A stretch of DNA of 64,000 nucleotides, taken from IMG/VR virus record IMGVR_UViG_3300023276_000007, positions 1-64,000 of that record. One strand, written 5' to 3'. The notes under the pieces were generated by a model. That model was given only the letters and a program-made list of their open reading frames with translations, was not told the DNA's origin and did no database searches. Positions 1 to 64,000 of this stretch are shown here, piece by piece; position 1 is the first letter of the stretch; every line of letters starts with the position of its first letter. Source of the DNA: a virus. Made by a program: the position numbers and the translations under genes.

Positions 1-92
1 ACAGTAATCATTTTATATCTCCAAAAACATTGGTCAGCCCCTTATGCGCAGGGTCATTTAAGTTGTTAGTATGCAACATATTATAAAAGTCG

Positions 93-290
93 CTATTTTT
101 CGGGTTGGATGTAGTTATAGACGGTAATAAGCGCCCCATCCATGCTTGCGGCATAGTCTTCAACCTTACGAGAAGATCTTAGGTGGTCAAGCATTTGTTG
201 TAACCACCATTCAGGGGGTAGATTGGTCTTGCGATCTTTAAAGAAGGATACCTTATCGACATCCGCAGGGTAGTTTGTCATAGTTTCCAT
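93..290 (-). CDS. hypothetical protein
   Basis: 65-aa ORF whose start overlaps the stop of the 340-aa minus-strand gene. Confidence 0.5.
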   Translation of the reverse strand: METMTNYPADVDKVSFFKDRKTNLPPEWWLQQMLDHLRSSRKVEDYAASMDGALITVYNYIQPEK

Positions 291-1312
291 TAGGTTTGAT
301 CTTCTAGTTGAGCTATTAGGCGGGCAGTATTACCTTGTGGGCCTTCTTGATTCTTCTGAGACGCTTGTGTTTTCTTAAGTTCAGCAAGTCTGTCCTTAAC
401 CTTATCATCCATGGCAAAAAGATCGTCGTCTTCAACTTCAGCCATTGTTGGGGCTACACCACTAATCAAGTTAATAACTTCACGCTGGTCTTTATCTAAC
501 TCGCCTTCAGCATGGTCTTCAAGCATACGGTGAGATACCTCAAGCATGGCTACAGCAGCAACCCTTGGAGTCTCTCCAGCAGCAGAAAGCTTACGAGCAT
601 TATTCAAGGTCAACTGTTGCAATGACTTAGCAACCGCAACAACAGGAACACCCTCATGCTCCATACACCAACCCCATTCATTGTAAAGAAGCTTACATCC
701 ATGAATAGCACCGGTGTACTTCCAATACTTGGCGTCATCAACACCCGGAGGTAAAGAAAGAGCACCCTCTAAAGCGAAGTGCCTTCTTAGAGAAGCTTTG
801 ACTGCACTACCATCAGGAGTTCTACAGTTATAGAAGATCTTCTCGTAGGTTTCGATACCACCCTCTGAGATAGGTAGCTGCTCCGCGATGTCGTCTAGCT
901 CGATATCGTAGCAAAGTAAAAGGGATTCAGCATAAGCACTAGTGGCCGAGGAACTGTTAAGGCTGTCGTGATAGATACGATGAGCCTCGCAAACAAAAGC
1001 CCTTGGGTCTTCAGCTAAGACTCCGAGGGCTATCAATTGTTGGAATAAATCTTTTAGGTGATCGTTGCTTAGTATTCTGCGATAAGCAACTGCATACATA
1101 AGGTATTCATCATCAAGTCTGGTAAGGATATCAACGATGTCATCCCGGTCAGCGATTGCTCCGGCTGCGGCCCATCGCCAGTTGGGATCATAACTATCCG
1201 GGTGGCTAAAAGGGGTCCGTACATCTTCAAGTAGTAGCATAATAAATTCGTGTTCCGTTTTATTGTTCGTGCCTTTAATATATACATAGAGTAGTTTATC
1301 TTTCAAAGCCAT
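290..1312 (-). CDS. hypothetical phage protein, possible HTH (speculatively terminase small subunit-like)
   Basis: 340-aa ORF divergent from the structural operon; segment LDDIAEQLPISEGGIETYEKIFY looks HTH-like; function not established. Confidence 0.6.
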   Translation of the reverse strand: MALKDKLLYVYIKGTNNKTEHEFIMLLLEDVRTPFSHPDSYDPNWRWAAAGAIADRDDIVDILTRLDDEYLMYAVAYRRILSNDHLKDLFQQLIALGVLAEDPRAFVCEAHRIYHDSLNSSSATSAYAESLLLCYDIELDDIAEQLPISEGGIETYEKIFYNCRTPDGSAVKASLRRHFALEGALSLPPGVDDAKYWKYTGAIHGCKLLYNEWGWCMEHEGVPVVAVAKSLQQLTLNNARKLSAAGETPRVAAVAMLEVSHRMLEDHAEGELDKDQREVINLISGVAPTMAEVEDDDLFAMDDKVKDRLAELKKTQASQKNQEGPQGNTARLIAQLEDQT

Positions 1313-1379
1313 ACCGTTGATTATCTAGTAGGCTATGGTAGTGTTACGCTATAAAACCGAGTAGCAGAAGGATACGTTA

Positions 1380-2066
1380 ATGAGTAGTATAATAGTCTTT
1401 GCAGAGTCTTGCGAAAAGTATGAAAGTACCCGAGTTAGGGCCTGCGAAGATACCTGGGCTCCGCTGTTAAGAGCTCGCGGTATAGACGTTTTATTTGTGT
1501 TAGGCTGCCCTGGCCAGCCAGACGAGTTCCAAGTTATAGGCAACATACTTTACGTCAAGTGTCGGGACGAATATAGGGACCTACCTGCCAAGACTAGAAT
1601 GGCAGCTAAGTACTTCACAGAGCATTGCCCCGGCCATGACTACATGTTTAAGTGTGACGATGATACTTATATACACGCCCGCAACTTTTCTAAGTTTGAT
1701 ATAAAAGGATCCGCATACCTAGGAGCACGATGCGGTGCATATCTAAGTGGTGGCGCTGGGTACTTTCTAAACAGGCAGGCTGCGTCGATAGTAGCTCAAT
1801 CCAAACTGAGCACAGGCCCGGAAGATAAAGAAGTTGGGCAACTTCTGCGAGATAACGGTATAACTCCAGTATTTGATAGAAGGTTTTCGGGATGGCCTTC
1901 CCCGGACTGGAAGCAATCACCCTCTATACAAGGCACTGGTACGCATGGCGACGTACCTCCGCCATATGAAAAACTTAAAGACCAAATTACAGACCACCTT
2001 CTAAGAGCACCTGCTAGTGTGATGTACGACATTCATAACGTAGTCGAGCGAGGCCTTACGTGTTAG
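1380..2066 (+). CDS. GT31 (galactosyltransferase/Fringe-like) glycosyltransferase
   Basis: Motifs LPAKT, YMFKCDDDTYI (DxD), YLSGGAGYFL and EDKEVG typical of GT31. Confidence 0.8.
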   Translation: MSSIIVFAESCEKYESTRVRACEDTWAPLLRARGIDVLFVLGCPGQPDEFQVIGNILYVKCRDEYRDLPAKTRMAAKYFTEHCPGHDYMFKCDDDTYIHARNFSKFDIKGSAYLGARCGAYLSGGAGYFLNRQAASIVAQSKLSTGPEDKEVGQLLRDNGITPVFDRRFSGWPSPDWKQSPSIQGTGTHGDVPPPYEKLKDQITDHLLRAPASVMYDIHNVVERGLTC

Positions 2067-2713
2067 ACAAGCCTTACGTATACCTAACAGGCGGGTTGGG
2101 TAACAGACTTAATAATATCTTTAACTACATAGGCACGGACGTACAGTATATCTGGCCTCTAAATGGCGGCCTTGACGCCGTATGGGAGGACCTATTCCAG
2201 CCAGCAGGGTTAGACATCACCTACGAAAGCCCGGTGCCCTCAACACCTAATTATGCCTGGTCATTTAACCGAGCAGGGGACAAGGCACAGGTAACCCGTG
2301 TGCAGAGGTTTATCTCTAGCCTAAAACCGTCGGCGGAAGTAAGTAAGCTCATGGTAAAGTTGCCAGAGGGTACAGATGGGTATACGGTAAGGCTGCTACA
2401 CCCTAGGTCGTTAGTTACGAAACCCGTCAGTATACCAAAGAACGCCTTTATGGCGACAGACTCACAGGCACAGAAGAACGCCAACCCACTGCCCCTGCAG
2501 GTTATTGGCGACAAAGGCCTATGGGACGAGTGCCCTAACATACGTAAAGGAGAAGGAGCCGCAAGAGCTGCTGCTGAGTGGTTCACGTTATTGAGCTGTG
2601 CGACTATATATACAATAGGATGTCCTTTCAAAAGTATTACGGACACTACGCACACTACCTTCGTCGATGCGCACCGTATCTTAGGTAAGGATGTAGTCGA
2701 TTTGACGATCTGA
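2060..2713 (+). CDS. putative fucosyltransferase-like glycosyltransferase (GT11/GT23-like)
   Basis: N-terminal GGLGNRL motif, FMATDS and AAAEWFTLLSC resemble GDP-fucose transferase motifs; GTG start overlapping the upstream gene. Confidence 0.55.
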   Translation: MLDKPYVYLTGGLGNRLNNIFNYIGTDVQYIWPLNGGLDAVWEDLFQPAGLDITYESPVPSTPNYAWSFNRAGDKAQVTRVQRFISSLKPSAEVSKLMVKLPEGTDGYTVRLLHPRSLVTKPVSIPKNAFMATDSQAQKNANPLPLQVIGDKGLWDECPNIRKGEGAARAAAEWFTLLSCATIYTIGCPFKSITDTTHTTFVDAHRILGKDVVDLTI

Positions 2714-2762
2714 CCCTTCCGTGTTAATGTACGACTACATGTTAACCAACGTAGGAGAAGGC

Positions 2763-2999
2763 ATGACACGTACTAAGTACATACTAAAACGTATAGTGGG
2801 AAGCTGGAGATTATTTTGGGGATTCTGTCCCGGATGCTACAGCCACGAAGACCTACAAAACGTTTGCAAAGTCTGTAACGGCGCCCGTGGAAGCGATAAC
2901 GAAATGTTGAAGATGTGGAAAGAAAGGTACAAAGCAAAGCTTGACGAGAATCGGGCCTTGTACCGAACGAATAAACAATTAGATCACCTGAATAATTAA
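2763..2999 (+). CDS. small Cys-rich hypothetical protein
   Basis: CPGC...CKVC; ATG at 2763 follows GGAG (ORF track starts at 2721). Confidence 0.5.
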   Translation: MTRTKYILKRIVGSWRLFWGFCPGCYSHEDLQNVCKVCNGARGSDNEMLKMWKERYKAKLDENRALYRTNKQLDHLNN

Positions 3000-3027
3000 G
3001 TACCGTCTGGTACAACGAACTAAAAAC

Positions 3028-3058
3028 AGTACGTTAGGGACACTATCCCTAACGTACT
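3028..3058. terminator. perfect 13-bp hairpin, probable minus-strand intrinsic terminator
   Basis: AGTACGTTAGGGA-cacta-TCCCTAACGTACT preceded by AAAAAC (U-tract on the minus strand). Confidence 0.55.
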
Positions 3059-3075
3059 AATATAAGAAGCAAACA

Positions 3076-4785
3076 ATGGCCAAAGATGAAGTAATAGTAG
3101 CAAACGACAATGACAAAAAGGTTCTAGAAAACTTTGACCGTACTACGTTGCTGCCACACCTATTCAAGATTAAGGGCAAAGAATTCTCCTTAGACAAATA
3201 CCCACAGATGAAGGCACTCTATGCCTCACAGTTTGTCCCCAAGACCATTTACTTCTGCGGTCGTCAGGTTTCTAAGAGTACCAACCTATCTCGTAGTGAG
3301 GTATTCGACGCGATAAGCATCGACCAGTTCCAGCAGCTCTTCATAGCACCGCTACAGGATCAGACCCTAAGATACAGTCGGTCCGTATTACAAGAAGCAA
3401 TCAATACCTGCCGTACTGCAAAGCTCATGCAGTCAAAGAAGTTCGCCTCCAAGCATGGTAAGGGCGGCATTGACATTACCAATAACATTACCAACAAATC
3501 CTTTTCCAACGGCGCGTCTATACAGCTATCGTATGCTAGTACAGATCCTGACCGTGTTCGTGGTATCACTGCTGACCGTATCGACTTTGACGAAGTACAG
3601 GATCAGATCTTTGACAACGTTAACGTAATCGCAGAATGTCTATCTAACTCTGAGTGGGGTATCCAACGATACACTGGTACAGCCAAGACAATGGACAACC
3701 CGATTCAGTACCTTTGGGAGGGTTCCTCACAAGGCGAATGGGTGATACAATGTACTGGATGTAATACATATAACTTTCCTACCAAGGATGGTAATGTACT
3801 AGACATGATACAAGTACAAGGGCCGTCCTGTCACAAGTGTGGTAAGCTACTAAACCCACGTAAAGGACAATGGATACATGCCTTCCCTGATAGGGTAGAT
3901 AAGTTTGTCGGGTACCATATCCCTCAAATTGTACTACCTGCTATGACCGAGGACAAAAAGCGTTGGTTGTCGATACTTAACAAGGTAGCCGAACTACCCG
4001 AAAGTGTACTATACATGGAAATCCTTGGTATCAGTACAGACCAAGGTACTAGACTTATTTCCCAGTCAGATATTGATCGCGTTAGTACACTAGGTGCACC
4101 CGACGACTATAAAGGTAAGGGTTGCGAGAAGTACCAGAAAATCTGTATCGGTGTTGACTGGGGTATCGCTAACATTACATCTTTCACCGCTGTCTCAGTA
4201 TGTGGTATAACTAACAACGGTAACATTGAGTGCATACACGGTGAGGTTTGGGGTGGCCTTGACATCGTAGAGATCTTTCAGCGCATAGTGAAGCTGTCTA
4301 CTGATTATAACTGTAACTTCGTCGCCTGTGACTACGGTGCCGGCTTTCACAATAACCAAATCCTTTCTCTTGAGTATAAGCTACCGGTAGTGCAACTCTT
4401 CTATGTAGCACAGGGTCAGTTCCTTAACTATGCAGAGAAGATGGGGATACCTTTATGGAAGGTTGACCGTAACACAGCTTTCGATGTGCTATTCGATAAC
4501 ATCAAGAAGGATAAGATAAAGTTCCTTAACCCGGAATACTCAGGGCATTACACTAAACACTTCCTAGCAGTCACCGAAGAACGTACTGAGACCAGCTCTG
4601 GCCAAGGTAGAAGAAAGTTCGATAGAATACCTGATAGACCAGATGATTTCCTCCATGCTACTATCTTTGCATCACTCATTTTGTACCAAGCAACAGGACA
4701 TGATGTCATCAGCACTGTACCACAAGATAAGTCCGGGCAAGACATTGCGTCCCAGGCAATTGACAGAGAATATGGTTACGAATAA
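3076..4785 (+). CDS. terL: terminase large subunit (lambda gpA-like)
   Basis: Walker A CGRQVSKST, Walker B IDFDEVQD, GTAKT coupling motif, CxxC pairs, RNase H-like nuclease IGVDWG and PDDFLHA. Confidence 0.92.
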   Translation: MAKDEVIVANDNDKKVLENFDRTTLLPHLFKIKGKEFSLDKYPQMKALYASQFVPKTIYFCGRQVSKSTNLSRSEVFDAISIDQFQQLFIAPLQDQTLRYSRSVLQEAINTCRTAKLMQSKKFASKHGKGGIDITNNITNKSFSNGASIQLSYASTDPDRVRGITADRIDFDEVQDQIFDNVNVIAECLSNSEWGIQRYTGTAKTMDNPIQYLWEGSSQGEWVIQCTGCNTYNFPTKDGNVLDMIQVQGPSCHKCGKLLNPRKGQWIHAFPDRVDKFVGYHIPQIVLPAMTEDKKRWLSILNKVAELPESVLYMEILGISTDQGTRLISQSDIDRVSTLGAPDDYKGKGCEKYQKICIGVDWGIANITSFTAVSVCGITNNGNIECIHGEVWGGLDIVEIFQRIVKLSTDYNCNFVACDYGAGFHNNQILSLEYKLPVVQLFYVAQGQFLNYAEKMGIPLWKVDRNTAFDVLFDNIKKDKIKFLNPEYSGHYTKHFLAVTEERTETSSGQGRRKFDRIPDRPDDFLHATIFASLILYQATGHDVISTVPQDKSGQDIASQAIDREYGYE

Positions 4786-4789
4786 ACCT

Positions 4790-4818
4790 TTGACCTATCA
4801 TGTTTTATGGTGTATAAG
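4790..4818 (+). promoter_or_regulatory. sigma70-like promoter
   Basis: TTGACC-N17-TATAAG upstream of the ORF at 4869. Confidence 0.55.
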
Positions 4819-4868
4819 TACATTCTAATTGCAATTAGTTTTTATAGAAACTCCTAGGAGACAATGTT

Positions 4869-5393
4869 ATGCCACAAAATATAGTACCAGCCGATGAAGC
4901 TCAGATGACTGAGTTCCTCAAGTCAGCTTCAGCCAAGATGACCGAGCTAGGTGTACCTCAAGAGTATCACCAAGACCTACTTACCAATGAGTTAGCCGCT
5001 CAGGCCGCTAACCTTTCTATCCCCAGTTTAAAACAAGCCGCCATGGAGAAAGAAGTCGAGTCCCCATGCGACGCACTAGCCGATGCAGCCGAAGACTCTT
5101 CTGATGATAAGAAGAAGCCTATCGCTAAGGCAGTTAAGATTACAGTCCTTAAGAAGGCTATGGCCTCCGCTAAGGAGAATAAGGGTAAGACCCCTGAAGA
5201 GAAGAAAGATGAAGAAGTCGACAAGGAAATCCCTGCGAAGACGGAAAGCATTGAGACCTCTGAGAAGGAAGCCGCCGAGAAGGTAGCAAGAGAGGCTTTA
5301 TTCAACTCTGCTTTGGATCATATGGTTACCTCTATGCAGATCCCAGAGAAGCAAGCAAAAGAAATTCTTGTCCGTCAGTTCGGAAAAGTTTAA
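4869..5393 (+). CDS. hypothetical charged protein with K-x-A motifs (possible head protein)
   Basis: GGAG RBS; KSA, KQA, KKA, KEA, KVA motifs. Confidence 0.65.
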   Translation: MPQNIVPADEAQMTEFLKSASAKMTELGVPQEYHQDLLTNELAAQAANLSIPSLKQAAMEKEVESPCDALADAAEDSSDDKKKPIAKAVKITVLKKAMASAKENKGKTPEEKKDEEVDKEIPAKTESIETSEKEAAEKVAREALFNSALDHMVTSMQIPEKQAKEILVRQFGKV

Positions 5394-5415
5394 CAAAAAC
5401 GAAAAGGAACATTGT

Positions 5416-6189
5416 ATGAAAATACGAAACGAGAAGTCATACCCAGTATTTCTACGGTACGCAGGTAAAGGTCGTGCAGGAAGAAATCTAAGAGCCGGTG
5501 AAGTATCACCAGAGTGTCCTAACGACAGGCTCCACCTGAAGTTAGTCCAACGTCACATGGTAAGTAAGATCATTACAATCTATGTAACTAAAGACGAGAG
5601 AGCAGCCCTCCGAGGTAACCTACCTGAAGAGATAACACAACTTTTAAATTGCAGCAGACCTTCTTGTTCTATAAAGGATAAAGCAGCACCTGCACCTGTA
5701 GCAGCACCTGCTCCTGTAGTTGAAGAAGCTCCGGTAGCACCTGAAGAAGTTCCTGACGCTCCTGTAGCTGAAGAAGCTCCGGTAGCACCTGAAGAAGTTC
5801 CTGACGCTCCTGTAGCTGAAGAGCCTAAAGCTGAAGAAGCTTCTGCTGAAGTTGAATGTCCTGTTGTCGAAGGCGAAGCTCCTAAGGTTGAAGACCAGCC
5901 TAAGTCTAAGCACCTTGATGAAGCAGGCGCTAAGCCAGCTCCTGAAAAGACTGCTGCAGAACTTGTGGAAGATCCAATCAAGAAGAATGCCAAGAAGTCA
6001 AAGCCAGCTCCGGCTAAAGCTAAGGCACCTGCTAAAGCTCCTGCTAAAGCTAAAGTGGAAGACTACAAAGGCCTCAACAAGAAAGAACTTCTTGCAGAGA
6101 TTGCTAGCCGTGGACTTAAGAAGCCAGCGGCAACTACTTCAACCACTAGACTACGCGACAAGCTGATTAAAGACGACGAGTCTAAGTAG
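5416..6189 (+). CDS. hypothetical protein with Pro/Ala/Glu-rich linker and C-terminal HeH/Rho-N-like domain
   Basis: ATG 5416 after AAGGA; C-terminal YKGLNKKELLAEIASRGL...RLRDKL resembles a helix-extension-helix module. Confidence 0.6.
   Translation: MKIRNEKSYPVFLRYAGKGRAGRNLRAGEVSPECPNDRLHLKLVQRHMVSKIITIYVTKDERAALRGNLPEEITQLLNCSRPSCSIKDKAAPAPVAAPAPVVEEAPVAPEEVPDAPVAEEAPVAPEEVPDAPVAEEPKAEEASAEVECPVVEGEAPKVEDQPKSKHLDEAGAKPAPEKTAAELVEDPIKKNAKKSKPAPAKAKAPAKAPAKAKVEDYKGLNKKELLAEIASRGLKKPAATTSTTRLRDKLIKDDESK
5710..5823 (+). repeat. 48-bp coding tandem repeat (about 2.4 copies)
   Basis: Encodes APV(V/A)EEAPVAPEEVPD twice plus a partial copy; near-identical DNA. Confidence 0.85.
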
Positions 6190-6190
6190 A

Positions 6191-7000
6191 GTGGTGACAA
6201 TGGAGAACGAGGCTATAGACGGCTTCCTTGCTAAGAATACAATACCGTCGGCACAAGCTAACGGTAAGCAGAAGAAAGGCCCTGCAAAGAATCGCAATGA
6301 GGAACGGTCTGCACTACACGATGGTATACGAGGTTTCTCGAAAGCTAAAGTGACTAGTGCGTCCGAGGCCTCGGCTGTTTTGAGCCAAGCTAATATGCCG
6401 AGTGATAAGAGCATGGACCCTAACATACCAGGGCACATAGCTAATAAGTCCGGCAAGAAGATGGCAGGCAGCCGCAAAACTCGTAAAGAACGAGCAAGGA
6501 GTAATATAGGTTTGAGTAAAGACGGAGCATATGACCCATTCTCAGGACAACCTCCTGAAGATGGAGTACCCGACGACATTGATTGGCGCGGAGAGAGTGA
6601 TGAAGCTGTTGAGGAGAACCTTTTTGGAGGACACACACCACAGACGAGGACAGTCATTAAGGAAGTCATTAAAGAGGTAGAGGTCGTTAAAGAGGTACGA
6701 GTACCTTCTAAGGCTGATAACTTCTTAGCTCAAAGCAGGCGTATCACTATCAAGACTAATGATGGTATGTTTATGTTGCCGGCTGTAGACCTTAAGACGT
6801 CTGCGGATTGTATAACGTTACTGTTACCTCTTAGTGAGGACAGCACCACATACATTCCCAACCGTGGCTCTGAGTTAACTATTATTTGGAGAGAAGATAA
6901 TAAAGACAGGAAGGAGAAGGTATTCTTCCCAGGTACTTGTGTAGAGGTACAAGAACTTGGTGTTATTATAGTCTCCCTAATTATTATAGACGACAAATAA
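6191..7000 (+). CDS. hypothetical protein
   Basis: 269-aa ORF; disordered N-terminus and beta-rich C-terminal domain; start may be the ATG at 6200. Confidence 0.65.
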   Translation: MVTMENEAIDGFLAKNTIPSAQANGKQKKGPAKNRNEERSALHDGIRGFSKAKVTSASEASAVLSQANMPSDKSMDPNIPGHIANKSGKKMAGSRKTRKERARSNIGLSKDGAYDPFSGQPPEDGVPDDIDWRGESDEAVEENLFGGHTPQTRTVIKEVIKEVEVVKEVRVPSKADNFLAQSRRITIKTNDGMFMLPAVDLKTSADCITLLLPLSEDSTTYIPNRGSELTIIWREDNKDRKEKVFFPGTCVEVQELGVIIVSLIIIDDK

Positions 7001-7003
7001 AAA

Positions 7004-7033
7004 ATATTGGCAAGCTGTATGGCTTGCCAATAT
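7004..7033. terminator. perfect 12-bp hairpin, probable minus-strand terminator
   Basis: ATATTGGCAAGC-tgtatg-GCTTGCCAATAT preceded by an A-run. Confidence 0.5.
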
Positions 7034-7037
7034 CTAA

Positions 7038-7193
7038 ATGAAAGAGAATATTATGGAAAAGCAAAACATTATCCCGATGCCTGAAGGAAGTAAGCAAGCA
7101 TCATCTGAGAAACCTGCTAAGTTTGATAAGTTGTCTAATTCTGAGACTAACAAGTCATTTGACTTTAGTAAGGATAAAAAGTTAAACAAGTAG
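7038..7193 (+). CDS. small hypothetical protein (51 aa, below the ORF-track cutoff)
   Basis: MKENIMEKQNIIPMPEGSKQASSEKPAK...KKLNK*; fills the gap before the portal; contains KQA. Confidence 0.45.
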   Translation: MKENIMEKQNIIPMPEGSKQASSEKPAKFDKLSNSETNKSFDFSKDKKLNK

Positions 7194-7245
7194 GTGCGTA
7201 ACGTGTCAGACACTATATCTAAGAAGTTCATAATGGAGGCACACG

Positions 7246-9243
7246 ATGCCCGCTAACAGCAACGACCCTTATAACGATAGGCAGCAGTCCAATGGGGCTG
7301 GTAAATTCCCTAACCCTTTCTATGATGTAGCTTCAGAATTTATCCCTACTGACATTAACAACGTCCTTGAGTGGGCAGAGTATGTTTACATGTCCTTTGG
7401 AACATGGAGAGCAGCCTCTCGAAGAGTTGTAAGATATTTCCTTACCGACCTAATATTAGAAGGGGAGTCTGATCAAGAACGTGAAGACTTCAACAAGTTC
7501 CTTAATGATAAGCTACATATAACTACAGAGCTGGGCCAGATCGGTGATGAGTACATGACCTATGGTAATGCTTTCGTAAGTATCTATTTCCCCTTCGATC
7601 GCTGGTTCAAGTGCCCTGAGTGTAATATAGAGATCAAGTCAGGCAAGCTTCCTTATAAATATAATGCTAGTAAGGCTACCTTTAATGCAACATGCCATAA
7701 GTGTGCATACACTGGTGCTTGGAACCATGAAGATAGAAGAAGCGCTGATAAAGACCGAGTTAAGATCATCAGATGGAACCCTAAGCAGATGCGCCTTAGA
7801 GTCCACCCAGTTAGTGGTAGAACCACATACTTCTGGGCTATCCCTCAGTCATTCATCAAGAACGTCGAGGAAGGCAAGCACTTTTACATTGACGACACAC
7901 CATGGCATGTCCTTAAGACTATTGCTAAGAACACTGCACAGAGTGGTTCAGAAGCCGGCCCGCTGTTTGAGTTTAACGACGGAGCCATCTATCACTTTAA
8001 AGAAAACACCCTAGCAGGGCTTCCGATAGTAGGATGGGGAATACCTCAGATACTACCAAACTTTAAGTTGATTTACTACATTCAGGTCTTGCGTCGATTC
8101 GACGAGGCTATAGCTCACGACTTCATTGTTCCTTTTCGTGTTCTTTACCCAGATGCTGGGCCTTCTCCGGCGCAAGATCCTCTGACCAAGACATCTCTTA
8201 GTGGTTTCGTCACGAAGCTACAAGAGGTTAAGAAGATGCACCGCGCAGATCCTACTGGTATAACCATTGCACCTTTCAAGGTCGGATACCAGATGCTAGG
8301 TGGTGAAGGTAAGTCCCTCACACCTAAGGACCAGATCATGCAGGCTCTCGACGAGCTACTTAACGCGATGGGTTACCCTGCAGAACTCTACAGAGGCTCT
8401 CTAGGAATCCAAGCGGCACCAGTTGCCCTAAGATTGTTCGAGAAGACGTGGGGATCACTTGTTGATGGTTATAACGACCTAATCGCTTGGATGCTTGAAC
8501 GTATCTCTAAACACTTCATGTGGGGTGAGATCACTGGTAAGCTTCAACCTGTTACTCTTGCAGACGATATGGAACGTAAGGCACTTAACCTTCAAGCATC
8601 TGCAGGTATGGATGTTTCTAAAGGCACAGCCTACAGACCATTTGGTATCGACTACATGGCGGAACAGGAAAGAATCGTACAAGAGCAGCAGTCTATTCAG
8701 AAGCTGCAGCAGTCTGCTATGGAAGAAGCCCAAGCCCAACAAGGTATGGAAGGCGGAACTGGTGGTGGAGGCGCTCCTGGTGGAGAAGCCGGCGCTACTC
8801 CTGGTGATATCCATGAGCAAGCTAAGCAAACAGCCCAACAGCTATTGTTCCAGACTCCGGAGACCCAGAGACGATCTGCCCTTATTGATATTAAGCATAG
8901 TAACCCAACGCTACATGCACTAGTACTGCAAGAGATGAGTAACATCCGTCAAGAAGCATCTAGCCAAGGCCAGTCAATGGTCATGGAACAACAGAAGCAG
9001 CAGATGGGTGACGCTGGTGGGGGCATGGTAGCCCAAGCTAGTGATACTGGCGGTAAGTACGACGCAACCACGATGTCAGTATTCTCTATGGACAGTATCA
9101 TAGCCGACGGGGTCCTTTCTTATAACAATTCTGATTGGCAGAAGTTAGCTACTGCCATTACTAATATTAAAGATACTACAGCCCCAGCCTATCAGGCCTT
9201 CCGATTTGCATTTAGGAAGCTGAAAGGATGGGACGAAGAGTAG
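7246..9243 (+). CDS. portal protein
   Basis: Position after terL; GGAGG RBS; portal-like YMTYGNAFV, IYHFKE, GWGIP motifs; Q/G-rich C-terminal tail; CxxC...CxxC insertion. Confidence 0.8.
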   Translation: MPANSNDPYNDRQQSNGAGKFPNPFYDVASEFIPTDINNVLEWAEYVYMSFGTWRAASRRVVRYFLTDLILEGESDQEREDFNKFLNDKLHITTELGQIGDEYMTYGNAFVSIYFPFDRWFKCPECNIEIKSGKLPYKYNASKATFNATCHKCAYTGAWNHEDRRSADKDRVKIIRWNPKQMRLRVHPVSGRTTYFWAIPQSFIKNVEEGKHFYIDDTPWHVLKTIAKNTAQSGSEAGPLFEFNDGAIYHFKENTLAGLPIVGWGIPQILPNFKLIYYIQVLRRFDEAIAHDFIVPFRVLYPDAGPSPAQDPLTKTSLSGFVTKLQEVKKMHRADPTGITIAPFKVGYQMLGGEGKSLTPKDQIMQALDELLNAMGYPAELYRGSLGIQAAPVALRLFEKTWGSLVDGYNDLIAWMLERISKHFMWGEITGKLQPVTLADDMERKALNLQASAGMDVSKGTAYRPFGIDYMAEQERIVQEQQSIQKLQQSAMEEAQAQQGMEGGTGGGGAPGGEAGATPGDIHEQAKQTAQQLLFQTPETQRRSALIDIKHSNPTLHALVLQEMSNIRQEASSQGQSMVMEQQKQQMGDAGGGMVAQASDTGGKYDATTMSVFSMDSIIADGVLSYNNSDWQKLATAITNIKDTTAPAYQAFRFAFRKLKGWDEE

Positions 9244-9251
9244 GCACCGCA

Positions 9252-9419
9252 ATGGGAGAATACACTGTAACTGATTTAACCTGTGCCCACTGCCAGCAGC
9301 AAGAGTTTCTTAAGATTACAGAGAAACTCTTGCAATGCATACACTGTAAGAAGTATCGCTTTAACCCTGAACATCTAAAAGAAGGGTTTCCTCCCCCAAA
9401 GGAGGATGAACAGCCTTAG
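9252..9419 (+). CDS. small zinc-ribbon protein
   Basis: CAHC...CIHC; start uncertain (9228 or 9252). Confidence 0.45.
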   Translation: MGEYTVTDLTCAHCQQQEFLKITEKLLQCIHCKKYRFNPEHLKEGFPPPKEDEQP

Positions 9420-9424
9420 ATAGT

Positions 9425-9453
9425 AAAGCCCTTAGCCCTCTAAGGGCTTTTTT
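9425..9453 (+). terminator. intrinsic terminator
   Basis: AAAGCCCTTAG-ccct-CTAAGGGCTTT followed by a T-run. Confidence 0.8.
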
Positions 9454-9491
9454 ATTGCATGCCTGGGAGCCCTTTTTCTTTAGCTATCAGA

Positions 9492-9520
9492 TTGCATAAC
9501 ATGTGGTTACATGATATAAA
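9492..9520 (+). promoter_or_regulatory. sigma70-like promoter with extended -10
   Basis: TTGCAT-N17-TATAAA with TGn before the -10, upstream of the protease at 9559. Confidence 0.6.
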
Positions 9521-9558
9521 TTAATAAAGATACTTTTTAACTCTGGCCAGGAGAAAAC

Positions 9559-10206
9559 ATGCTAAAGACCTTAGGACGTATACACATACCAGATGAGCGC
9601 GATGCCTCATTTCCATTCGCATCAGCATTGATGTCCGCTGCCCCTACAAAGCAAAGTAAGTACTACCGAGCAACACCTATCCTTAATCAAGGGTATGAGC
9701 CACAATGCGTAGCCTTTGCTTGGAAACAACTTTTACAATCATCACCGTTCTGCCAAGGACGTCAGCTCAAGGAAGACTTTATCTATGAGCTATGTCAGGA
9801 AAGAGACAGATGGCCCGGTGAAGCATATGACGGCACCTCAGTAAGAGCAGGAGCTAAAGTCCTACAAAGACTCGGCTTCATTGATACTTACCTATGGGCA
9901 AACACTGTACAGGACGTTAAGACTTGGATACTATCCACATCCCCAGTAGTGCTGGGCACCCTATGGTACTCAGAGATGTCTACTCCTGATGATAAAGGAT
10001 TTGTTAAGGCAGCCGGCGGTATCGCTGGTGGTCATGCTTACCTTTGTGTCGGCTACTCCCATAAGAGGAAAGCTTTCCGCTGTGTTAACTCATGGGGAAC
10101 AGGATGGGGCGATAAAGGAAGATTCTGGTTAACAGAAGACGACCTTGCAAAGCTACTAAGCGAAAGTGGAGAGGCCTGCACTGCAAAAGAGGTTAGAATA
10201 CGATAA
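9559..10206 (+). CDS. papain-like cysteine protease (peptidase C1)
   Basis: NQG...QCVAFA (oxyanion Gln, catalytic Cys), GGHAYLCVGY (His), NSWGTGWGDKGRF (Asn). Confidence 0.9.
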   Translation: MLKTLGRIHIPDERDASFPFASALMSAAPTKQSKYYRATPILNQGYEPQCVAFAWKQLLQSSPFCQGRQLKEDFIYELCQERDRWPGEAYDGTSVRAGAKVLQRLGFIDTYLWANTVQDVKTWILSTSPVVLGTLWYSEMSTPDDKGFVKAAGGIAGGHAYLCVGYSHKRKAFRCVNSWGTGWGDKGRFWLTEDDLAKLLSESGEACTAKEVRIR

Positions 10207-10547
10207 TGACCACCTCTAGATCTACACCCCACCGCTTAAGTGATCAAGACTTGGAAATGTTAGCTGTCGTGGCAAACAAACGCGACTACCCTAAGTGGGG
10301 TTGGAACCCGATAAAGACGTCGGTAGACTTTGAGCACATACTTACTAATGCGTCGAAAGTTGGTTTTTATATAGATCTATCTTTTCGACCACAAGGCCGT
10401 ATTAGCGTAAAGGTTAAGTACCCTACAAACGAGTTCTTCTCTAATGCAGAGACGGCGGAGACATATAAAACGTATGTATGCAGGACGATACTAAACATAC
10501 TCAACGACTTACCTAACAAACAGTTAGAGGCTTTTTTAAATGAATAA
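10206..10547 (+). CDS. hypothetical protein
   Basis: 113 aa, TAATG-coupled to the protease gene. Confidence 0.6.
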   Translation: MTTSRSTPHRLSDQDLEMLAVVANKRDYPKWGWNPIKTSVDFEHILTNASKVGFYIDLSFRPQGRISVKVKYPTNEFFSNAETAETYKTYVCRTILNILNDLPNKQLEAFLNE

Positions 10548-11196
10548 TGAAATGATACAAGCCTCTTATGTTGCTGGCTTCCGTGATAGACTAGCTAGCG
10601 TGTTAGAAAAAGAGTCGGCCTATACTCCCTTCGACCATCTACTCAGACAGAAGCCATTACCAGAACCAGTAGCAGCGTTCCTAAGAAAGTACTTAGGGCA
10701 TATAGATGACGGCGGCGACACAGCTGCACTTTCTAAGATCCAACAAGAGTTCCTATCTGGTAAGCCATCTAAGGCTATACAGCCAGAGCTGCCAGGATTT
10801 GATGACCTACTTAATAAGCAGTCAGCCGAGAAGGTAGCAGGCCTAGCCTCTCTTCTAGCAAGGATGAAACAGCCATTGATACCTAGAGGCACAGTACCTA
10901 GGACAGGCGACAGGACAGTTTACAAGATACTTAACACGATAGACCCGCGACTAGGTAAGAAATATCAGCGCAAGGTAGAGTTCAGACCAAGCAAACCTTT
11001 CAGCGACTCTGATTCGATAACAGGTAAGTCAGTAGACCTCCCAGTAGTGGATCGTATGCTAGACGTAACAGAAGGTATGGATGACCTAGGCTATGGAAGT
11101 CTAAGACTACCAGCTAAGCCGTCACAAAATAGCGTTATTGATAAGTTAACGAACTATGCGCGGAAGCAAACTAAAAACATACAAGGGTACGTATGA
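10540..11196 (+). CDS. putative internal virion protein with GF-type leader
   Basis: ASYVAGFRDRLASVLEKESA leader; internal EKVA followed by amphipathic GLASLLARMK. Confidence 0.6.
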   Translation: MNNEMIQASYVAGFRDRLASVLEKESAYTPFDHLLRQKPLPEPVAAFLRKYLGHIDDGGDTAALSKIQQEFLSGKPSKAIQPELPGFDDLLNKQSAEKVAGLASLLARMKQPLIPRGTVPRTGDRTVYKILNTIDPRLGKKYQRKVEFRPSKPFSDSDSITGKSVDLPVVDRMLDVTEGMDDLGYGSLRLPAKPSQNSVIDKLTNYARKQTKNIQGYV

Positions 11197-13148
11197 AGAC
11201 GCCACAGTTACTAACTATTATTAAAGAAGCAGCCAAGGGTGACTCCTATGGTTGCGCTATGCTGTATTTCGAGGATGCAGACTCTAACTGCCTTAAGAAC
11301 TGGAACGCCGACATGAAGGCCATAGAGATCCCAGACGAGGATCTTCATGAGTACGGTAGAGAGGATGAACCTCACGTCACGGTACTATACGGATTACACA
11401 CAGGCTCTGCAGCTAAGGTTAAGAAGGCCCTTGCAGATAATGAGTGTACTGTAATGACGGTAAGAATGGGTGGACTGGATATCTTTGAGAACGACGACTT
11501 CGATGTTCTGATCCGTAAGGTAGAAAGGGTGGACCATCTAACCGAGGTGCGTAAGCATCTTATCGACAAGTTGGAAACAACAATCACTTTTAAAGACTAT
11601 AAGCCACACGCTACCGTTGCCTACCTTAAGAAGGGTAAGGGGAAGGAATACCTCAAGAAGTATAAAGACCTCGACTGGAAACTTAACGGTGAATTCGACT
11701 GTGACACAATAGATTTCTCTAATAAAGGAAAGACGCATACTAAGATAAACTTGACAGCTGTCAAGGCTGCCTCAATAGATGTAGATATCGAAGTAGGCGA
11801 TACAGTCCTTACCGGAAGATTTAAGAACAAGAAGACTGTAGTTAAAGAGATAGGCACTGACAGCAATGGCCAGCCGACGATTAACGGCATGAAGCTATTA
11901 GCTATGCGTATTGATAAGTTAATGCCTGCTAAGGCCGAGAAGAAAGCCGCCGATCTCCCAGGAAGATGTGACCGATGCGACGAACCTATAAAGGAAGCAG
12001 ATACAACTAAAGAGACCTTGTGCGCTCACTGCATAGGCCTTAAGAAGAAAGCCGGTGAAGGCTCTGCTCCTAACTATAAGCAAGCAACAGACCCAGCAAC
12101 TAAGTGTTCTAGCTGCTCACATGCTGAGGCCGGTTACTGCACTCTGTATGACTTCGCGTTCAATGCCAAATTTACCTGTGATAGCTTTGCTACTGATATG
12201 CAAGCCTTGACAGACGAGGGAGTTCCTCAAGTAGTTGAGAAGTACCTCCCCAAAACAGCACAGTACGTAAACCCGTACTTAAAAGATATAGAGATGGAAC
12301 ATTTAAAGAAGCCACTGCCAGATAGCCTTACTAAGCTAGTAGCTTGGCTTGTTAGCCGTAACGACGCTAACCGCAAGATAAACACTTACTATGGAGCCAT
12401 GGATAACATGAAACAAGCACAGGTATTACCTACCGGCCCTGCTACCAACAATACCCTACCAGGGTCTGCTACTGCACCTACTGGTGGGATAGTAGCGCCT
12501 ATGAATAACAGCGTACCTAGTATGAACGCTGGCGGAGCGGGTGTTGTGTCCCCGAACCTTAAGAACAGTTTCCAGAACATTGCTCAGACAGGAGTACGTA
12601 ACTCAGCAGCGGCAAAATCTAAAGGACAACTGCCTGACGCCCCTAAAGCTAAAGAACAGCTCTCTGAAGTTGCGGCAGACCTTAACCAATCTAATACAGA
12701 CACCCCGGAGTCAGAAGCTGGTACGCCCGCATCTTCCGGAGTGGCGGACAATGGTAGCCTTTCTTATGGCGTCAACCCACAGGCATCGGCATACGGCGTT
12801 AATGCAGCACCGACCACTGATACTAAGGCGGCCTCTTTTGCACACGGATTCGTAGCAAAGTGTCACGAGTATGGAGTAGACCCAGAAGAGTTACTCAATA
12901 AGTCTGCACAGTTAGAGTTTGGTAAGCCAGGTACTCCAGGGTACCAACACTCCTACCAACCACAAGGCGCATTTGAGATGGAGCCGGGTAAGTCAGTATG
13001 GTCACCGCAGCAAAGGAAAGATATACAGAGGGGGCAGTTTACTAGCGCAGCGCTAAAGAACGTCGCCCGATCTATGTTCAGTAATCAATACGGTAATATA
13101 CCAACCTCACAAACTCAGATGATTAACTTTACAGAAGGCAAGGCATAA
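11193..13148 (+). CDS. multidomain protein: 2H phosphoesterase (T4 gp57B/Acb1-like) plus small Cys-rich modules separated by K-x-A motifs
   Basis: Two HxT motifs (EPHVTVLYG, KPHATVAY); CxxC modules; internal GF leader copy near the C-terminus. Confidence 0.75.
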   Translation: MKTPQLLTIIKEAAKGDSYGCAMLYFEDADSNCLKNWNADMKAIEIPDEDLHEYGREDEPHVTVLYGLHTGSAAKVKKALADNECTVMTVRMGGLDIFENDDFDVLIRKVERVDHLTEVRKHLIDKLETTITFKDYKPHATVAYLKKGKGKEYLKKYKDLDWKLNGEFDCDTIDFSNKGKTHTKINLTAVKAASIDVDIEVGDTVLTGRFKNKKTVVKEIGTDSNGQPTINGMKLLAMRIDKLMPAKAEKKAADLPGRCDRCDEPIKEADTTKETLCAHCIGLKKKAGEGSAPNYKQATDPATKCSSCSHAEAGYCTLYDFAFNAKFTCDSFATDMQALTDEGVPQVVEKYLPKTAQYVNPYLKDIEMEHLKKPLPDSLTKLVAWLVSRNDANRKINTYYGAMDNMKQAQVLPTGPATNNTLPGSATAPTGGIVAPMNNSVPSMNAGGAGVVSPNLKNSFQNIAQTGVRNSAAAKSKGQLPDAPKAKEQLSEVAADLNQSNTDTPESEAGTPASSGVADNGSLSYGVNPQASAYGVNAAPTTDTKAASFAHGFVAKCHEYGVDPEELLNKSAQLEFGKPGTPGYQHSYQPQGAFEMEPGKSVWSPQQRKDIQRGQFTSAALKNVARSMFSNQYGNIPTSQTQMINFTEGKA

Positions 13149-13207
13149 GAAAAGGAACTGGAAAGTATAGCCTATCGCTATATATTAATACTTTTAGGAA
13201 GGTACTC

Positions 13208-14047
13208 ATGACACAAGAAGAACTTAGAACAGAATTGCTGAAGGTTGCAGGCGGTCCGGAACTTACTCCGGAAGGTGAACTGTACCTTGATGGCTTCTCT
13301 AAGAAAGCACACGAGCTTATGGAGAAGGAAGCCCTACCTTTATCTGCCTTGATGAACATCGGGTGGGCACTACCAGGAGCTATATATGCTGGATCTAATC
13401 TTGCAGGTGCCGCGGGATCAGCCTTAAAAGGTGAAGGTACTGATGCTATGAGACAGGCAGGACTTGCCGGACTTGGTGCGTTAGGTTCGCTACCCTTCCT
13501 TGGCGGAGCAGGAGCTGGTGTAGGTCAGATAGGCCTAGCCATGCAACGTTTGGCCAAAGGTAAGAAGTCTCCAGCGTTCAGAGCAATGATGCCTGGAAAG
13601 TCTACCGGCGTTCTTGGACACAGTAGCAAATTTAGAAAAGCCCTTCGTTACCCAGGTACAAAAGTACTCCAAGGACTTACTAAAGTATTAGGACCGGAAA
13701 GAGCTACCGCACTAGGTAAGACTCTTGCTGCTAAAGGCAAGTACGTATCAGAGATAAAGCCTTTAAGATTTATGGATAGAGGTATTTGGGGAAAGACTCC
13801 GCCACCTATAGGTATGGCGGGCATGTTTGGCTCCATGATACCAATGATGGGTACCGACGCAGCAATAAGAGCTGTAACTACTCCTAGCATAAACAAACTT
13901 GAATCACAACTAGCTCAGTCTAGAAATCAGGTACCTAGCGTGCCTAGGCCAGTCAGCAGAACTGACGGGCTATTCTCTAAAGTAAAAGAGTGGGATAACG
14001 CTAACAACCCAAGCAGACAGTATGCTAGACAGATGGGGCTAATATAA
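13208..14047 (+). CDS. putative internal virion membrane-associated protein
   Basis: LLKVA and YLDGFSKKAHELMEKEA leader, then Gly-rich hydrophobic helices. Confidence 0.65.
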   Translation: MTQEELRTELLKVAGGPELTPEGELYLDGFSKKAHELMEKEALPLSALMNIGWALPGAIYAGSNLAGAAGSALKGEGTDAMRQAGLAGLGALGSLPFLGGAGAGVGQIGLAMQRLAKGKKSPAFRAMMPGKSTGVLGHSSKFRKALRYPGTKVLQGLTKVLGPERATALGKTLAAKGKYVSEIKPLRFMDRGIWGKTPPPIGMAGMFGSMIPMMGTDAAIRAVTTPSINKLESQLAQSRNQVPSVPRPVSRTDGLFSKVKEWDNANNPSRQYARQMGLI

Positions 14048-14391
14048 TGAGTTGGGACTTCGCAACGAATAACAGCTTAGCAAATTTACACCACGGTATT
14101 ATGGTAGACAATGCACTGTCCCAAGCTGAGCGTCAGTATGCCTCTCAACATGTCCAAATGGATTTAGGTAACCCATCACTACAAACACCTCTTAGCGGAG
14201 TGCTTCCTAAGCTAGGCGGTGGGTTCCTTGGTTATCAGGTAGGTAAGTTTATGGATATGTCCATGCCGGGCAAAGTAGTATCTACTGCAGCAGGTTATGG
14301 TGTTGGTAAAATGGTTCACGATTTTTACCAAGGATACAATAAAGCCATGGGTCCAGACAACTCATGGAAAATGCAATCCTTTTCAGGATAG
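14047..14391 (+). CDS. hypothetical glycine-zipper protein
   Basis: LGGGFLGYQVG and AAGYGVG helices; TAATG coupling. Confidence 0.6.
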   Translation: MSWDFATNNSLANLHHGIMVDNALSQAERQYASQHVQMDLGNPSLQTPLSGVLPKLGGGFLGYQVGKFMDMSMPGKVVSTAAGYGVGKMVHDFYQGYNKAMGPDNSWKMQSFSG

Positions 14392-14400
14392 GAGTATAAA

Positions 14401-14754
14401 ATGAAACCAGTATATACACAAGTATTAAGTAGAGAGGAAAGATCACAGGCAATTAATGTCGGTATGATCACCAAGACAGCCTCTGTTGCTAAGAACGCAA
14501 GCATCTCAAGTATCCTAGGTAGCGTAGCAGACCTTGGAACTAAAGGTGTCGTTGTTGGTTCACTTGTCACAGGAATCCCGTTAGGTATTATGGCCCACAT
14601 AATGCATAACAAGGTTAAGCAAGTCCGACAGAAAGAAAAAGATATGGATGCACAGATTGACTATTACAATAATGCTTCCGGTAGTATCGAAAGAACACTA
14701 GCAGACGAGCTAGGGTCTAAATCAACTTTAAACAATCCATATAAGTACGTATAA
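14401..14754 (+). CDS. putative membrane protein with K-x-A propeptide
   Basis: TKTA/AKNA followed by a hydrophobic helix and a coiled coil. Confidence 0.6.
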   Translation: MKPVYTQVLSREERSQAINVGMITKTASVAKNASISSILGSVADLGTKGVVVGSLVTGIPLGIMAHIMHNKVKQVRQKEKDMDAQIDYYNNASGSIERTLADELGSKSTLNNPYKYV

Positions 14755-14756
14755 TT

Positions 14757-15182
14757 ATGAATGGTATGGTCGAAAATATGTTTAGCAACCCGTTTGCTGG
14801 AGAAGATAAAGGCAGTCAGCAGAACTTTGAAAGTATGCTTGACTTCGGGTCTAGTGTTCCTGGGCTACCCTCTATGCAGAAGGATGGAGAGCCTACTCCT
14901 AAGGAAATGGAAGAAGCTGCAGAAGCTGTTCGATACTCCAAAGTAGTAAAGGTACAAGACATTATGGTAGAGACCTTTGACATGAGCAACCCAGGGCATG
15001 TCAAAAGATATAGAGAAATCTATAAAGAGCTTTATGGTCTAGCTTCCGAGAGTAAGATACTTATAACAGTTAACGAGAGGCAGTTTATAAACTGCGTCAC
15101 AAACCCACGGTGGGTACTGCATTTAGAATGGATTGTATATGATATGCAGAAGAAAGATCACATGATGAGCTCAGGAGACTGA
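14757..15182 (+). CDS. hypothetical protein
   Basis: 141-aa ORF in the operon. Confidence 0.6.
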   Translation: MNGMVENMFSNPFAGEDKGSQQNFESMLDFGSSVPGLPSMQKDGEPTPKEMEEAAEAVRYSKVVKVQDIMVETFDMSNPGHVKRYREIYKELYGLASESKILITVNERQFINCVTNPRWVLHLEWIVYDMQKKDHMMSSGD

Positions 15183-15183
15183 T

Positions 15184-16593
15184 ATGAATAAGGAAGCAAA
15201 CGAAGATTTTATTGATAAAGATACCGTACTTAGATACGGCCTAGGCGGCCTAGCTGCTGGTGCTGGTAGTGCTGGGTTACTCAGCCTCGTTAACATGCTT
15301 AAGCGTATGAAAGATGAAAACGAACCCGAGACAGATGACAAAACGATTGTACTCACCTTACCTAACAAGCGGGCAAGCGACAGGTCTGAGGCTGGTGTTG
15401 ACCAGCCAGTACAGACGGCGCCTACTACTGGAAAGGCCCCAGAAGAAGAAGCCGGAGTAAAAGAAACTACTATGGTTACTTCTACTGCTAAAGCTAAGAA
15501 GCAGAGCTATCAGGTTAAACACCTTAAGAGTTCTAACGGACAAGTTAGAGATCCTAACGGTAAGTATGGGATTAAGATACAGAAGCAAGCAGCTTGGCCC
15601 ACTCTGACTGCCTCCCTCCTGGCCGCTGGCGCAGGTGGAGTGGCTGGCTACAAGCTTGTAGATAAGATATATGAAATGAGACAGATGAAGAAGAAAGAAG
15701 AGGAGCTTGGCAAAGCTAAGCAGGAATATCTTGACCTACTTGGTAAAGCAGCCTCCTCTGATTCCGAGAAACAAGCAGCAAGTGACTTTAACCTATGGGA
15801 CTACCCAGCAGGTCTAGGCGCACTAGCTTTAATCCTCGGTGGTGGTGGGACAGCGTACCTTACTAAGAAGGTACTGGATGAACAGACAAGACAACCGGAA
15901 GCTGATGAAGTAGGTAAGATCCAAAAGATTATCTTCCGTTCAGCTCCTGGCCAAGGTGTAAGAGCTGCAGAAGGAGAAGAAGACGAGGATGAAGGCTATG
16001 ATAAAGCAGCCTCTGCCGAAGCTACTGATGTATTCCAGTCAGCTCTTGGAGTTATGCTCGATGTCTGTGAAAGTAAACATAACATCCTAAAGACAGCATC
16101 TGTATCCGCAGAGCTCGATCGTTTGGATATGTCTGCATCTGACCTATACAAGATGGCTGGTGAAGATTATGAAAAACTACTAGCAACGTTACAGGGTAAC
16201 CCTGATCTACGTAAGCTAGTTACTAGAGCTTCAATGGATCAACACCCGCTTCTTAAATACTTTAAATGGTCTGCCGGACTTCCTGGTGTTAAGCAATACA
16301 CTGACAGCAAGATGTACGATAAGGTTGAAGAGATGTTTGGGCCTAAGGCCGAGAAGGTTGCTGGTATCCTAGACATGCTAGGAAGTATCTCTGCATCTGC
16401 CATTGGTAGTAACATTGCCGAGAAGGATGACATCGAAGCTCAGCAAGCAGAGGGCGATGAAGATGAAGAAGCTCAAAGTGGTTCCGGTATTGATGTAGGT
16501 GCCGCAGACCCAGAAGCTGCAGCCTTTGTTCTTGCTAACCAAGAGAAGATACAAAAGGTTATCGAAACACTTAAAGCCCAAGGGAAGATCTAA
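15184..16593 (+). CDS. putative internal virion protein, repeated K-x-A plus hydrophobic helix units
   Basis: About 9 K-x-A motifs; at least three Gly-rich TM-like helices each shortly after one. Confidence 0.7.
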   Translation: MNKEANEDFIDKDTVLRYGLGGLAAGAGSAGLLSLVNMLKRMKDENEPETDDKTIVLTLPNKRASDRSEAGVDQPVQTAPTTGKAPEEEAGVKETTMVTSTAKAKKQSYQVKHLKSSNGQVRDPNGKYGIKIQKQAAWPTLTASLLAAGAGGVAGYKLVDKIYEMRQMKKKEEELGKAKQEYLDLLGKAASSDSEKQAASDFNLWDYPAGLGALALILGGGGTAYLTKKVLDEQTRQPEADEVGKIQKIIFRSAPGQGVRAAEGEEDEDEGYDKAASAEATDVFQSALGVMLDVCESKHNILKTASVSAELDRLDMSASDLYKMAGEDYEKLLATLQGNPDLRKLVTRASMDQHPLLKYFKWSAGLPGVKQYTDSKMYDKVEEMFGPKAEKVAGILDMLGSISASAIGSNIAEKDDIEAQQAEGDEDEEAQSGSGIDVGAADPEAAAFVLANQEKIQKVIETLKAQGKI

Positions 16594-17099
16594 TGAGTAA
16601 TACTAGCATGACTCAAGAGCAGGAAGTAGCTCTAGCCTATGCTAAGGGATTCCTTGAGAAGTGTGCCCAAGCCGAAGTAGCCCCGGAAGCTGTTGACGAA
16701 GGTGGTCGACTTGGCGCCTATCTAGCAGGCTTGTTTCCTGGGGTCGGTGGTGCTGTTCATGGCGCTGCGACAGCAGACGAGGGTGACAGTAAGATTTGGG
16801 AAGGACTTAAGTCTATGCTCGGTGGTACTGCAGGTTTTGTTGGTGGCGGACTATTAGGTAGTAAGCTAGGAAAACTTCTAGGTAAAGGCTCTGCAAAGAT
16901 GGGAGTCGGTAGTCGAGACCTTATACCCAAGCAGTTGCAGCAGTGGCGCGAAGTTGGACCAGTACTTGAGTCTGGACGACGTAACGCTATAAAGATGAAC
17001 CCGTTCACTAAAGCTGAGCTTATGGGGATTCTTGGTGGAGCAGGAGCTGGTAGTGTTGTTGGGGCAGGTGAAACTCTTAACGCTATGAGAGGCGACTAA
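16593..17099 (+). CDS. glycine-zipper protein with GF leader
   Basis: AYAKGFLEKCAQAEV leader; multiple GxxxG helices. Confidence 0.65.
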   Translation: MSNTSMTQEQEVALAYAKGFLEKCAQAEVAPEAVDEGGRLGAYLAGLFPGVGGAVHGAATADEGDSKIWEGLKSMLGGTAGFVGGGLLGSKLGKLLGKGSAKMGVGSRDLIPKQLQQWREVGPVLESGRRNAIKMNPFTKAELMGILGGAGAGSVVGAGETLNAMRGD

Positions 17100-17341
17100 T
17101 GCATAACGAAGCATTTCAACAAGGCTTTCACGATAGATGTGCTGAGTACGGCATTGATGGCGAAGCACTCAAGCAAGCTGCGGAAGGTCCTTTTCTAAGT
17201 GATGCAGAGAACAAAGCAGATAAAAATCGTAAAAAAGGTAAACCAGCCGTTACCACTAGCGCTAAAGACACTGAAGAAACTCCAAAGTCTTTGGCTAAGA
17301 AGATCAAAGACGGCTACAGTGTTGGCACTGTAAACAAGTAA
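17099..17341 (+). CDS. small Lys-rich protein with GF leader
   Basis: AFQQGFHDRCAEYGIDGEALKQA followed by a basic tail. Confidence 0.65.
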   Translation: MHNEAFQQGFHDRCAEYGIDGEALKQAAEGPFLSDAENKADKNRKKGKPAVTTSAKDTEETPKSLAKKIKDGYSVGTVNK

Positions 17342-17377
17342 AGCTTTAAAGAAGCCGGTAAACACTAAGAGGAAACT

Positions 17378-19411
17378 ATGCACAACAGTCTTTCGCAAGA
17401 TGATATTAATAAACACGCTCTAGTTGCCGGCTTCGACCTTCTCCTTAAGGAATCACAGGTTGCAGGCGCACTACCAGAGCACCTACGAGCATTCGATGAT
17501 GTAGATAAGACAAGAGAGCTTATCTATGGCAACGTTATTAGCTCCCTTACAGATAAGTTCCCATACTCAGATGGTAAGCACCGTCTTGAGTTACACAACG
17601 TTAAATATTCTGGACCTAAGGAGTATACCTGGGCCCAACAGAAGAAAGCGTTGATTAGCAACAAATCATTGAAGACCCCAGTTAAAGGTACTTGGAAGTT
17701 ATTCGACGAAGAGACAGGAGAGCAGCTCGATGAGAAAGAAGAAGTTGTCATGGACGTTCCTTACTATACCCAACGAGGAACCATCGTTAATAATGGCAAT
17801 GAGTATACCGTCGTTAACCAATCCCGACTCAAACCTGGAGTTTACACACGGACCAAACAGAACGGGGAACATGAAACCCAGTTTAATGTTAAGCCCGGCA
17901 CCGGTAGAGGATTCCGTATATGGATGGAACCTTCTTCAGGTATCTTCCGTGTTAACGTAGGTCAGGCCAACATACCAGCATACCCTTTCCTTAAGATGCA
18001 AGGCGTCTCCGATGAGCAGATGCAGAAGTCTTGGGGTGATGATGTTTATAATGCGAATGTTAAGAAGCAAGACCCACAAGCAGTAAATAAACTTTATGAA
18101 AGGTTTGCCGGTAGTAAGGCAGACAAAGAAGCCACACAAGATCAGAAGGCCGACTACATCAGAGAGCAGCTGACTAAGTCTGAGCTAGATGAGCGCGTGG
18201 TCGAAAGAACTACTGGCTTAGTAGGAACTAAGACCGTCACACCCGAACTACTGCTGCGGACGACTAATAAGTTGCTTAACGTCAACCGTAGAGAAGAAGA
18301 CACCGACGATCGTGACGCGCCAGAGTTCTCCAATATTTTAAGTGTAGAAGACTTCGTTAAAGAACGTATCGATAAAGATGCCGGTAATACAGCTAGGCAG
18401 ATGCTCTTTAACGTCAGAAGGGATAAGAACCTTGGAAGAGTTAGACGAGGAGCCCTGAACAGCTACATGAGCTCACTACTGTTAGGATCAGGCCTAGCCT
18501 CTCCTACTGAAGAGACGAACCCTTTCCAAATCATGGATCAACACAACCGTATCATTAAGCTTGGTGAGGGTGGTATAAGTTCTGCCCAAACTATTACTGA
18601 TGAAGCACGTGACGTTAATACTGGTCAGGTTGGTTTCATTGATCCTGTCGCTGGGCCTGAGTCTGATAAGGTAGGTATCGATGTTCGAGCATCCTACAAA
18701 TCATTCAAAGGTAATGACGGACAGATCTATGCAGAGTTCTTAGACAATAAAGGTAAGAAGCAATACCTGAAGCCAGAGGATATGGCTGGAGCTACTGTTG
18801 CATTCCCCGGACAAGACCCTAAGAAGCAGAAGTACGCTAACGTTATTAAGAATGGTAAGCTTACAAAGACTGACTGGGAGGACGTCGATTATACAGTGCC
18901 GTCACAAGCACATATGTACTTCGGTGGATTCAACCTCACACCATTACCAACATCATTTCAGCCAGGACGTGCGTTCTACGCCTCTAAGTATTGGAGTCAG
19001 TACCTTCCACTTAAGAATGGGGAAGTCCCACTCGTCCAGACACAGGTTCCAGGAGAGGACGCAAGTTTCTCTGAACACTACGGTAGAAAGACTGCCGGTA
19101 TAAACTCCAAGGTTGGCGGCATTGTTACTAAGGTTACCGACGGTGGAGTTACAGTTACAGACGAAGAAGGCAAGAAGCATTTCTACGAGACTGTAAAAGA
19201 TTTCCCTTTCAACAGGCTTACCGCGATATCATTCAGCCCAAAGGTTAAGTCCGGCGATGTGGTAAAGCCTGGCGACATGATTGCCCACTCGAACTTCACA
19301 GATAAAGAAACTGGTGCGTTCAACATGGGTACTAACCTCAAGACTGCAGTCGTACCGTATGAAGGATTCTCTTTTGAGGATGCATACGTTATCTCGGAGG
19401 CTGCCGCATAA
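17378..19411 (+). CDS. rpoB: phage multisubunit RNA polymerase, beta subunit N-terminal part
   Basis: VPYYTQRGTIVNNGNEYTVVNQ, DDRD, TNP...LGEGGI, RDV...GFIDPV.GPE, GTNLKTAVVPYEGFSFEDAYVISE match bacterial beta motifs. Confidence 0.9.
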   Translation: MHNSLSQDDINKHALVAGFDLLLKESQVAGALPEHLRAFDDVDKTRELIYGNVISSLTDKFPYSDGKHRLELHNVKYSGPKEYTWAQQKKALISNKSLKTPVKGTWKLFDEETGEQLDEKEEVVMDVPYYTQRGTIVNNGNEYTVVNQSRLKPGVYTRTKQNGEHETQFNVKPGTGRGFRIWMEPSSGIFRVNVGQANIPAYPFLKMQGVSDEQMQKSWGDDVYNANVKKQDPQAVNKLYERFAGSKADKEATQDQKADYIREQLTKSELDERVVERTTGLVGTKTVTPELLLRTTNKLLNVNRREEDTDDRDAPEFSNILSVEDFVKERIDKDAGNTARQMLFNVRRDKNLGRVRRGALNSYMSSLLLGSGLASPTEETNPFQIMDQHNRIIKLGEGGISSAQTITDEARDVNTGQVGFIDPVAGPESDKVGIDVRASYKSFKGNDGQIYAEFLDNKGKKQYLKPEDMAGATVAFPGQDPKKQKYANVIKNGKLTKTDWEDVDYTVPSQAHMYFGGFNLTPLPTSFQPGRAFYASKYWSQYLPLKNGEVPLVQTQVPGEDASFSEHYGRKTAGINSKVGGIVTKVTDGGVTVTDEEGKKHFYETVKDFPFNRLTAISFSPKVKSGDVVKPGDMIAHSNFTDKETGAFNMGTNLKTAVVPYEGFSFEDAYVISEAAA

Positions 19412-21838
19412 ATGCTTGAGACTGAACGGTTGGTAGGCTTTGATAAGACGTCTAGAGGTGAGGACGTAGTTAACAAGAATAAGTTTCTATCAGCCTTCAG
19501 TAAGAAGTTCACCGCCGACCAGTATAAGACTATTACTGATAACGGTGTGGTGAAGACGGGAACTATACTCAAGAAAGGCGACCCCATTATTTTAGCTCTT
19601 GGACCTAAGGTTCTAGGTAAAGAAGATGAGAAGCTTGGTCGTCTACATAAAACTTTAAGAAACGCCTTCAAGGATGACTCGGTAGTTTGGGAATCAAGGT
19701 TCCCTGGAGTTGTTACTGATGTTGGTATTACTAACAAAGGCGTAAAGGTTAACGTTAAAACATCGTCCCCAGCTCAGATGGGTGACAAACTGGCAAATCT
19801 TGCCGCATCTAAAGGTGTTATAGGGAAAATTATTCCTGATGACGAGATGCCTAAGGATCAGTTAACAGACGAACCTTATGAAATGCTACTTAACCCTATG
19901 GTAGTCCAGTCCCGTGTTGCGCCGAACCAGTTAGCAGAGATGCAGCTGGCTAAGATAGCTAAAAAAACAGGGAAGGCTTATAAGTTACCATCCGAAGCAC
20001 CAGAAGAGGGATGGAGCGCGTTTGCTAAAGCAGAGTTAGATAAGAATGGACTATCTGCAAGGAACACTGTCTACGACCCAGTAAAAGGTAGAGAGATAAA
20101 GAACCTTGGTGAAGGCTATATGTATATGAGTGCATTCCACCACTTAGCAGAAAAGAAAGTATCTGGCCGCGATATGGTTGGTGGCTACACAGATGCTGGT
20201 CAACCTTCTAAAGGCGGAAAGACTGGAGCTAAGAAGTTTAGTGGTATGAACCTTAACGCTGCATTAGCTCACGGTGCCCATGAGGTTATCAAGGATGCTA
20301 CCCTTATCCGAGGTGTTAAGAACGAAGACTATTGGAACACTCTAAGGTCAGGTAGACCACTTCCAGAGCCAGAGACACCATTTATATATGACAAGTTTAT
20401 GAACACCTTGAAGGCCGGCGGTATTAACGTCGACAAGAAGGGTGACATCCTTTCTATCATGCCGATGACTAATTCAGACATCGATAAGATATCTGGCGGA
20501 GAGATCAAGAATAGCCGTACTGTCGACATCAAGAATCAGGACAGTGCTCCTGGTGGTTTATTTGATATGGCAGTTACTGGCGGTGCCGGGGGTAATAAGT
20601 GGGGACACATAACTCTAGCAGAGCCTATCCCTAACCCAGTAATGGAAGAACCTATCAGACGTGTACTTGGTCTTAAGGTAAAAGACTTCCACGACATACT
20701 AGCCGGTAAGCAAGAGCTTGAAGGCGAGACTGGTGGCAAGGCTATACGTAAGGCACTTGGCGCAATAGACGTTGATAAAGATATTGAAAAGTATACCCAT
20801 GAGATTAAGACTGCTCGTGGTGCGCGTAGAGATAATGCAGTGAAAGCACTTCGTTACTTACATGCAGCTCGTAAGCAAAGTATTAGCCCTACTGATTGGA
20901 TACTAGATAAGGTACCAGTAATCCCACCAGCGTTCAGGCCTATCTCACAAGTAGGCGATATGCTCAAGGCTTCTGACCTTAATGGTTTGTACCGCGACGT
21001 TATCGAAACAAACAATAGTATTAAAGACTTAAGAGAAGACCTACCAGAAGATGAGCTAGCAGATGAGAAGATCGCTCTTTATAAATCTGTAACTGCAGCA
21101 TTTGGTTTAGGTCAGCCTATTACTCCAGATGGTACCTCCAAGAATTGGAAGGGCGCGATCAGACAAGTTATTGGTAGCAACCCTAAGACAGGTATGCTCC
21201 AGAGTAAGGTTCTTTCCAAGACTGTTAACTTTGTAGGTAGAGCTGTTGCCAGCCCTAACCCTAACTATGATATGGACACAGTCGGTATCCCAGAGAATAA
21301 GGCATGGACTATTTATAGACCTTTCATCATTCGCGCACTTGTACGTGATGGTGTACCACAAGCCAAAGCTACTGAGATGGTAGAAGACCAAGATAAAGTA
21401 GCTAAGGATGCCTTGATTGCAGAGATGGATAAGCGCCCAGTGATTATGGATAGAGCGCCTACATGGCACAAGTTCAACCTTCTTGCATTCAAGGGTAAGC
21501 TAGTTGAGAGCGACACCATACAGGTAAGCCCTCTTATTGTTGCAGGGTTCAATATGGACTTTGATGGCGATGCTGTTAACTTCCACGTTCCAGTCTCAGA
21601 CAAAGCTGTTAAGCAAGCCTGGGAAAAGATGACACCATCTAAGAACCTGTTTGCAGTTAATGACCTTAAGTCCCCTCAACATGCTATCAGTAAAGAGATG
21701 GCTATGGGACTTTACCAACTTACTCGTAAGGCTAAGAATAAGAAGCCTGTAGTCTTTAGTTCTGTAGAAGAAGCTAAGAAGGCCTACAAGGAAGGATTGA
21801 TTGATGCCAACGACCCAATTGAAATAGAGGGTGCATAA
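19412..21838 (+). CDS. phage RNA polymerase, beta C-terminal part fused to beta' N-terminal part (catalytic)
   Basis: beta motifs GDK...KGV, NP..V.SR, HHLAEKK, GQP..G; beta' motifs WGHI.L, VPVIPP.FRP, SDLN.LY, GRAV, RAPT.H and NMDFDGD (21551-21571). Confidence 0.92.
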   Translation: MLETERLVGFDKTSRGEDVVNKNKFLSAFSKKFTADQYKTITDNGVVKTGTILKKGDPIILALGPKVLGKEDEKLGRLHKTLRNAFKDDSVVWESRFPGVVTDVGITNKGVKVNVKTSSPAQMGDKLANLAASKGVIGKIIPDDEMPKDQLTDEPYEMLLNPMVVQSRVAPNQLAEMQLAKIAKKTGKAYKLPSEAPEEGWSAFAKAELDKNGLSARNTVYDPVKGREIKNLGEGYMYMSAFHHLAEKKVSGRDMVGGYTDAGQPSKGGKTGAKKFSGMNLNAALAHGAHEVIKDATLIRGVKNEDYWNTLRSGRPLPEPETPFIYDKFMNTLKAGGINVDKKGDILSIMPMTNSDIDKISGGEIKNSRTVDIKNQDSAPGGLFDMAVTGGAGGNKWGHITLAEPIPNPVMEEPIRRVLGLKVKDFHDILAGKQELEGETGGKAIRKALGAIDVDKDIEKYTHEIKTARGARRDNAVKALRYLHAARKQSISPTDWILDKVPVIPPAFRPISQVGDMLKASDLNGLYRDVIETNNSIKDLREDLPEDELADEKIALYKSVTAAFGLGQPITPDGTSKNWKGAIRQVIGSNPKTGMLQSKVLSKTVNFVGRAVASPNPNYDMDTVGIPENKAWTIYRPFIIRALVRDGVPQAKATEMVEDQDKVAKDALIAEMDKRPVIMDRAPTWHKFNLLAFKGKLVESDTIQVSPLIVAGFNMDFDGDAVNFHVPVSDKAVKQAWEKMTPSKNLFAVNDLKSPQHAISKEMAMGLYQLTRKAKNKKPVVFSSVEEAKKAYKEGLIDANDPIEIEGA

Positions 21839-22356
21839 TGCCAGCAAAGCCTGTAGTCGAAAAGGAGAAGAGCTCTTGGTTAATAATAGCCGAGAAGGTA
21901 GTACTTCCTATCTTAGGGTTCCTTTGCATCTGGATCTTTAATACAATTAACGTATTAGAGGATGAGTATAGCAAACTATCTGATAAGAACTTGCACGAAC
22001 GTATCTTGGAGCTAGAGAAGCGAGAAGAGGCTATTGATGAGAAGTTTAAAGAGATGTCTGCTATGTGGCGGGTTATTAAAAGCTATGATGACAAGATAAC
22101 AGCTAACAAGGTACAATCACAAGTGAACGCATTAGTACATGCCAGACTTACAACTACTAGTACTGTAGAGTCGTCTGTATTACCTAACCCATCTAAGAGT
22201 TGGAAACCTCTTCCTCTGCCTCATATTCTTAAGCCTGTTGACAATAAAGAACTTATTCTAAATAAGTTTAAGCTTGACCTAGACAAAGACCCGGAGCAGT
22301 TTAAACAAAAGCATCTACGAGAATTTAACCAAGAACAGCTAGAAAGGAAGAGGTAA
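21838..22356 (+). CDS. membrane-anchored coiled-coil protein
   Basis: One N-terminal TM helix (VVLPILGFLCIWIF) followed by a coiled coil. Confidence 0.6.
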   Translation: MPAKPVVEKEKSSWLIIAEKVVLPILGFLCIWIFNTINVLEDEYSKLSDKNLHERILELEKREEAIDEKFKEMSAMWRVIKSYDDKITANKVQSQVNALVHARLTTTSTVESSVLPNPSKSWKPLPLPHILKPVDNKELILNKFKLDLDKDPEQFKQKHLREFNQEQLERKR

Positions 22357-23048
22357 TGTCACAGCAACCACCTAAACAAGCACCATCGTTACTAAATAGA
22401 GCTAAACACTTAGCAGGCGCAGCAGGGCGCATAGGTAAAGCCGCAGCTAGCGGAGATGCGGTTAAGGTGACTAATGATACTCGTAATAAACGGATAGCGA
22501 TCTGTGAGAGTAACAAGTGTGGGGCATTTAATAGTAAGGAGCGAATCTGTAACTGGTGTGGTTGCTTTATAAACCAAAAGGCTAAGTTCGCCACCGAAAT
22601 GTGTGGAGAAAGAGAAATCGCAGAGCAGAACGGTACTGCCGGGCATGATTGGTGGGAAGCACAGACGGTTAACAGTAAGGGCAAGGTAGAAACTCCTGAA
22701 ACACCTAAACCACAACGTACTAAACGGTTTGAACTACACGGCAACTCCCACTATATTACCGGAACGAAATTGTTAGAGCAGGAAGCCCATCTTAGGATGA
22801 TACTACCTACTAATGGTGAGTTAGTTAAAAAATTTAATGAGTATCACGTAGCTCAGAGTCAGCCTGGAGGTTGTTCCGGATGTCGGAAGAATTCTTTTGG
22901 AAGAGCTTTTGAGAAGGCATTGTCCACGGACTTTGTTAAACAAGGAACAGAACTAGTTGAAAAGGTTAGAGCTATATACCCAGAGTCTAAGTATATCTCT
23001 GCACCCAGCCCGATTACTTGGGAAGAATTAATAAAGAGGACAAAATGA
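22356..23048 (+). CDS. Cys-rich hypothetical protein (DUF6171-like metal-binding motif)
   Basis: RIAICESNKC...ICNWCGCFINQKA...C and GCSGC. Confidence 0.6.
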   Translation: MSQQPPKQAPSLLNRAKHLAGAAGRIGKAAASGDAVKVTNDTRNKRIAICESNKCGAFNSKERICNWCGCFINQKAKFATEMCGEREIAEQNGTAGHDWWEAQTVNSKGKVETPETPKPQRTKRFELHGNSHYITGTKLLEQEAHLRMILPTNGELVKKFNEYHVAQSQPGGCSGCRKNSFGRAFEKALSTDFVKQGTELVEKVRAIYPESKYISAPSPITWEELIKRTK

Positions 23049-23782
23049 ACTACTTAGATGACAATACCTTAAAAGCTATCAGAGCTTCTCAACTAAACAA
23101 AGAAGCTTTTGTTGCTATGCCGGGCGGTATGCCTGAAGATCAAGGCCAGGGCGGGGCACCACCACAAGGCGGACCTCCTCAGGGCGGACCACCAATGGAC
23201 CCAGCAGCAGGCGGACCACCACAAGGCGATCCTTCAATGGGCGGCGGAGCACCTATGGGTGAGCCAGTACCTCAAGAGATTATACCAATACTACAGCAGA
23301 TGGGTATTCAAGTAGATCCTCAGACAGGTATGGCAGTTGATCCAGAGACAGGGCAACCAATACCTACTGAAATGGTTATGCAAGTTCTACAAGAGAACGG
23401 TATGCTTGGTGGTGGCGATCCTTCAATGGGCGGAGATCCTTCAATGGGTGGCGCACCAATGGGCGGCGATCCTTCAATGGGCGGCGGAGCACCAATGCCA
23501 CCCGAGCCAGCACCTGCACCACCCGAGCCGCTACTACCACCAGATAGTATAGCAATGGCATCTAAAGAAGAATTTAAAGCAATCATGTCGGATGTTCTTA
23601 AGAGAGACCTACCAGGGCTTCTTAAGCAAGAACTTCCAACATTGTTACAGCCACTACTTAAAGAGGCAGTAGCTCAAGTCCTATCAGGACAGTATCAGGG
23701 CGATGAGCAGTTACTTACTAGTATTGCGGATTCGGTATCAAGTAACAATGAACTATTAAACTCAATCACAGGAGTATTATAA
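23045..23782 (+). CDS. Pro/Gly/Met-rich protein with K-x-A propeptide
   Basis: ATG 23045 after GAGG (ATGA overlap); LNKEA followed by GGPP and GDPSMGG repeats. Confidence 0.65.
   Translation: MNYLDDNTLKAIRASQLNKEAFVAMPGGMPEDQGQGGAPPQGGPPQGGPPMDPAAGGPPQGDPSMGGGAPMGEPVPQEIIPILQQMGIQVDPQTGMAVDPETGQPIPTEMVMQVLQENGMLGGGDPSMGGDPSMGGAPMGGDPSMGGGAPMPPEPAPAPPEPLLPPDSIAMASKEEFKAIMSDVLKRDLPGLLKQELPTLLQPLLKEAVAQVLSGQYQGDEQLLTSIADSVSSNNELLNSITGVL
23225..23495 (+). repeat. dispersed coding repeat GG(C/A)GATCCTTCAATGGG (GDPSMG), four copies
   Basis: One copy near 23225 and three clustered at about 23414-23482. Confidence 0.7.
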
Positions 23783-24270
23783 TGACACAAGAACAGGCAT
23801 TCCAACAAGGATTCGTAGATAAGTGCGCAGCACACGGGGTCGACCCAGTGTTGGTAATAGATGCACATCTAAAGAAAGAAGCAGGGCTTAAGGACCTTGG
23901 ACAGGACCTTGTGGGGAAGCTATTTGGAAGAAGCGTTCCAGAAAGTGTAGGTAGGTATATCGACGCAGTACTAGGTGGGAAGAAAACCGGACTGGGACAT
24001 AAAATCAGCCTAACAGATATGAACATGCGCAATGCGCGCAGCCAAGCAGACAACATTACCCGCAATAGCGCCCTCAATGGTCCAGCCATCGAGAAGGACC
24101 TCGAAAGGTACGAAGACATGTACAATGCGATGAAAACCCAGAAGGGAAGGCTTGAATCAGATCTGTTTGACGAGACCCGGCGAGTAGCTGATGCGCGTAC
24201 CGGTACCGCCGCTGGTGCTGGCGTAGGCGGACTACTAGCTAGCTTGTTAGGTAATAAAGACGAGGAATAA
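23782..24270 (+). CDS. putative internal virion protein with GF leader and C-terminal glycine zipper
   Basis: AFQQGFVDKCAAHGVDP...LKKEA; C-terminal GTAAGAGVGGLLASLLG. Confidence 0.7.
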   Translation: MTQEQAFQQGFVDKCAAHGVDPVLVIDAHLKKEAGLKDLGQDLVGKLFGRSVPESVGRYIDAVLGGKKTGLGHKISLTDMNMRNARSQADNITRNSALNGPAIEKDLERYEDMYNAMKTQKGRLESDLFDETRRVADARTGTAAGAGVGGLLASLLGNKDEE

Positions 24271-24497
24271 TGGCTAAACGAGTAATAGTAAAAGGTCCTA
24301 TCGGTTGTCCAATACTCTTGGACACTGATCACGCAACTGCCATCGAGTTCTATGATGACAGTGGGGACCTTTGTGCTGTTTTCGGTAAGGTTATAAATAA
24401 AAACTTTTGGTCGTTCTCTACTAAGAACGATAAGGATTGGAACGAAACGCTCCAGCAATTGGGTGTTAAATATATGAAGGCACCGATACTGACATGA
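24270..24497 (+). CDS. hypothetical protein
   Basis: 75 aa, translationally coupled on both sides. Confidence 0.6.
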   Translation: MAKRVIVKGPIGCPILLDTDHATAIEFYDDSGDLCAVFGKVINKNFWSFSTKNDKDWNETLQQLGVKYMKAPILT

Positions 24498-26353
24498 GCA
24501 CTACCGTTGGACAGCTACTAGTTAATGACCTACTTCCTGAGAAGTATAAGGATCATGAGAGATCGCTTACTGGGGATAACCTTACAGATCTTCTTGCCCA
24601 GATTGGTAACGAAGACCCTGACCTTTATAAAAGCCTTTCCCATAAGCTTATGCAGATGGGCGCCAAGGCTTCTTATACAGAAGGTACTACTATCTCCATA
24701 GAAGACCTATTAACTCCCGATCCGAAGCTGCGTAAAGAAGTCTTTGCCTTTGTTGATAAGCAAGAAGACGTTATACGTAAATCTAAAGACCTGACAGACG
24801 AAGAAAAGCAGACAGCCTTATCTACAGTCTACTCAGCAGCTCAGAAGAAACTAGTCGACGGCACAATGGCTGCCGCAGTTGCCCAAGACAATCCACTAGC
24901 ATTACAGATCTTATCTAAAGCAAGAGGTAACCCAGGACAGCTTACTGCTATGACAGCAAGTCCTGGTATCTATACTGATGCCAAGGATAACGTCGTTCCA
25001 TTATTCGTAAGAAGAAGCTATGCAGAAGGCTTAAGCCCTGCAGAATACTATGCAGCAACGTTCGGTACTCGTAAGGGTGTCATTGCTACAAAGTTTGCTA
25101 CTCGCGATGCAGGAGACTTTGGTAAGCAACTTAACACTGCATCAGCTGACCTTATTGTTACTGAAGAAGACTGCGGTACTCCTAATGGAATACCTGTTGG
25201 AGTTGGCGATACAGACTCGGTAGGAGCTTTGCTTGCTAAAGATGTAAGTGGTTATAAAGCCGACGCTGCTGTTGATTCTCGTATGCTCAATAAGCTAGAT
25301 GGATCTAAATATAAGAAGATCGTAGTACGCTCTCCAATTACCTGTCAAGCAAAAGGTGGTGTATGTAAGAAGTGTGTAGGTCTTCGTGAGAATGGCAAGC
25401 TACCCGAACTACGACAAGCTGTAGGTATCCAAGCATCATCTGCATTAGCAGAAAGAATTGCACAGGGATCACTCAATACCAAACATGCCGGAGGTCAAGC
25501 TTCTGGCGATGGTGAAAAAGTTTATGCAGGGTTCCCTATCATTAATCAGATAGGACAGATCCCTAAGACATTCAGACACAAAGCAACTCTTGCAGACGTT
25601 GACGGTGCCGTATCTAAAGTAGAGACAGCACCTCAGGGTGGTACTAATGTATACATCGGTGACACGATACATTACATAGAACCAGAGCAAACAGTCAACG
25701 TGAAAGAGGGTGACGACCTAGAGGCTGGTGATCAGCTTTCAACAGGTATCATTAACCCAGCAGAAGTCGTTAGGCATAAAGGTATCGGCGAAGGTCGACG
25801 TTACTATGCAGAGCGATTGACTAAAGCCTTTAACGACAGTAAGTTAAAAGCAAACAGGCGAAATACAGAGTTAGTAGCACGAGCTGCTATTAATCATGTA
25901 GAAGTTGAAGACCCTAGTGGGTTAGGAGATTACTTACCTGGAGATGTAGTTAGTTACAATAACCTTGCAACAAGCTATGCCCCTAGAAAAGACGCCGTAG
26001 CTGATAAGCCCTCAAAGCTTGTTGGTAAATATTTAGAGCAACCTTACTTGCACCACACGATCGGTTCAAGAGTCACCAATAAGGTCGCTAAAGAGTTAGA
26101 AGAGTTTGGTATAGATAACATACAAGTACATGATAACCAGCCAGGTTTTACTGCGAGTATGATACGGTTAAGAGCTGTACCACATTATGGTAAAGATTGG
26201 TTAGCCAAGTTGCAAGGTTCATACTTGCAGAGTAACTTGTTGCAGGATGCACAGACAGGTGCAACCAGCGACATACACGGCACCCACCCAGTACCTGCAG
26301 TTGTTTTTGGCAAAGAACTTGGTGAAAGTAAAAAAGATAGAGTTACATTTTAA
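24494..26353 (+). CDS. rpoC: phage RNA polymerase beta' subunit C-terminal part
   Basis: TTVG, SKARG, bridge helix EGLSPAEYY..TFGTRKG...T.DAG, EEDCGT, RSPITC...VCKKC, trigger loop AVGIQA...AQGSLNTKHAGG. Confidence 0.92.
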   Translation: MSTTVGQLLVNDLLPEKYKDHERSLTGDNLTDLLAQIGNEDPDLYKSLSHKLMQMGAKASYTEGTTISIEDLLTPDPKLRKEVFAFVDKQEDVIRKSKDLTDEEKQTALSTVYSAAQKKLVDGTMAAAVAQDNPLALQILSKARGNPGQLTAMTASPGIYTDAKDNVVPLFVRRSYAEGLSPAEYYAATFGTRKGVIATKFATRDAGDFGKQLNTASADLIVTEEDCGTPNGIPVGVGDTDSVGALLAKDVSGYKADAAVDSRMLNKLDGSKYKKIVVRSPITCQAKGGVCKKCVGLRENGKLPELRQAVGIQASSALAERIAQGSLNTKHAGGQASGDGEKVYAGFPIINQIGQIPKTFRHKATLADVDGAVSKVETAPQGGTNVYIGDTIHYIEPEQTVNVKEGDDLEAGDQLSTGIINPAEVVRHKGIGEGRRYYAERLTKAFNDSKLKANRRNTELVARAAINHVEVEDPSGLGDYLPGDVVSYNNLATSYAPRKDAVADKPSKLVGKYLEQPYLHHTIGSRVTNKVAKELEEFGIDNIQVHDNQPGFTASMIRLRAVPHYGKDWLAKLQGSYLQSNLLQDAQTGATSDIHGTHPVPAVVFGKELGESKKDRVTF

Positions 26354-26388
26354 TAGGCGGCGAGCCGGATAAACAGGAGACAATATAA

Positions 26389-28701
26389 ATGAATTTCAAT
26401 GACTTACTTGTCGATGAAAGTGTGCTGACAAAGCTCGCAGTCGAAGGACCTAACCAACAGCAGGTCGAGCAAGATTTCGGAAAAATGGCTTATGCCTTCT
26501 TGAAGGATAGAGCACCTAGCCTCATTACACACCTAATTGGGTTTGAAGTAGTTGAGGCAGAACCAGATGGGTCCCGAGCTGTAGGCCTTTTCGGTTTCGA
26601 CGTAGGTGGTAGATACTTCTATGTCCCAACGTTCTTCCTAAGTAATCAGATTAAAGGTATGGATCTTCTTTATGATAAAGAAGCCGACATGTTCTACCCT
26701 TTAAGAGAGAACTGGATCAACCACATTCTTAATAAGCAGACTATACAGTTAGGCGATGCCGCCCAACCAGGAGTCTCCCAGGATTTCGATACACCAGATT
26801 TTACAGCCATTTCAGATCCCCCAGTCGGCGGATCAACAAAACTTTCAGCTCATCAAGTAGGCCACGACCTAGCGGCTACTTGGAATCAGATACAGAAGAC
26901 TGTCGCTGACTCACTTGAGAATGATGACGCCTTTAAGTCAGCGTATGCAAATGCTGTACTTACTATGAAAGGTGAGCCTAACATTAAAGAAGCCAGTTTC
27001 CTTACCGACTTTATCGAGCATAAAGGCGGACCTAAGATGGCAGCAGCAGTTGCGCAGTCTTTACAGGACATCAACTTCATCAAAGCAGCAGCTGTGTTCT
27101 ATGAGCCTAGCGAACTATTGATTAATGACTTCAGTGAGGCACTAGCCCCTAAAGAAGCTAAGTCTGTTAAAATCGTTACAAGAGAACTTGTCGACGATTA
27201 CAGTAAGGACATGGATGATGATGACCGTACTCGTATCGTTGAAGACGGATTCACTCTTACAGATAACCGTGAAAAGGCTAATAAGTCAGACGTTTATACT
27301 GTTGACTATGCTAGCTCGCTACAGAATCCAGATTACTCTGGTGAATGTGACGTAGTTCTTTCAAGTGGTATCTGTACCCCTTGTTATGTAGCAACTACAC
27401 CTTTTGGCGCAACTAGCCCAGGACAAGTCTTAGTTATCAGTAAAGATACTAAGAGATTCTTCACAGCACATGAAAGAGTTGTTTTCGTAAGAGACGCCCT
27501 TAATGAGTCCGACAAGACTAATGCCCCTCTTTATAAAGGAGCTGTTGAGGTTGGAGACATGGAGCTTGATGCTACTTATGTACTTGTTAAGGAAAATGGA
27601 CAAACGTCTATACCTTTCAAGACTAGATCAATTACCTCAGAAGACGGCGATGATGTCCGTATCAGAGTTAACTGGATTAACAACTTAGACTTCGGTGACG
27701 ACTACGAGGGTACTGACTACCCAAGAGCGCACATTGCAGAAGCTAACCCTAGCTGCCTACCTTCTTACGGGGAAAGTTCTATTATACCTGTAGATCGTAT
27801 TGGTGGTTTAAGAGTATCCTCTAGAAATATGATTGTGCCTACTGAAACCTGGAAAGCTGTTAAGCTTACAGAGAAGAGACACAGCTCTATGGAAGGTAAG
27901 GTATTCTCACCAGGAACTTATTCAGAAGTTAAAGAAAATTTACTTAAGATGGCTTATCATGACGTTGTCATTGAGTCTATGGGTGAAGGCGTTGGTTACA
28001 ACATCAGTATTGACGGTTCTGTAGTCCAAGACAACCTAGATGCTAAAGAAGCGTCATTAGCGATTGCTAGAGACCTTGGTATCGATGCAGGTGAAACGCT
28101 AGCTATCATGGACGAGGTCAAACAGGCCGGAGCTACTAATAGACTAGTTAAGTTTGCTCAGCAGGTTTCTATGCCGGAAGTACCTCCACAGTATGTCGGT
28201 TACGACGCACACACTGGAGTACCTATCCATCCAGCACAGATTGACAGAGTAGAAGGCTCAACAGAACCATATACACCACCATACGTAGGACCTGGCGACA
28301 GTATCTACATGGGCGGTGAAGGTGAAAGACAGCAGCAGTCTGCACAAGGACAAGGCGGACCTAGCCCTACTGAATTATCACAGCAGGCAGCAGCAGCTGG
28401 CCAGCAACAAGTATTTGACCATAGTGTCGTCGGCGGTCTAGCGCAGACTTATGATGTAAGCTTTGCAGTCGACAGTTACGTCCCGGACCTTCTTAAGTGT
28501 CTAGACCGTATCGGTAGAATCTTATTCTTATTCTACTGGAAGAACGTCGACTTCGCAGAACGCTATGGCGATCAAGACCTTACCGCAATGGAAGATCAGC
28601 TACGAGGTGTCTTTAAGTCACTTGGCGATCTATCATTGAAGCTTAAGCAAAAGACTATTGACGCCGAAGGTACGGAGTTCGTAGACGGAGGAGCTATCTA
28701 A
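26389..28701 (+). CDS. large putative internal head protein
   Basis: 770 aa, GGAG RBS; TKLA, KEA, KAA, KMA, KFA motifs; position in the head cluster. Confidence 0.65.
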   Translation: MNFNDLLVDESVLTKLAVEGPNQQQVEQDFGKMAYAFLKDRAPSLITHLIGFEVVEAEPDGSRAVGLFGFDVGGRYFYVPTFFLSNQIKGMDLLYDKEADMFYPLRENWINHILNKQTIQLGDAAQPGVSQDFDTPDFTAISDPPVGGSTKLSAHQVGHDLAATWNQIQKTVADSLENDDAFKSAYANAVLTMKGEPNIKEASFLTDFIEHKGGPKMAAAVAQSLQDINFIKAAAVFYEPSELLINDFSEALAPKEAKSVKIVTRELVDDYSKDMDDDDRTRIVEDGFTLTDNREKANKSDVYTVDYASSLQNPDYSGECDVVLSSGICTPCYVATTPFGATSPGQVLVISKDTKRFFTAHERVVFVRDALNESDKTNAPLYKGAVEVGDMELDATYVLVKENGQTSIPFKTRSITSEDGDDVRIRVNWINNLDFGDDYEGTDYPRAHIAEANPSCLPSYGESSIIPVDRIGGLRVSSRNMIVPTETWKAVKLTEKRHSSMEGKVFSPGTYSEVKENLLKMAYHDVVIESMGEGVGYNISIDGSVVQDNLDAKEASLAIARDLGIDAGETLAIMDEVKQAGATNRLVKFAQQVSMPEVPPQYVGYDAHTGVPIHPAQIDRVEGSTEPYTPPYVGPGDSIYMGGEGERQQQSAQGQGGPSPTELSQQAAAAGQQQVFDHSVVGGLAQTYDVSFAVDSYVPDLLKCLDRIGRILFLFYWKNVDFAERYGDQDLTAMEDQLRGVFKSLGDLSLKLKQKTIDAEGTEFVDGGAI

Positions 28702-29741
28702 TGGATGCAGTACTCGTTAAAGTAGCTTTCATGCGAGGGGTCTTTGAAGACTCCTGTCGTATACCAACTAGAGCAGAGCTCAATTATGTGTCAGGCTTTT
28801 ATGATAAGCTTGCCTCTGTAACTATGCCTTTTGAAAAAACGGCAGCTGAGTCTATTGACTTTAACGAGTACCTCGACACCGCCTATGCAGTTATGTGTAA
28901 AGAGGCAGGAGCCTGGGACTGGTTTAAGCGTAAAGCTAAGGCAGTAGGTAATACTGTTTATAATGCAGCAGCCGACGCAGGTGATGCTATCGATAAAGGC
29001 TTTAATAAGGTTCATGACTACCTCGGTGATAAAATACACCAAACAGGCGTGTTTGACGGTGGCGGTAACAAACTTACTAACGCCCTAGCAGACTACGGTA
29101 ACAAAGGTTACCAAGGTATATTAGGGGATACTCTAAAAACCATGGGAACCGTGGCTACTTTAGGTTATGGTGGAGCAGCATTAGGCGCTGGTCGTGGTCT
29201 GGCAGCAGCTAGAGGACTTGCACCTAGAGTTTTATCATCAGCTAGAGGCCTTGCCCCTAGAGCCTTATCAGGTATGAAGAACATCGCTAGCGGTGCGAAG
29301 AATCTTGTAGGTAGAGGCCTGAGTAAGATGAAGAATTGGTGGAGAGGCGGTAAAGGTGGTCAAGGAGCTACTAATGCTGCTGATAAGCTTTCTAAGATGC
29401 AGCAGGCGAAGAAGTGGGGCGGTAGAGCTCTGAACACTTATTTCGTAGGCGATGCGGTGAATTCTCTTGGTAAGGGTATGGGTTGGTGGGGCGGAGCACC
29501 AGGACAACAACAGCCAGGACAACAACAAGCTATGGCAGGTGCCGCAGGACAAGGTCCAGCAGCACAAGGTCAGATTCAACAAGGACCTCGCGGTGTAGGA
29601 ATGTCAGGTGCAGCAGGCGCCGGTGGTATGGGGCTGGGTTCAGCACCTACAGCACCTAAAAATGACGCACGCTACAGTGGGTTCTTAAACAAGTTTAAAC
29701 TTGGCGCAGGTGCCGGCGGTAAAGGGAGCTTCTTCAAATGA
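28701..29741 (+). CDS. Gly/Lys-rich amphipathic putative virion protein
   Basis: KVA/KLA/KTA/KEA-rich N-terminus, then GAWDWFKRKAKAVG; tandem ARGLAPR repeat. Confidence 0.65.
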   Translation: MDAVLVKVAFMRGVFEDSCRIPTRAELNYVSGFYDKLASVTMPFEKTAAESIDFNEYLDTAYAVMCKEAGAWDWFKRKAKAVGNTVYNAAADAGDAIDKGFNKVHDYLGDKIHQTGVFDGGGNKLTNALADYGNKGYQGILGDTLKTMGTVATLGYGGAALGAGRGLAAARGLAPRVLSSARGLAPRALSGMKNIASGAKNLVGRGLSKMKNWWRGGKGGQGATNAADKLSKMQQAKKWGGRALNTYFVGDAVNSLGKGMGWWGGAPGQQQPGQQQAMAGAAGQGPAAQGQIQQGPRGVGMSGAAGAGGMGLGSAPTAPKNDARYSGFLNKFKLGAGAGGKGSFFK

Positions 29742-30166
29742 CAGACGAGAAGTACGTAGAGTATCACAAACAGGGTTTTATGGATAAGTGTGCTAGCGCA
29801 GGCCTTACTCAGGAACAGTCGGATGAACTCTATAAACAAGCAAATCCGTTTTTGACAATAGGCAAAGGGCTCTGGAACGCAGGTAAGAAGTTTCTTGGAA
29901 GCGGCGCTAGTAAAGGTAAGGACGCCCTTAAGTGGGTAGGTAAGAATAAAGGCAAGACAGCCCTAAACACGGCAATGTACGGACCACTTGCTTACCAAGG
30001 CATAAACATGGCAGGTAATGCTATGGGCCTCTGGGGTGGCGACGGACAACCACAACAACAACCTGGAGCCGCAGGACCACAAGGACCTCAACTACCACAA
30101 CGGGGCTACGGACAAGCTAAATTAAATGTTAGAGGAATGGGTGGCATAACGCCATACCTGACGTAA
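29738..30166 (+). CDS. GF-leader amphipathic protein (partial paralogue of 28701)
   Basis: YHKQGFMDKCASAGL...YKQA then NPFLTIGKGLWNAGKKFLG; shares the KW.G..ALNT...MG.WGG..Q-rich segment with 28701. Confidence 0.7.
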   Translation: MTDEKYVEYHKQGFMDKCASAGLTQEQSDELYKQANPFLTIGKGLWNAGKKFLGSGASKGKDALKWVGKNKGKTALNTAMYGPLAYQGINMAGNAMGLWGGDGQPQQQPGAAGPQGPQLPQRGYGQAKLNVRGMGGITPYLT

Positions 30167-30194
30167 CTTATTTATTACGATAGGAGTAAGATAA

Positions 30195-31577
30195 ATGTTT
30201 AAAGACCGATTAATGGAAGCCCTAGATAGCGCAGTCAGCCACTTCAATGGTGGTCTTGATGACAACGCTTCTGTTGTGAAAGCAGCTTCCGACTATGATT
30301 TCAATAAGGATCAGACGCTAAGACTTATGGAGACGTATAACACTGCGAAGACTATAAGTTTCCTTAAGACAGCCGACGATAGGAGCCAAAACTTTTCTAC
30401 AGCCAAGCCAGACGATGTACTTCCTGCGTTATTCGATGCAGATGAAATACTTAAGTCAGCGGCTCCAGTAGAACACCATGACTATTCTTTCTATACAGAA
30501 GCACCAGAACATCAGAAGGTGGCCGGAGACTATTCTATTCTCGATAAGGCTGCTGCGGAGTTCAGCGACGACAGCCTTGAAAGCGTAAGCCACTATGCCC
30601 TACATAGAATAGGCGAGCTTAAGAAGACTGCAGGTTTCTGTGAGGACCAAAAAATTATGACTGGGGAAGTTTATGATAGAACTCTCCAAAAGATCGCACA
30701 GCACCTTAAACCAGATTACCTTGAAGAGTCTCTATTCCCACAAGCGGAAGTAGCCCTACACGTTATGTATAAGGATGCCGGAGATCACATAGCAGAAGAG
30801 CTTATGGCTTACCTACCTGCTGATACTAAGAGAGCGAACGCCCGTGATAAGGCAGTACGCATTTCTATCTTCGACGTTGAGCACCCAAGTCTTAATGGAC
30901 TACTTAAGGATGCACATGACTGTAGAACTCAATGGAGTAAGTTCGCTTCTCTAGAGCAGCACTACAATACCGAGTCTAAATCTTATGAAAAAGGATTTAA
31001 GAGAGCTATGCACCTCGAAACCGAAGACACAGACGCCTTCGATGAGATTAACGATATTTTTACTGAAGACTTCGCATCTGGGCTGAAGTCTGCACAAGAA
31101 GCCTCAGCCTCAAGTAGCACACTAGGTAACGTCACAGGCGACACCGCAGAAGCAGCTACTGCCGGATTAGGGTTAGCCCAGAAAGGCCTAGCTACTGTAG
31201 CTGACAAAGCAACCAGTATGGTTCCCATGCCAAAGGTTGACGTAGCAGGTGCACTAGCTAATCCGAAAGCACGAGAAGCTAAAGGCACTGCTAACAAGAT
31301 GAAGAATCTACAGCGCCAACTTATACTTGAAGAACTTATGGTGACAGATCCAGTACTTAAGGGTGAGAATCCTGACTCTGTTTCTAGAGCCTACCAAACA
31401 CTTATACAAATAGCCCCAGACGTTTCTCTTAATAGAGAAGTTGCGAGGTCTATCTTACGACAGTCTGTACAGTCTGTGGCAGTAAGTCCTTACGATGCTA
31501 AGTCTTGGTCTGACCTTGAAAATGAAATGCGTAAGAGACTGAAGCAGGGCGCGTCGGTACAGGAGACAGCAAGATGA
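30195..31577 (+). CDS. putative internal head protein rich in K-x-A
   Basis: 460 aa, at least 12 K-x-A motifs by hand count. Confidence 0.65.
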   Translation: MFKDRLMEALDSAVSHFNGGLDDNASVVKAASDYDFNKDQTLRLMETYNTAKTISFLKTADDRSQNFSTAKPDDVLPALFDADEILKSAAPVEHHDYSFYTEAPEHQKVAGDYSILDKAAAEFSDDSLESVSHYALHRIGELKKTAGFCEDQKIMTGEVYDRTLQKIAQHLKPDYLEESLFPQAEVALHVMYKDAGDHIAEELMAYLPADTKRANARDKAVRISIFDVEHPSLNGLLKDAHDCRTQWSKFASLEQHYNTESKSYEKGFKRAMHLETEDTDAFDEINDIFTEDFASGLKSAQEASASSSTLGNVTGDTAEAATAGLGLAQKGLATVADKATSMVPMPKVDVAGALANPKAREAKGTANKMKNLQRQLILEELMVTDPVLKGENPDSVSRAYQTLIQIAPDVSLNREVARSILRQSVQSVAVSPYDAKSWSDLENEMRKRLKQGASVQETAR

Positions 31578-32596
31578 AGATCCGCACCTTTAAAGAAATA
31601 GAGAACGGTGTCTACAAAGTTAAGATTCATGCAGAAGACTATAGTGAGCTTGAGAATGAACTCATGGCCAACTATGGAGAGCCTGAGATAAACACAGGCG
31701 GTTACTATGAAGCGGCAGCAGCAGTTGCGGCTTTACTTGATCTTAGCTTTATAGCCAATCCGGCGTCTACAGGGTTTGTAGCTGGCTTTGGTGATGTACT
31801 ATTCGTAGCTAACCCCTCGGAAGATGATACTGTTACAATCGGCGACGGAACCAACTCGGTCATATTTGAGTTCGGCACCTCCCTCACCGTAGGCGATGTC
31901 CTTGTCGATAACTCTGTAGACGCCCCCACTACTTTAGCAAACCTAGAAACAGCTATTGGGGCAAGCGCTCTTACAGTAAGTACTGTTATAAACGCAGGAA
32001 CAATTACAATTACTCACACCGATGCATGGGCTGACGTCACTATGGCGACAAGCAATGCAGTCGATATCACAGTATCAGACACGGCACATGTAGCTCCTCT
32101 CAATACGACGGTTAACATCAACGATGGTACTAACACTGTTATCTTTGAGATTAAACGATCTACAGAACCTTTGATCAACCTTAATGCGTTACCTGTCGAC
32201 AATGATACTGACGCAGCTACAACTCTTGCAGCTTTTGATACAGCAGTACAGGGCAGTACGTTAAACGTAGCTACTGATATAGCTGGTAGCATTTTGACTT
32301 TGACACATGTACTAACCGATGCTAACTTTATTGCAAGTACTTTAGATGGAGACGTTTCGCTAGTTGATACATCATTCGTTCCGCCAACAGAGCCAACATT
32401 TACTCTGCCGGACAATCTAGAGTTGATTAAGTCCGATTCACCCTTTGCACAAGGGTTTGATGAAAGAGACAGCGCGGATGCAGAAGCTAGGGCTGACTTA
32501 TGGACAGCAGAGGTTACAACTAAGCTTAAGGCCGCAGTAACTGCCCTGAGAGCTTTAGACGACACATTTACTGGCGAAACCGTGGAGACATATTAA
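31574..32596 (+). CDS. virion structural protein with two inserted beta-rich repeat modules
   Basis: Two copies of TV.I.DGTN.VIFE...TTLA....A.; a related module is inserted in the tail sheath. Confidence 0.65.
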   Translation: MKIRTFKEIENGVYKVKIHAEDYSELENELMANYGEPEINTGGYYEAAAAVAALLDLSFIANPASTGFVAGFGDVLFVANPSEDDTVTIGDGTNSVIFEFGTSLTVGDVLVDNSVDAPTTLANLETAIGASALTVSTVINAGTITITHTDAWADVTMATSNAVDITVSDTAHVAPLNTTVNINDGTNTVIFEIKRSTEPLINLNALPVDNDTDAATTLAAFDTAVQGSTLNVATDIAGSILTLTHVLTDANFIASTLDGDVSLVDTSFVPPTEPTFTLPDNLELIKSDSPFAQGFDERDSADAEARADLWTAEVTTKLKAAVTALRALDDTFTGETVETY

Positions 32597-32598
32597 TA

Positions 32599-33402
32599 AT
32601 GGATAAAGAAGCACAGATAGTAGAAGCCCTACAAGGCGCAGGCTCTAGTATTATGGACTCCCTAAAGAATGCCCCTGACAAGGTATCCGAATTCTGGGGC
32701 GGCTTATCAGATGCTCAAAAATCTACCGTACTAAATTCTTTAGCTGGAGCTGCCGCAGGTGGACTTGGTTCTGGCTTATTAGGTGGTGGGCTAGGAGACT
32801 CAGCAGTCGCAGCACTACTAGGTGGTGGCGGAGCTGCTGGACTTACAATGGGATACAATTCACTATTCGGTGATTCTAGACTTCCATCTGAAGTTGCAAA
32901 TAGTCCTGGACTCATTGACAGATCCCTAAGCACAGTAGGCAACCCTGTACTAGGTAATCCTGGTACTTCTATCGGAGGTGCTCTTGGTGCCTGGATAGCA
33001 GGTAAGCATGGCGGACTACCTTTCTCTGATAAAGGAACTGTAGAAGGATTCGAGCAATGGGCTAATGAAGCCAAAAATCGTAAAGTCCCTACAAAAGCAA
33101 ACCTCGGACTAGGTAAAGACATTGATGCTAAAAAACTTTTAGGTAAAATTAGAGATGCTGCAGGAACAGGCAGTGCTTTAGATCCTGAAGCAAGAGGTTT
33201 TAAAAACCTTGCCAAAAGAATTCTTTCCGGAGACTTCGGTGCGGTACTAGATCCTCAGTTAGGTACTAGAGGTATACTAGAGCAAGCCACACAAGGTACA
33301 GGAGCTTCTAGGTTCATGCCTAACAGAGCTGCTTGGATGGCGTTACCAGCAGGCTTAGCTGCCGGTGCTATGGCAGATAAATATGTACAGGGAGAGTTAT
33401 AA
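32599..33402 (+). CDS. glycine-zipper putative virion membrane protein
   Basis: MDKEA N-terminus; several GxxxG hydrophobic helices. Confidence 0.65.
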   Translation: MDKEAQIVEALQGAGSSIMDSLKNAPDKVSEFWGGLSDAQKSTVLNSLAGAAAGGLGSGLLGGGLGDSAVAALLGGGGAAGLTMGYNSLFGDSRLPSEVANSPGLIDRSLSTVGNPVLGNPGTSIGGALGAWIAGKHGGLPFSDKGTVEGFEQWANEAKNRKVPTKANLGLGKDIDAKKLLGKIRDAAGTGSALDPEARGFKNLAKRILSGDFGAVLDPQLGTRGILEQATQGTGASRFMPNRAAWMALPAGLAAGAMADKYVQGEL

Positions 33403-34847
33403 TGAGCGGGATGACCAAACTGATCTATAACGACAGTATGATAGACAGTAACTCTGAGTTCAGTATCCGTATCGTAGAAGATACCTCTACCCTAACAAAA
33501 CAAGCTTCTGTCTTTTCTAAAGTAGCAAAAGACATCCAGCCAGATAAAGATCATGTAGGCATACACGTCATAGCACTTGGTGAGTCCGAGCGTTATGGTT
33601 TCAATAGAAATGGTGATGCCTTCACTAAGAAAGCCTGTATCGAATCTCACCCTACCTTTGTTAAGCATGGTCATGTATATGAGCATCACCAGAACAAAGA
33701 CCCCGAGAAGAAGCTAGGGGACATCGTTAAGTCTGCCTACAATGAAGATATGGGTCGTATAGAACTATTCATACATGCACATAAAGACAAGGCCGAGACG
33801 CACCTGAACAAGCTGGCATCTAGTGGTGAAGTACCAGTGTCTATGGCATGTAGAGTAAAGGAAGACCGCTGCTCCGTATGTGACCAGCTAAGATCTTCTA
33901 GCAAAGACCCTCGCCAGTGTTCTCATATAGCTATGAGTCTAGGTAAGACTGCAGAAGACGGTCAGGTCATTGGTACATATAATGACCACCCTAAATTTTT
34001 TGATATTAGTTTCGTCTATCGTCCAGCAGACAGAATTGCTTGGAACCTTAATAAGACAGCCAGCGCCGCAGGTGTTGATAGTGTTAAACTAGCAGAGGAC
34101 GCAGGTTTGTGGACTCCGCCAGAACTTATTATGGAAGACGGCGCACCTTTTGATAAGCTTGATATCTTGAAGAAGATGGCAAGCTTTGAAGATAAGTACC
34201 GCAGCATTGCACAGAGAGGACCTCAAGACCCTTGGGAAACTCAAATGTGGGAGCTACGTAAAGCCGCTTATGCAACATCAGTACCTGATGCTTATATAAG
34301 TGACCTGCGTAGGTACGAGCCCGAAGATGTACTTTCCAATTTGGCGAGGAACAAGGTTATACTTGATCCGGAATCTTATTGCAAGTACGCTATGGGTATA
34401 GACCTAGGCCAATTGCGTCCGCATTTGGGTGAGGTTAAGAAGGCCTGTGATGGACTCTTTACTAGATTGTTAAAAGAAGGTAAGGCGTATGAGGTTTGTA
34501 GTGACAGTTACTATGACTTTATAACACCATCGAAGTATGTAATACCGCAAGCAAGTACACTGGACGCTAAGGTGGCAATGGTTAAAAGTGCGTCGTCTTT
34601 CTCAGATGACTACGTATTTAAACGTGCTGTTGATGCAACCGCTTCAGGTTTGAATCCACAACTTAGTTGTAAAAGTGTACCATCAAGTACTATTTCTCAG
34701 GTTGCAAAAGTTGTGTCGGAGAAGTATGCTAGTTATAAACTGGCGAGTATTAACGCGATGCGGTATTTCCACCCATCTGAAAGTGTGGACCGCCAATTAG
34801 CCATATTGGCTGTTCAAAGCATGTTTAAGCAAGAATCAGGAGACTAG
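33402..34847 (+). CDS. prohead (maturation) serine protease with C-terminal extension
   Basis: NRNGDAF, VYEHH (His), VSMAC (Ser), FFDISFVYRPAD resemble the HK97/assemblin-type fold; immediately upstream of scaffold and capsid genes. Confidence 0.75.
   Translation: MSGMTKLIYNDSMIDSNSEFSIRIVEDTSTLTKQASVFSKVAKDIQPDKDHVGIHVIALGESERYGFNRNGDAFTKKACIESHPTFVKHGHVYEHHQNKDPEKKLGDIVKSAYNEDMGRIELFIHAHKDKAETHLNKLASSGEVPVSMACRVKEDRCSVCDQLRSSSKDPRQCSHIAMSLGKTAEDGQVIGTYNDHPKFFDISFVYRPADRIAWNLNKTASAAGVDSVKLAEDAGLWTPPELIMEDGAPFDKLDILKKMASFEDKYRSIAQRGPQDPWETQMWELRKAAYATSVPDAYISDLRRYEPEDVLSNLARNKVILDPESYCKYAMGIDLGQLRPHLGEVKKACDGLFTRLLKEGKAYEVCSDSYYDFITPSKYVIPQASTLDAKVAMVKSASSFSDDYVFKRAVDATASGLNPQLSCKSVPSSTISQVAKVVSEKYASYKLASINAMRYFHPSESVDRQLAILAVQSMFKQESGD
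34702..34730 (+). promoter_or_regulatory. candidate internal sigma70-like promoter for the scaffold-capsid operon
   Basis: TTGCAA-N17-TATGCT inside the 3' end of the protease gene. Confidence 0.35.
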
Positions 34848-34852
34848 GATAA

Positions 34853-36160
34853 ATGTCCACTTCAAAAACAATGAATGAAATACTCGCAGACACTAAGCAA
34901 TTTCTTAGCATCAAAGAAGCGAGTTTTGGTAAACAGGCCAAGGAAGAAGCTTTGGATAACCCCAACAGCATCCCTGGATCTGCCCATGATAAGCCTGTAG
35001 ACGATGGTGCATCTGCGCCAGACAAAGAAGTCCAACAGGAATTACCCCCGAACACTGCAAATAGCAACGCTGGTGCTACTGAAGCTGAAAAGCTTGAGTC
35101 AGGCCATGCTACAGATGCTACACAAGCTGTTCAGGATGTAGCCAAGAAACCTATGGTCAGTAGCGACTCAAACGCTAAAGAAGCTTCAGCTGGTGTTAAT
35201 GCACATGCTCAAGACCTTATTGACCTTATCGGTAACTTCAACAGCGAGAAGACTGCTGCGAGATCAGCCGTTGACGTTTTGACAGACGAGAAGTGTTCCA
35301 AGTGTGATAAGGAAGACTGCGACTGTGAAAAAGAAGACGATTCTGATGACTCCAAGGAAGCTTCGCAGGAAGAGTCCAAGGAAGCTACTGTTGGTGGTGA
35401 AATCGAACTTAGCAGAGATGTACTCGCTAAGATCGCTTGTACAATCCTTTCTACTGAAGAAGGTGTAAATTTCACAGAAACAATTTTACAAAAAGAAGCT
35501 GGAGCTCAGGCTGCTAGAGACACTATGGAGTTTCTAAACAAGCAAGCTGAAGACTCTGAAAAACAAGCTGCATATGATGCCGGACAGGAACATGCTGACC
35601 AGTTGATTAATGAAGCTGTTAAACAAGCTGAAGATGCTAGATTTGAGCAAGCTTATGAAGCAGGTCGTAATGACGCGATTAAGTTGGCACAAGCTACTTC
35701 TCCAGACGGCTCTATCGATTATAAAGCTCTCGGCGCTACTGTTGCTGCCGAAGCTGTTAAAAGAGCACAAGCTGAATTGATGGGTATGGACCCAGCAGCT
35801 ATGGACTCTGGTATCGGCGCTGACGAAGCTTTAGCTGGCATGGCTGGCGAAGGTGAAGAAGCAGGTGACGATATCGCTCCTGAGGAACTTGAAGCGGCAT
35901 TAGCCATGATGGTTCAGAGTGGAGAACTCTCGGAAGAAGAAGTTGCAGCTATTATGTCGCAGATCGGAGCCTCTGAAGGCGCTGAAGAAGCGGGTGAAGC
36001 TGTAGGCGCTATCGAGGGAGCTGCTCCAGAAGGTTTAGGCGAACTAGAAGGACTTGAGGGACTTGAAGAAGCTCCTGCAGGTATGGAAGTCGCTGCATCC
36101 GCTAGTGTTGAGAAGAGCTTTCTAAACGCGCTAGCTACGGTTAGAGCCAACAGCAAGTAA
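34853..36160 (+). CDS. capsid scaffolding protein
   Basis: Acidic, Ala/Glu-rich helical protein between protease and capsid genes; 13 K-x-A motifs. Confidence 0.7.
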   Translation: MSTSKTMNEILADTKQFLSIKEASFGKQAKEEALDNPNSIPGSAHDKPVDDGASAPDKEVQQELPPNTANSNAGATEAEKLESGHATDATQAVQDVAKKPMVSSDSNAKEASAGVNAHAQDLIDLIGNFNSEKTAARSAVDVLTDEKCSKCDKEDCDCEKEDDSDDSKEASQEESKEATVGGEIELSRDVLAKIACTILSTEEGVNFTETILQKEAGAQAARDTMEFLNKQAEDSEKQAAYDAGQEHADQLINEAVKQAEDARFEQAYEAGRNDAIKLAQATSPDGSIDYKALGATVAAEAVKRAQAELMGMDPAAMDSGIGADEALAGMAGEGEEAGDDIAPEELEAALAMMVQSGELSEEEVAAIMSQIGASEGAEEAGEAVGAIEGAAPEGLGELEGLEGLEEAPAGMEVAASASVEKSFLNALATVRANSK

Positions 36161-36170
36161 GGAGCTTACC

Positions 36171-36572
36171 ATGAGCAATGATAAAAATTTAGAAGAGATC
36201 CTCGAAAAGAGCGCTGCTTATGTCGAAGAGAGTCAGAAAGAGATTAGTAATCTCAACGCTGCACTTTCTAAGCAAGCTAGCGAAAAGCTAACAGAAAAGA
36301 AAGCTTTTGATCTCCAGGCCCAACGCACCGCTGCCATCTTAGCAGATCGCGGCGTTATTGAAGCAACTAAAGTTAACGACTTTGTCGACAAGCTAGCCTC
36401 CTCTCCGGTAGAGGCCTTGAAGACACTTGAAAAGTTAGCTAAACTTTTAGGTACTTCTTCGTTGGGAGGACCCTCTGCGGTAAAGGAGGCTTCGGCCTCT
36501 ACGGACACATGTCCATTTGTAGCAGAATTATTTCCAGAGCTGGGTAACTCCCGTTCTGGATTGGTAGATTAA
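36171..36572 (+). CDS. small scaffold/core-like coiled-coil protein
   Basis: KSA, KQA, KLA, KEA motifs; AAGGAG RBS. Confidence 0.6.
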   Translation: MSNDKNLEEILEKSAAYVEESQKEISNLNAALSKQASEKLTEKKAFDLQAQRTAAILADRGVIEATKVNDFVDKLASSPVEALKTLEKLAKLLGTSSLGGPSAVKEASASTDTCPFVAELFPELGNSRSGLVD

Positions 36573-36595
36573 CATATTAAATTGAGGTAATTAAC

Positions 36596-37114
36596 ATGGC
36601 TAAAGGTCATTTTAACGTACTAAAAGGGGCTTATCCTTCTTTAGTGCAATTGGATAAAACCCTCAAGGTTAATGACGCTGTCACTAACCTTGTTAGAGGT
36701 AATTCCCTTCGAGTTGATACATCTGATAACACTTGGCTTAAGACTGCAGATGATGCAGCGTCTAAGGGTGCCGCTGGTACTCCTGGACCAATCATCTATT
36801 TTGCACTCCAAGACCAAGATCAAACAGATGTTGAGATGGCAGGCGCATTGACTGCACTTTCTTGCACAATGCCTATGGAAGTTGAAACGGATCAGTATAA
36901 CGGAACTCCTGCTTTAGGCGCACTACTTGTTGGTGGACTTGACGGTAAAGTTCAGGCTCATGCTGATGGAGAGACTGCGTGTGGCGTAGTTACTAAAGCT
37001 GAGTACCGTCGTTTTATCAACGATAAGACGGTCAGCGGAACTAGCACTAAAGGTGGATTCGGTATGGTATTAGGTTTTGCCACTATCTACTCACCTGACA
37101 TCGACGGAGTATAA
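36596..37114 (+). CDS. putative capsid decoration/cement protein
   Basis: 172-aa beta-rich protein directly upstream of the major capsid gene; GAGGT RBS. Confidence 0.55.
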   Translation: MAKGHFNVLKGAYPSLVQLDKTLKVNDAVTNLVRGNSLRVDTSDNTWLKTADDAASKGAAGTPGPIIYFALQDQDQTDVEMAGALTALSCTMPMEVETDQYNGTPALGALLVGGLDGKVQAHADGETACGVVTKAEYRRFINDKTVSGTSTKGGFGMVLGFATIYSPDIDGV

Positions 37115-37116
37115 TC

Positions 37117-38172
37117 ATGAGCGATAACATTCCAGTTTCAGTAATGAACAACAAAATTATGGAAGCGTTTAACGAAGGTAGCGATACCTCAATCAAGAAG
37201 GCACAAAGTGCCGCGACTGGTTTTACACGCATTCAGGTCCGTGAAGATTCTTTTACTTATAAGATCCTTCCTCCGGAAAAAGCTACAGATGACATTCTTA
37301 ATGTCTCTCTTGATAATGACATGCCTTCAGTTATTTGGGAAATCGAGCCAGATTCTCCAGGAGCTAAATGGGTACCACTTCAGTCTATTCCTGAAGGTGA
37401 GTATATCCAGGGTCGTCGTTACTTGATTCCTATGGCACGTATCGTTACTCCTAAGTTTACTAAGGACATCGACGAATTGCGTACCTACAGAATGGACCTT
37501 CGTAAAGTCCTTACTGACAACGCTATCAAAGACGGTCTCGCTGAGATTGACGGTAAGTGGATCGAAACCTGTGACGGTATCGTAATCGACCTTATGTGGT
37601 TGAACACTGCTACTGGCGCAACGACTGCTACAGTCTATGACCCAGATGCTGACACTTATACTGTTGCTAACCCTTACGCTGGTGACGGTGTTGCGGTTCA
37701 GACTCTTACAGGTAAAGTTCAGTACCGCAGATTCTCTGCTGGTCTTGACAGATCTGATATCGCCGAAGCTAAGAAGATGATGCCTTCTGGTTCACTCTTC
37801 CCAGGTTTCGAAGATAAGTTCCGTCTACGTAACTACCTAATGCTTATGAACGATGTTACTGCTCAGGACTTCCTGAAGTATCGTCGTGAAGACGCCGGTG
37901 GTGATCTATCTCAAGAATTGTTCGAGAACGGACTTACTCTTGAAAAGATCATGGGTATGAAGACCATTTACACTATTAAGGGCGGTATCGTTCCTGATGG
38001 TGTGGTTTATTTCTTCGCAGCTCCAGAGTTCCTTGGTAAGTTTTTCTATCTTACTGATTGGACTATGTACATGAAGAAAGAAGCTTACTTCATTGAATGC
38101 TTCGCTTACTGGCTTGGTGGATTCGCCATCGGTAACGTAGCTGCTGTCTGTCGTGCTGACTTTGTTGACTAA
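37117..38172 (+). CDS. major capsid protein (HK97 fold)
   Basis: 351 aa, strongly biased codon usage, followed by a strong terminator; position after protease/scaffold; IKKA near residue 28. Confidence 0.8.
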   Translation: MSDNIPVSVMNNKIMEAFNEGSDTSIKKAQSAATGFTRIQVREDSFTYKILPPEKATDDILNVSLDNDMPSVIWEIEPDSPGAKWVPLQSIPEGEYIQGRRYLIPMARIVTPKFTKDIDELRTYRMDLRKVLTDNAIKDGLAEIDGKWIETCDGIVIDLMWLNTATGATTATVYDPDADTYTVANPYAGDGVAVQTLTGKVQYRRFSAGLDRSDIAEAKKMMPSGSLFPGFEDKFRLRNYLMLMNDVTAQDFLKYRREDAGGDLSQELFENGLTLEKIMGMKTIYTIKGGIVPDGVVYFFAAPEFLGKFFYLTDWTMYMKKEAYFIECFAYWLGGFAIGNVAAVCRADFVD

Positions 38173-38214
38173 AGAAGTTAACAAGTCCAGCAGCCCTATA
38201 GGCAGCTAGTTCTT

Positions 38215-38253
38215 AGGGGCGTCTGGTGATTGTAACCGACGCCCCTTTTTTTT
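38215..38253 (+). terminator. intrinsic terminator
   Basis: AGGGGCGTC...GACGCCCC followed by T8. Confidence 0.85.
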
Positions 38254-38281
38254 ATAACTCCTTACTTATAGGATAAAGCAA

Positions 38282-39160
38282 ATGATCGACGTAGAAAATC
38301 AGAACTGGATGGAAGGCTTTGTAAAAGAAAGCGCGAACTACGGGCTCAACCCAGACCAGACAAAAGAATTATTGGCGAATGCCACACATTTTCATATGTA
38401 TAAAGAAAGCGAAGCATATCGCGACGGTTTCGATAAAGAAGCTCAAAGATTTGGCGGACTAGGTAAAGCTCTTAAGGGTTTATTTGGTAAAGGCAAAGCT
38501 AAAGCTCCTAAAGTTAACTCTCCCAAGCTAGGACCTGTCAAGCCATTAGGCGGCAAGGCACCTAGAGTTCCAGCAACAGGCGCAGGAGCCGCAGCAGCAG
38601 GTATGGGCGCTATTAAGCCGATAGGTACTACAGCAGCTAAGGCAAAGGCAACAGCCGGAGCAGGTGCCGCAGCAGGCGCAGGTAAGAAGATGAAAGTTAA
38701 CTCTGAAAGTCTCAATAAGGCCAAAGACACCGCAGCCGCTTCAAGAGGGGCAGGTAGTAAGAGTACTAATAGCCAGAAGTCCACTACACCTAAAGATACT
38801 GCCGGCGAAACAGCAGCAGCAGGCGCAGAACAGTCTAAAGGATTCTTCAGTGGTACAGGAAGCGGCCTCAAAACTATGGGTACACTAGGACTAGGCGGTG
38901 CAGGCATGTATGGCCTTGGTAAAGCTCAAGAAGGTATTGAGAACCTTAGTAAAGGTGAAGACGAACTTGCTATGCAAAGTATCATGGAAGGCGGTGGTAG
39001 CGAATCATCCAAGATGCGCCAAATGCAGATGATGCTTAAACAAAAAGCTCAACGTGACTTTAACGCAGCTAGAGACACTTATGGCTTTGGTAAGGACAAA
39101 GGCGGCGGCGGTAGAAACTTCTACGGTATGAAGGACATCTACTCTGGCGCAGGAATGTAA
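38282..39160 (+). CDS. GF-leader Lys/Ala/Gly-rich putative virion protein
   Basis: WMEGFVKESANYGLNP and AYRDGFDKEA, then QRFGGLGKALKGLFGKGK. Confidence 0.7.
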   Translation: MIDVENQNWMEGFVKESANYGLNPDQTKELLANATHFHMYKESEAYRDGFDKEAQRFGGLGKALKGLFGKGKAKAPKVNSPKLGPVKPLGGKAPRVPATGAGAAAAGMGAIKPIGTTAAKAKATAGAGAAAGAGKKMKVNSESLNKAKDTAAASRGAGSKSTNSQKSTTPKDTAGETAAAGAEQSKGFFSGTGSGLKTMGTLGLGGAGMYGLGKAQEGIENLSKGEDELAMQSIMEGGGSESSKMRQMQMMLKQKAQRDFNAARDTYGFGKDKGGGGRNFYGMKDIYSGAGM

Positions 39161-39169
39161 GGTACTATT

Positions 39170-39505
39170 ATGGATGAACATTGGTTACAAGGATTCATGC
39201 ACAGAGCCGAAGAGAGAGGGGTGGCACCCTCTGTCGCACAATCCCTGCTTAAAAAAGCAGGTTTAGGCGGCAGTCTTAAAACCTTAGGTACGTTAGGCCT
39301 AGGCGGAGCAGGTGCGTTAGGCGGACTAGCTCTAAAGGATACTATTGAAGACGTACAAAAGTCAGACAGTCAGGTAGATCTAGAACGGATGTTAGAGCAG
39401 ACGCAAAGTATGTCTGAAGGTTCTAGAGACGCATATATAGCTAATTACCTGAAAGACTTAATGAAGCGTAGACACGACAACGCTAAAGACATTTATAATC
39501 TATAA
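39170..39505 (+). CDS. GF-leader protein, short paralogue of 38282
   Basis: WLQGFMHRAEERGVAP...LKKA; shares LKT.GTLGLGGAG with 38282. Confidence 0.7.
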   Translation: MDEHWLQGFMHRAEERGVAPSVAQSLLKKAGLGGSLKTLGTLGLGGAGALGGLALKDTIEDVQKSDSQVDLERMLEQTQSMSEGSRDAYIANYLKDLMKRRHDNAKDIYNL

Positions 39506-39517
39506 GGGGTATTAGTA

Positions 39518-39952
39518 ATGGCTGACACACCGCAAGGAAATCCTGGGTTCATATCCGAAATGGATATAAGAATCTGGTTACGTGATACAGATCCGGAAGC
39601 GAACACGTTGTTACTTGACTTAGAGTTCAGCCCTGAAGAGATCCGTACAGCGCAGACCTTTGCTGTGGACCGATGGAATGAGACACCTCCTTTCGTCGCT
39701 CGGTATAGCGTTGCCACATTCCCATGGCGCTGGAACCTACTAAGAGGCACTGTAGCTAACCTGCTAACAATAGCAGGGCATCGCTACCGTAGGAACCACC
39801 TAAACTATAACGTACCAGGTGGTGCTATTAACGATCAAGATAAAGCTCCGGCATATGATGCTGCCGCTGCTAAACTATCCGCAGAGTATGGTCAGTTCAT
39901 TCATGATAAGAAGATCGAACTTAACATCGAAGGCGGATGGGGGTGGACTTAA
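39518..39952 (+). CDS. putative head-tail adaptor
   Basis: Helical 144-aa protein at the neck position; YNVPGGAIND.DK. Confidence 0.55.
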   Translation: MADTPQGNPGFISEMDIRIWLRDTDPEANTLLLDLEFSPEEIRTAQTFAVDRWNETPPFVARYSVATFPWRWNLLRGTVANLLTIAGHRYRRNHLNYNVPGGAINDQDKAPAYDAAAAKLSAEYGQFIHDKKIELNIEGGWGWT

Positions 39953-40746
39953 TGCCAGAAGTCACCTGCGATATCTTTCAACAATTTGACATATTTCCGA
40001 ATTACTATGGTGGTTTTACTTTCGGATGGTTACTTAAAAAGCAGGCTGAGGTTCCTCAGCCTTTGGTGTTTAACGTACAGTACTCTCCAACAGGCCTAAG
40101 CGATTGGGAAGATCACTCCCCCGCTGTAGAGGGTTACACTTGGGCAGAAGAATGCCGTAACCGTAAAAATAAAAATAACAATTTATTCTTCAGGGTTAAA
40201 GCAACCTTCGGGGAAGACAACGACGTATGCTACTCTGATGTACAGACAGCCTTTGGTGGTCAAGAGTTAAAGGCGTATGCCTACTCTAAAGAAATCATGC
40301 GTAAAGAAGTCCTACAGATGAGAGGGCTTGCTGGCGTTGAGATAAACATTTTCAAGAAGATGCATAAGGGTGAAGAGTGTACAGAATGCTTAGACCCTAT
40401 CACTAAGAAGGTTATGGACCCTACCTGTGAGGTCTGTGGTGGAACTGGATTCCTCGATGGTTGGTACGGGCCTTTCCCTGCATTCGGAACTTTTAGCGTA
40501 AGAACTATACATAAGAAGCATGCCAAAGATGGCGCTTTCGTAGAAGACGATAGAGGACATAAGATAAGATTAGTTGGCAGTCCTTTATTACTTCGTGACG
40601 ATATGATAGTGGACACGACTAATAACCTACGTTATATTGCTAACATAATCAGTAACTTAACTGAATTAAGAAGGATTGCCGTAATCCAAGAAATAACAGC
40701 CAATGAGCTGGAGACTTCGGATATAAGATATAGCGTAGGTATATAA
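39952..40746 (+). CDS. putative neck/head-closure protein
   Basis: TAATG-coupled start; CTEC...CEVCGGTGF Zn motif seen in phage neck proteins. Confidence 0.55.
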   Translation: MPEVTCDIFQQFDIFPNYYGGFTFGWLLKKQAEVPQPLVFNVQYSPTGLSDWEDHSPAVEGYTWAEECRNRKNKNNNLFFRVKATFGEDNDVCYSDVQTAFGGQELKAYAYSKEIMRKEVLQMRGLAGVEINIFKKMHKGEECTECLDPITKKVMDPTCEVCGGTGFLDGWYGPFPAFGTFSVRTIHKKHAKDGAFVEDDRGHKIRLVGSPLLLRDDMIVDTTNNLRYIANIISNLTELRRIAVIQEITANELETSDIRYSVGI

Positions 40747-41459
40747 TGAGCAAATCAGTAGAAAGACTTAACCTGGAAGATCAGCAGGCAGAATCACGGC
40801 TTAAAGACCCTACGCAGGTTAAGCCGTTGGAAACTATTGCTACCTACTTTCAGATGCGCCGCGACCCAGTAGTTCTTGAGGGAGGATTCCTGGAGATACT
40901 CCGCGCCATGTACAGTTTTGAGGATAACCTGTTACACCACACTAAACCATGGGACCCTTCCGGTAAAACGAAAGGCTCTCCATATATAGACGTGGATAGC
41001 ACCTGGGAAGACTCAGAAAACAACCCATACCCTATGGTGATCGTTGCCTTAGGGGATTTAAAATACTCAACTCAAGGTGTGCAAGGCTTAGGTGATAATG
41101 CCGGCTATAATCTAGAGGAAGGTATACAATATCAGGCTCGTGTAGTTAACGGGACTGTAACATTCAATCACATTGGAAAATCAAAATCGCAAGTTCTTTC
41201 ATATCAGGCGTCTACGTTAGATATGGTTGACTCTTTTGCGGAGATGATTAAGAGGGACTTATGTTTTGAAAAATTTGATGTGACTGATATATTTAAACCA
41301 AGGCAGCGTAAAGACCAACCACGTGAGTGGGAAGCCGGTGTTAGATCGCAGTTCAGGTTCCAGGAATTCTTTGGTAATAAGCAGGAATCACCTAAACTTA
41401 AACAAATGTCTATTAAGATGAAATCTGGTTTAGACCAAAGATTCAAAATGGTACAATAA
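40746..41459 (+). CDS. putative tail terminator/completion protein
   Basis: Position immediately before the sheath; YPMVIV-type motif. Confidence 0.5.
   Translation: MSKSVERLNLEDQQAESRLKDPTQVKPLETIATYFQMRRDPVVLEGGFLEILRAMYSFEDNLLHHTKPWDPSGKTKGSPYIDVDSTWEDSENNPYPMVIVALGDLKYSTQGVQGLGDNAGYNLEEGIQYQARVVNGTVTFNHIGKSKSQVLSYQASTLDMVDSFAEMIKRDLCFEKFDVTDIFKPRQRKDQPREWEAGVRSQFRFQEFFGNKQESPKLKQMSIKMKSGLDQRFKMVQ
41449..41457 (+). promoter_or_regulatory. candidate extended -10 promoter for the sheath-tube genes
   Basis: TGgTACAAT about 20 nt upstream of the sheath GTG. Confidence 0.3.
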
Positions 41460-41476
41460 ACTAAGGAGACAGTACA

Positions 41477-44400
41477 GTGACTTATGTAAAGCCACAAGTT
41501 AAAGTATTTCAAGAGTTTCAAGCCGCTCCGGAAGCTGTCGTTCAGAACCTGAACGCGTTCGTATTCGGACCGCACTATCAACTCTTTAGATACGCAGAAT
41601 CCTCTGAGAAAGCTTTAGTTAGCTTAGGGGATTATGATAAAGATAACGACACAGATTACTTGTGGCCTAATCAGCCGGCATTGTCTGTCGTTGACCAATC
41701 TTTCACCAAACTTTACGCAGACGATGCGCTTTTAAAGTATATCAGCTTTGCTGAGTCAGCGGTTAACCCGTTGGTTCTTACAAGTGCTAGTGTACGGAAT
41801 AAGCTTAGAGCTGCTCCAAGAATAGGTGCTACTACCTCTGCGGGTAACATTGACGTCACAGTCAGTGGTGTTCACAATGGTGGCGCAAATCTTCCGGAGA
41901 GCTATTACGTCTATCCTGCAGAAAGTTTCATTATCGGCTCAGCAGCCGGTGAATTAAATTATATTACGACTGACGGACTTAAAGGATCTATTGCAGTTCC
42001 TGCAGATGCTACGTTAGCTAACAAGGTTGTAGAAGGCCCGGACGGAGTCGCTTTAGACTTTGACCTTACTGGATTGGCAGTTAACGCTCCAAGACAGATT
42101 GTCGTGGCAGGTGCTTCATCAAGCTTCACACTTACACAGTTGAAGAGCAGAATACCTTCACACATTGCAGATGCAGAAGCAGCCGACGCTCTTAGAGTAA
42201 CGGTAGCAGATGCAGCACTCTCGGTTACATATAACCCAGGAACAAGCAATGAACTCTCTGTCAGCTTCGACATTGGCGGCGGTGGTGACTCAGTCGCTGC
42301 GGCTAGAGCTGCTGTTGTTGCAGTTACAGACATTCTCGAAGATTGGGAAGTAAGTGATATCTCTGGCGACGGACTCGATGCAGTTACTACTGTAGAAGAC
42401 CAAGACGCTGCAGACCTTGTTGCTGCCACTACTAACATCTTAGATGATTATGCGTTCTACACAGTATTCGCTAACTCAATTATCTTTAAGACTGAGAATG
42501 GGTTCAACCGTTCAGCTGGTCTTTTCAAAGACGTCGAAGTCGGTGACAGAATACGTCACGTCGTAACTCCAGTCAGCACAGGTGTCCCTGAAGAAGTCTT
42601 CAGCACAGTTGTTGGTTTCGAGCCAGACATCCTTAACGCTACAGTTTCTGACCAAACACCTGCCGACGACAACGCAGAGAACCAACTAAGCACAGATTTA
42701 AGTGCTGGTGATTCTTCCGTCCTAGCTGGTGGTGGTGATAATCAGAACACTGGACTTCTTGTAGGCGGTAACGCAGCAATCTATCTTCTCGATCAGACTG
42801 CTACTTACGATGACGCTTTCGGAGATCAATCACAAGGTGTAAGCGATCTAGACATCACAGTTACGATCGTAGCAGGCGGAGTTGCCACTAGTGGTAATGT
42901 CACTGCTAACGTCTCTAATGCTTCAGGAACGTACAACCGTACAGGTGTTCCAATAGTTGCAGATGCTAACTACCCTGATGGTAGTATCTATATCGGTAGC
43001 AACATGGTTCTCGCCTTTGACGCTACAGGTGATACTTCTGGATCAGGCGGTGGACCTGACAGAGAATTCAAAGCTGGTGACAGTTATGAAGTATCTGGAG
43101 TCCTTACCCCAGTTAACGCTGTTAACAATCTTATTGTCGAGGGTTCTTACTCTGGTCAGCAAGATACTACTTACAGACTAGAAGTTGTTCGTGGCGGACT
43201 TTTCGATAGAACAGTTGTTGCTCAGCCAGGTGTTAACTACTTCGGTAGAGGCCATAACGCTGTCTACGCTAATACAGTTATTACTTCTGCAGGTCAGCCT
43301 GCTGATACAGAAACCCTCACATTAAATGATGGGTTTAACAGTGTTGTCTTCGAGTTCGATAACAATGCTACTGTTTCTGGTACTAACGTTGCTGTAGTTA
43401 TCGGTGGAACTGCCGCAGACACACTAACTAACTTACTAGCAGCTATCCAAGGAAGTTCTCTTGATGCTCAGGCAATCGAGACTGTCTCTGGTACTGAGAT
43501 CACAGTTACGTCTAACAACCTAGCTAACGACCTCACTTCTGCAGGAACACCAACTAACTACTCTACAGTAGATACCGCACTATCAACTCCGACAGCCTCT
43601 ACGGTTATCGCAGCAGTAGTCGACATCTCTCAGTGGACTGGTGGTGATCTTGATGACGAGTATCGTCTAGTTGTTACTAAAGCAGGTGGTAACCTTGTTT
43701 CGACTGAGTTCGCTCTTGAGTCTAACGCTGGTGATAACCAGAACGGTATTTCCTTCCCAGCCTTCGCTACATCTGTAGACGTCGGTATCAAAGGACTTGC
43801 AATCACTCTTACTGATGGTGGCGCTGTTAACCCAGCCTTCGCTGTAGGTGAGACTTTCGTTCTAGACTTGAGACTCTCAAGACCTAAGCTTAAGATTACA
43901 GACTCTGCAGGTATCGATCAGCAGACTAACGTTGTAGTTGCAGATGGTGACATCATTAACGTCGGACTTAACGGCGTAACTGTTGAATTCCCTTCTAACA
44001 CCAACTCTAACGGTGGAATCGACATTAACGGCGGACTAAGCTTAGGCGACGTCTGGACTATTGAAGCTACTGCAAAAGCAAACGGACCTCTTAAGACTCT
44101 TGTTCTTAGTGAGCCTGTTTCTGATAACGTCGCAGCTGCAATCGACTCAGCAGGAGTTCCGGTACCAATACCTGACCTTTTCGCTATCGACCTGTTCTTG
44201 TTTAGCAACTCAGTCACTATCCCAAGTGAGCAGCGTGATCCTAACGTAGCCGCTGGTTTCTTTAACTGGCAAGGTATTGCAGCAAGCTTGACATCTAACT
44301 CTGGAATAACACTCCAGGATAGCAGATGGGTAGACCCAAGTGACAGTTCTATGCCTTACCTTGAATTATGGCAAGGTTCACTTTATGTAGAGTACAGAGC

Positions 44401-45715
44401 ATTACTCAGAGAGTATACTAGCTCAATCTTCTCTATATCTAACATTGACGATGTGGTCAGTTCACTCGGTCCAATTGTTCCAGACAACCCACTAGCTCTA
44501 GGTGTTTACAAAGCACTACAGAACAGTGCAGATGCTACCGTGTATTTCATGGGAGTTGAATCTGATGATGTTGCTGGATACTCTAAGGTCCTAAGTAAAG
44601 CTACTCTTTCTGATAAGCTTTACAGTCTCGTACCTCTTACGTTCGACGATACAATCCACGGATTGGTTGATGCGCATGTTGACGAGATGTCCACAGAAAA
44701 TCGTAAGAGATGGAGAATAGCATTCCTCGCAGCTGAGACCAGCTTCGAAAACGCAATCCTTTGGGGTGGTAACCATCCTACTAATGGAGTGTGGAACGCT
44801 ACTATCACTGACGATACACGAGCTGTCGGTACTCAATACACAAGAGTTGAGTTCACAGAGTTCGCAAACCTACTAGGTACTGTTGCAGTTGGCGATGAAA
44901 TTCGTTTCAACTTCGATATCGATGCTTGGGGTAACGAGACTCACACGTCAGCTGTCGTAGCAGAATTGGAAAGTAATCAGGTTCTTTACCTCGATGCCGC
45001 CCAGCCAGCCGCGATCACAACTGCAGTGAAGATGGAAATTTACCATCCTCTAAGCACAAGTGAGCAGGCTTCTAAACTTGCAGAAACTTCCGCAGCTTAC
45101 GCCGACAGAAGAATGTATGCAGTTTACCCAGACGTACTGTTTAACGAAGGCGTTGCAGAACCAGGATACTTCGCAGCAGCGGGTGTAGCCGGGTTAGCAA
45201 GCTCAGTAGTTCCTCAGCAAGGGTTAACAAACACTGAAGTAGCAGGGTTCGATGACGTTCCAGCTATCTACAGCATCTTTAGTGAAGATGACCTTAACAC
45301 TATGGCCGAGGGTGGTACATTGATCGTAGCTCAAGAGCTACCAGGTGGTCCGGTATTTATCCGTCACCAGATCTCTACCAACCAACGTAGCGGTGTTCTT
45401 GCTAAGACTGAATTGTCAATGGTTAAAAACTTTGACTCCATCAGTTACTACTTCGCTAACAAACTGTCCCCTTACATTGGTAAGTATAACGTAACTCCAG
45501 CACTTGTTGACCACCTCCGCACAGAGATTCTGTCTGGTATCAACTTCTTGAGTTCATTTACAGGTGTAGGTCTTCTTAGCCCGCAGGTCATTAAGGAAAA
45601 CAGTGAGATAGTTCTCATTCAGCAGCACCCAACGCTCGCTGATACGATTATCGCCAATGTGAACCTGAACTTACCAGCGCCGCTTAACGTAATCGAACTA
45701 CACTTAGTAGTATAA
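41477..45715 (+). CDS. contractile tail sheath protein with large inserted domains
   Basis: N-terminal YVKPQVKVFQEF and C-terminal sheath core (AAGVAGL, LNTMAEGG, ELSMVKNFD, YIGKYN, PAPLNVIELHLVV); AAGGAG RBS, GTG start. Confidence 0.88.
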   Translation: MTYVKPQVKVFQEFQAAPEAVVQNLNAFVFGPHYQLFRYAESSEKALVSLGDYDKDNDTDYLWPNQPALSVVDQSFTKLYADDALLKYISFAESAVNPLVLTSASVRNKLRAAPRIGATTSAGNIDVTVSGVHNGGANLPESYYVYPAESFIIGSAAGELNYITTDGLKGSIAVPADATLANKVVEGPDGVALDFDLTGLAVNAPRQIVVAGASSSFTLTQLKSRIPSHIADAEAADALRVTVADAALSVTYNPGTSNELSVSFDIGGGGDSVAAARAAVVAVTDILEDWEVSDISGDGLDAVTTVEDQDAADLVAATTNILDDYAFYTVFANSIIFKTENGFNRSAGLFKDVEVGDRIRHVVTPVSTGVPEEVFSTVVGFEPDILNATVSDQTPADDNAENQLSTDLSAGDSSVLAGGGDNQNTGLLVGGNAAIYLLDQTATYDDAFGDQSQGVSDLDITVTIVAGGVATSGNVTANVSNASGTYNRTGVPIVADANYPDGSIYIGSNMVLAFDATGDTSGSGGGPDREFKAGDSYEVSGVLTPVNAVNNLIVEGSYSGQQDTTYRLEVVRGGLFDRTVVAQPGVNYFGRGHNAVYANTVITSAGQPADTETLTLNDGFNSVVFEFDNNATVSGTNVAVVIGGTAADTLTNLLAAIQGSSLDAQAIETVSGTEITVTSNNLANDLTSAGTPTNYSTVDTALSTPTASTVIAAVVDISQWTGGDLDDEYRLVVTKAGGNLVSTEFALESNAGDNQNGISFPAFATSVDVGIKGLAITLTDGGAVNPAFAVGETFVLDLRLSRPKLKITDSAGIDQQTNVVVADGDIINVGLNGVTVEFPSNTNSNGGIDINGGLSLGDVWTIEATAKANGPLKTLVLSEPVSDNVAAAIDSAGVPVPIPDLFAIDLFLFSNSVTIPSEQRDPNVAAGFFNWQGIAASLTSNSGITLQDSRWVDPSDSSMPYLELWQGSLYVEYRALLREYTSSIFSISNIDDVVSSLGPIVPDNPLALGVYKALQNSADATVYFMGVESDDVAGYSKVLSKATLSDKLYSLVPLTFDDTIHGLVDAHVDEMSTENRKRWRIAFLAAETSFENAILWGGNHPTNGVWNATITDDTRAVGTQYTRVEFTEFANLLGTVAVGDEIRFNFDIDAWGNETHTSAVVAELESNQVLYLDAAQPAAITTAVKMEIYHPLSTSEQASKLAETSAAYADRRMYAVYPDVLFNEGVAEPGYFAAAGVAGLASSVVPQQGLTNTEVAGFDDVPAIYSIFSEDDLNTMAEGGTLIVAQELPGGPVFIRHQISTNQRSGVLAKTELSMVKNFDSISYYFANKLSPYIGKYNVTPALVDHLRTEILSGINFLSSFTGVGLLSPQVIKENSEIVLIQQHPTLADTIIANVNLNLPAPLNVIELHLVV

Positions 45716-45730
45716 GGAGAGGTATTAACA

Positions 45731-46219
45731 ATGGCTGATATATTTGGTTATAACAGAGGGGCGAAAGCTAAGCAGGTGTTCTCTTCGGAGAATACTAGAT
45801 TGGACTTCGCCACAGGCGGCGCGGGCTTAGCGGCCAACGCCGGTGGTTACCTTGTACAAAACTGGGCCGTTAACTACGGCCAGCAAGTACAAGAAGTATT
45901 TGAATTAGGTTCTAACGCGCTTTACTGGGTGAAGGGTCGACCGCAAGGTTCTGGCACTATCTCCCGAGTAATCGGACCAGCACCAGCTTCCACAGGTCGT
46001 CAAGGTTTATTCCCACAGGAAGCCTTTGATATTTGTGAAGGTGGCGCAATGTTTAACTTGAACGTCCGAGGCGGTTCTTGTGATAACAACGAGCTGGAAG
46101 GTGTTAACATATCCATGGATGGCTGTGTTATTACTACTATCGGGTTCTCTGCTAACGTTGCAGACGCGCGTGTCATGGAAAATATAGGTTGGCGTTTCGC
46201 TCACCTAGAAGTGGCATAA
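45731..46219 (+). CDS. tail tube protein
   Basis: 162 aa after the sheath; VQNWAVNYGQQVQEVFELGS..YWVKGR.QGSGTISR tube-like pattern; strong RBS. Confidence 0.75.
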   Translation: MADIFGYNRGAKAKQVFSSENTRLDFATGGAGLAANAGGYLVQNWAVNYGQQVQEVFELGSNALYWVKGRPQGSGTISRVIGPAPASTGRQGLFPQEAFDICEGGAMFNLNVRGGSCDNNELEGVNISMDGCVITTIGFSANVADARVMENIGWRFAHLEVA

Positions 46220-46243
46220 GTTACCGAACTTAAGTTATTAACG

Positions 46244-46282
46244 ACCGGTAACCGCTCATGAGTGGTTACCGGTTTCTTTTTT
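46244..46282 (+). terminator. intrinsic terminator
   Basis: ACCGGTAACCGCT-catg-AGTGGTTACCGGT followed by TTCTTTTTT. Confidence 0.85.
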
Positions 46283-46296
46283 AAAGGATCAGCTAT

Positions 46297-48651
46297 ATGC
46301 CCAGTAAGCTTTACAATGACAATTTTAAAAATTCTACCGGTACTAAAGGCGGTCCTAAAGGATGTCGTGGTGAGTTCAAGCAAGGAATCATCACCAGAGC
46401 ACTACAAGGTCAATTCTCTTATTCTGTAGAAACCGACAAAGGCGAGACTATCACATGTAAGTCTGCAGCTAGTATGGTTTCCAATATTGTAGGTGTGAAG
46501 GACTTAGCAACACTGTCGTCAGGAACTCCGGTAATATTATGGACTGACGCCCCTGGAGCACAGAATGGTGTTATACTGTGTGCCCTACCTACCCATGCTA
46601 AGGGTAAACAAGAAATAACACCTAGACAGTTCTCAGCAGACCCCGAGTCTGGCACAGCTATGTGGAGTAGTCAGTACTACCAAGAGATGTTGAAAAATAG
46701 AGATTTCAAACAAAAGATATTCGCTAACAATGGAAGACCTTTTGATGTAAACCCAGGGGACTGGGGTAAGATAAACGATCACGGAGTCTTCCTAGGTATT
46801 ATGGGAATGACTGCCACTATGCGAGGGTCGCAGCAATGTGCGATTGAAGTGCATACCCTCGACGACCTATTAAGACTCAGAAGCGGCCAGTACCAGCATT
46901 TCTCTTCTTTCGGAGAGCAACACATCTATAATGATGGTGGTAATATATCTGTAGAGATATGCGGATCTTCTAGGCAGCATGAAGTTTCTGGCAAGGACGA
47001 CATCGGTGAAGAGGTTTTCGAAGAGTCGGACGATATTAGCAATGACTATAAAGATTTAAACATCAAACCCAAAGAGGCAGAGGCTACCCTAAAACGTCGT
47101 TTCCAGATGTTCTTCGGACACCTAGGATTGCTACAGATGTTTGTTGCCAACCCTGAAGAGGGTGATGAGAAGTATTCAAGGAAAGCAAAGCATCAAGGAC
47201 TTTTTCATCTTAACATCGCAGACAGCGGGCATCTAGGCGTTACCTCTGCAGCAGGTATGGCGTTTACTCGTGACGATATCATCCCTATACCTAAGAAGCT
47301 TAAAGAACCTTGGGACCCGTCAGGCGACAAGACAGAAGACGGTGAGATCGGAGAAGAGAAGGAACCTTATAAGATACCCCCAGCATTTAAGGGAGGTACT
47401 CATTTACTTGTAAGAGATATGACTGCATGGTCTAGAAAGAATAGTTACCAAAGATTTGACGAGCAAGAAAAGGATTGGTATGTACCCGAAGCAGATGACC
47501 TAGAAACTCCTAAGGATAAGTACGACACGTTATCCAATGGTAAGGAGTCTACAGAAGAGTTCCAGGATAAGAAAGAACTTAGAGCTGGTGTGTATATAAA
47601 CCCAGACGGGTCTGTTACTATTATGGATGCAGCTGGAACACAGCTAGTCCTTGATGGTAAAGGCGGAATGCAGCTTGGTGGAGCAGGTGCTTTAACTTTA
47701 ATGCCCGGAACTAACGTAAATATATTAGGCGGTGACGATGTTGTCATTAAAGCCAAGAATAGCGTAGACATCACAGCTACAGATAAGGATGTACGACTTA
47801 AGGCTGAGAAGAACCTACATAGTTTCTCTAATGGCGGAATACTACTAGAGTCAGCAGGAGAGCAGTCTGGCCATGGCTTTTCAGACGGAACTGACGGTGA
47901 GGCAGTTAATAGTTCTGGTATTGTCCTTAAGGCAGCAGAAAGCTCTATCTTTCTATGGGGGCAGGAAGTACTCTTGTCTGGTATTAGAGGTATTGGCATA
48001 GAAGCTGTGAAGGGTGCCGCTAAAGGTGTCCGTATTGTAGGTGACGTCGTGAGAGCTATTGGCGACCGCATCCTAGCAGCTACTGGTGGAGCGTACTTAC
48101 AGCTAACTGACACACAAGCAGCTCTAGCTGCATCTGGTAACGCTTTCTTAGGTGGTGAGTCTGGCGCAGCTATCGGTGACGGTGGCGAGTATTGGGTGCC
48201 ACTAACTAAAGCAGGTGACGATGTTTCCACACCACAGCTAGTAGGAGCCAGTAGGCAAGAGAAGGCCTTCTCCTTTGATAGCAGGTCTTGGTTAAGTACT
48301 TTTGAAGAAGGACAACGTGATCCTATAAAGTTCACGTTCAGAAGCTCTGACGAGTATGCTACCAATGACTTTGAACTATATCAACTTTCATGGCAGATAC
48401 TTATAGATAAGAGCCCTATGGCACTGACAGATGCCGGCCTCACCTCTAGTGATTCCTGGCAAGAGATTGAAGTTAATGGAACAATGCCATTTCCGGGTAA
48501 AGACAAAATTAACAGTAACGTATATATTGTCCTAACCAGCGGCGAAGAAAACGTCGATGAGAATGGAAAGATGAAGAACCGTGAGTCTATGACAAACGAA
48601 CCACAGTTTCAGAAGACTTCCTTAAACGAATACAAAGTAACGAAAAGGTAG
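46297..48651 (+). CDS. baseplate central spike protein (gp5/VgrG-like)
   Basis: N-terminal OB-fold-like region and beta-helix-like repeats (VTIMDAAGTQLVLDG, VVIKAKNSVDITATDKDVRLKA). Confidence 0.6.
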   Translation: MPSKLYNDNFKNSTGTKGGPKGCRGEFKQGIITRALQGQFSYSVETDKGETITCKSAASMVSNIVGVKDLATLSSGTPVILWTDAPGAQNGVILCALPTHAKGKQEITPRQFSADPESGTAMWSSQYYQEMLKNRDFKQKIFANNGRPFDVNPGDWGKINDHGVFLGIMGMTATMRGSQQCAIEVHTLDDLLRLRSGQYQHFSSFGEQHIYNDGGNISVEICGSSRQHEVSGKDDIGEEVFEESDDISNDYKDLNIKPKEAEATLKRRFQMFFGHLGLLQMFVANPEEGDEKYSRKAKHQGLFHLNIADSGHLGVTSAAGMAFTRDDIIPIPKKLKEPWDPSGDKTEDGEIGEEKEPYKIPPAFKGGTHLLVRDMTAWSRKNSYQRFDEQEKDWYVPEADDLETPKDKYDTLSNGKESTEEFQDKKELRAGVYINPDGSVTIMDAAGTQLVLDGKGGMQLGGAGALTLMPGTNVNILGGDDVVIKAKNSVDITATDKDVRLKAEKNLHSFSNGGILLESAGEQSGHGFSDGTDGEAVNSSGIVLKAAESSIFLWGQEVLLSGIRGIGIEAVKGAAKGVRIVGDVVRAIGDRILAATGGAYLQLTDTQAALAASGNAFLGGESGAAIGDGGEYWVPLTKAGDDVSTPQLVGASRQEKAFSFDSRSWLSTFEEGQRDPIKFTFRSSDEYATNDFELYQLSWQILIDKSPMALTDAGLTSSDSWQEIEVNGTMPFPGKDKINSNVYIVLTSGEENVDENGKMKNRESMTNEPQFQKTSLNEYKVTKR

Positions 48652-48657
48652 ACCATT

Positions 48658-49404
48658 ATGTCAGACAGTGTAAAAGATAAGATTAGCAAGAAGCTAGGTG
48701 ACGGCGAAAGCCTCGGTAGTGGAGATTTTGCAGAATTCTCTCAGCCTAAGAAAAAAGGCGACGCAGAACTAAGTAGCTCAGTACCTGTAGTAGACAGTGC
48801 TAAAGACGACCCCATCATGGGCGCAGGATCAGATGAAGCTGCACCGACTAACGCCGCAAGGTTGAACTTACATAAGTCTGGTGCCGATTTAGGTATTACT
48901 ATAAACTATGACGAGGTAGAGATTACAGAAGACGATCGTGACGAGTTTCTAAACTGCCTTATAGATAACAAACGATTCACCAGAGAGTTTACCATATTTG
49001 GTGGAAAAGTTACCGGCACCTTAAGAAGCAGAACCTCTGACGAAAGTAGAGCACTTATCTACGAATCTCAAAGAAGAGTTACTATGGGAGAGATCCTATC
49101 CGACTCAGACTATGCAGCTGTTTTCAGAAGAGCTACTATGAGGTTTCAGATACAGCGGTTAAACGCTACAGAGTACCCAGAGGCTAAAGGGCCTTTCTTG
49201 GCACAAGCAACTTTTAAGTCGTTCATGTTGGATGACAAAGCAGCCGAAGCACCTAAGTGGTATGAAGAAGCAGAAACCGCTTGGCAAGGTATGCAAACAG
49301 GACTTGAAGCAGCTATCTTCGCAGAGATACTGAAATTTGAGTATAAATATTGGACAATGGTAGAGAATGCTAATAATCAGGATTTTTGGAATCCCGAAGG
49401 TTAA
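48658..49404 (+). CDS. tail assembly chaperone (gpG-like)
   Basis: Lies before the tape measure; ends ...QDFWNPEG with a slippery site. Confidence 0.65.
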   Translation: MSDSVKDKISKKLGDGESLGSGDFAEFSQPKKKGDAELSSSVPVVDSAKDDPIMGAGSDEAAPTNAARLNLHKSGADLGITINYDEVEITEDDRDEFLNCLIDNKRFTREFTIFGGKVTGTLRSRTSDESRALIYESQRRVTMGEILSDSDYAAVFRRATMRFQIQRLNATEYPEAKGPFLAQATFKSFMLDDKAAEAPKWYEEAETAWQGMQTGLEAAIFAEILKFEYKYWTMVENANNQDFWNPEG

Positions 49405-49419
49405 ACCTCGGCCTTCGGG
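49380..49419 (+). other. programmed -1 ribosomal frameshift signal
   Basis: Heptamer G GAT TTT (49380-49386), 6-nt spacer, stem CCCGAAGG/CCTTCGGG; the -1 frame opens only at 49377. Confidence 0.7.
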
Positions 49420-49790
49420 CTCGCCTTCGGGGAATACCTACTAGAGATTCCGAAAAACATAGACACTCGGGAAAGTTCTACGCTACGGTATGTGAGGTTA
49501 TCGAGAGCGACATCCTTCGTGAAGTACGAGGACAGAAGTACACGGGTTTGATGGCAGGAGCCACTCACCCGACTATAGATTATGATAAAGCTATGGGTGT
49601 AGCTATAGATGCCTACTATAGCTTGTTAGAAACGATTCCTTACTTAACAGGAGGAGCCACTAAAGAGGACATGAAGAAGATGGAAAGAGAAAGAGCCGTC
49701 AAGGACTACCACGAGAACGTGGCCTTCGATAAGAGAGACAACTCTACCGAACCTCCACCTGTTTATGACCATAAGAAGGTTGGAGAATAA
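49386..49790 (+). CDS. tail assembly chaperone C-terminal extension (gpT-like, frameshift product)
   Basis: -1 frame relative to 48658; only a TTG inside the slippery run and no convincing RBS. Confidence 0.65.
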   Translation: MESRRLNLGLRARLRGIPTRDSEKHRHSGKFYATVCEVIESDILREVRGQKYTGLMAGATHPTIDYDKAMGVAIDAYYSLLETIPYLTGGATKEDMKKMERERAVKDYHENVAFDKRDNSTEPPPVYDHKKVGE

Positions 49791-49792
49791 CT

Positions 49793-52186
49793 GTGGCGCA
49801 ATCCCCATATAACACCCAGTATACCCCTAACGCCGTAAGCTCTAACTGGATGGTTAACACAGCCTACCAGATGGGCACCAACATGATGGGTATGTCTCAG
49901 TCTCCTGGCTTTGTTATGGGGCAGCGCCCTTCCGATACTATGTTTGTAGTTAACGGAGGAAGCCAACGCAATCAAAAGGCCCATGAAGACCTCGTGGGTC
50001 ATATCAACATAATAAATTCGCTACGTAATACAGGAGGAGAGGCTGGAAACATCGCCAGTACTGCAAGTGGTTACGATAACATGGCTAACTCTTACTTAAG
50101 CCAATTTGATTTTGTAAAGCAGGCGACTGGGGGTAACCTCGACGAATTCTCTCGTAGGATGATTGGAGGAGCTACCAGCATTGCCGGTGGTGGTGACTTA
50201 ACTAATGCACCTGGTGCTAATAGTTGGCAGAAGCAGATGGCATTCCACCAGCAGCATGTACAGCGGGCTAAAAGTTTTGGCAAGAGTATACTAGACTCAG
50301 CATACGTAGGTGGTGACGCTACAAAGGTTAACAAGAGCTTCACTAGAGGGTTTAAGATAGAAGAGGTCGCTGATGTAGTTAGCCAACTTGGTTACGAAGG
50401 CGGGGTAAGCTGGACAAACCGAGACGGCAGCAAAAGATCAGACGAGCAGAATAAAGACGTAGTAAGTCAGCGACTAGGTAAACTTGCGGCAGCTAGAAAC
50501 GTCTTTGGAGAGGGTGACGTTAATTCCCTACAGCAGCAGACACAGCAACTACTCGGCTCCAGCCTAGGGTCTAACGATGATGCCTCCGGTAAAATACTAC
50601 AGCAGATTTCTGCAGAGGCTAGAGTTCTTAATAAAGATGTTAAGAACATGGTCAAGTCTAGAGAGGTCATTAAGAACACTCTAGTATCGTTAAATAAAGC
50701 TAGAGACTCTCGCGGTGTCAACTTAACCTACGATGGTACAGGGTCTATTAGTGGTGATATGGAAGTCACTGCAAATGCTATTGGGTCGTTAGTAGATCAT
50801 GCAACAGCAGGTCTTCCAGGAAAGACGCAAGCAGCTATGTCACGTAACATGACTAGAACGCTTATTAAAGACGTCGACTCTGACGCAGGGCAGTTAGCTA
50901 AGCTAATGCAAGCCGGTATGATGTCCGGAGAAGTTAGTAAAGAGGACTATAACATATTCCAACAGGCCCAACGCTCCGGTAACACCCGAGGAGCTTCCGA
51001 CATAGCCAGACGTACTATTAAGGACGTTGATAAGATAATGTCAGATAAAGTCCTTTTCGAGAATACTATAGGGTGGATGAATGAAGGGGCGATTAAGAAT
51101 CAGTTTGGAGGTAACGTTGCCGAATTCCAAAAAGCCAACGCAGGATACTCAACACAACGTGTTCGTAATATTGCGTTAGGAGGTTCCGCACAACAAGCCA
51201 CTAGGATGCAGGAGATGGGCACCAAACGACGGCTCAATGATATGCGTAAAATTCGCAGAATTACTGGTGTCGAAGAAGATGAGTATACCGACGAGAATAA
51301 AATAGCTGACTATAAAAAAGATTTAGCTATAGGCGCTGGGAACCAAGCCGAGAATGAGAAGACTATACAACGCCAGAAACATCAAAGAGGCGACCTAACA
51401 GATGACCAACTAAAAGAAAAGCTTGCCGAGATAGATAGTACTCTTGCAGACGACTTAGTCTCTATCAAAGGGGTTTCCGGAGATAGCGTCTCAGACGTCA
51501 GAGGTGCTATTAGGTCCGGAAAGGTGGGTATATCTGAAGCACGGGCCGACAACATTTCCGATGTAGCAGACGCTGGGTTCACCAAGCGTCGGGCTAGGAA
51601 ATACTTTAAAAAGGTTCAAAAGTCTGGCAAGCTAGGCGCCTATACTCAGCTAGACAGTCTTGTAGCCCGCAAAGCTATATCAAAGGACCAGATGGCCGAG
51701 ATAATGGATATAGACGATAAAGAAGAACGTCAACAAAAGATCGAGGGTATTATAGGCGAACACTTCGGTGGAGACACTCGACAAGAGGATATATTTAGAA
51801 AACAGACATCGGCAGAAGCAGGCCGCATGACTAACATGTATCTAAGAGACGTAACCCTAAGTGGGGACCGTGGCTTTATAGATCATAAAACATACGCCAG
51901 CAGGAATAAACTTTCCAACGCAGTAGGTAAACAGGCGGGCAAGAGTAAAGACATATCAGACGCCGCTACTGACGATATGAAAGCAAGCGAGAGTCTTGCT
52001 GGAGATAAGAATAATGCAGAAAAGATTCTTAGTGGTATACAAGAACTAGCCGCCGCAGTAACTGACGGCCAAAAAGCCAACCTCGACACCTACGGCGAAG
52101 GCGGTGTCCTGAAGGTTAAAATAATCAACCCTGAAGAAGTTAAGCCATCCGACCCACCTATGGTCGAAAGTGGCAGCGGCGGGTAA
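49793..52186 (+). CDS. tape measure protein
   Basis: 797-aa helical protein after the chaperone pair; GGAG RBS with GTG start. Confidence 0.7.
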   Translation: MAQSPYNTQYTPNAVSSNWMVNTAYQMGTNMMGMSQSPGFVMGQRPSDTMFVVNGGSQRNQKAHEDLVGHINIINSLRNTGGEAGNIASTASGYDNMANSYLSQFDFVKQATGGNLDEFSRRMIGGATSIAGGGDLTNAPGANSWQKQMAFHQQHVQRAKSFGKSILDSAYVGGDATKVNKSFTRGFKIEEVADVVSQLGYEGGVSWTNRDGSKRSDEQNKDVVSQRLGKLAAARNVFGEGDVNSLQQQTQQLLGSSLGSNDDASGKILQQISAEARVLNKDVKNMVKSREVIKNTLVSLNKARDSRGVNLTYDGTGSISGDMEVTANAIGSLVDHATAGLPGKTQAAMSRNMTRTLIKDVDSDAGQLAKLMQAGMMSGEVSKEDYNIFQQAQRSGNTRGASDIARRTIKDVDKIMSDKVLFENTIGWMNEGAIKNQFGGNVAEFQKANAGYSTQRVRNIALGGSAQQATRMQEMGTKRRLNDMRKIRRITGVEEDEYTDENKIADYKKDLAIGAGNQAENEKTIQRQKHQRGDLTDDQLKEKLAEIDSTLADDLVSIKGVSGDSVSDVRGAIRSGKVGISEARADNISDVADAGFTKRRARKYFKKVQKSGKLGAYTQLDSLVARKAISKDQMAEIMDIDDKEERQQKIEGIIGEHFGGDTRQEDIFRKQTSAEAGRMTNMYLRDVTLSGDRGFIDHKTYASRNKLSNAVGKQAGKSKDISDAATDDMKASESLAGDKNNAEKILSGIQELAAAVTDGQKANLDTYGEGGVLKVKIINPEEVKPSDPPMVESGSGG

Positions 52187-52196
52187 TGGAGGAATT

Positions 52197-52715
52197 ATGC
52201 CAGTAATATTTGGAACAGACGAGAGTAGCCCTAGAGGCTGCTTTATGGCTTTTACCTTTGACGGTGGTAACAGCAAAGGAGCATTGCTCACGTTACCAGG
52301 CGGTAACTTAATAACTAAGCAAGACCCTACTTGGCCGTTGATTGTAACATCAGTCAAAACAGAGTTTAAAGAGAACACTCAGTTCCTTAAATGTTTTAAT
52401 GACCGTATCTACACATACACCTTCGGAGGTGACGTAGGTATTATGTCTGTGAACTTTATGGGATTCATCGAAGGTGGTGTAGAGGCTGGCGGCGGTGGAG
52501 GCGGCGCAGGAGCTGGCCAAGGACCTTGGGAGATTATGATAGATGGGTATAACGAAGCCCGAGTTTCTAAGTCATTAGACTTTGCAGTCTTAACAGTAGG
52601 TAAGAAGTCTATACAAGGTCTTGTGGGATCATTAACTTCCACCACACAGTCGCCAGAGTATGGACTACAAGGTTTTGCGCTAACATTAGCATACCTGCCG
52701 GAGGCTAACCAATGA
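52197..52715 (+). CDS. putative tail tube initiator/baseplate protein
   Basis: ATG 52197 after GGAGG; tube-like QFLKCFNDRIYTYTFG; follows the tape measure. Confidence 0.55.
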   Translation: MPVIFGTDESSPRGCFMAFTFDGGNSKGALLTLPGGNLITKQDPTWPLIVTSVKTEFKENTQFLKCFNDRIYTYTFGGDVGIMSVNFMGFIEGGVEAGGGGGGAGAGQGPWEIMIDGYNEARVSKSLDFAVLTVGKKSIQGLVGSLTSTTQSPEYGLQGFALTLAYLPEANQ

Positions 52716-53200
52716 TAAATCATGCAAGAACACTTTTATTAAATGCACAGATACCTAACAGCGAAATATACATACCAGAAACCTATGGTGCGATAACCAT
52801 ACCGTTGTATCTACAGCGGTTCAGGCAGCAGGCGTTAGGTGATGGTGAAAACTTACAAACCCTAGAGCCTACTGTAGACTCTTGGCTAGGGTTACTACAT
52901 CAGGCAGATAGAGAATCATATGTCTTGGCTATAGATAAAAGAATTACCTATAAGCCGTTAGGACGTAAGAATATAAATAACAATAAAGTAAACCTAGCCT
53001 CTAAAATAAAAGCAACAGTGTTAAGCGCTAGCCCTTTAGCCGGCTCGGGTAAGTCAGGACTGTTCAAGTTAGTCCCAGGCTACACGAAGCAGTTAGAAGA
53101 CTTAAAAGAGATATGGGACTCCAGCACTCGTGATGAGGACAGAGCCTGTGTAGCTGTCATTGGTTATATCTATCAGTTGGAAGGAATACGTAATGGCTGA
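52712..53200 (+). CDS. hypothetical baseplate-region protein
   Basis: 162 aa, ATGA overlap. Confidence 0.55.
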   Translation: MINHARTLLLNAQIPNSEIYIPETYGAITIPLYLQRFRQQALGDGENLQTLEPTVDSWLGLLHQADRESYVLAIDKRITYKPLGRKNINNNKVNLASKIKATVLSASPLAGSGKSGLFKLVPGYTKQLEDLKEIWDSSTRDEDRACVAVIGYIYQLEGIRNG

Positions 53201-55061
53201 TTTTGTTGTTGAGAACCTTCAAGAAATGTATGAACTATCCTTGTCCGCCTCAGGAGACACCTCCGAGGTTACAGACGAGGCGCTAACTTATATGCGTAAC
53301 GAGGTTGGTCCATATACTAATATAGACGGCTGGTCAGTACCAGTAGTTCCTATAGCTACAGCCCGTAGCCTTTTTGCTAGTGGGTCGGCAGTACCAGGCG
53401 TGGCTGTCAACGGAAGTGCGGGAACCCCAAAGAATAGCTCGGATTCCCAGAGTGGGTCTGAGAACAATGAAGCTAGCGATGATGTGTTCCAGTTCTTTAA
53501 AGAAAGTGCGGGAGACAACATAACGGTAACTATAGATGGAGACGACTACCCAGTAGCTGCTGTAGAGATGATTGCCACGCATAACGCCATACCATACTTT
53601 GTTTTAGTTATCGATGGCAAGCCTGTCAGCGGGTCTGACACAGGCAGCATAAGAAAACCCGACCTAGCAGAGATCCAAGAGGTGCGAGCATCTTTAAGTA
53701 AGTATATCTATGACTATGAGCAGCCAGTATCCTTTAAGTTACAAGAGGGTAACCTCAACGGTGTTACCCAGACTATGGAAGTTAAGGAGTGGATAATCTC
53801 TGGAGTAGGTAGTACTCAGATGGGAGCTTCTGGTGGCTATGCTATCAGTATAACAGTTAGTCATCCACTTATCATGGCAGACGTCACCCATACGAACCTC
53901 TTCAATGCTAAGGACGTCAAAGAACCAGCTAAGATAGATGGCGGCTCTAACATTAAAGATAAAGTAGTTAAGACTCTAGAAAAATACCTAGAGACTGTAG
54001 GTAGTGACGTCTTGTCTGTAAAAGGCATAGAAAAGGCTGATTGGGAAAAGCTTAAAGGAAGAGTTAAAAGAGCGGTGTCTGCTCTAGACGATAAACTTGA
54101 ATGGAATAATAAAGGCGGAGACGACCTGCCATTCTTTAAAGGGTCAGAGATAGACCTTACAGAAAAGCTTAGTAAGTACTTCGATACTGCCATCTGGCAT
54201 GAGGTATTCAAGGCGACAGAGGGTAACCACAGTCCGTTAAACACTATAAAGGCTTTTACACAAGGACTTTACGGAGTAGGTATGGATGGTGGGTTTAATG
54301 ATAAGCCTGTAATGCTTTCTCCTGAGGTACCATGGGGATTAGCTACTGCGACTATTTATGATGATGAGATAGCTCAGATATCCTTACCAGCGATAGACGA
54401 CCTACCGCTTGCTGGTTTAGTAATACCATACCCATCTAAGAAGGATGGAGCTACTTGGGACGTAGAAGCTCCTGGCCCTGACGGAGAGAACGAAAAAAGA
54501 AAAGATTCATGCGCGTTCTATATTGACCCAGCACTAGAAGGCCAAGTAGGTGCAATACCTTATGACTCCTTGCCAGGATGGTTACTATCTTACCCAGAGT
54601 TTGCAGTACAGGACTACGATAGATTTGACCCAGCAGACAGGAAGAATTATAGCATAGAGGCTCCTATCAGTACTGGAGACACCGATGATATTGCTGAGGA
54701 CTTTGAGAAGGCTGCAAAAGTATGGGCCTTGAATAGGTTTAGAGAATACTTCGGAGTAGGCAAGACCTGCAACATAAGCACCAAGCTAAACATCGGAACT
54801 GAGTGGTCTAGCATCTATACTGGCGACAATGTAGAAGTTAAGAGTAGGCAGACAGGTAAAGCGTTATTCTACTTTAATGTTAAGGCTATTAAGCATATTG
54901 TATCACCAAGTTCTAGTAAGGCCGGAACAGAATACTATGGTACACATGTAAGGCCACCAGAAGGATACCCGTCTGCTAAGATCACAGCAGGAGATGTCTC
55001 AGGAGGTATTCCTAACCTTCTATATAATGCTATAGCTAAATTTAATGTATCTGGAGATTAA
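53193..55061 (+). CDS. putative baseplate hub protein (gp27/gpD-like)
   Basis: ATG 53193 after AAGGA; C-terminal YFNVKAIKHIVS pattern of hub proteins. Confidence 0.5.
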   Translation: MADFVVENLQEMYELSLSASGDTSEVTDEALTYMRNEVGPYTNIDGWSVPVVPIATARSLFASGSAVPGVAVNGSAGTPKNSSDSQSGSENNEASDDVFQFFKESAGDNITVTIDGDDYPVAAVEMIATHNAIPYFVLVIDGKPVSGSDTGSIRKPDLAEIQEVRASLSKYIYDYEQPVSFKLQEGNLNGVTQTMEVKEWIISGVGSTQMGASGGYAISITVSHPLIMADVTHTNLFNAKDVKEPAKIDGGSNIKDKVVKTLEKYLETVGSDVLSVKGIEKADWEKLKGRVKRAVSALDDKLEWNNKGGDDLPFFKGSEIDLTEKLSKYFDTAIWHEVFKATEGNHSPLNTIKAFTQGLYGVGMDGGFNDKPVMLSPEVPWGLATATIYDDEIAQISLPAIDDLPLAGLVIPYPSKKDGATWDVEAPGPDGENEKRKDSCAFYIDPALEGQVGAIPYDSLPGWLLSYPEFAVQDYDRFDPADRKNYSIEAPISTGDTDDIAEDFEKAAKVWALNRFREYFGVGKTCNISTKLNIGTEWSSIYTGDNVEVKSRQTGKALFYFNVKAIKHIVSPSSSKAGTEYYGTHVRPPEGYPSAKITAGDVSGGIPNLLYNAIAKFNVSGD

Positions 55062-55063
55062 TA

Positions 55064-55774
55064 ATGAGTGAAGTTGATAATGCGTATGCGACATGGCTAG
55101 AAGATCCAAACCCAAGGTCAATGGCTGCAATTATAAAGGCGTTGAGTCCAGCTGTTAACTCTGAGATCCAACAGTTCAGCGGACCTAAACAATTACTAAG
55201 ACAACGTGCTAAACTACTTACAATCAAAGCAGTTAAGAACTATGACCCCACGTCTAAGGCAAAACTTAAGTCTTGGGTCGTCACTAACATGCAGCCTCTT
55301 AAGCGATATAACCGCGAACTAGGTAACGCTGTCCACGTACCCGAGCAAGCACAGCAGCAGGCAGCCCTTCTTAACAGAAGAGTTGAGGAGATCAAAGCGG
55401 AAACAGGCGAAGAGCCTAATGACGGTCAACTGGCCGACGAGATAGGAATATCTACCGATCGAGTTAAAAACCTTAGAGCTATGTCTAAAGCCGTTGTTTA
55501 TGAAGGCACGGTCAAAACAGATGCAGAGACAAACGTTTCAGACCTTGCAGTAGATAGCGGCAGGGACGGACGTATAGACGCAGCCGTCGATACTGTGTAC
55601 AATTCCTTAGACTCAAGAGACCAGATGATCTACGACCTAAAGACCGGTATAAACGCCGCTCCTGCGTTGGATAACCAAGGCGTAGCCAAGAGGTTAGGAG
55701 TGAGTCCTGGGCTGGTAAGTCAGCGTAGTGCTGATATAAGTAATAGGATACTGGAGGCAAGAGATCGTGTCTGA
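55064..55774 (+). CDS. RNA polymerase sigma factor, sigma-70 family (group 3/FliA-like)
   Basis: Region 2 AVKNYDP.SKAKLKSWV...VHVPE, region 3 TGEEPNDGQLADEIGIS, region 4 LDSRDQMI...VAKRLGVSPGLVSQ. Confidence 0.85.
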   Translation: MSEVDNAYATWLEDPNPRSMAAIIKALSPAVNSEIQQFSGPKQLLRQRAKLLTIKAVKNYDPTSKAKLKSWVVTNMQPLKRYNRELGNAVHVPEQAQQQAALLNRRVEEIKAETGEEPNDGQLADEIGISTDRVKNLRAMSKAVVYEGTVKTDAETNVSDLAVDSGRDGRIDAAVDTVYNSLDSRDQMIYDLKTGINAAPALDNQGVAKRLGVSPGLVSQRSADISNRILEARDRV

Positions 55775-56183
55775 GATTAAGGATGTAGTAAAGTGGTTAA
55801 AGAAAGTCCATGAAGACAATGCCGACGCAGCTATGAATAAGTCTGTTAAGCGTTGGTCTACTAGTGACTACGATAGCTATTCTGCGTTACTTAACGAAGT
55901 GGCCGACTCTGATGACCTTAGTGAGAAACTTGCAAAGAGCATTACAGAAGCCATCGATGGTAGCGGCGGCAGAGACTTCGCCAAGAATAATGCACAAGAA
56001 CTGTCTCTCCAAGTTGTTAATGCTATCAAAGGATCTTTACGACGTAAGTTTGTACACGATACAGAAGATAAAGAGTTTGCCAGCATAAATTTTCAAAGGT
56101 ATGCTGTAAACGAGCGTAAGGAAGCTGTAGTTATTTTAGAAAGATTAGAAGCATGGGCTGAGCAGGCTCTCGGAGGTGGCTAA
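55767..56183 (+). CDS. hypothetical protein
   Basis: 138-aa helical ORF, GTG start overlapping the sigma gene. Confidence 0.55.
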   Translation: MSEIKDVVKWLKKVHEDNADAAMNKSVKRWSTSDYDSYSALLNEVADSDDLSEKLAKSITEAIDGSGGRDFAKNNAQELSLQVVNAIKGSLRRKFVHDTEDKEFASINFQRYAVNERKEAVVILERLEAWAEQALGGG

Positions 56184-56671
56184 TGCCCGTTGCTATTACG
56201 ACAGACTATAGTGGAAGAACCGTAGATCTAGAATCTTTACAGACCGCAGACGGAACTGTAGGGGTTAGGGAGCTAAGTCTTTCTGTTAGAGACAATAACC
56301 TTTCTAGGAGAATCACTGGTATCCAGAAACTTGCACAGCGGTATGCTACCTTATTCCTCACACAAAAAGGTTCTGTAGGCTTCTCAGCAGGGCAGGGTTC
56401 TGACTTTATAGAACCAGCGACGACAGGGCAGATAGCCAATGGCGCGAACTTAACACATTTTTTTAACATAGCTAACTTTCAAACAACGAGGCAGATGCGG
56501 CTAGACGACGTTGATCCAGCTTTTGGTGACACGCCTCCAGATGATGAGCGTATACAAACTGCAACCCTCATTGACTTTGAAGTCGATAAATTCCAAGGAC
56601 GAATTTACCTTAAGGTTAGATTAACAAGTTTGGCTGGAGACGATTATGTATACGTTCTCCCTGCTATTTAA
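56183..56671 (+). CDS. baseplate wedge protein (gp25-like)
   Basis: ITGIQKLAQRY..LFLTQKGS...GSDF; precedes the baseplate J gene. Confidence 0.65.
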   Translation: MPVAITTDYSGRTVDLESLQTADGTVGVRELSLSVRDNNLSRRITGIQKLAQRYATLFLTQKGSVGFSAGQGSDFIEPATTGQIANGANLTHFFNIANFQTTRQMRLDDVDPAFGDTPPDDERIQTATLIDFEVDKFQGRIYLKVRLTSLAGDDYVYVLPAI

Positions 56672-56682
56672 GGAGGCCTGAT

Positions 56683-58347
56683 ATGGCAATAGATAGAAAT
56701 TTAAGCGACGTCAATCAAGATGACTTCGATGCTGCAGAAGCTAAACTCATCGCAGCTATAAGGGAATATAACCCCTCAGTAGACTTAAGAGTAGGTACTG
56801 CCCTGCGTGATTTATTAGTGAGACAATCGTCTCTACTTAACGCTTATAATGAGAAACTTAACGAAGACCTGCGTAACAGTCAGTCTTTACTAGCGGTTAG
56901 TGAGAACCCAGACTTAGCAGATGATGATGTAATTGCTGGAATACTTTCTAACATCAATGTAGTCCGACGAGATGGATCACCTGCGTCTGGGTTGGTAATT
57001 GTTACAGTACCTAACGAAGAGCGGTTTATTGTTCCAGAGGGATACACCTTTACTACTTCAGGCGGGGTTGCGTATGCTACTACTCAAGCCTACAGAGCTA
57101 GACCCTCTGCAGTATTTACTGCCGGACTAGACGAGTTATTAATAACAGCACACACTACTGACGCACTGTTGGGGAGCTTCTATGTTATAATACCTGTAGT
57201 CGCCACCACCACAGGTTCTAACACTAATATAAGTTCTGGCATAGCCATGACAGTGACAGAAGCTCTCGTAGTAGGGCTTACCAGTCAAGAGTCATATAAC
57301 AACTTCACAGGCGGAGCTGATCAAGAGTCTATTGATGAACTCTTGGCCCGAGTACCGACAGCCCTAGGGCAGAAGTCCATGGAGTCGCAACAGTCGATAG
57401 GCTCAGTTCTTCAAGGACAATTCCCGTCTGTCAGGGAGGTATCTGCAGTAGGCTTTGGTTTCGAAGCCCAACTTAGAGACAAACATAATATCTTCGGATC
57501 TGCTATGGGTGGCAAGGTTGATATCTATGTAAGACCATCTACAGCTCCAGAGACTCTCACAATACTAGCTACGGCTACTAAAGTTTCAGATGGTGTTTAT
57601 AGCGTAACACTTACACCAGATGTTGCAGCAGGTATACAATTTATAAGATCTGTAACGTCACCAGATGTTATTACCCCGGCAACCCCTTTAACAGACCAGC
57701 TACCTGTAATCGGTTCTTACCCATTTACATTCAGCAGAGGTTCTGCCGGTATGGATAGCAGCTACCACGACTTTGACGTTAATAACCTTTCTGTAGAAAC
57801 GGCATATAGCGCCTATCAGACTGTGACTCTAGTCGTTACCGATATACCAGCCATAGTCGAAGACGGTCAGTCAGTATGGCCAGATACCTTGACTCTTAAG
57901 GTCGAAGCATACGTTGCTAAGCTTATTAGAGAGATACAGTCCTATGTAGACAGTGAAGTAGTTAGAAACTTGAAAGCCGATCATGTAGTACGTTCTTTCG
58001 TACCAGTGATGGTATCGTTAACAGCTACACTCAATGAATCCCCAGGAGAGACTCTGGACACGACTGCGATAAGACAGGCGGTTGTGGACTACATTAATTC
58101 TAAAACATTTGGAGAGATTGTCACACCATCACAGATTGATAGTGTGTTACACACCTTTCCTATCGTTACCGTTAAAAGCCTAGAGCTGTCCGCCGTGACT
58201 GTAGACGCTGCTAATAACATCATACCTATTGCAGGGCCTACTCTAGATATTAGTGATGTATCGGTTCCGGAATATTTGTTAAACGGTACGACTGCTATGT
58301 TCAGCGCGGACATACGGGATATATTCATTACCACAACGGAGTCTTAA
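56683..58347 (+). CDS. baseplate J-like wedge protein
   Basis: DLRVGTALRDLL, FTGGADQESIDELLAR, GGKVDIYV. Confidence 0.8.
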   Translation: MAIDRNLSDVNQDDFDAAEAKLIAAIREYNPSVDLRVGTALRDLLVRQSSLLNAYNEKLNEDLRNSQSLLAVSENPDLADDDVIAGILSNINVVRRDGSPASGLVIVTVPNEERFIVPEGYTFTTSGGVAYATTQAYRARPSAVFTAGLDELLITAHTTDALLGSFYVIIPVVATTTGSNTNISSGIAMTVTEALVVGLTSQESYNNFTGGADQESIDELLARVPTALGQKSMESQQSIGSVLQGQFPSVREVSAVGFGFEAQLRDKHNIFGSAMGGKVDIYVRPSTAPETLTILATATKVSDGVYSVTLTPDVAAGIQFIRSVTSPDVITPATPLTDQLPVIGSYPFTFSRGSAGMDSSYHDFDVNNLSVETAYSAYQTVTLVVTDIPAIVEDGQSVWPDTLTLKVEAYVAKLIREIQSYVDSEVVRNLKADHVVRSFVPVMVSLTATLNESPGETLDTTAIRQAVVDYINSKTFGEIVTPSQIDSVLHTFPIVTVKSLELSAVTVDAANNIIPIAGPTLDISDVSVPEYLLNGTTAMFSADIRDIFITTTES

Positions 58348-58350
58348 TAA

Positions 58351-59991
58351 ATGAAATCAGTTCCTTCAGATAATGCACAGCCTTATGGCACGACGCTGTT
58401 CAATCTCTTAGGAGATTACTGGACACGTTTGTATGCTGATTCAGAACTGTTAGCTAAGTTTAGCAATGGTAATGGATTAGCAGCTGCTCAAACCTACCTT
58501 GATTTCGTAGAGACAGTGCTATGCCTAGACAGGCAAAACATGCCAGCGTACCATAGGGAGATGTTTATACCTATCGTCATCAAGGCTTCCGAAGTTAACA
58601 CAGGCGTTGCGCTTAAGATAGGTCAGCAGCCAGTAGTAGGTATCGGACCACAACTAGACGGAGATTATACTGGCGGTGACATATTTAAGGTGGGTGGTAA
58701 CGCAGCCCTTAAGGACACACTATCTTATGTCATCAACACAAATGTTCCTTTCGACAAGGGTATCGACTCTATAAGCAATAAATTATTTAGCGCAGAAGCT
58801 ACACTTGTTTCAGGTAAAGACTTCTATGTAGAAGGTAGCGTTTTATTCATTGATAAGACTAAAGACCCGTTCAAGTCTGATAGGTATATGGTGAGAGAGG
58901 TTAGTGGTGCTAACGGCACTAAAGACTACGAGATTCTTCTGTGGGGCTCTAATGCCTTGGTAGATGATGACTTTACCCACACTCATTATGGCTACCCTCT
59001 TGGTAGGTATGATAAGGACCCAGAAATATACCGTAAGCAAATAAACGCTCTGTGGGATTTACAATTTGTAGGCTTTGACATCCAAGTGGTTAAGAGAGCC
59101 TTAGCCACCTTGATTAACGTACCAAGTATTAACGAAGACGGTGAAGTTGTTGAAACTATCGTCGGAGGTCAGGATGGTGAGAGTTACGTCGTTACAGACA
59201 AGCATTCCTACTTAGTAGAGCTTCCAGACACGATCATGCCACATATAATACCAGGAGCAGTTCTTCTTAAAGGTGACTACCTTACGGACGCACTCAAGGT
59301 TTATTGGAACCTGGATACAACTAAGTTCGTCTACCCACCAAATGACAAGATCACGTTATCAAGCTTTGTAGCAGATGTACCATCACTGCACCTACCTAAA
59401 GGCGTAGCCGGTAACTACTCTGCAGACTCCGGTATCATCGTGGATTGGGCAGACAGCCCTATAACCTATGAAGGTCTTGATGAAAATGGTAATTGGAAGA
59501 TAAGGTTTGACCTCCAAGCTAACTTTGGTAAGTCAGACATCTTCTGGCAGGAGATATGGGATAGAGCAGAGGCTAACAGCACAGACCTAGCCGAAGTATT
59601 TGCAGAGTTCATAACAGGACCTGCTGGTAATGTAGGTAGCGTTGTTGGCTCTATTAATCCATTAAAGTATTACATGGATAACTTCCTAAAAGCCAATGCC
59701 TCAATTGTTACTATAAACTTCAATTCCCTACCAAGTAGTATAACTTCTTTACGAGCATTAACGAGGTTGAAGAGTATAGTACCTGCTCATACATTACTAT
59801 TACTGATTGGAAGACTGGCTATTACTGAGCTACCTTATGACTTAAGCGATAGTAGTCAGGATGTTATAAATTATTATGATGCTTTTATTGTAGAGGATGA
59901 AGGTAACATACACGGTGCTGTTAGTAGTGACACGAACCTGACGTACAGAGACGCTAACTTAAAAACTAAATGGATAAGACGATGCAGCTAA
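58351..59991 (+). CDS. baseplate wedge protein (gpI/gp7-like)
   Basis: Follows baseplate J; YRKQINALW and LKSIVPAHT motifs. Confidence 0.55.
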   Translation: MKSVPSDNAQPYGTTLFNLLGDYWTRLYADSELLAKFSNGNGLAAAQTYLDFVETVLCLDRQNMPAYHREMFIPIVIKASEVNTGVALKIGQQPVVGIGPQLDGDYTGGDIFKVGGNAALKDTLSYVINTNVPFDKGIDSISNKLFSAEATLVSGKDFYVEGSVLFIDKTKDPFKSDRYMVREVSGANGTKDYEILLWGSNALVDDDFTHTHYGYPLGRYDKDPEIYRKQINALWDLQFVGFDIQVVKRALATLINVPSINEDGEVVETIVGGQDGESYVVTDKHSYLVELPDTIMPHIIPGAVLLKGDYLTDALKVYWNLDTTKFVYPPNDKITLSSFVADVPSLHLPKGVAGNYSADSGIIVDWADSPITYEGLDENGNWKIRFDLQANFGKSDIFWQEIWDRAEANSTDLAEVFAEFITGPAGNVGSVVGSINPLKYYMDNFLKANASIVTINFNSLPSSITSLRALTRLKSIVPAHTLLLLIGRLAITELPYDLSDSSQDVINYYDAFIVEDEGNIHGAVSSDTNLTYRDANLKTKWIRRCS

Positions 59992-60590
59992 AGGAATCAT
60001 ACTTAGGAACTCAGGGGCGTATAAAAGCTTCATGGGTTAAGAATAAGGTCGTAGACAAAGACCCGGCCTACAATGGTAAAAACATTTTCACATTTAATGG
60101 AGCAGACGTATTAGCTAAGCTAATCGGCGGAGATACTACCTTTGTTCCAAATCAGCTAGGCTTCATCTACGGACCACAAGCCGGCGCGATGGCAAACCCT
60201 TCAGCCACTAGACAGCATACCTGGGATAGCATTGCTTCCGACGTTGCTGCCTTAGGTGGTAATATGATCCTAAGCCCTATAAGTAGCTGCCCCTCTTTCC
60301 GGGTCGACGGCGATGCTACTCGTTACAATCATAACGTAGTGACTCTCAACGCTATCAGTGACCCTACAGCTAACCTTGTGTTCTCCGGAGGCTCTTATGC
60401 AACACAGCCACCACAGAACCCCGATGATAGATTTTTTCAGGTAGTCCTTATCTCAGCCGTTAAGAAGCTTGGTTCAACTACCCCAACATACGTTCCGCTG
60501 GCCAGAGCACAGCTTGATGCAGGAACCAGTGGCTTACTGGTGCAGCAGCAGTCAGACTTGGCAGTATTTTGGGACTTAATATTTAGATAA
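59982..60590 (+). CDS. baseplate/tail-fibre attachment protein
   Basis: GKNIFTFNGADVLAKL...VFWDLIF pattern; start 59970 or 59982. Confidence 0.5.
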   Translation: MQLKESYLGTQGRIKASWVKNKVVDKDPAYNGKNIFTFNGADVLAKLIGGDTTFVPNQLGFIYGPQAGAMANPSATRQHTWDSIASDVAALGGNMILSPISSCPSFRVDGDATRYNHNVVTLNAISDPTANLVFSGGSYATQPPQNPDDRFFQVVLISAVKKLGSTTPTYVPLARAQLDAGTSGLLVQQQSDLAVFWDLIFR

Positions 60591-60602
60591 TGGAGTAACG
60601 AC

Positions 60603-63284
60603 ATGCCTACATTTCCAGCCGTAGATGGTTATAAAAATGAAGAAGACGTCGAAGAGGATATCCTCAATCGACCTATATTAGCCCTTAAAGAGCGCACAGA
60701 GTTCCTTAGACAACAACTAGAGAACTTAGCAGGGCAGCAGGCCTTTGAGTCTGTAAGAATAACAGACGTAGACTTAAACACTGAAGTACCTCCCGTAGTG
60801 TACGATTTTGTATTTGTAGAGCAGGGTAACACCTTCTCTAAGGCGATTGCCGCTTCGTCACAAAATTTCTTAACACCTTATCAGATGGCAGAAGATTCTG
60901 CATTTGCTGTAGGTATCCTGACCAGCATCTCTGGTGCAGGTAAAGGAACAGTTGCCTTATATGGTAAACTAGACCTGCCTTCTAATGTTGATGTTAACAC
61001 ACTTCTTGAAAGCGGCGAAAGCTTCCGACCAGGACCATATTACCTCTCGACTAGCGAAGAAGGTAAACTTACTGCTACACCGAAAGGCCCGGCAGTCTAT
61101 GTTGGCTTTATTATAGATGATACCGCAGACACCTCTATATCTGCGACTATCATGTTAGCACCTCAGTATAAAGATTTATGGCAGGCCCACTCACATTTTA
61201 AATTTGTCTTATCCGACAATGTGGCTGGCCGTCATGTACGAACAGGTGTTGACGTTGATGATGCACATGGTATCGCACCATTCCAGACAGATACTCCTAA
61301 TGACTTAGGTTGTTTCATTCTAGGTGGTTATACCGCCGATGAGTCTGGTGTAGCTCCTGTGTACACTTTGGTTCTAGAAGGTACTGACTTTGATGACATG
61401 GTTCTCAAGTGGTCTACCGATGACGGGTCTGATGACGGACTAGCAGGCCAGGCTGATCCTAAGTACGGTGCAAACACTGGGGTAAGAATTACTTCACTGT
61501 ATAGACCCGTTAGCTTTGGTAGCTTTGGTTTCCAGTTTGTGCTACATGCAGACTTAGATCCATTAAGTATGCCAGCAGTGCCGTCACAGCCGTGGGTTCC
61601 ACCTTTGACAGCTACCGCAGCAGAACGTACATGGACACTTACATTACCAGATGACGCCAAAGGTTGGCTTCCTCGTATGCACTATTCCGAAGGTGTCAGC
61701 ACTACTGGTGATCTTCCATTTGCTATCTTCGGGTACAATTACGATAACACCGCCAACGAGACAGCTCCTACATTCTCTTTAGAAGTGACTGTAGCAGGTG
61801 ATGTCGATACAGGTGGCCCTTTTCCTGATGTCGAGGTATTCGATAGTGCAGGTACTTCACTAGCTACACTCTCTGCAGTGTCAGGCAACAGCTTTATCCC
61901 AATAGCGGATGGCTTGTTCCTATATATCCCGCTATTTACCTCCGCTGGTGCCGCAGCAACGTCTGCGTTAGCTCTAGCCGAGACTTGGGACTTTTCTTTG
62001 GAAGATAGAGTGCCTCAAAGCTTATTTGAGTACGCTATCGACATGGATAAGTCTTTAACGGCCTATTACCCACCATCGCCAGTTAGTTCTGTAGTTATGG
62101 AGCTTAATGGCCTAACTATGAGCCAACGTGGTGAATTTGAGGCTGGAAAAGGCCTATATACCCCAGATGTTGCTACTTTATACTGGTTTGCCGATACTTT
62201 CGGCGGAACGCCTTGGAATAGGGATATACAGTTTGAAGTTACCCCTGACGCCCGCTTTGACGCCGATGTTGCTATTTATATGACCAAAATGGCTCTAAAT
62301 GCTGCTGGTATCGTTAATTCTATAAAAGTAGAAGAAGGTGCGCCCCTAACTATCGTTGACTGCCACACAGGACTACCTGCGTCTACAGGCGACCTTTTAA
62401 TCAAGGCTGCGTTCAACTTCTCTATCTTAGAAGGTAACTTAGGCGGATTTAAGACTGTTAAAGGTGTAGATGCGGAAGGTAACTTCCTAACTGGCCCTGT
62501 AGTTGAGAAACTAGTAGCAGGTCCTAATATCCTTATAGAAGGAGATACTTCTGCCCCTGGGCAAGGTATTGTTAGAGTTTCCGCTATCATAGAAGGTTCT
62601 AACCGAGGGCAGTTCCACGACGTAAGCCTGTTGAACGCTAAGTACGAAAGACTTAGAGACAGGTTATTCACATTCTTAAAGCTACTCGCATGGGACAGTC
62701 AGTCTGTTAACAATGTAGAGACAGGCTTTACGATGCAGTTCCGGGTTCCCGACTATTTGACCAGTAACTATAAAGTAAGCATGTACCTCACAACGTTTGG
62801 CCTAGCCGATGTTGCAGCAGGCGGTGTTAATAACGGTAGAAAGTACGCCGGCCTTAACATCAGCTATAACGTAGTTCCTGACCTTACCAACGTTAATGGT
62901 AATGGAGTCTTTGCCTTTGTAGGTAGAAACCTTGTAGATGCAGGAGCTTCCGGAATACTTACAGGAGAAGTCGATGCCGACATCGTCTTAGGTGCCGACG
63001 GCTCAGACTACACAGCATATGACCCACTTCTCGTTACAAGCGATCCATCTATCTCTCCGATACCAGGGCAGGTAGTTCTTCCTGGAGGTCTCTCACAGAT
63101 TCCTTTCCCAGGCGGAGACATAGCACATGTTACTGCTGGAGACATTGTCACAATCAAAGTGTCAAGAACTTCTCCTGTGACAAACATCGGCTCAAGCCCT
63201 GTAGCGGGAACTGATTATGAGTATACTGATGAGATCGGTTTCCTTAATCTTGACTGGAAATTAACTGACGTAGGCACTGTCTAA
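60603..63284 (+). CDS. putative tail fibre/baseplate structural protein
   Basis: N-terminal NRPILALKERTEFL coiled segment; YYLS..EEGKLT..P; acidic beta-rich body. Confidence 0.55.
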   Translation: MPTFPAVDGYKNEEDVEEDILNRPILALKERTEFLRQQLENLAGQQAFESVRITDVDLNTEVPPVVYDFVFVEQGNTFSKAIAASSQNFLTPYQMAEDSAFAVGILTSISGAGKGTVALYGKLDLPSNVDVNTLLESGESFRPGPYYLSTSEEGKLTATPKGPAVYVGFIIDDTADTSISATIMLAPQYKDLWQAHSHFKFVLSDNVAGRHVRTGVDVDDAHGIAPFQTDTPNDLGCFILGGYTADESGVAPVYTLVLEGTDFDDMVLKWSTDDGSDDGLAGQADPKYGANTGVRITSLYRPVSFGSFGFQFVLHADLDPLSMPAVPSQPWVPPLTATAAERTWTLTLPDDAKGWLPRMHYSEGVSTTGDLPFAIFGYNYDNTANETAPTFSLEVTVAGDVDTGGPFPDVEVFDSAGTSLATLSAVSGNSFIPIADGLFLYIPLFTSAGAAATSALALAETWDFSLEDRVPQSLFEYAIDMDKSLTAYYPPSPVSSVVMELNGLTMSQRGEFEAGKGLYTPDVATLYWFADTFGGTPWNRDIQFEVTPDARFDADVAIYMTKMALNAAGIVNSIKVEEGAPLTIVDCHTGLPASTGDLLIKAAFNFSILEGNLGGFKTVKGVDAEGNFLTGPVVEKLVAGPNILIEGDTSAPGQGIVRVSAIIEGSNRGQFHDVSLLNAKYERLRDRLFTFLKLLAWDSQSVNNVETGFTMQFRVPDYLTSNYKVSMYLTTFGLADVAAGGVNNGRKYAGLNISYNVVPDLTNVNGNGVFAFVGRNLVDAGASGILTGEVDADIVLGADGSDYTAYDPLLVTSDPSISPIPGQVVLPGGLSQIPFPGGDIAHVTAGDIVTIKVSRTSPVTNIGSSPVAGTDYEYTDEIGFLNLDWKLTDVGTV

Positions 63285-64000
63285 TGAGTAACGTACTTGA
63301 ATGGCTAAATGAGAACTCCTTAAGAGCTTACCCTTTTAAGGAAGATACCTCGCGCTCCGATGGTACGCATGTTATCCCTAACGACCTTATAGTTGATATG
63401 GCCTTCGTCGTACCCGTTGCTACCACAGACACGTTCTACCTTAAAACTTTAATGATATCAGGAACACAGATTACAGGTGTTCTTGCTAATCAAAACGAGA
63501 ATAACGTAGGAACGTTCTCAGTACCTGTAACTTCTCATAAAGAGAATGACGGCTACGAGATAGTAGGCGCTGGTACATACACGGATGCCAGAGGTAGAGT
63601 TGTTGTAGGAGACCTTACGGATCTTGCTATAAAACTTCCAGAAGGTGTTTATAACTATGAAGTAGAAGCTACAGCCTTTGAGCTTTCTGCTATCCGACCT
63701 GACCTTCGTAAGCTTAGGGGTATAAAGATAGAAAAGGCCGATGGGTCTGTATCCGACTTATTAACCGGTATAGTGACTCTGGTGTCAGGAACAAACGTAA
63801 CTTTAGAAAACCCTTCAGCAGGTCTTGTAAGAATCAATGCTATTGGTAACGAAGACTATATAGAAGACTGTGGAGATTGCCTTAACGGATTCTCTATACC
63901 TGACCCGATAAGAACTATTAACGGAGTGGGTGGAGACGAAACTGGCAATCTAAATTTAATCTCTACGGAGCAGTGTTTAGTAATAACCCCAGACGCATCA
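63284..64000 (+). CDS. virion structural protein, truncated by the window end
   Basis: TAATG-coupled MSNVLEWLNENSLRAYPFKED..., apparently open to the window end (..IRTINGVGGDETGNLNL..); absent from the ORF track. Confidence 0.65.
   Translation, partial: MSNVLEWLNENSLRAYPFKEDTSRSDGTHVIPNDLIVDMAFVVPVATTDTFYLKTLMISGTQITGVLANQNENNVGTFSVPVTSHKENDGYEIVGAGTYTDARGRVVVGDLTDLAIKLPEGVYNYEVEATAFELSAIRPDLRKLRGIKIEKADGSVSDLLTGIVTLVSGTNVTLENPSAGLVRINAIGNEDYIEDCGDCLNGFSIPDPIRTINGVGGDETGNLNLISTEQCLVITPDAS

Follow-up and report, generated by a model that had tools for sequence, protein, structure and literature searches.

A fused and re-split bacterial-type RNA polymerase in an Arash-like marine phage, with a probable gene-fission allele in its beta subunit

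The window analysed here, a stretch of 64,000 nt, comes from the record of an uncultured, Arash-like marine tailed phage (106.8 kb, ~57% complete) and encodes a cellular-type multisubunit RNA polymerase (RNAP), with a fusion of beta to beta' and a separate C-terminal beta' chain (Table 1). The three RNAP ORFs listed in a preliminary description of this DNA are where it placed them (677, 808 and 619 aa), each with the expected RNAP Pfam domains, and they lie among head genes, with the portal on one side and the major capsid protein on the other as in Arash. The RNAP block is co-directional with these head genes, and no convincing terminator was found after 9450 in the co-directional block. A single Rpb1_2 locus, and only one RNAP, was found in the 106.8-kb record; the missing part could carry a second RNAP set or an accessory subunit.

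Table 1. Positions in the window of the RNAP genes, their sequence features and the neighboring genes used for orientation
Feature	Position	Strand	Basis or remark
TerL (terminase large subunit)	3076-4785		PHROG 675; weak GpA_ATPase
Portal	7246-9243		syntenic with Arash gp204
RNAP genes	17378-26353		between portal and major capsid protein; syntenic with Arash gp206, gp216
Beta-N chain, 677 aa	17378..19411	+	~E. coli beta 1-823; Pfam Rpb2_3 and start of Rpb2_6; BLASTP
31-codon N-terminal extension of beta-N, lineage-specific	17378..17470	+	comparison with relatives' starts
GGAGG Shine-Dalgarno core, 10 nt upstream of ATG 19412	19397..19401	+	this allele only; others GGAGT
TAA-ATG stop-start cutting beta	19409..19414	+	AAG AAG (Lys-Lys) on other contigs
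Beta-C fused to beta'-N, 808 aa	19412..21838	+	Pfam Rpb2_6, Rpb1_1, Rpb1_2 in single ORF; PDB alignments; BLASTP
Covalent beta-beta' junction GGINVDKKGDILSIMPMT	20417..20470	+	residues 336-353 of 808-aa ORF
Catalytic loop NMDFDGD (beta' N458, D460, D462, D464 equivalents)	21551..21571	+	fusion residues 714-720
Five intervening ORFs, 172/230/254/162/75 aa	21838..24497	+	ORF list
Beta'-C chain, 619 aa	24494..26353	+	~E. coli beta' 572 to end; Pfam Rpb1_5; PDB alignment
Major capsid protein	37117-38172		syntenic with Arash gp226
Divergent sigma-70-family factor, 236 aa	55064..55774	+	Pfam Sigma70_r3, PHROG 351

The fusion of beta-C to beta'-N and the position of its junction, both read previously from the translation, are borne out by Pfam and BLASTP. 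In the 808-aa ORF, the remainder of Rpb2_6 (residues 29-260) is followed by Rpb1_1 and Rpb1_2, the end of Salmonella rpoB (residue 1338 of 1342) maps to fusion residue 341, and beta' residue 101 of Salmonella rpoC maps to residue 396. Residues 1-~345 correspond to beta 825-1342 and residues 396-808 to beta' ~101-553, while the ~50 aa after the junction stand in for beta' residues 1-100 and lack the zinc-binding cysteines; the whole 808-aa chain has zero cysteines, and all four positions of the beta' N-terminal zinc domain (Cys70, 72, 85, 88) are gaps in the alignment. Upstream, residues 303-674 of beta-N align by BLASTP with Salmonella beta 450-820. At the other end, beta'-C opens with MSTTVG, which agrees with the TTVG start described before, and its residues 2-492 align with Streptomyces beta' 660-1170 (PDB alignment). 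Inserts SI1 and SI3 are absent from beta-N and beta'-C, respectively, and the core as a whole is without SI1, SI2, SI3 and the beta' zinc-binding domain. What is left is the catalytic machinery: equivalents of beta R678, E813 and D814 (all three in beta-N), K1065, K1073, R1106 and H1237 are all retained in the alignment with Salmonella beta, as are beta' R425, N458, D460, D462 and D464, the second beta' zinc site (Cys814, 888, 895, 898, which are C227, C284, C291 and C294 of beta'-C) and the trigger-loop His936 (H331 of beta'-C). The cellular-like character noted earlier thus holds for the NADFDGD aspartate triad of the double-psi barrel and for the beta active-site residues, and with its catalytic residues intact the enzyme looks catalytically competent.

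Two statements on the beginning of beta-N fared differently. The N-terminal extension of ~30 aa is real, since relatives start at the equivalent of residue ~32 (LPEHLRAFDD) and ATG 17378 is preceded by a GAGGA Shine-Dalgarno sequence, with no alternative start nearby. The "GF-like" segment, by contrast, does not match a GF-leader profile built from nine clear GF leaders of the same genome, even at E <= 10. Beta'-C is separated from the fusion ORF by five plus-strand ORFs, as had been described. In all two-chain relatives the beta' cut falls at query residue 807/808 versus residue 1, and the gap ranges from 0.6 to 4.7 kb across them. Its ORF content differs among relatives and strains: 23703-24269 is skipped in one seawater strain, and only the 75-aa ORF (24270-24497) is conserved among the gap ORFs in L005-L008.

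The initial observation that alpha and omega are not recognisable extends beyond the window. Alpha (PF01000) was not found in the 106.8-kb record, and a search that matched 14/14 control genomes returned no alpha and no omega (PF01192) for five complete relatives (Arash, D181 and three IMG/VR genomes). The enzyme might still draw on alpha or omega of the host. A divergent sigma factor is encoded in the record (55064-55774); it matches Sigma70_r3 at the cut-off (E 1.6e-5) and PHROG 351, "RNA polymerase sigma factor", more clearly (E 3e-11); sigma-70 region 2 was undetected in this record and in its two closest complete relatives. This protein is likely a candidate initiation subunit of the RNAP core, with which it would act in an enzyme that may assemble free of host alpha.

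As traits of the family, the fusion and the beta' cut are common to hundreds of phages. Both are found in Salmonella phage Arash, in Vibrio phages D181, D148 and D69, in 23 IMG/VR contigs whose loci span the whole fusion query, and in >900 metagenomic protein clusters; the fusion was seen in 25 relatives. A wider search returned 961 metagenomic proteins of >1415 aa that match the fusion at E <= 1e-20, and PF00562 and PF00623 occur together in all of the best 120 of these. The uncut chain that is the family norm is ~1460-1525 aa long. In Arash (OQ632216), it is a single ORF of 1525 aa, gp206, with gp216 (606 aa) as beta'-C and gp10 and gp196 as sigma factors; the Arash paper labels the genes beta and beta' without describing a fusion (PMC10585845). 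Like our phage, Arash and the Vibrio phages have beta fused to beta'-N and beta'-C as a separate chain, cut in the same place; Arash and D181 have the RNAP genes between portal and major capsid protein, and the Arash-like relatives encode a phage sigma and no alpha or omega. Identity between the Arash/Vibrio relatives and our phage is 33-34% across the whole fusion, and the catalytic loop is AADYDGD in Arash and D181 versus NMDFDGD in this marine subclade. Beta is uncut in Arash, whereas D181 has a cut ~150 residues earlier and the gap there is occupied by a homing endonuclease gene. In our phage the cut is a bare TAA-ATG without a mobile element.

The notion of a three-piece RNAP in the preliminary description is correct for the allele on this contig and incorrect for the enzyme family, whose beta reads through: the third cut is an allele, not a family trait. 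Beta-N and the fusion ORF share one frame, and the sole separator is TAA 19409-19411, with the ATG directly after. This stop-start is missing from every relative, all of which have K/Q/D-K at that position, and from near-identical contigs of other samples; read-through is seen in 25 relatives, in three 1486-aa proteins on five contigs and in three independent seawater runs, 1486 aa being the length of the population allele here. Only a single contig carries the 677-aa and 808-aa proteins. Compared with contigs of the three seawater runs, which are from different studies, the window differs at 19400, 19408, 19409, 19411 and 19413, and one of these contigs has a single additional difference across 4358 nt. 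At the protein level, the only differences between P0005 and the window are A675S, *678K and M679K. The five clustered nucleotide substitutions within 14 nt jointly yield GGAGG, TAA and ATG, and because they create all three elements together, the TAA-ATG is probably a real, rare gene-fission allele. The new elements are in keeping with gene starts elsewhere in this phage, where tight stop-start coupling is the norm, Shine-Dalgarno cores precede 65% of genes versus 13% of background windows, and GGAGG precedes 9% versus 0.8%.

The obvious alternative is a defective or minority genome in which the TAA either is a nonsense mutation that disables the gene or arose as an error of sequencing or assembly; the 677-aa and 808-aa ORFs would then yield no working polymerase, and the two-chain form would be the real enzyme. 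The split is after all on a single contig, against five contigs and three other runs with the 1486-aa reading, and the junction 24-mer is absent from all other viral contigs. Moreover, the cut is near the catalytic ED motif, and an AF2 model (mean pLDDT 70) places it not in a floppy loop but where the predicted structure is ordered and modelled with confidence, between the end of a short helix and the next strand. However, random error or a lone nonsense hit would not produce a stop, a directly following ATG and a flawless GGAGG core, nor would it crowd into 14 nt five of the only six positions at which a near-identical contig differs across 4358 nt. The codon after the stop has changed from Lys, found in relatives, to Met, as re-initiation requires. 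Natural cuts are also known from other lineages, in which ~798-aa pieces begin ~7 residues downstream of this site, and from still others, such as D181, that cut beta elsewhere. We therefore regard a defect or artefact as rather unlikely, and the split as what would be a working allele, seen so far on one contig. That both alleles are functional, and that the population has been caught mid-fission by a five-letter patch that turns a 1486-aa chain into two coupled chains without any mobile element, thereby showing how the partitions of this family arise, is a more tentative proposition to which we give somewhat less than an even chance.

The phylogeny called for by the preliminary description bears directly on where this enzyme came from. 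Recent capture of rpoB-rpoC from a bacterial host, followed by fusion and cutting, would account for the clearly bacterial-like motifs and for bacterial beta' chains being the top PDB matches, yet it is extremely improbable. Among 599 bacterial beta' candidates, the best 80, which span many phyla, reach only 31-35% identity in the catalytic segment, PDB scores are flat over Bacillota, Actinomycetota, Thermus, cyanobacteria and E. coli, and diversity inside the phage family is as deep as the distance of the family to bacteria. In the tree, the 25 bacteria, which represent nine phyla, group together as a single clade (SH-aLRT 97), and the 19 fused phage sequences all fall outside it. The enzyme is thus not a recent bacterial capture and is placed outside the sampled bacteria. 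A split virion RNAP of the phiKZ/AR9 type is similar in being phage-encoded, in consisting of beta and beta' pieces, and in having no alpha or omega. Our proteins have weak matches to PHROG families annotated merely "RNA polymerase beta subunit", which we take to be those of phiKZ/AR9-type phages, and profile coordinates put the beta' cut some tens of residues from the apparent cut in those RNAPs. Such an identity is nevertheless very improbable, being contradicted by the tree and the architecture. The other phage RNAPs retrieved (L028-L036, group not identified) form a separate long branch (SH-aLRT 100, length 2.9). The phiKZ/AR9-type enzymes are far more divergent, consist of four or five chains with one set virion-borne, and come as two paralogous sets with neither sigma nor beta-beta' fusion (PMC7824862), whereas our phage has a single set, a fusion and a sigma.

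Kinship with mReC, a tailed-phage lineage known from metagenomes, is not upheld by the capsid and terminase markers. Both are metagenomic tailed phages with bacterial-like, deep-branching beta and beta', but mReC is defined by a Gp23-type capsid (PF07068) and a terminase with PF03237 (Weinheimer and Aylward 2020; PMC7481178), markers that are absent here. Our capsid protein has no Pfam family at E <= 0.01, and so no PF07068, and our TerL has no PF03237, only the weak GpA_ATPase and PHROG 675 matches. The portion of the mReC contig list consulted includes no sample number of the related loci, and the mReC paper makes no mention of a fusion within mReC (PMC7481178). By these markers our phage falls outside mReC; it belongs with the Arash-like phages.

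Each of the two rearrangements has a cellular parallel. In cyanobacteria and plastids, beta' is likewise divided behind the catalytic double-psi barrel, into gamma (RpoC1) and beta' (RpoC2). The cyanobacterial gamma aligns with fusion residues 429-803 and RpoC2 from beta'-C residue ~47, and extrapolation from the alignments places the phage cut at ~E. coli beta' 553-572, ~50 residues before the cyanobacterial site; unlike the latter, the phage gap is filled with unrelated genes. Natural beta-beta' fusions exist in Helicobacter/Wolinella and Wolbachia, and E. coli rpoB-rpoC has been fused by engineering; these cellular fusions retain full-length beta', the zinc domain, alpha and omega. In all of them, as in our phage, the beta C-terminus is joined directly to the beta' N-terminus in one polypeptide. 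The phage enzyme differs in that beta' is cut once more behind the catalytic domain and lacks the zinc domain, and in that the phage encodes neither alpha nor omega. The Helicobacter fusion is mentioned in PMC6531487.

Packaging of the RNAP in the virion, as initially proposed, can be approached through Arash. In purified Arash virions, Gp206 gave the most spectra of all proteins (3516), with Gp216 (1210) and the sigma Gp10 (467) also high (PMC10585845). In Arash, D181 and our phage alike, the RNAP genes are inside the portal-to-capsid module and co-oriented with head genes. Furthermore, only one RNAP set is found in the complete Arash genome, so if early transcription depends on that set, it must enter with the DNA. 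Together, the Arash proteomics and the gene position suggest by analogy that the enzyme may be a late product that travels in the capsid and transcribes early genes. It is quite possible, if in our view the lesser prospect, that host RNAP instead transcribes the early genes, with phage enzyme and sigma acting only inside the cell on middle or late genes, and that abundance in the Arash virions reflects carry-over. Among the 116 "structural" proteins listed for the preparation are many metabolic enzymes, such as ribonucleotide reductase and those of NAD salvage, and the authors themselves suggest carry-over of abundant proteins (PMC10585845). Nor could a capsid-targeting leader on beta-N be demonstrated in our GF-profile search.

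On balance, the best explanation of the locus, which we hold with moderate confidence, is a stripped-down bacterial-type core that is both fused and split and that has an additional functional cut in beta on this contig. In the family norm, one chain of ~1486 aa holds the whole of beta, covalently joined to the front, catalytic half of beta', whose back half is a separate chain. The 14-nt patch places a stop, an ATG and GGAGG inside beta, just ahead of the flap domain, so that beta-N and beta-C/beta'-N would be produced by coupled termination and re-initiation and assemble non-covalently. The three chains, probably together with the sigma factor, would form a holoenzyme without alpha or omega, in which the beta-beta' tether would take over the assembly job of the bacterial alpha dimer.

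Multisubunit RNAPs are usually regarded as fixed in subunit plan. This phage family retains the catalytic core but departs from such a plan in numerous ways, doing without alpha, omega and the beta' zinc domain, with forms that are fully fused, fused and cut, unfused, or cut at several sites in beta. If our reading is true, the variant offers a direct view of the origin of many beta/beta' partitions in the family; it would be a rare natural case of gene fission that is still segregating. Since every letter of the uncut ancestor is known, two constructs would suffice to test whether cutting an essential enzyme is costly or beneficial. On the same reading, the variant belongs to a large and virtually undescribed family of phage polymerases that depend on sigma and have no alpha or omega; in these, the beta-beta' tether may substitute for the alpha dimer as an assembly platform, and they may ride in the capsid. 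Two or three chains plus a sigma of the phage's own would amount to a small, self-contained transcription machine of the bacterial type, attractive for assembly studies and as an orthogonal expression tool. PhiKZ-like, N4-like and crAss-like phages carry their own polymerase into the cell and, if packaging is true, common marine phages would join them in importing theirs.

The record to which the window belongs is an IMG/VR virus of 106,765 bp, estimated to be ~57% complete, and the window spans its first 64 kb. ORF calls and Pfam domains confirm the three plus-strand RNAP ORFs and the β/β′ fusion recognized in the preliminary description (see the table below), and the PHROG profiles phrog_24349 (full-length β) and phrog_25354 (β′) match the chains in the same order. 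Pfam and PHROG searches with the five ORFs in the gap preceding β′-C and with the flanking genes returned nothing useful. The chains were mapped by BLASTP alignment to Salmonella rpoB/rpoC (reference locus L059; 1342 and 1407 aa), whose lengths equal those of the E. coli subunits, so that the numbering was treated as E. coli numbering. This places β 450-820 on β-N residues 303-674, β 1044-1338 (of 1342) on fusion residues 98-341, β′ 101-541 on fusion residues 396-796, and β′ 620-939 and 1126-1285 on β′-C residues 48-334 and 335-491, respectively, and it follows from these spans that the lineage-specific inserts SI1, SI2 and SI3 are missing from the phage chains. Approximately 50 residues in the fusion stand in place of β′ residues 1-100, all four positions of the β′ zinc-ribbon cysteines are gaps, and the 808-aa chain is without any cysteine. 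The second zinc site keeps its four cysteines, and the trigger-loop histidine is conserved, as are R678, E813, D814, K1065, K1073, R1106 and H1237 in β, and R425, N458 and the aspartate triad (NMDFDGD in the window) in β′. Judged by its sequence, the phage RNAP looks catalytically competent.

Features of the window, and of the loci of related phages (L005-L027, IMG/VR), discussed in the text
Feature	Position	Strand	Remarks
Terminase	3076-4785		Arash gp1
Portal	7246-9243		Arash gp204
Terminator-like hairpin	9425-9450	+	11-bp stem and T run
GF-leader ORFs	10540, 13208, 16593, 17099, 28701, 29738, 38282 (twice), 39170		profile built from these nine
651-aa protein	11193-13148	+	
RNAP	17378-26353		Arash gp206, gp216
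β-N, 677 aa	17378-19411	+	Pfam Rpb2_3, first quarter of Rpb2_6
β-C/β′-N fusion, 808 aa	19412-21838	+	Pfam remainder of Rpb2_6, then Rpb1_1, Rpb1_2
Five gap ORFs, 172/230/254/162/75 aa	21838-24497	+	ORF calls
75-aa gap ORF	24270-24497	+	
β′-C, 619 aa	24494-26353	+	Pfam Rpb1_5
Conserved 770-aa protein	26389-28701	+	Arash gp218, 'structural'
Major capsid protein	37117-38172		Arash gp226
Sheath-like protein	41477-45715		Arash gp236
Putative divergent sigma, 236 aa	55064-55774	+	
In-frame stop-free inserts in RNAP genes, L006	6236-7257		
Same, L007	13206-14239		
Same, L008	6209-7245, 8828-9990, 16551-17002		
Same, L011	6197-7470, 8327-9363		
Same, L013	6566-7878		
Same, L017, L018, L027			
75-aa gap protein counterpart, L005	11979-12239		
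Same, L006	10993-11274		
Same, L007	11952-12209		
Same, L008	15218-15475		

The window RNAP is one of a large family of phage RNAPs that are both fused and split, with Salmonella phage Arash and Vibrio phages D181, D148 and D69 as cultured representatives. In these four, tblastn against cultured phages recovered the 808-aa query as one piece at 33-34% identity, and in Arash a single 1525-aa ORF (gp206) holds all of β together with β′-N while gp216 (606 aa) is β′-C. Megablast against INPHARED gave no match; in IMG/VR, the query is covered in full by 23 contigs with identities of 31-66%. Three layouts are seen in the reading frames of these relatives: β and β′ in one frame of 2105-2507 codons; β and β′-N sharing one frame with β′-C apart, which is the commonest; and that of D181, in which β is cut ~150 residues earlier and a homing-endonuclease gene fills the gap. 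A collection of 5.8 billion proteins holds 961 proteins longer than 1415 aa that match at E ≤ 1e-20, and PF00562 and PF00623 occur together in all of the best 120 of these 961, many of which bear intein or LAGLIDADG domains as well. Because family proteins carry such Intein_splicing/LAGLIDADG Pfam domains, the stop-free in-frame inserts of ~1 kb at several relatives' loci are inteins; the window's own RNAP genes have none. The inserts are found at several sites and are mostly ~1 kb long (range 0.45-1.3 kb). Shorter family proteins add further partitions: there are D181-type pieces of ~930-1016 aa, and an unfused partition exists in which β of ~990 aa (protein P0215, 989 aa) and β′-N of ~600 aa (P0133, 600 aa), 63-67% identical to the window, lie on one 174,720-bp contig. 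We found no description of a β-β′ fusion in phages in the literature searched.

The family is placed outside the sampled bacterial RNAPs. A catalytic-loop pattern, applied to prokaryotic genomes at one per species, yielded 599 confirmed bacterial candidates, the best 80 of which are all 31-35% identical to the window and belong to Actinomycetota, Bacillota, Chloroflexota, Patescibacteria, Armatimonadota, Bacteroidota and Pseudomonadota. In a maximum-likelihood tree of 53 catalytic segments (LG+C20+F+G4, quick search), the 25 bacterial sequences group as a single clade (SH-aLRT 97), a separate long branch (SH-aLRT 100) holds the nine other phage RNAPs, and all 19 fused-family sequences fall outside both. 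The window lies within a nine-member subclade (SH-aLRT 99), and monophyly of the fused family, with a support of 49, is neither backed nor contradicted by the tree. Since the bacterial clade excludes the fused-family sequences and the best bacterial identity is 31-35%, a recent capture from bacteria is not what these data show. By the definition given for mReC, the phage falls outside that lineage, from which it is set apart because the capsid and terminase families differ: mReC capsids are of the Gp23 type (PMC7481178), the window capsid protein matches no Pfam family, and its terminase belongs to another family than that of mReC. A search for Gp23 capsids in relatives, which had no positive control, came back blank and was given no weight.

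Gene order is syntenic with Arash from the terminase through the sheath-like protein. A strong terminator-like hairpin, directly following the portal gene plus one small ORF, marks the start of a long co-directional block with the RNAP and head genes. No convincing plus-strand terminator was found past 9450, up to 28900, and the RNAP genes are probably co-transcribed with the head genes. There is no enrichment of sigma-70-like promoters around the genes. The 770-aa protein directly following β′-C has no family match, and its position is kept across the clade, including Arash (gp218) and D181. The 651-aa protein has an N-terminal 2H phosphoesterase/2'-5' RNA ligase-like domain, together with a weak match, below cut-off, to the anti-CBASS Acb1 family.

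In purified Arash particles, Gp206 accounts for the most spectra of all proteins and both Gp216 and the sigma factor Gp10 are abundant (PMC10585845), in a study that called 116 proteins structural and whose authors noted possible carry-over (PMC10585845). The N-terminal extension of β-N previously pointed out is real (30 residues, missing in relatives), but the "GF-like" segment described in it fails a profile test. Many small head-region proteins share an N-terminal motif approximating aromatic-x-x-G-F-x-[DE]-[KR]-[CL]-A, which is also borne by small ORFs just upstream of the RNAP genes at the related loci L005, L008, L009 and L027. A profile built from nine such leaders recovers exactly these nine and one internal copy (residues 547-565 of ORF 11193-13148), and has no match to β-N even at E ≤ 10. 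By analogy, weighing the synteny with Arash and its virion spectra along with the carry-over caveat and the lack of a GF-profile match on β-N, packaging of this phage's RNAP in the virion would be plausible, with chances slightly better than even.

The impression that no α or ω is recognizable is borne out on a wider scale: α (PF01000) is absent from the phage's own 106,765-bp record, and α and ω (PF01192) are both missing from Arash, from D181 and from three complete IMG/VR relatives (190-214 kb), while the 14 control genomes all matched. Sigma-70 region 2 has two matches in Arash and is also seen in D181 and in one of the IMG/VR relatives; it was not detected in the phage's own record or its two closest relatives. 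A protein search with Arash sigma gp196 gave no match in the closest relatives. A divergent sigma is nevertheless probably present in the window, as the 236-aa ORF 55064-55774 has a match to Sigma70_r3 at the Pfam cut-off and one to PHROG 351 ('RNA polymerase sigma factor') with E 3e-11. This ORF sits within the tail/baseplate gene block. In the β′ gap, which is a hot spot of gene gain and loss, the 75-aa ORF is kept in the four closest relatives (75-93 aa) and matches no known family; its product is a candidate accessory protein. A related strain, 95-99% identical, in seawater sequencing run X5 lacks 23703-24269, with 24270 directly after 23702, and is thus without ORF 23782-24270.

The β-N and fusion ORFs are in the same frame, their sole separation being TAA at 19409-19411 with ATG directly after. 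Every relative reads through this cut, e.g., ...ISESAAQKLASERL in the related locus L008 versus ...ISEAAA*MLETERL in the window. Four seawater runs, which belong to different studies, supplied Logan contigs for comparison over 17300-26400, and the three contigs that cover the site all differ from the window there by precisely five changes, 19400 G>T, 19408 A>T, 19409 T>A, 19411 A>G and 19413 T>A, one of them with a single further difference across 4358 nt. With these five substitutions, the seawater contigs read TCT GCC GCT AAG AAG (S A A K K). By exact look-up, the 677-aa and 808-aa proteins are on one contig only, the window's own, while three versions of an uncut 1486-aa protein are on five contigs (ENA, JGI, Logan), one version differing from the window solely by A675S, *678K and M679K. 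The three-piece RNAP therefore stands for this contig and not for the family, in which the relatives and the five 1486-aa contigs are uncut at this position. The preliminary interpretation as a whole is partly supported: a cellular-type fused RNAP that is not a recent capture stands, "three-piece" applies to one allele, and the GF-like segment has no profile match.

Five of six differences lie inside 14 nt, a pattern that neither sequencing errors nor neutral changes arising independently can account for. Jointly, the changes in this patch are coherent: they convert GGAGT to GGAGG, located 10 nt ahead of the new start codon, AAG to TAA, and the next AAG to ATG. A Shine-Dalgarno core precedes 65% of the phage's genes versus 13% of background windows, and stops and starts routinely abut in this genome. 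An alternative genetic code or readthrough was rejected: there is a single TAA in a genome otherwise cleanly open and densely coded, followed by an ATG with its own Shine-Dalgarno. As for a donor, none was found inside the own genome with ≤6 mismatches allowed in 22 nt, and the split-junction 24-mer has no match in IMG/VR. Its two matches in JGI contigs from sibling metagenomes (L056 2567-2590 and L057 1204-1227) lie on the minus strand in a flippase-like gene whose host, an unrelated organism of low GC, shares nothing beyond the 24 nt, and were judged to be chance. The cut falls between E. coli β 823 and 825, past the ED motif and immediately ahead of the flap; in an AlphaFold2 model (mean pLDDT 70, local ~89), it ends a six-residue helix, with the next strand directly after. 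We consider it likely that TAA-ATG is a real but rare gene-fission allele, and a viable one. Four clusters of ~798 aa (P0150, P0152, P0157 and P0159; 793-801 aa) are β-C/β′-N proteins starting ~7 residues downstream of the window's cut, and their sequences suggest that the fission zone just ahead of the β flap may be tolerated repeatedly in the family. The window is distinguished by its five-letter fission allele of a fused gene, the uncut ancestor of which is known exactly.

Follow-up and report, generated by a model that had tools for sequence, protein, structure and literature searches.

The Lys-x-Ala triplet (K-x-A) that recurs across the head proteins of a large uncultured phage most likely marks, to judge from its distribution, the sites at which the phage's own capsid protease cuts. 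The window analysed here is a stretch of 64,000 nucleotides, positions 1 to 64,000 of IMG/VR record IMGVR_UViG_3300023276_000007. Within it, ORF 33402 probably encodes a prohead serine protease of the gp21/assemblin fold, with a rule of Lys at P3 and Ala at P1, a cut after the Ala and [F/L/M]-[E]-K-x-A↓[S/E/A] as preferred site (↓, cut or predicted cut). For phage head proteases no Lys-x-Ala rule has been described, and we found no published K-x-A code in the literature. The main ORFs are as follows; expected K-x-A counts come from per-protein shuffles and are thus corrected for composition.

7246..9243 (+): portal protein by homology to Arash gp204, the portal of that phage (tblastn E 6e-78); 2 K-x-A against 3.6 expected, not enriched
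9559..10206 (+): papain-family C1 peptidase (Pfam Peptidase_C1, phrog_16701), a rival candidate enzyme
11193..13148 (+): polyprotein, 651 aa, with an Acb1-like 2H phosphoesterase first (Pfam 2_5_RNA_ligase2, Acb1); 12 K-x-A against 6.6, z 2.4
26389..28701 (+): K-x-A-rich protein, 770 aa; 13 against 3.5, z 5.6
29738..30166 (+): protein of 142 aa, predicted leader ending at GFMDKCA↓S; 4 against 1.35, z 2.55
30195..31577 (+): K-x-A-rich head protein, 460 aa; 13 against 4.25, z 4.8
33402..34847 (+): predicted prohead protease precursor, 481 aa (AF2 model, fold match); 17 against 3.6, z 7.9
34853..36160 (+): scaffold-like protein, 435 aa, Ala/Glu-rich; 13 against 5.1, z 4.0
36171..36572 (+): head protein, 133 aa; 6 against 1.7, z 3.7
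37117..38172 (+): HK97-fold major capsid protein, 351 aa (Foldseek; phage G and Arash homology)
41477..45715 (+): tail sheath, 1412 aa, negative control (C-terminal domain matches phrog_279 tail sheath); 1 against 3.45, no enrichment

A first-pass annotation had proposed the motif from hand counts: 13 of about 28 lysines in K-x-A in ORF 34853, at least 12 sites in ORF 30195, and about one among some 31 lysines of the tail sheath. Our recounts give 13 of 28, 13, and 1 of 31, respectively. Its figure of about nine sites in ORF 15184 is also right, but the enrichment it implied there is not significant (9 observed against 5.9 expected, z 1.5). Elsewhere the enrichment survives correction for composition, from ORF 33402 (z 7.9) to ORF 36171 (z 3.7), and extends to three ORFs missed at first, 26389, 36171 and 29738. 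Taken without any choice of ORFs by motif, the 11 consecutive ORFs of the block 26389-38172 contain 78 K-x-A against 30.1 expected, and the motif ranks first among 1,200 gapped residue pairs. The enriched proteins have no similarity to each other. The sites show ordinary codon usage, and the motif is therefore one of the proteins, not of the DNA.

K-x-A is both directional and strict. Its frequency in the six enriched head proteins is 3.37x the expectation, against 0.97x for the reverse A-x-K, 0.92x for the shifted spacing K-x-x-A, 0.83x for R-x-A, 0.51x for K-x-G and 0.14x for K-x-S. The Glu codes of other phages stay near 1x in the same proteins (L-x-E 1.13x, I-x-E 1.39x, A-x-E 1.13x, S-x-E 1.11x, G-x-E 0.81x), and the herpes-like V/L/I-x-A is not enriched (0.66-0.96x). 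As a positive control, the same scan of T4 gp67, gp68, gp21 and gp22 places I-x-E first and L-x-E third; the known I/L-x-E cleavage code of T4 is recovered, and its statistical signature is the one seen for K-x-A here. K-x-A is depleted in mature capsid proteins (0.51x), but so are E-x-A (0.55x) and K-x-S (0.40x), and this depletion is not specific.

What enzyme could read such a motif? In the product of ORF 33402, an N-terminal leader of residues 1-35 precedes a gp21/assemblin-fold core (about 36-220), which is followed by a C-terminal domain of helices (221-481). Its AF2 model (pLDDT 85) aligns with T4 gp21 (5jbl) at Z 11.5 over 149 residues with an rmsd of 3.1 A, followed by the VZV (1vzv, Z 6.2) and HCMV (8j3s, Z 4.5) proteases (VIA-align), and the top three Foldseek matches are gp21 chains. 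By its model, ORF 33402 carries the T4 gp21/herpes assemblin fold. At the sequence level it has no Pfam family at E<=0.01 and no PDB match, and a 44-sequence profile of its family aligns to T4 gp21 with an hhalign probability of 0.2, sequence homology being undetectable. The family, with more than 490 homologues, is phrog_2774, annotated 'unknown function', and is separate in sequence from T4 gp21. The following sites are central to its predicted activity:

33498..33506 (+): K33-Q-A35, predicted N-terminal autoprocessing site LTKQA↓S; K and A invariant in 44/44 homologues
33840..33842 (+): S147 in V-S-M-A-C, candidate catalytic serine; S147 and M148 invariant in 44/44
34053..34061 (+): K218-T-A220, predicted C-terminal core-release site LNKTA↓S; K and A invariant in 44/44
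37195..37203 (+): K27-K-A29, predicted propeptide cut of the capsid protein (SIKKA↓QS); a K-x-A stands there in 40/47 orthologues

The core is bracketed by K33-A35 and K218-A220, just as had been read from TKQA-S and NKTA-S. The AF2 model has only two low-confidence linkers, segments 11-36 and 209-223, which flank the core, and each holds one of these invariant sites. Around them, the middle residue of K33-A35 is variable, and P1' is Ser or Ala in 39 of the 44 homologues at the first site and Ser in 30 at the second. Another invariant K-x-A, K76-A78, lies within the core itself, and most of those in the C-terminal domain fall in a high-pLDDT region. Conservation points to S147 as the candidate nucleophile. 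H55, H83, H96, H125 and H175 are also invariant in the 44 homologues, as is a Cys3-His cluster in the core (C157, C160, C173, H175); H175 may be part of this metal cluster instead of the catalytic set.

The order of genes for the protease, the scaffold-like protein, small proteins and the HK97-fold capsid protein is the same here and in relatives. The capsid protein has 327 Foldseek matches at E<=1e-3, all of them HK97-type shells, and is homologous to phage G gp27 (6wkk, E 8e-19) and Arash gp226. The IKKA placed near residue 28 by the first-pass annotation occupies residues 26-29, and a K-x-A with variable middle residue stands at the equivalent position, about 27 residues in, in the 40 orthologues mentioned above. 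This site lies inside a predicted helix, not in a disordered linker; the K-x-A at K321 lies in a strand.

ORF 34853 is termed scaffold-like from its gene position and composition; its C-terminal 130 aa are acidic and almost without lysine. Its orthologues contain 10-18 K-x-A each, half or more of them at new positions. Cleavage at all six sites of ORF 36171 would leave no fragment longer than 31 aa; the conservation of its lysines is 0.60 inside K-x-A and 0.09 elsewhere. All 13 sites of ORF 30195 lie in the first 300 residues, leaving the C-terminal 160 aa without any, and its enrichment is kept in relatives identified by gene order. In ORF 26389, whose N-terminus resembles the Arash virion protein gp218, 8 of the 13 sites fall in the first 260 aa, and orthologues are K-x-A-enriched in 23 loci. 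In proteins with 13-17 copies, successive sites are 5-45 residues apart.

A K-x-A also occurs within the first 45 residues of 21 of the 36 ORFs at about 4.8-39.6 kb, the head and cargo region, against 3 of 38 at 39.9-84 kb, the tail region (Fisher p 3.7e-6). The typical leader reads L-x-K-x-A followed by a small residue. T4-type leaders ending at the motif are thus present on otherwise unrelated proteins, and a targeting role is predicted for them. The polyprotein of ORF 11193 is likely a further substrate of the protease.

To see the motif beyond this phage, we gathered 80 loci from other phages solely through their gp21-fold protease. K-x-A ranks first in 42 of the 80 and among the top three in 56. 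In distant relatives, the syntenic counterparts of these head proteins are enriched too. At least half of their sites occupy new positions, yet the density in orthologues stays at 2-4x. Within a motif, K and A are conserved above the level of other K and A in these proteins, and the middle residue is conserved less than average. The closest cultured homologues of the protease, at 31-39% identity, and of the capsid protein are found in Salmonella phage Arash (OQ632216), Vibrio phages D69/D148/D181 and phage G of Bacillus (protease gp19). Hosts of the family extend from Salmonella and Vibrio to the Bacillus group. Arash and phage G have flanking and leader K-x-A sites like those described here: Arash gp220, gp223 and gp225 are K-x-A-enriched, its capsid protein gp226 has LVKEA↓G at residues 24-28, and LVKTA↓A, LEKVA↓S and LLKIA↓S flank phage G gp19. 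The capsid protein of phage G lacks K-x-A, and the chain deposited for it covers essentially the entire protein. The distant branches represented by Rhodococcus phage E3 and Erwinia phage Yoloswag are without K-x-A signal. We found no mapped cleavage site for Arash, Vibrio D69/D148/D181 or phage G, and, for the family as a whole, no published N-terminus or cleavage product determined by experiment.

Across 1,931 unique site contexts, information is limited to P5-P1', a span that matches the subsite footprint of a protease. The consensus is [F/L/M]-[E]-K-x-A-[S/E/A], with a hydrophobic preference at P5 and Pro disfavoured at P2 and P1'. Is the scissile bond necessarily the one after Ala? The protease could recognise K-x-A and cut in another register, after Lys or one residue further downstream. 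The same footprint fits P3-P3' around a K↓x bond equally well, and sequence statistics cannot fix the bond. A precedent exists in HK97, whose protease shares the fold superfamily and cleaves the capsid protein behind a Lys, in the K↓S maturation cut. On the other hand, Ser is enriched 3.5x directly after Ala while I/L/P are excluded there, as expected of P1', and Arg does not substitute for Lys, unlike in trypsin-type P1 recognition. Characterised relatives (T4, SPN3US, herpes) use P3 and P1 and cut right after the second, and Lys at P3 with Ala at P1 would fit this P3-x-P1 pattern of T4 L/I-x-E, SPN3US A-x-E and herpes V/L/I-x-A↓S. We therefore regard another register as unlikely, and a cut after Ala as the preferred reading.

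Less probable still is that K-x-A serves binding or targeting, as a docking site for co-assembly with the shell or for a protease that cuts elsewhere or not at all. Many sites do lie in confidently folded helices, and the motif-bearing leaders resemble capsid-targeting sequences. In virion mass spectrometry of Arash, the K-x-A-rich gp223 has 100% tryptic coverage (PMC10585845), which implies that uncut gp223 was present in this rather crude preparation; no protease is mentioned in that paper. Still, 13-17 closely spaced copies with fast turnover at constant density are more in keeping with fragmentation for disposal than with docking. The two disordered linkers on either side of the core are precisely where the invariant sites lie, as autoprocessing would lead one to expect, and a true cleavage code, that of T4, gives the same signature.

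The motif might also be read by another enzyme, either the C1 peptidase, which is encoded 23 kb upstream among cargo genes, or a host protease. We consider this very improbable. The C1 peptidase has homologues in unrelated phages but, by tblastn, none in the phages Arash, Vibrio D69/D148/D181 and G, which show the K-x-A signal. The motif was found in loci gathered through the gp21-fold protease and brackets the core of that very protein, and the spread of hosts argues against a common host enzyme. Finally, a functionless by-product of composition, helical periodicity or repeat ancestry is strongly disfavoured: the substrates are indeed Ala/Lys/Glu-rich and mostly helical, and orthologous proteins are not independent samples, but shuffling removes composition, the reverse motif and neighbouring spacings stay near 1x, the enriched proteins are mutually dissimilar, half or more of orthologue sites are not inherited positions, and codon usage at the sites is ordinary.

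With ORF 33402 as the protease and Ala at P1, we infer cleavage in the following order. Inside the assembled prohead, the protease would free its own core at A35↓S36 and A220↓S221. It would then chop its C-terminal helical domain and the scaffold-like protein into short peptides, together with ORF 36171, the first ~300 aa of ORF 30195 and the first ~260 aa of ORF 26389. About 29 residues would next be removed from the HK97-fold capsid protein, and K-x-A-ended N-terminal leaders would be trimmed from many cargo proteins encoded at about 4.8-39.5 kb. Not every K-x-A need be used: several within folded domains may escape cleavage, either for good or until late self-destruction.

It is possible, at slightly short of an even chance, that K-x-A↓S is a lineage-wide code of hundreds of mostly uncultured phages (contigs of ~6 to ~210 kb, and the 498-kb phage G), serving both to dispose of the scaffold and to mark, on more than 20 cargo proteins, capsid-targeting leaders that can be cleaved off. 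If so, the leader-bearing cargo would include polyproteins with anti-defence-like enzymes and perhaps pieces of a virion RNA polymerase, the proteins that a phage known only from sequence packages and injects could be read directly from that sequence, and a phage protease would have an Ala↓Ser cutting preference in common with the herpesvirus assemblins.

The closest parallel is T4. Its gp21 has the same fold, is encoded next to scaffold and capsid genes, and acts on a three-residue a-x-b motif present in many copies in scaffold/core proteins and in the protease itself. The T4 programme covers gp22, gp67, gp68, gp23 and internal proteins with capsid-targeting sequences, to which the cargo leaders ending at K-x-A would correspond, and the predicted N-terminal propeptide of the capsid protein is a further T4-like feature. 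Unlike T4, the motif here is K-x-A rather than L/I-x-E, sequence similarity is undetectable, and ORF 33402, with its 481 aa, has an extra 260-aa helical C-terminal domain and a Cys3-His cluster in the core.

Among giant phages, the prohead proteases gp175 of phiKZ and gp245 of SPN3US cleave themselves as well as many proteins of the head and of ejection. They cut behind the third residue of a short motif (C-terminal to A-x-E for gp245), of which propeptides contain several copies (PMC10052503). Their motif, (S/A/G)-x-E or A-x-E, has Glu at P1, whereas ours would have Ala at P1 and Lys at P3.

Ala at P1 is instead a trait of the herpesvirus assemblins, whose release and maturation sites read (V/L/I)-x-A↓S. 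They belong to the same fold superfamily, favour Ser at P1', the position that would hold the Ser enriched 3.5x here, and have a core joined to a C-terminal assembly domain by a cleavable linker ending in A↓S, for which K218-T-A220↓S221 would be the counterpart. They differ in a hydrophobic P3 where ORF 33402 would require Lys, its hydrophobic preference being at P5, and in having two or three sites against dozens per genome here; the structural match to them is also weaker than that to T4 gp21.

The window belongs to a 106,765-bp contig from a myophage that is large and very divergent. In it, the tripeptide Lys-x-Ala (K-x-A) accumulates in a set of head genes around the following features, named by their start coordinates in the window.

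33402-34847, plus strand: ORF 33402, prohead protease precursor, 481 aa
34853-36160, plus strand: ORF 34853, scaffold-like protein, 435 aa
37117-38172, plus strand: ORF 37117, capsid protein, 351 aa
from 41477: ORF 41477, tail sheath, 1412 aa, negative control

We translated 58 plausible ORFs of the window and compared each protein with 2,000 shuffles of itself, a composition correction under which the K-x-A excess persists. ORF 33402 has 17 K-x-A against 3.6 expected (z 7.9); ORF 34853 carries 13 of its 28 lysines in the motif, as counted in the first-pass annotation (expected 5.1, z 4.0), and ORF 30195, for which at least 12 sites had been claimed, has 13 (expected 4.25, z 4.8). The sites said to bracket the protease core were recovered as LTKQA/S at K33 and LNKTA/S at K218 (the slash marks the predicted cut), as was I-K-K-A at residues 26-29 of the capsid protein. 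The sheath has one K-x-A among 31 lysines (expected 3.45). For ORF 15184, the nine sites had been counted correctly, but their enrichment is not significant (expected 5.9, z 1.5). Three ORFs that the annotation had not listed are also enriched: 26389 (13 observed, 3.5 expected), 36171 (6 and 1.7) and 29738 (4 and 1.35). The enrichment is thus confirmed, and is stronger than originally stated.

The capsid protein has the HK97 fold and is homologous to gp27 of Bacillus phage G (6wkk, E 8e-19) and gp226 of Salmonella phage Arash (OQ632216). The sheath was identified through its C-terminal domain; the large terminase is encoded by ORF 3076 and the portal by ORF 7246. ORF 34853 is called a scaffold from its gene position and its Ala/Glu-rich, helical-looking composition, and the label is a putative one. 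Its last ~130 residues (window 35771-36160) are acidic and Gly/Ala/Glu-rich, with two lysines and no K-x-A; this C-terminal third would be the sole large fragment left if every K-x-A site were cut. For ORFs 26389 and 30195, the ESM Atlas offered nothing usable, its models being of low confidence (pLDDT 0.37 and 0.45). Outside the window, two further ORFs of the contig are enriched:

contig 84566-85612, plus strand: 348-aa ORF, 13 K-x-A against 3.1 expected, z 6.3
contig 101554-101910, minus strand: 118-aa ORF, 4 K-x-A against 0.7 expected, z 4.4

The first lies 46 kb away, far from the head module; half of its 26 lysines (13) belong to K-x-A, with canonical KEA/S, KAA/S and KTA/S sites, and it is likely a head substrate or a cargo protein whose gene lies outside the head region. 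The second could be spurious, or a further small substrate.

Is K-x-A itself the selected pattern? When all 1,200 residue pairs with gaps of 0-2 are scanned without bias, K-x-A ranks first in the 11 consecutive, unselected ORFs 26389-38172 (78 against 30.1 expected, z 8.7) and third when all 63 window ORFs are taken.

Observed/expected ratios of residue patterns in the six enriched proteins
K-x-A: 3.37x
A-x-K: 0.97x
K-x-x-A: 0.92x
K-A: 0.76x
R-x-A: 0.83x
K-x-G: 0.51x
K-x-S: 0.14x

The signal is directional and strict. A DNA-level motif is ruled out, codon usage at K-x-A sites being the same as elsewhere, and so are helical periodicity and Ala/Lys richness, since A-x-K, K-x-x-A and K-A stay near 1x. 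K-x-S is heavily depleted in ORFs 26389, 29738, 30195, 33402, 34853 and 36171 (2 observed, 13.9 expected), as if nearly every lysine two positions ahead of a small residue had been fixed as K-x-A. The same scan shows no enrichment of Glu codes in this phage. Applied to T4 gp67, gp68, gp21 and gp22 as a positive control, the scan ranks I-x-E first and L-x-E third; I/L-x-E is the experimentally established code of T4 gp21, so the statistic does read out prohead-protease specificity. A logo pooled from 1,931 unique K-x-A contexts confines the information to P5-P1': F, L or M at P5 (2.3-3.1x), E at P4 (2.7x), P, G and D disfavoured at P2, and S (3.5x), E (2.1x) and A (1.5x) preferred at P1', where I, P and L are disfavoured.

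The motif is also placed as a leader. K-x-A occurs within the first 45 residues of 21 of 36 ORFs at 4.8-39.6 kb, against 3 of 38 at 39.9-84 kb (p 3.7e-6), typically in the form L-x-K-x-A/small, and these leaders resemble the capsid-targeting sequences of T4 internal proteins. In the capsid protein the site falls in a predicted helix, and 40 of 47 orthologues have a K-x-A at the corresponding place near the N-terminus. Mature capsid proteins hold fewer K-x-A than expected (31 against 60.8, 0.51x); we dropped a reading of this deficit as site avoidance, similar values being obtained for controls (E-x-A 0.55x, R-x-A 0.61x, K-x-S 0.40x).

The protease sequence family is large and mostly uncultured, with more than 490 metagenomic homologues of ORF 33402. 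We took 80 IMG/VR loci with a protease homologue, with flanks of up to 10 kb each and all ORFs unselected. K-x-A ranks first of the 1,200 pairs in 42 of them, in the top 3 in 56 and in the top 10 in 66, including loci whose proteases are merely 30-40% identical to that of the window. The enriched ORFs match by gene order (a ~780-aa protein, a ~460-aa protein, the protease, the scaffold-like protein and a ~130-aa protein); capsid, tail tube and sheath genes of these loci show no K-x-A enrichment. In orthologue alignments, K and A within K-x-A are better conserved than other K and A of the same proteins (for lysine, 0.60 vs 0.09 and 0.39 vs 0.18, for example), and the middle residue is conserved below average. 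At least half of each orthologue's sites are at positions unshared with the window, and density is still 2-4 times expectation. As judged from these alignments, the pattern is that of a short linear motif under selection, not of inherited structure.

Among distant protease homologues, K-x-A is not enriched in Rhodococcus phage E3 or Erwinia phage Yoloswag, and gp95 of Bxz1 is intermediate (19 against 8.2 expected). Cluster C mycobacteriophages and E3 have their homologous protease domain at the start of a fusion protein of 900-1,370 aa:

L086 (Mycobacterium phage Bxz1), 11788-15900: fusion protein with protease domain
L084 (Rhodococcus phage E3), 14854-17541: fusion protein with protease domain

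The capsid proteins of Bxz1 and E3 both have K-L-A near residue 45.

Pfam has no match for ORF 33402 or any of 10 head ORFs, and PHROGs gives weak matches for the protease and nothing more. A PDB sequence search with the ORF 33402 profile returned no match, and its hhalign comparison with T4 gp21 is not significant. An AF2 model built on a 44-sequence alignment (pLDDT 85) aligns over residues 1-207 with T4 gp21 (5jbl; Z 11.5, 149 residues, rmsd 3.1 Å), well ahead of the VZV (Z 6.2) and HCMV (Z 4.5) assemblins; Foldseek concurs. Invariant among homologues are S147 (V-S-M-A-C), five histidines and a Cys3-His cluster (C157, C160, C173, H175). This CxxC...CxH cluster, common to phage G gp19, sits just after the serine strand of the core and looks like a zinc-ribbon insertion; residues 34-64 of T4 gp21, the sole part aligned by sequence, stop short of this region. 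Some homologues (P0062, P0068, P0069 and P0084) reach 664-842 aa and have Hint or homing-endonuclease-associated domains (PF13403, PF05203), and their inserts are probably inteins within the prohead protease gene.

The model has only two low-confidence segments, residues 11-36 and 209-223, which contain K33-x-A35 and K218-x-A220, respectively. All 44 homologues, down to 40% identity, keep the K and A of both sites; their middle residue varies and P1' is Ser or Ala. In the model, this is the arrangement expected of autoprocessing sites that would free the protease core. Eleven further K-x-A lie in the last 260 residues, modelled with confidence as a helical domain. Four more (K76, K110, K137, K182) lie inside the core, which would be cut if all sites were used; they may be either protected by the fold or used, as in T4, in late self-destruction. 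The internal proteome, which the annotation held to be predictable from sequence, is therefore not naively readable from every K-x-A.

Could another enzyme read the motif? ORF 9559 (window 9559-10206), a papain-family C1 peptidase located among putative cargo genes, which the annotation had suggested comparing with the head protease, is the rival candidate. Its homologues occur in Xanthomonas phage XacN1, Stenotrophomonas jumbo phages, many actinophages and Prevotella phages; tblastn found none in Arash, the Vibrio D69 group (D69, D148, D181) or phage G, all three of which share the K-x-A signal. The motif thus tracks the gp21-fold protease, and the C1 peptidase was rejected on co-occurrence.

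These three are the cultured relatives, and make the prediction directly testable. Among cultured homologues of the protease, Arash gp222 is the closest; Arash gp220, gp223 and gp225 are K-x-A-enriched, and its capsid protein has LVKEA/G at residues 24-28. Phage G gp19 is flanked by LVKTA/A, LEKVA/S and LLKIA/S; the capsid protein of phage G lacks K-x-A, and the deposited chain covers nearly its full length (280 of 282 residues), which is consistent with the rule but no proof of it. The Arash paper gives a virion proteome, but neither protease nor cleavage mapping (PMC10585845). Capsid protein coverage of 86.6% is compatible with loss of 28 residues, though not diagnostic; gp223 has 100% tryptic coverage, so that uncut protein was present in the preparation, which also held many non-structural enzymes (PMC10585845). 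A phage G multi-omics preprint gives no cleavage sites, and in the literature searched on these two phages and on Ala-Ser or KXA cleavage motifs, neither a K-x-A code nor mapped N-termini turned up.

Taken computationally, the evidence makes it fairly likely that the head protease cuts after Ala with Lys at P3, as the annotation had proposed, both cleavage and the bond cut being predictions. The bond would be placed after Ala by analogy with T4, SPN3US and herpes assemblin and by the P1'-like distribution that follows this residue. K-x-A would then allow scaffold, propeptides and head-cargo proteins to be picked out from sequence alone in genomes nearly blank to Pfam and PHROGs; here it marks ORFs 26389, 30195, 36171 and 11193, and the ORF at contig 84566-85612. 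On this reading, ORF 33402 would bring a new specificity (P3 Lys, P1 Ala) to the known gp21/assemblin-fold prohead-protease system. Prohead proteases of the gp21 fold have been characterised mainly in T4 and the phiKZ/SPN3US group, where they cut after Glu, whereas the cut proposed here is after Ala with P3 Lys; herpes assemblin cuts at V/L/I-x-A/S. The SPN3US code is A-x-E (PMC10052503). Cutting after Ala with P3 Lys in this large, mostly uncultured sister family, if true, would broaden the specificities known for the fold and move it nearer to the herpesvirus enzymes.
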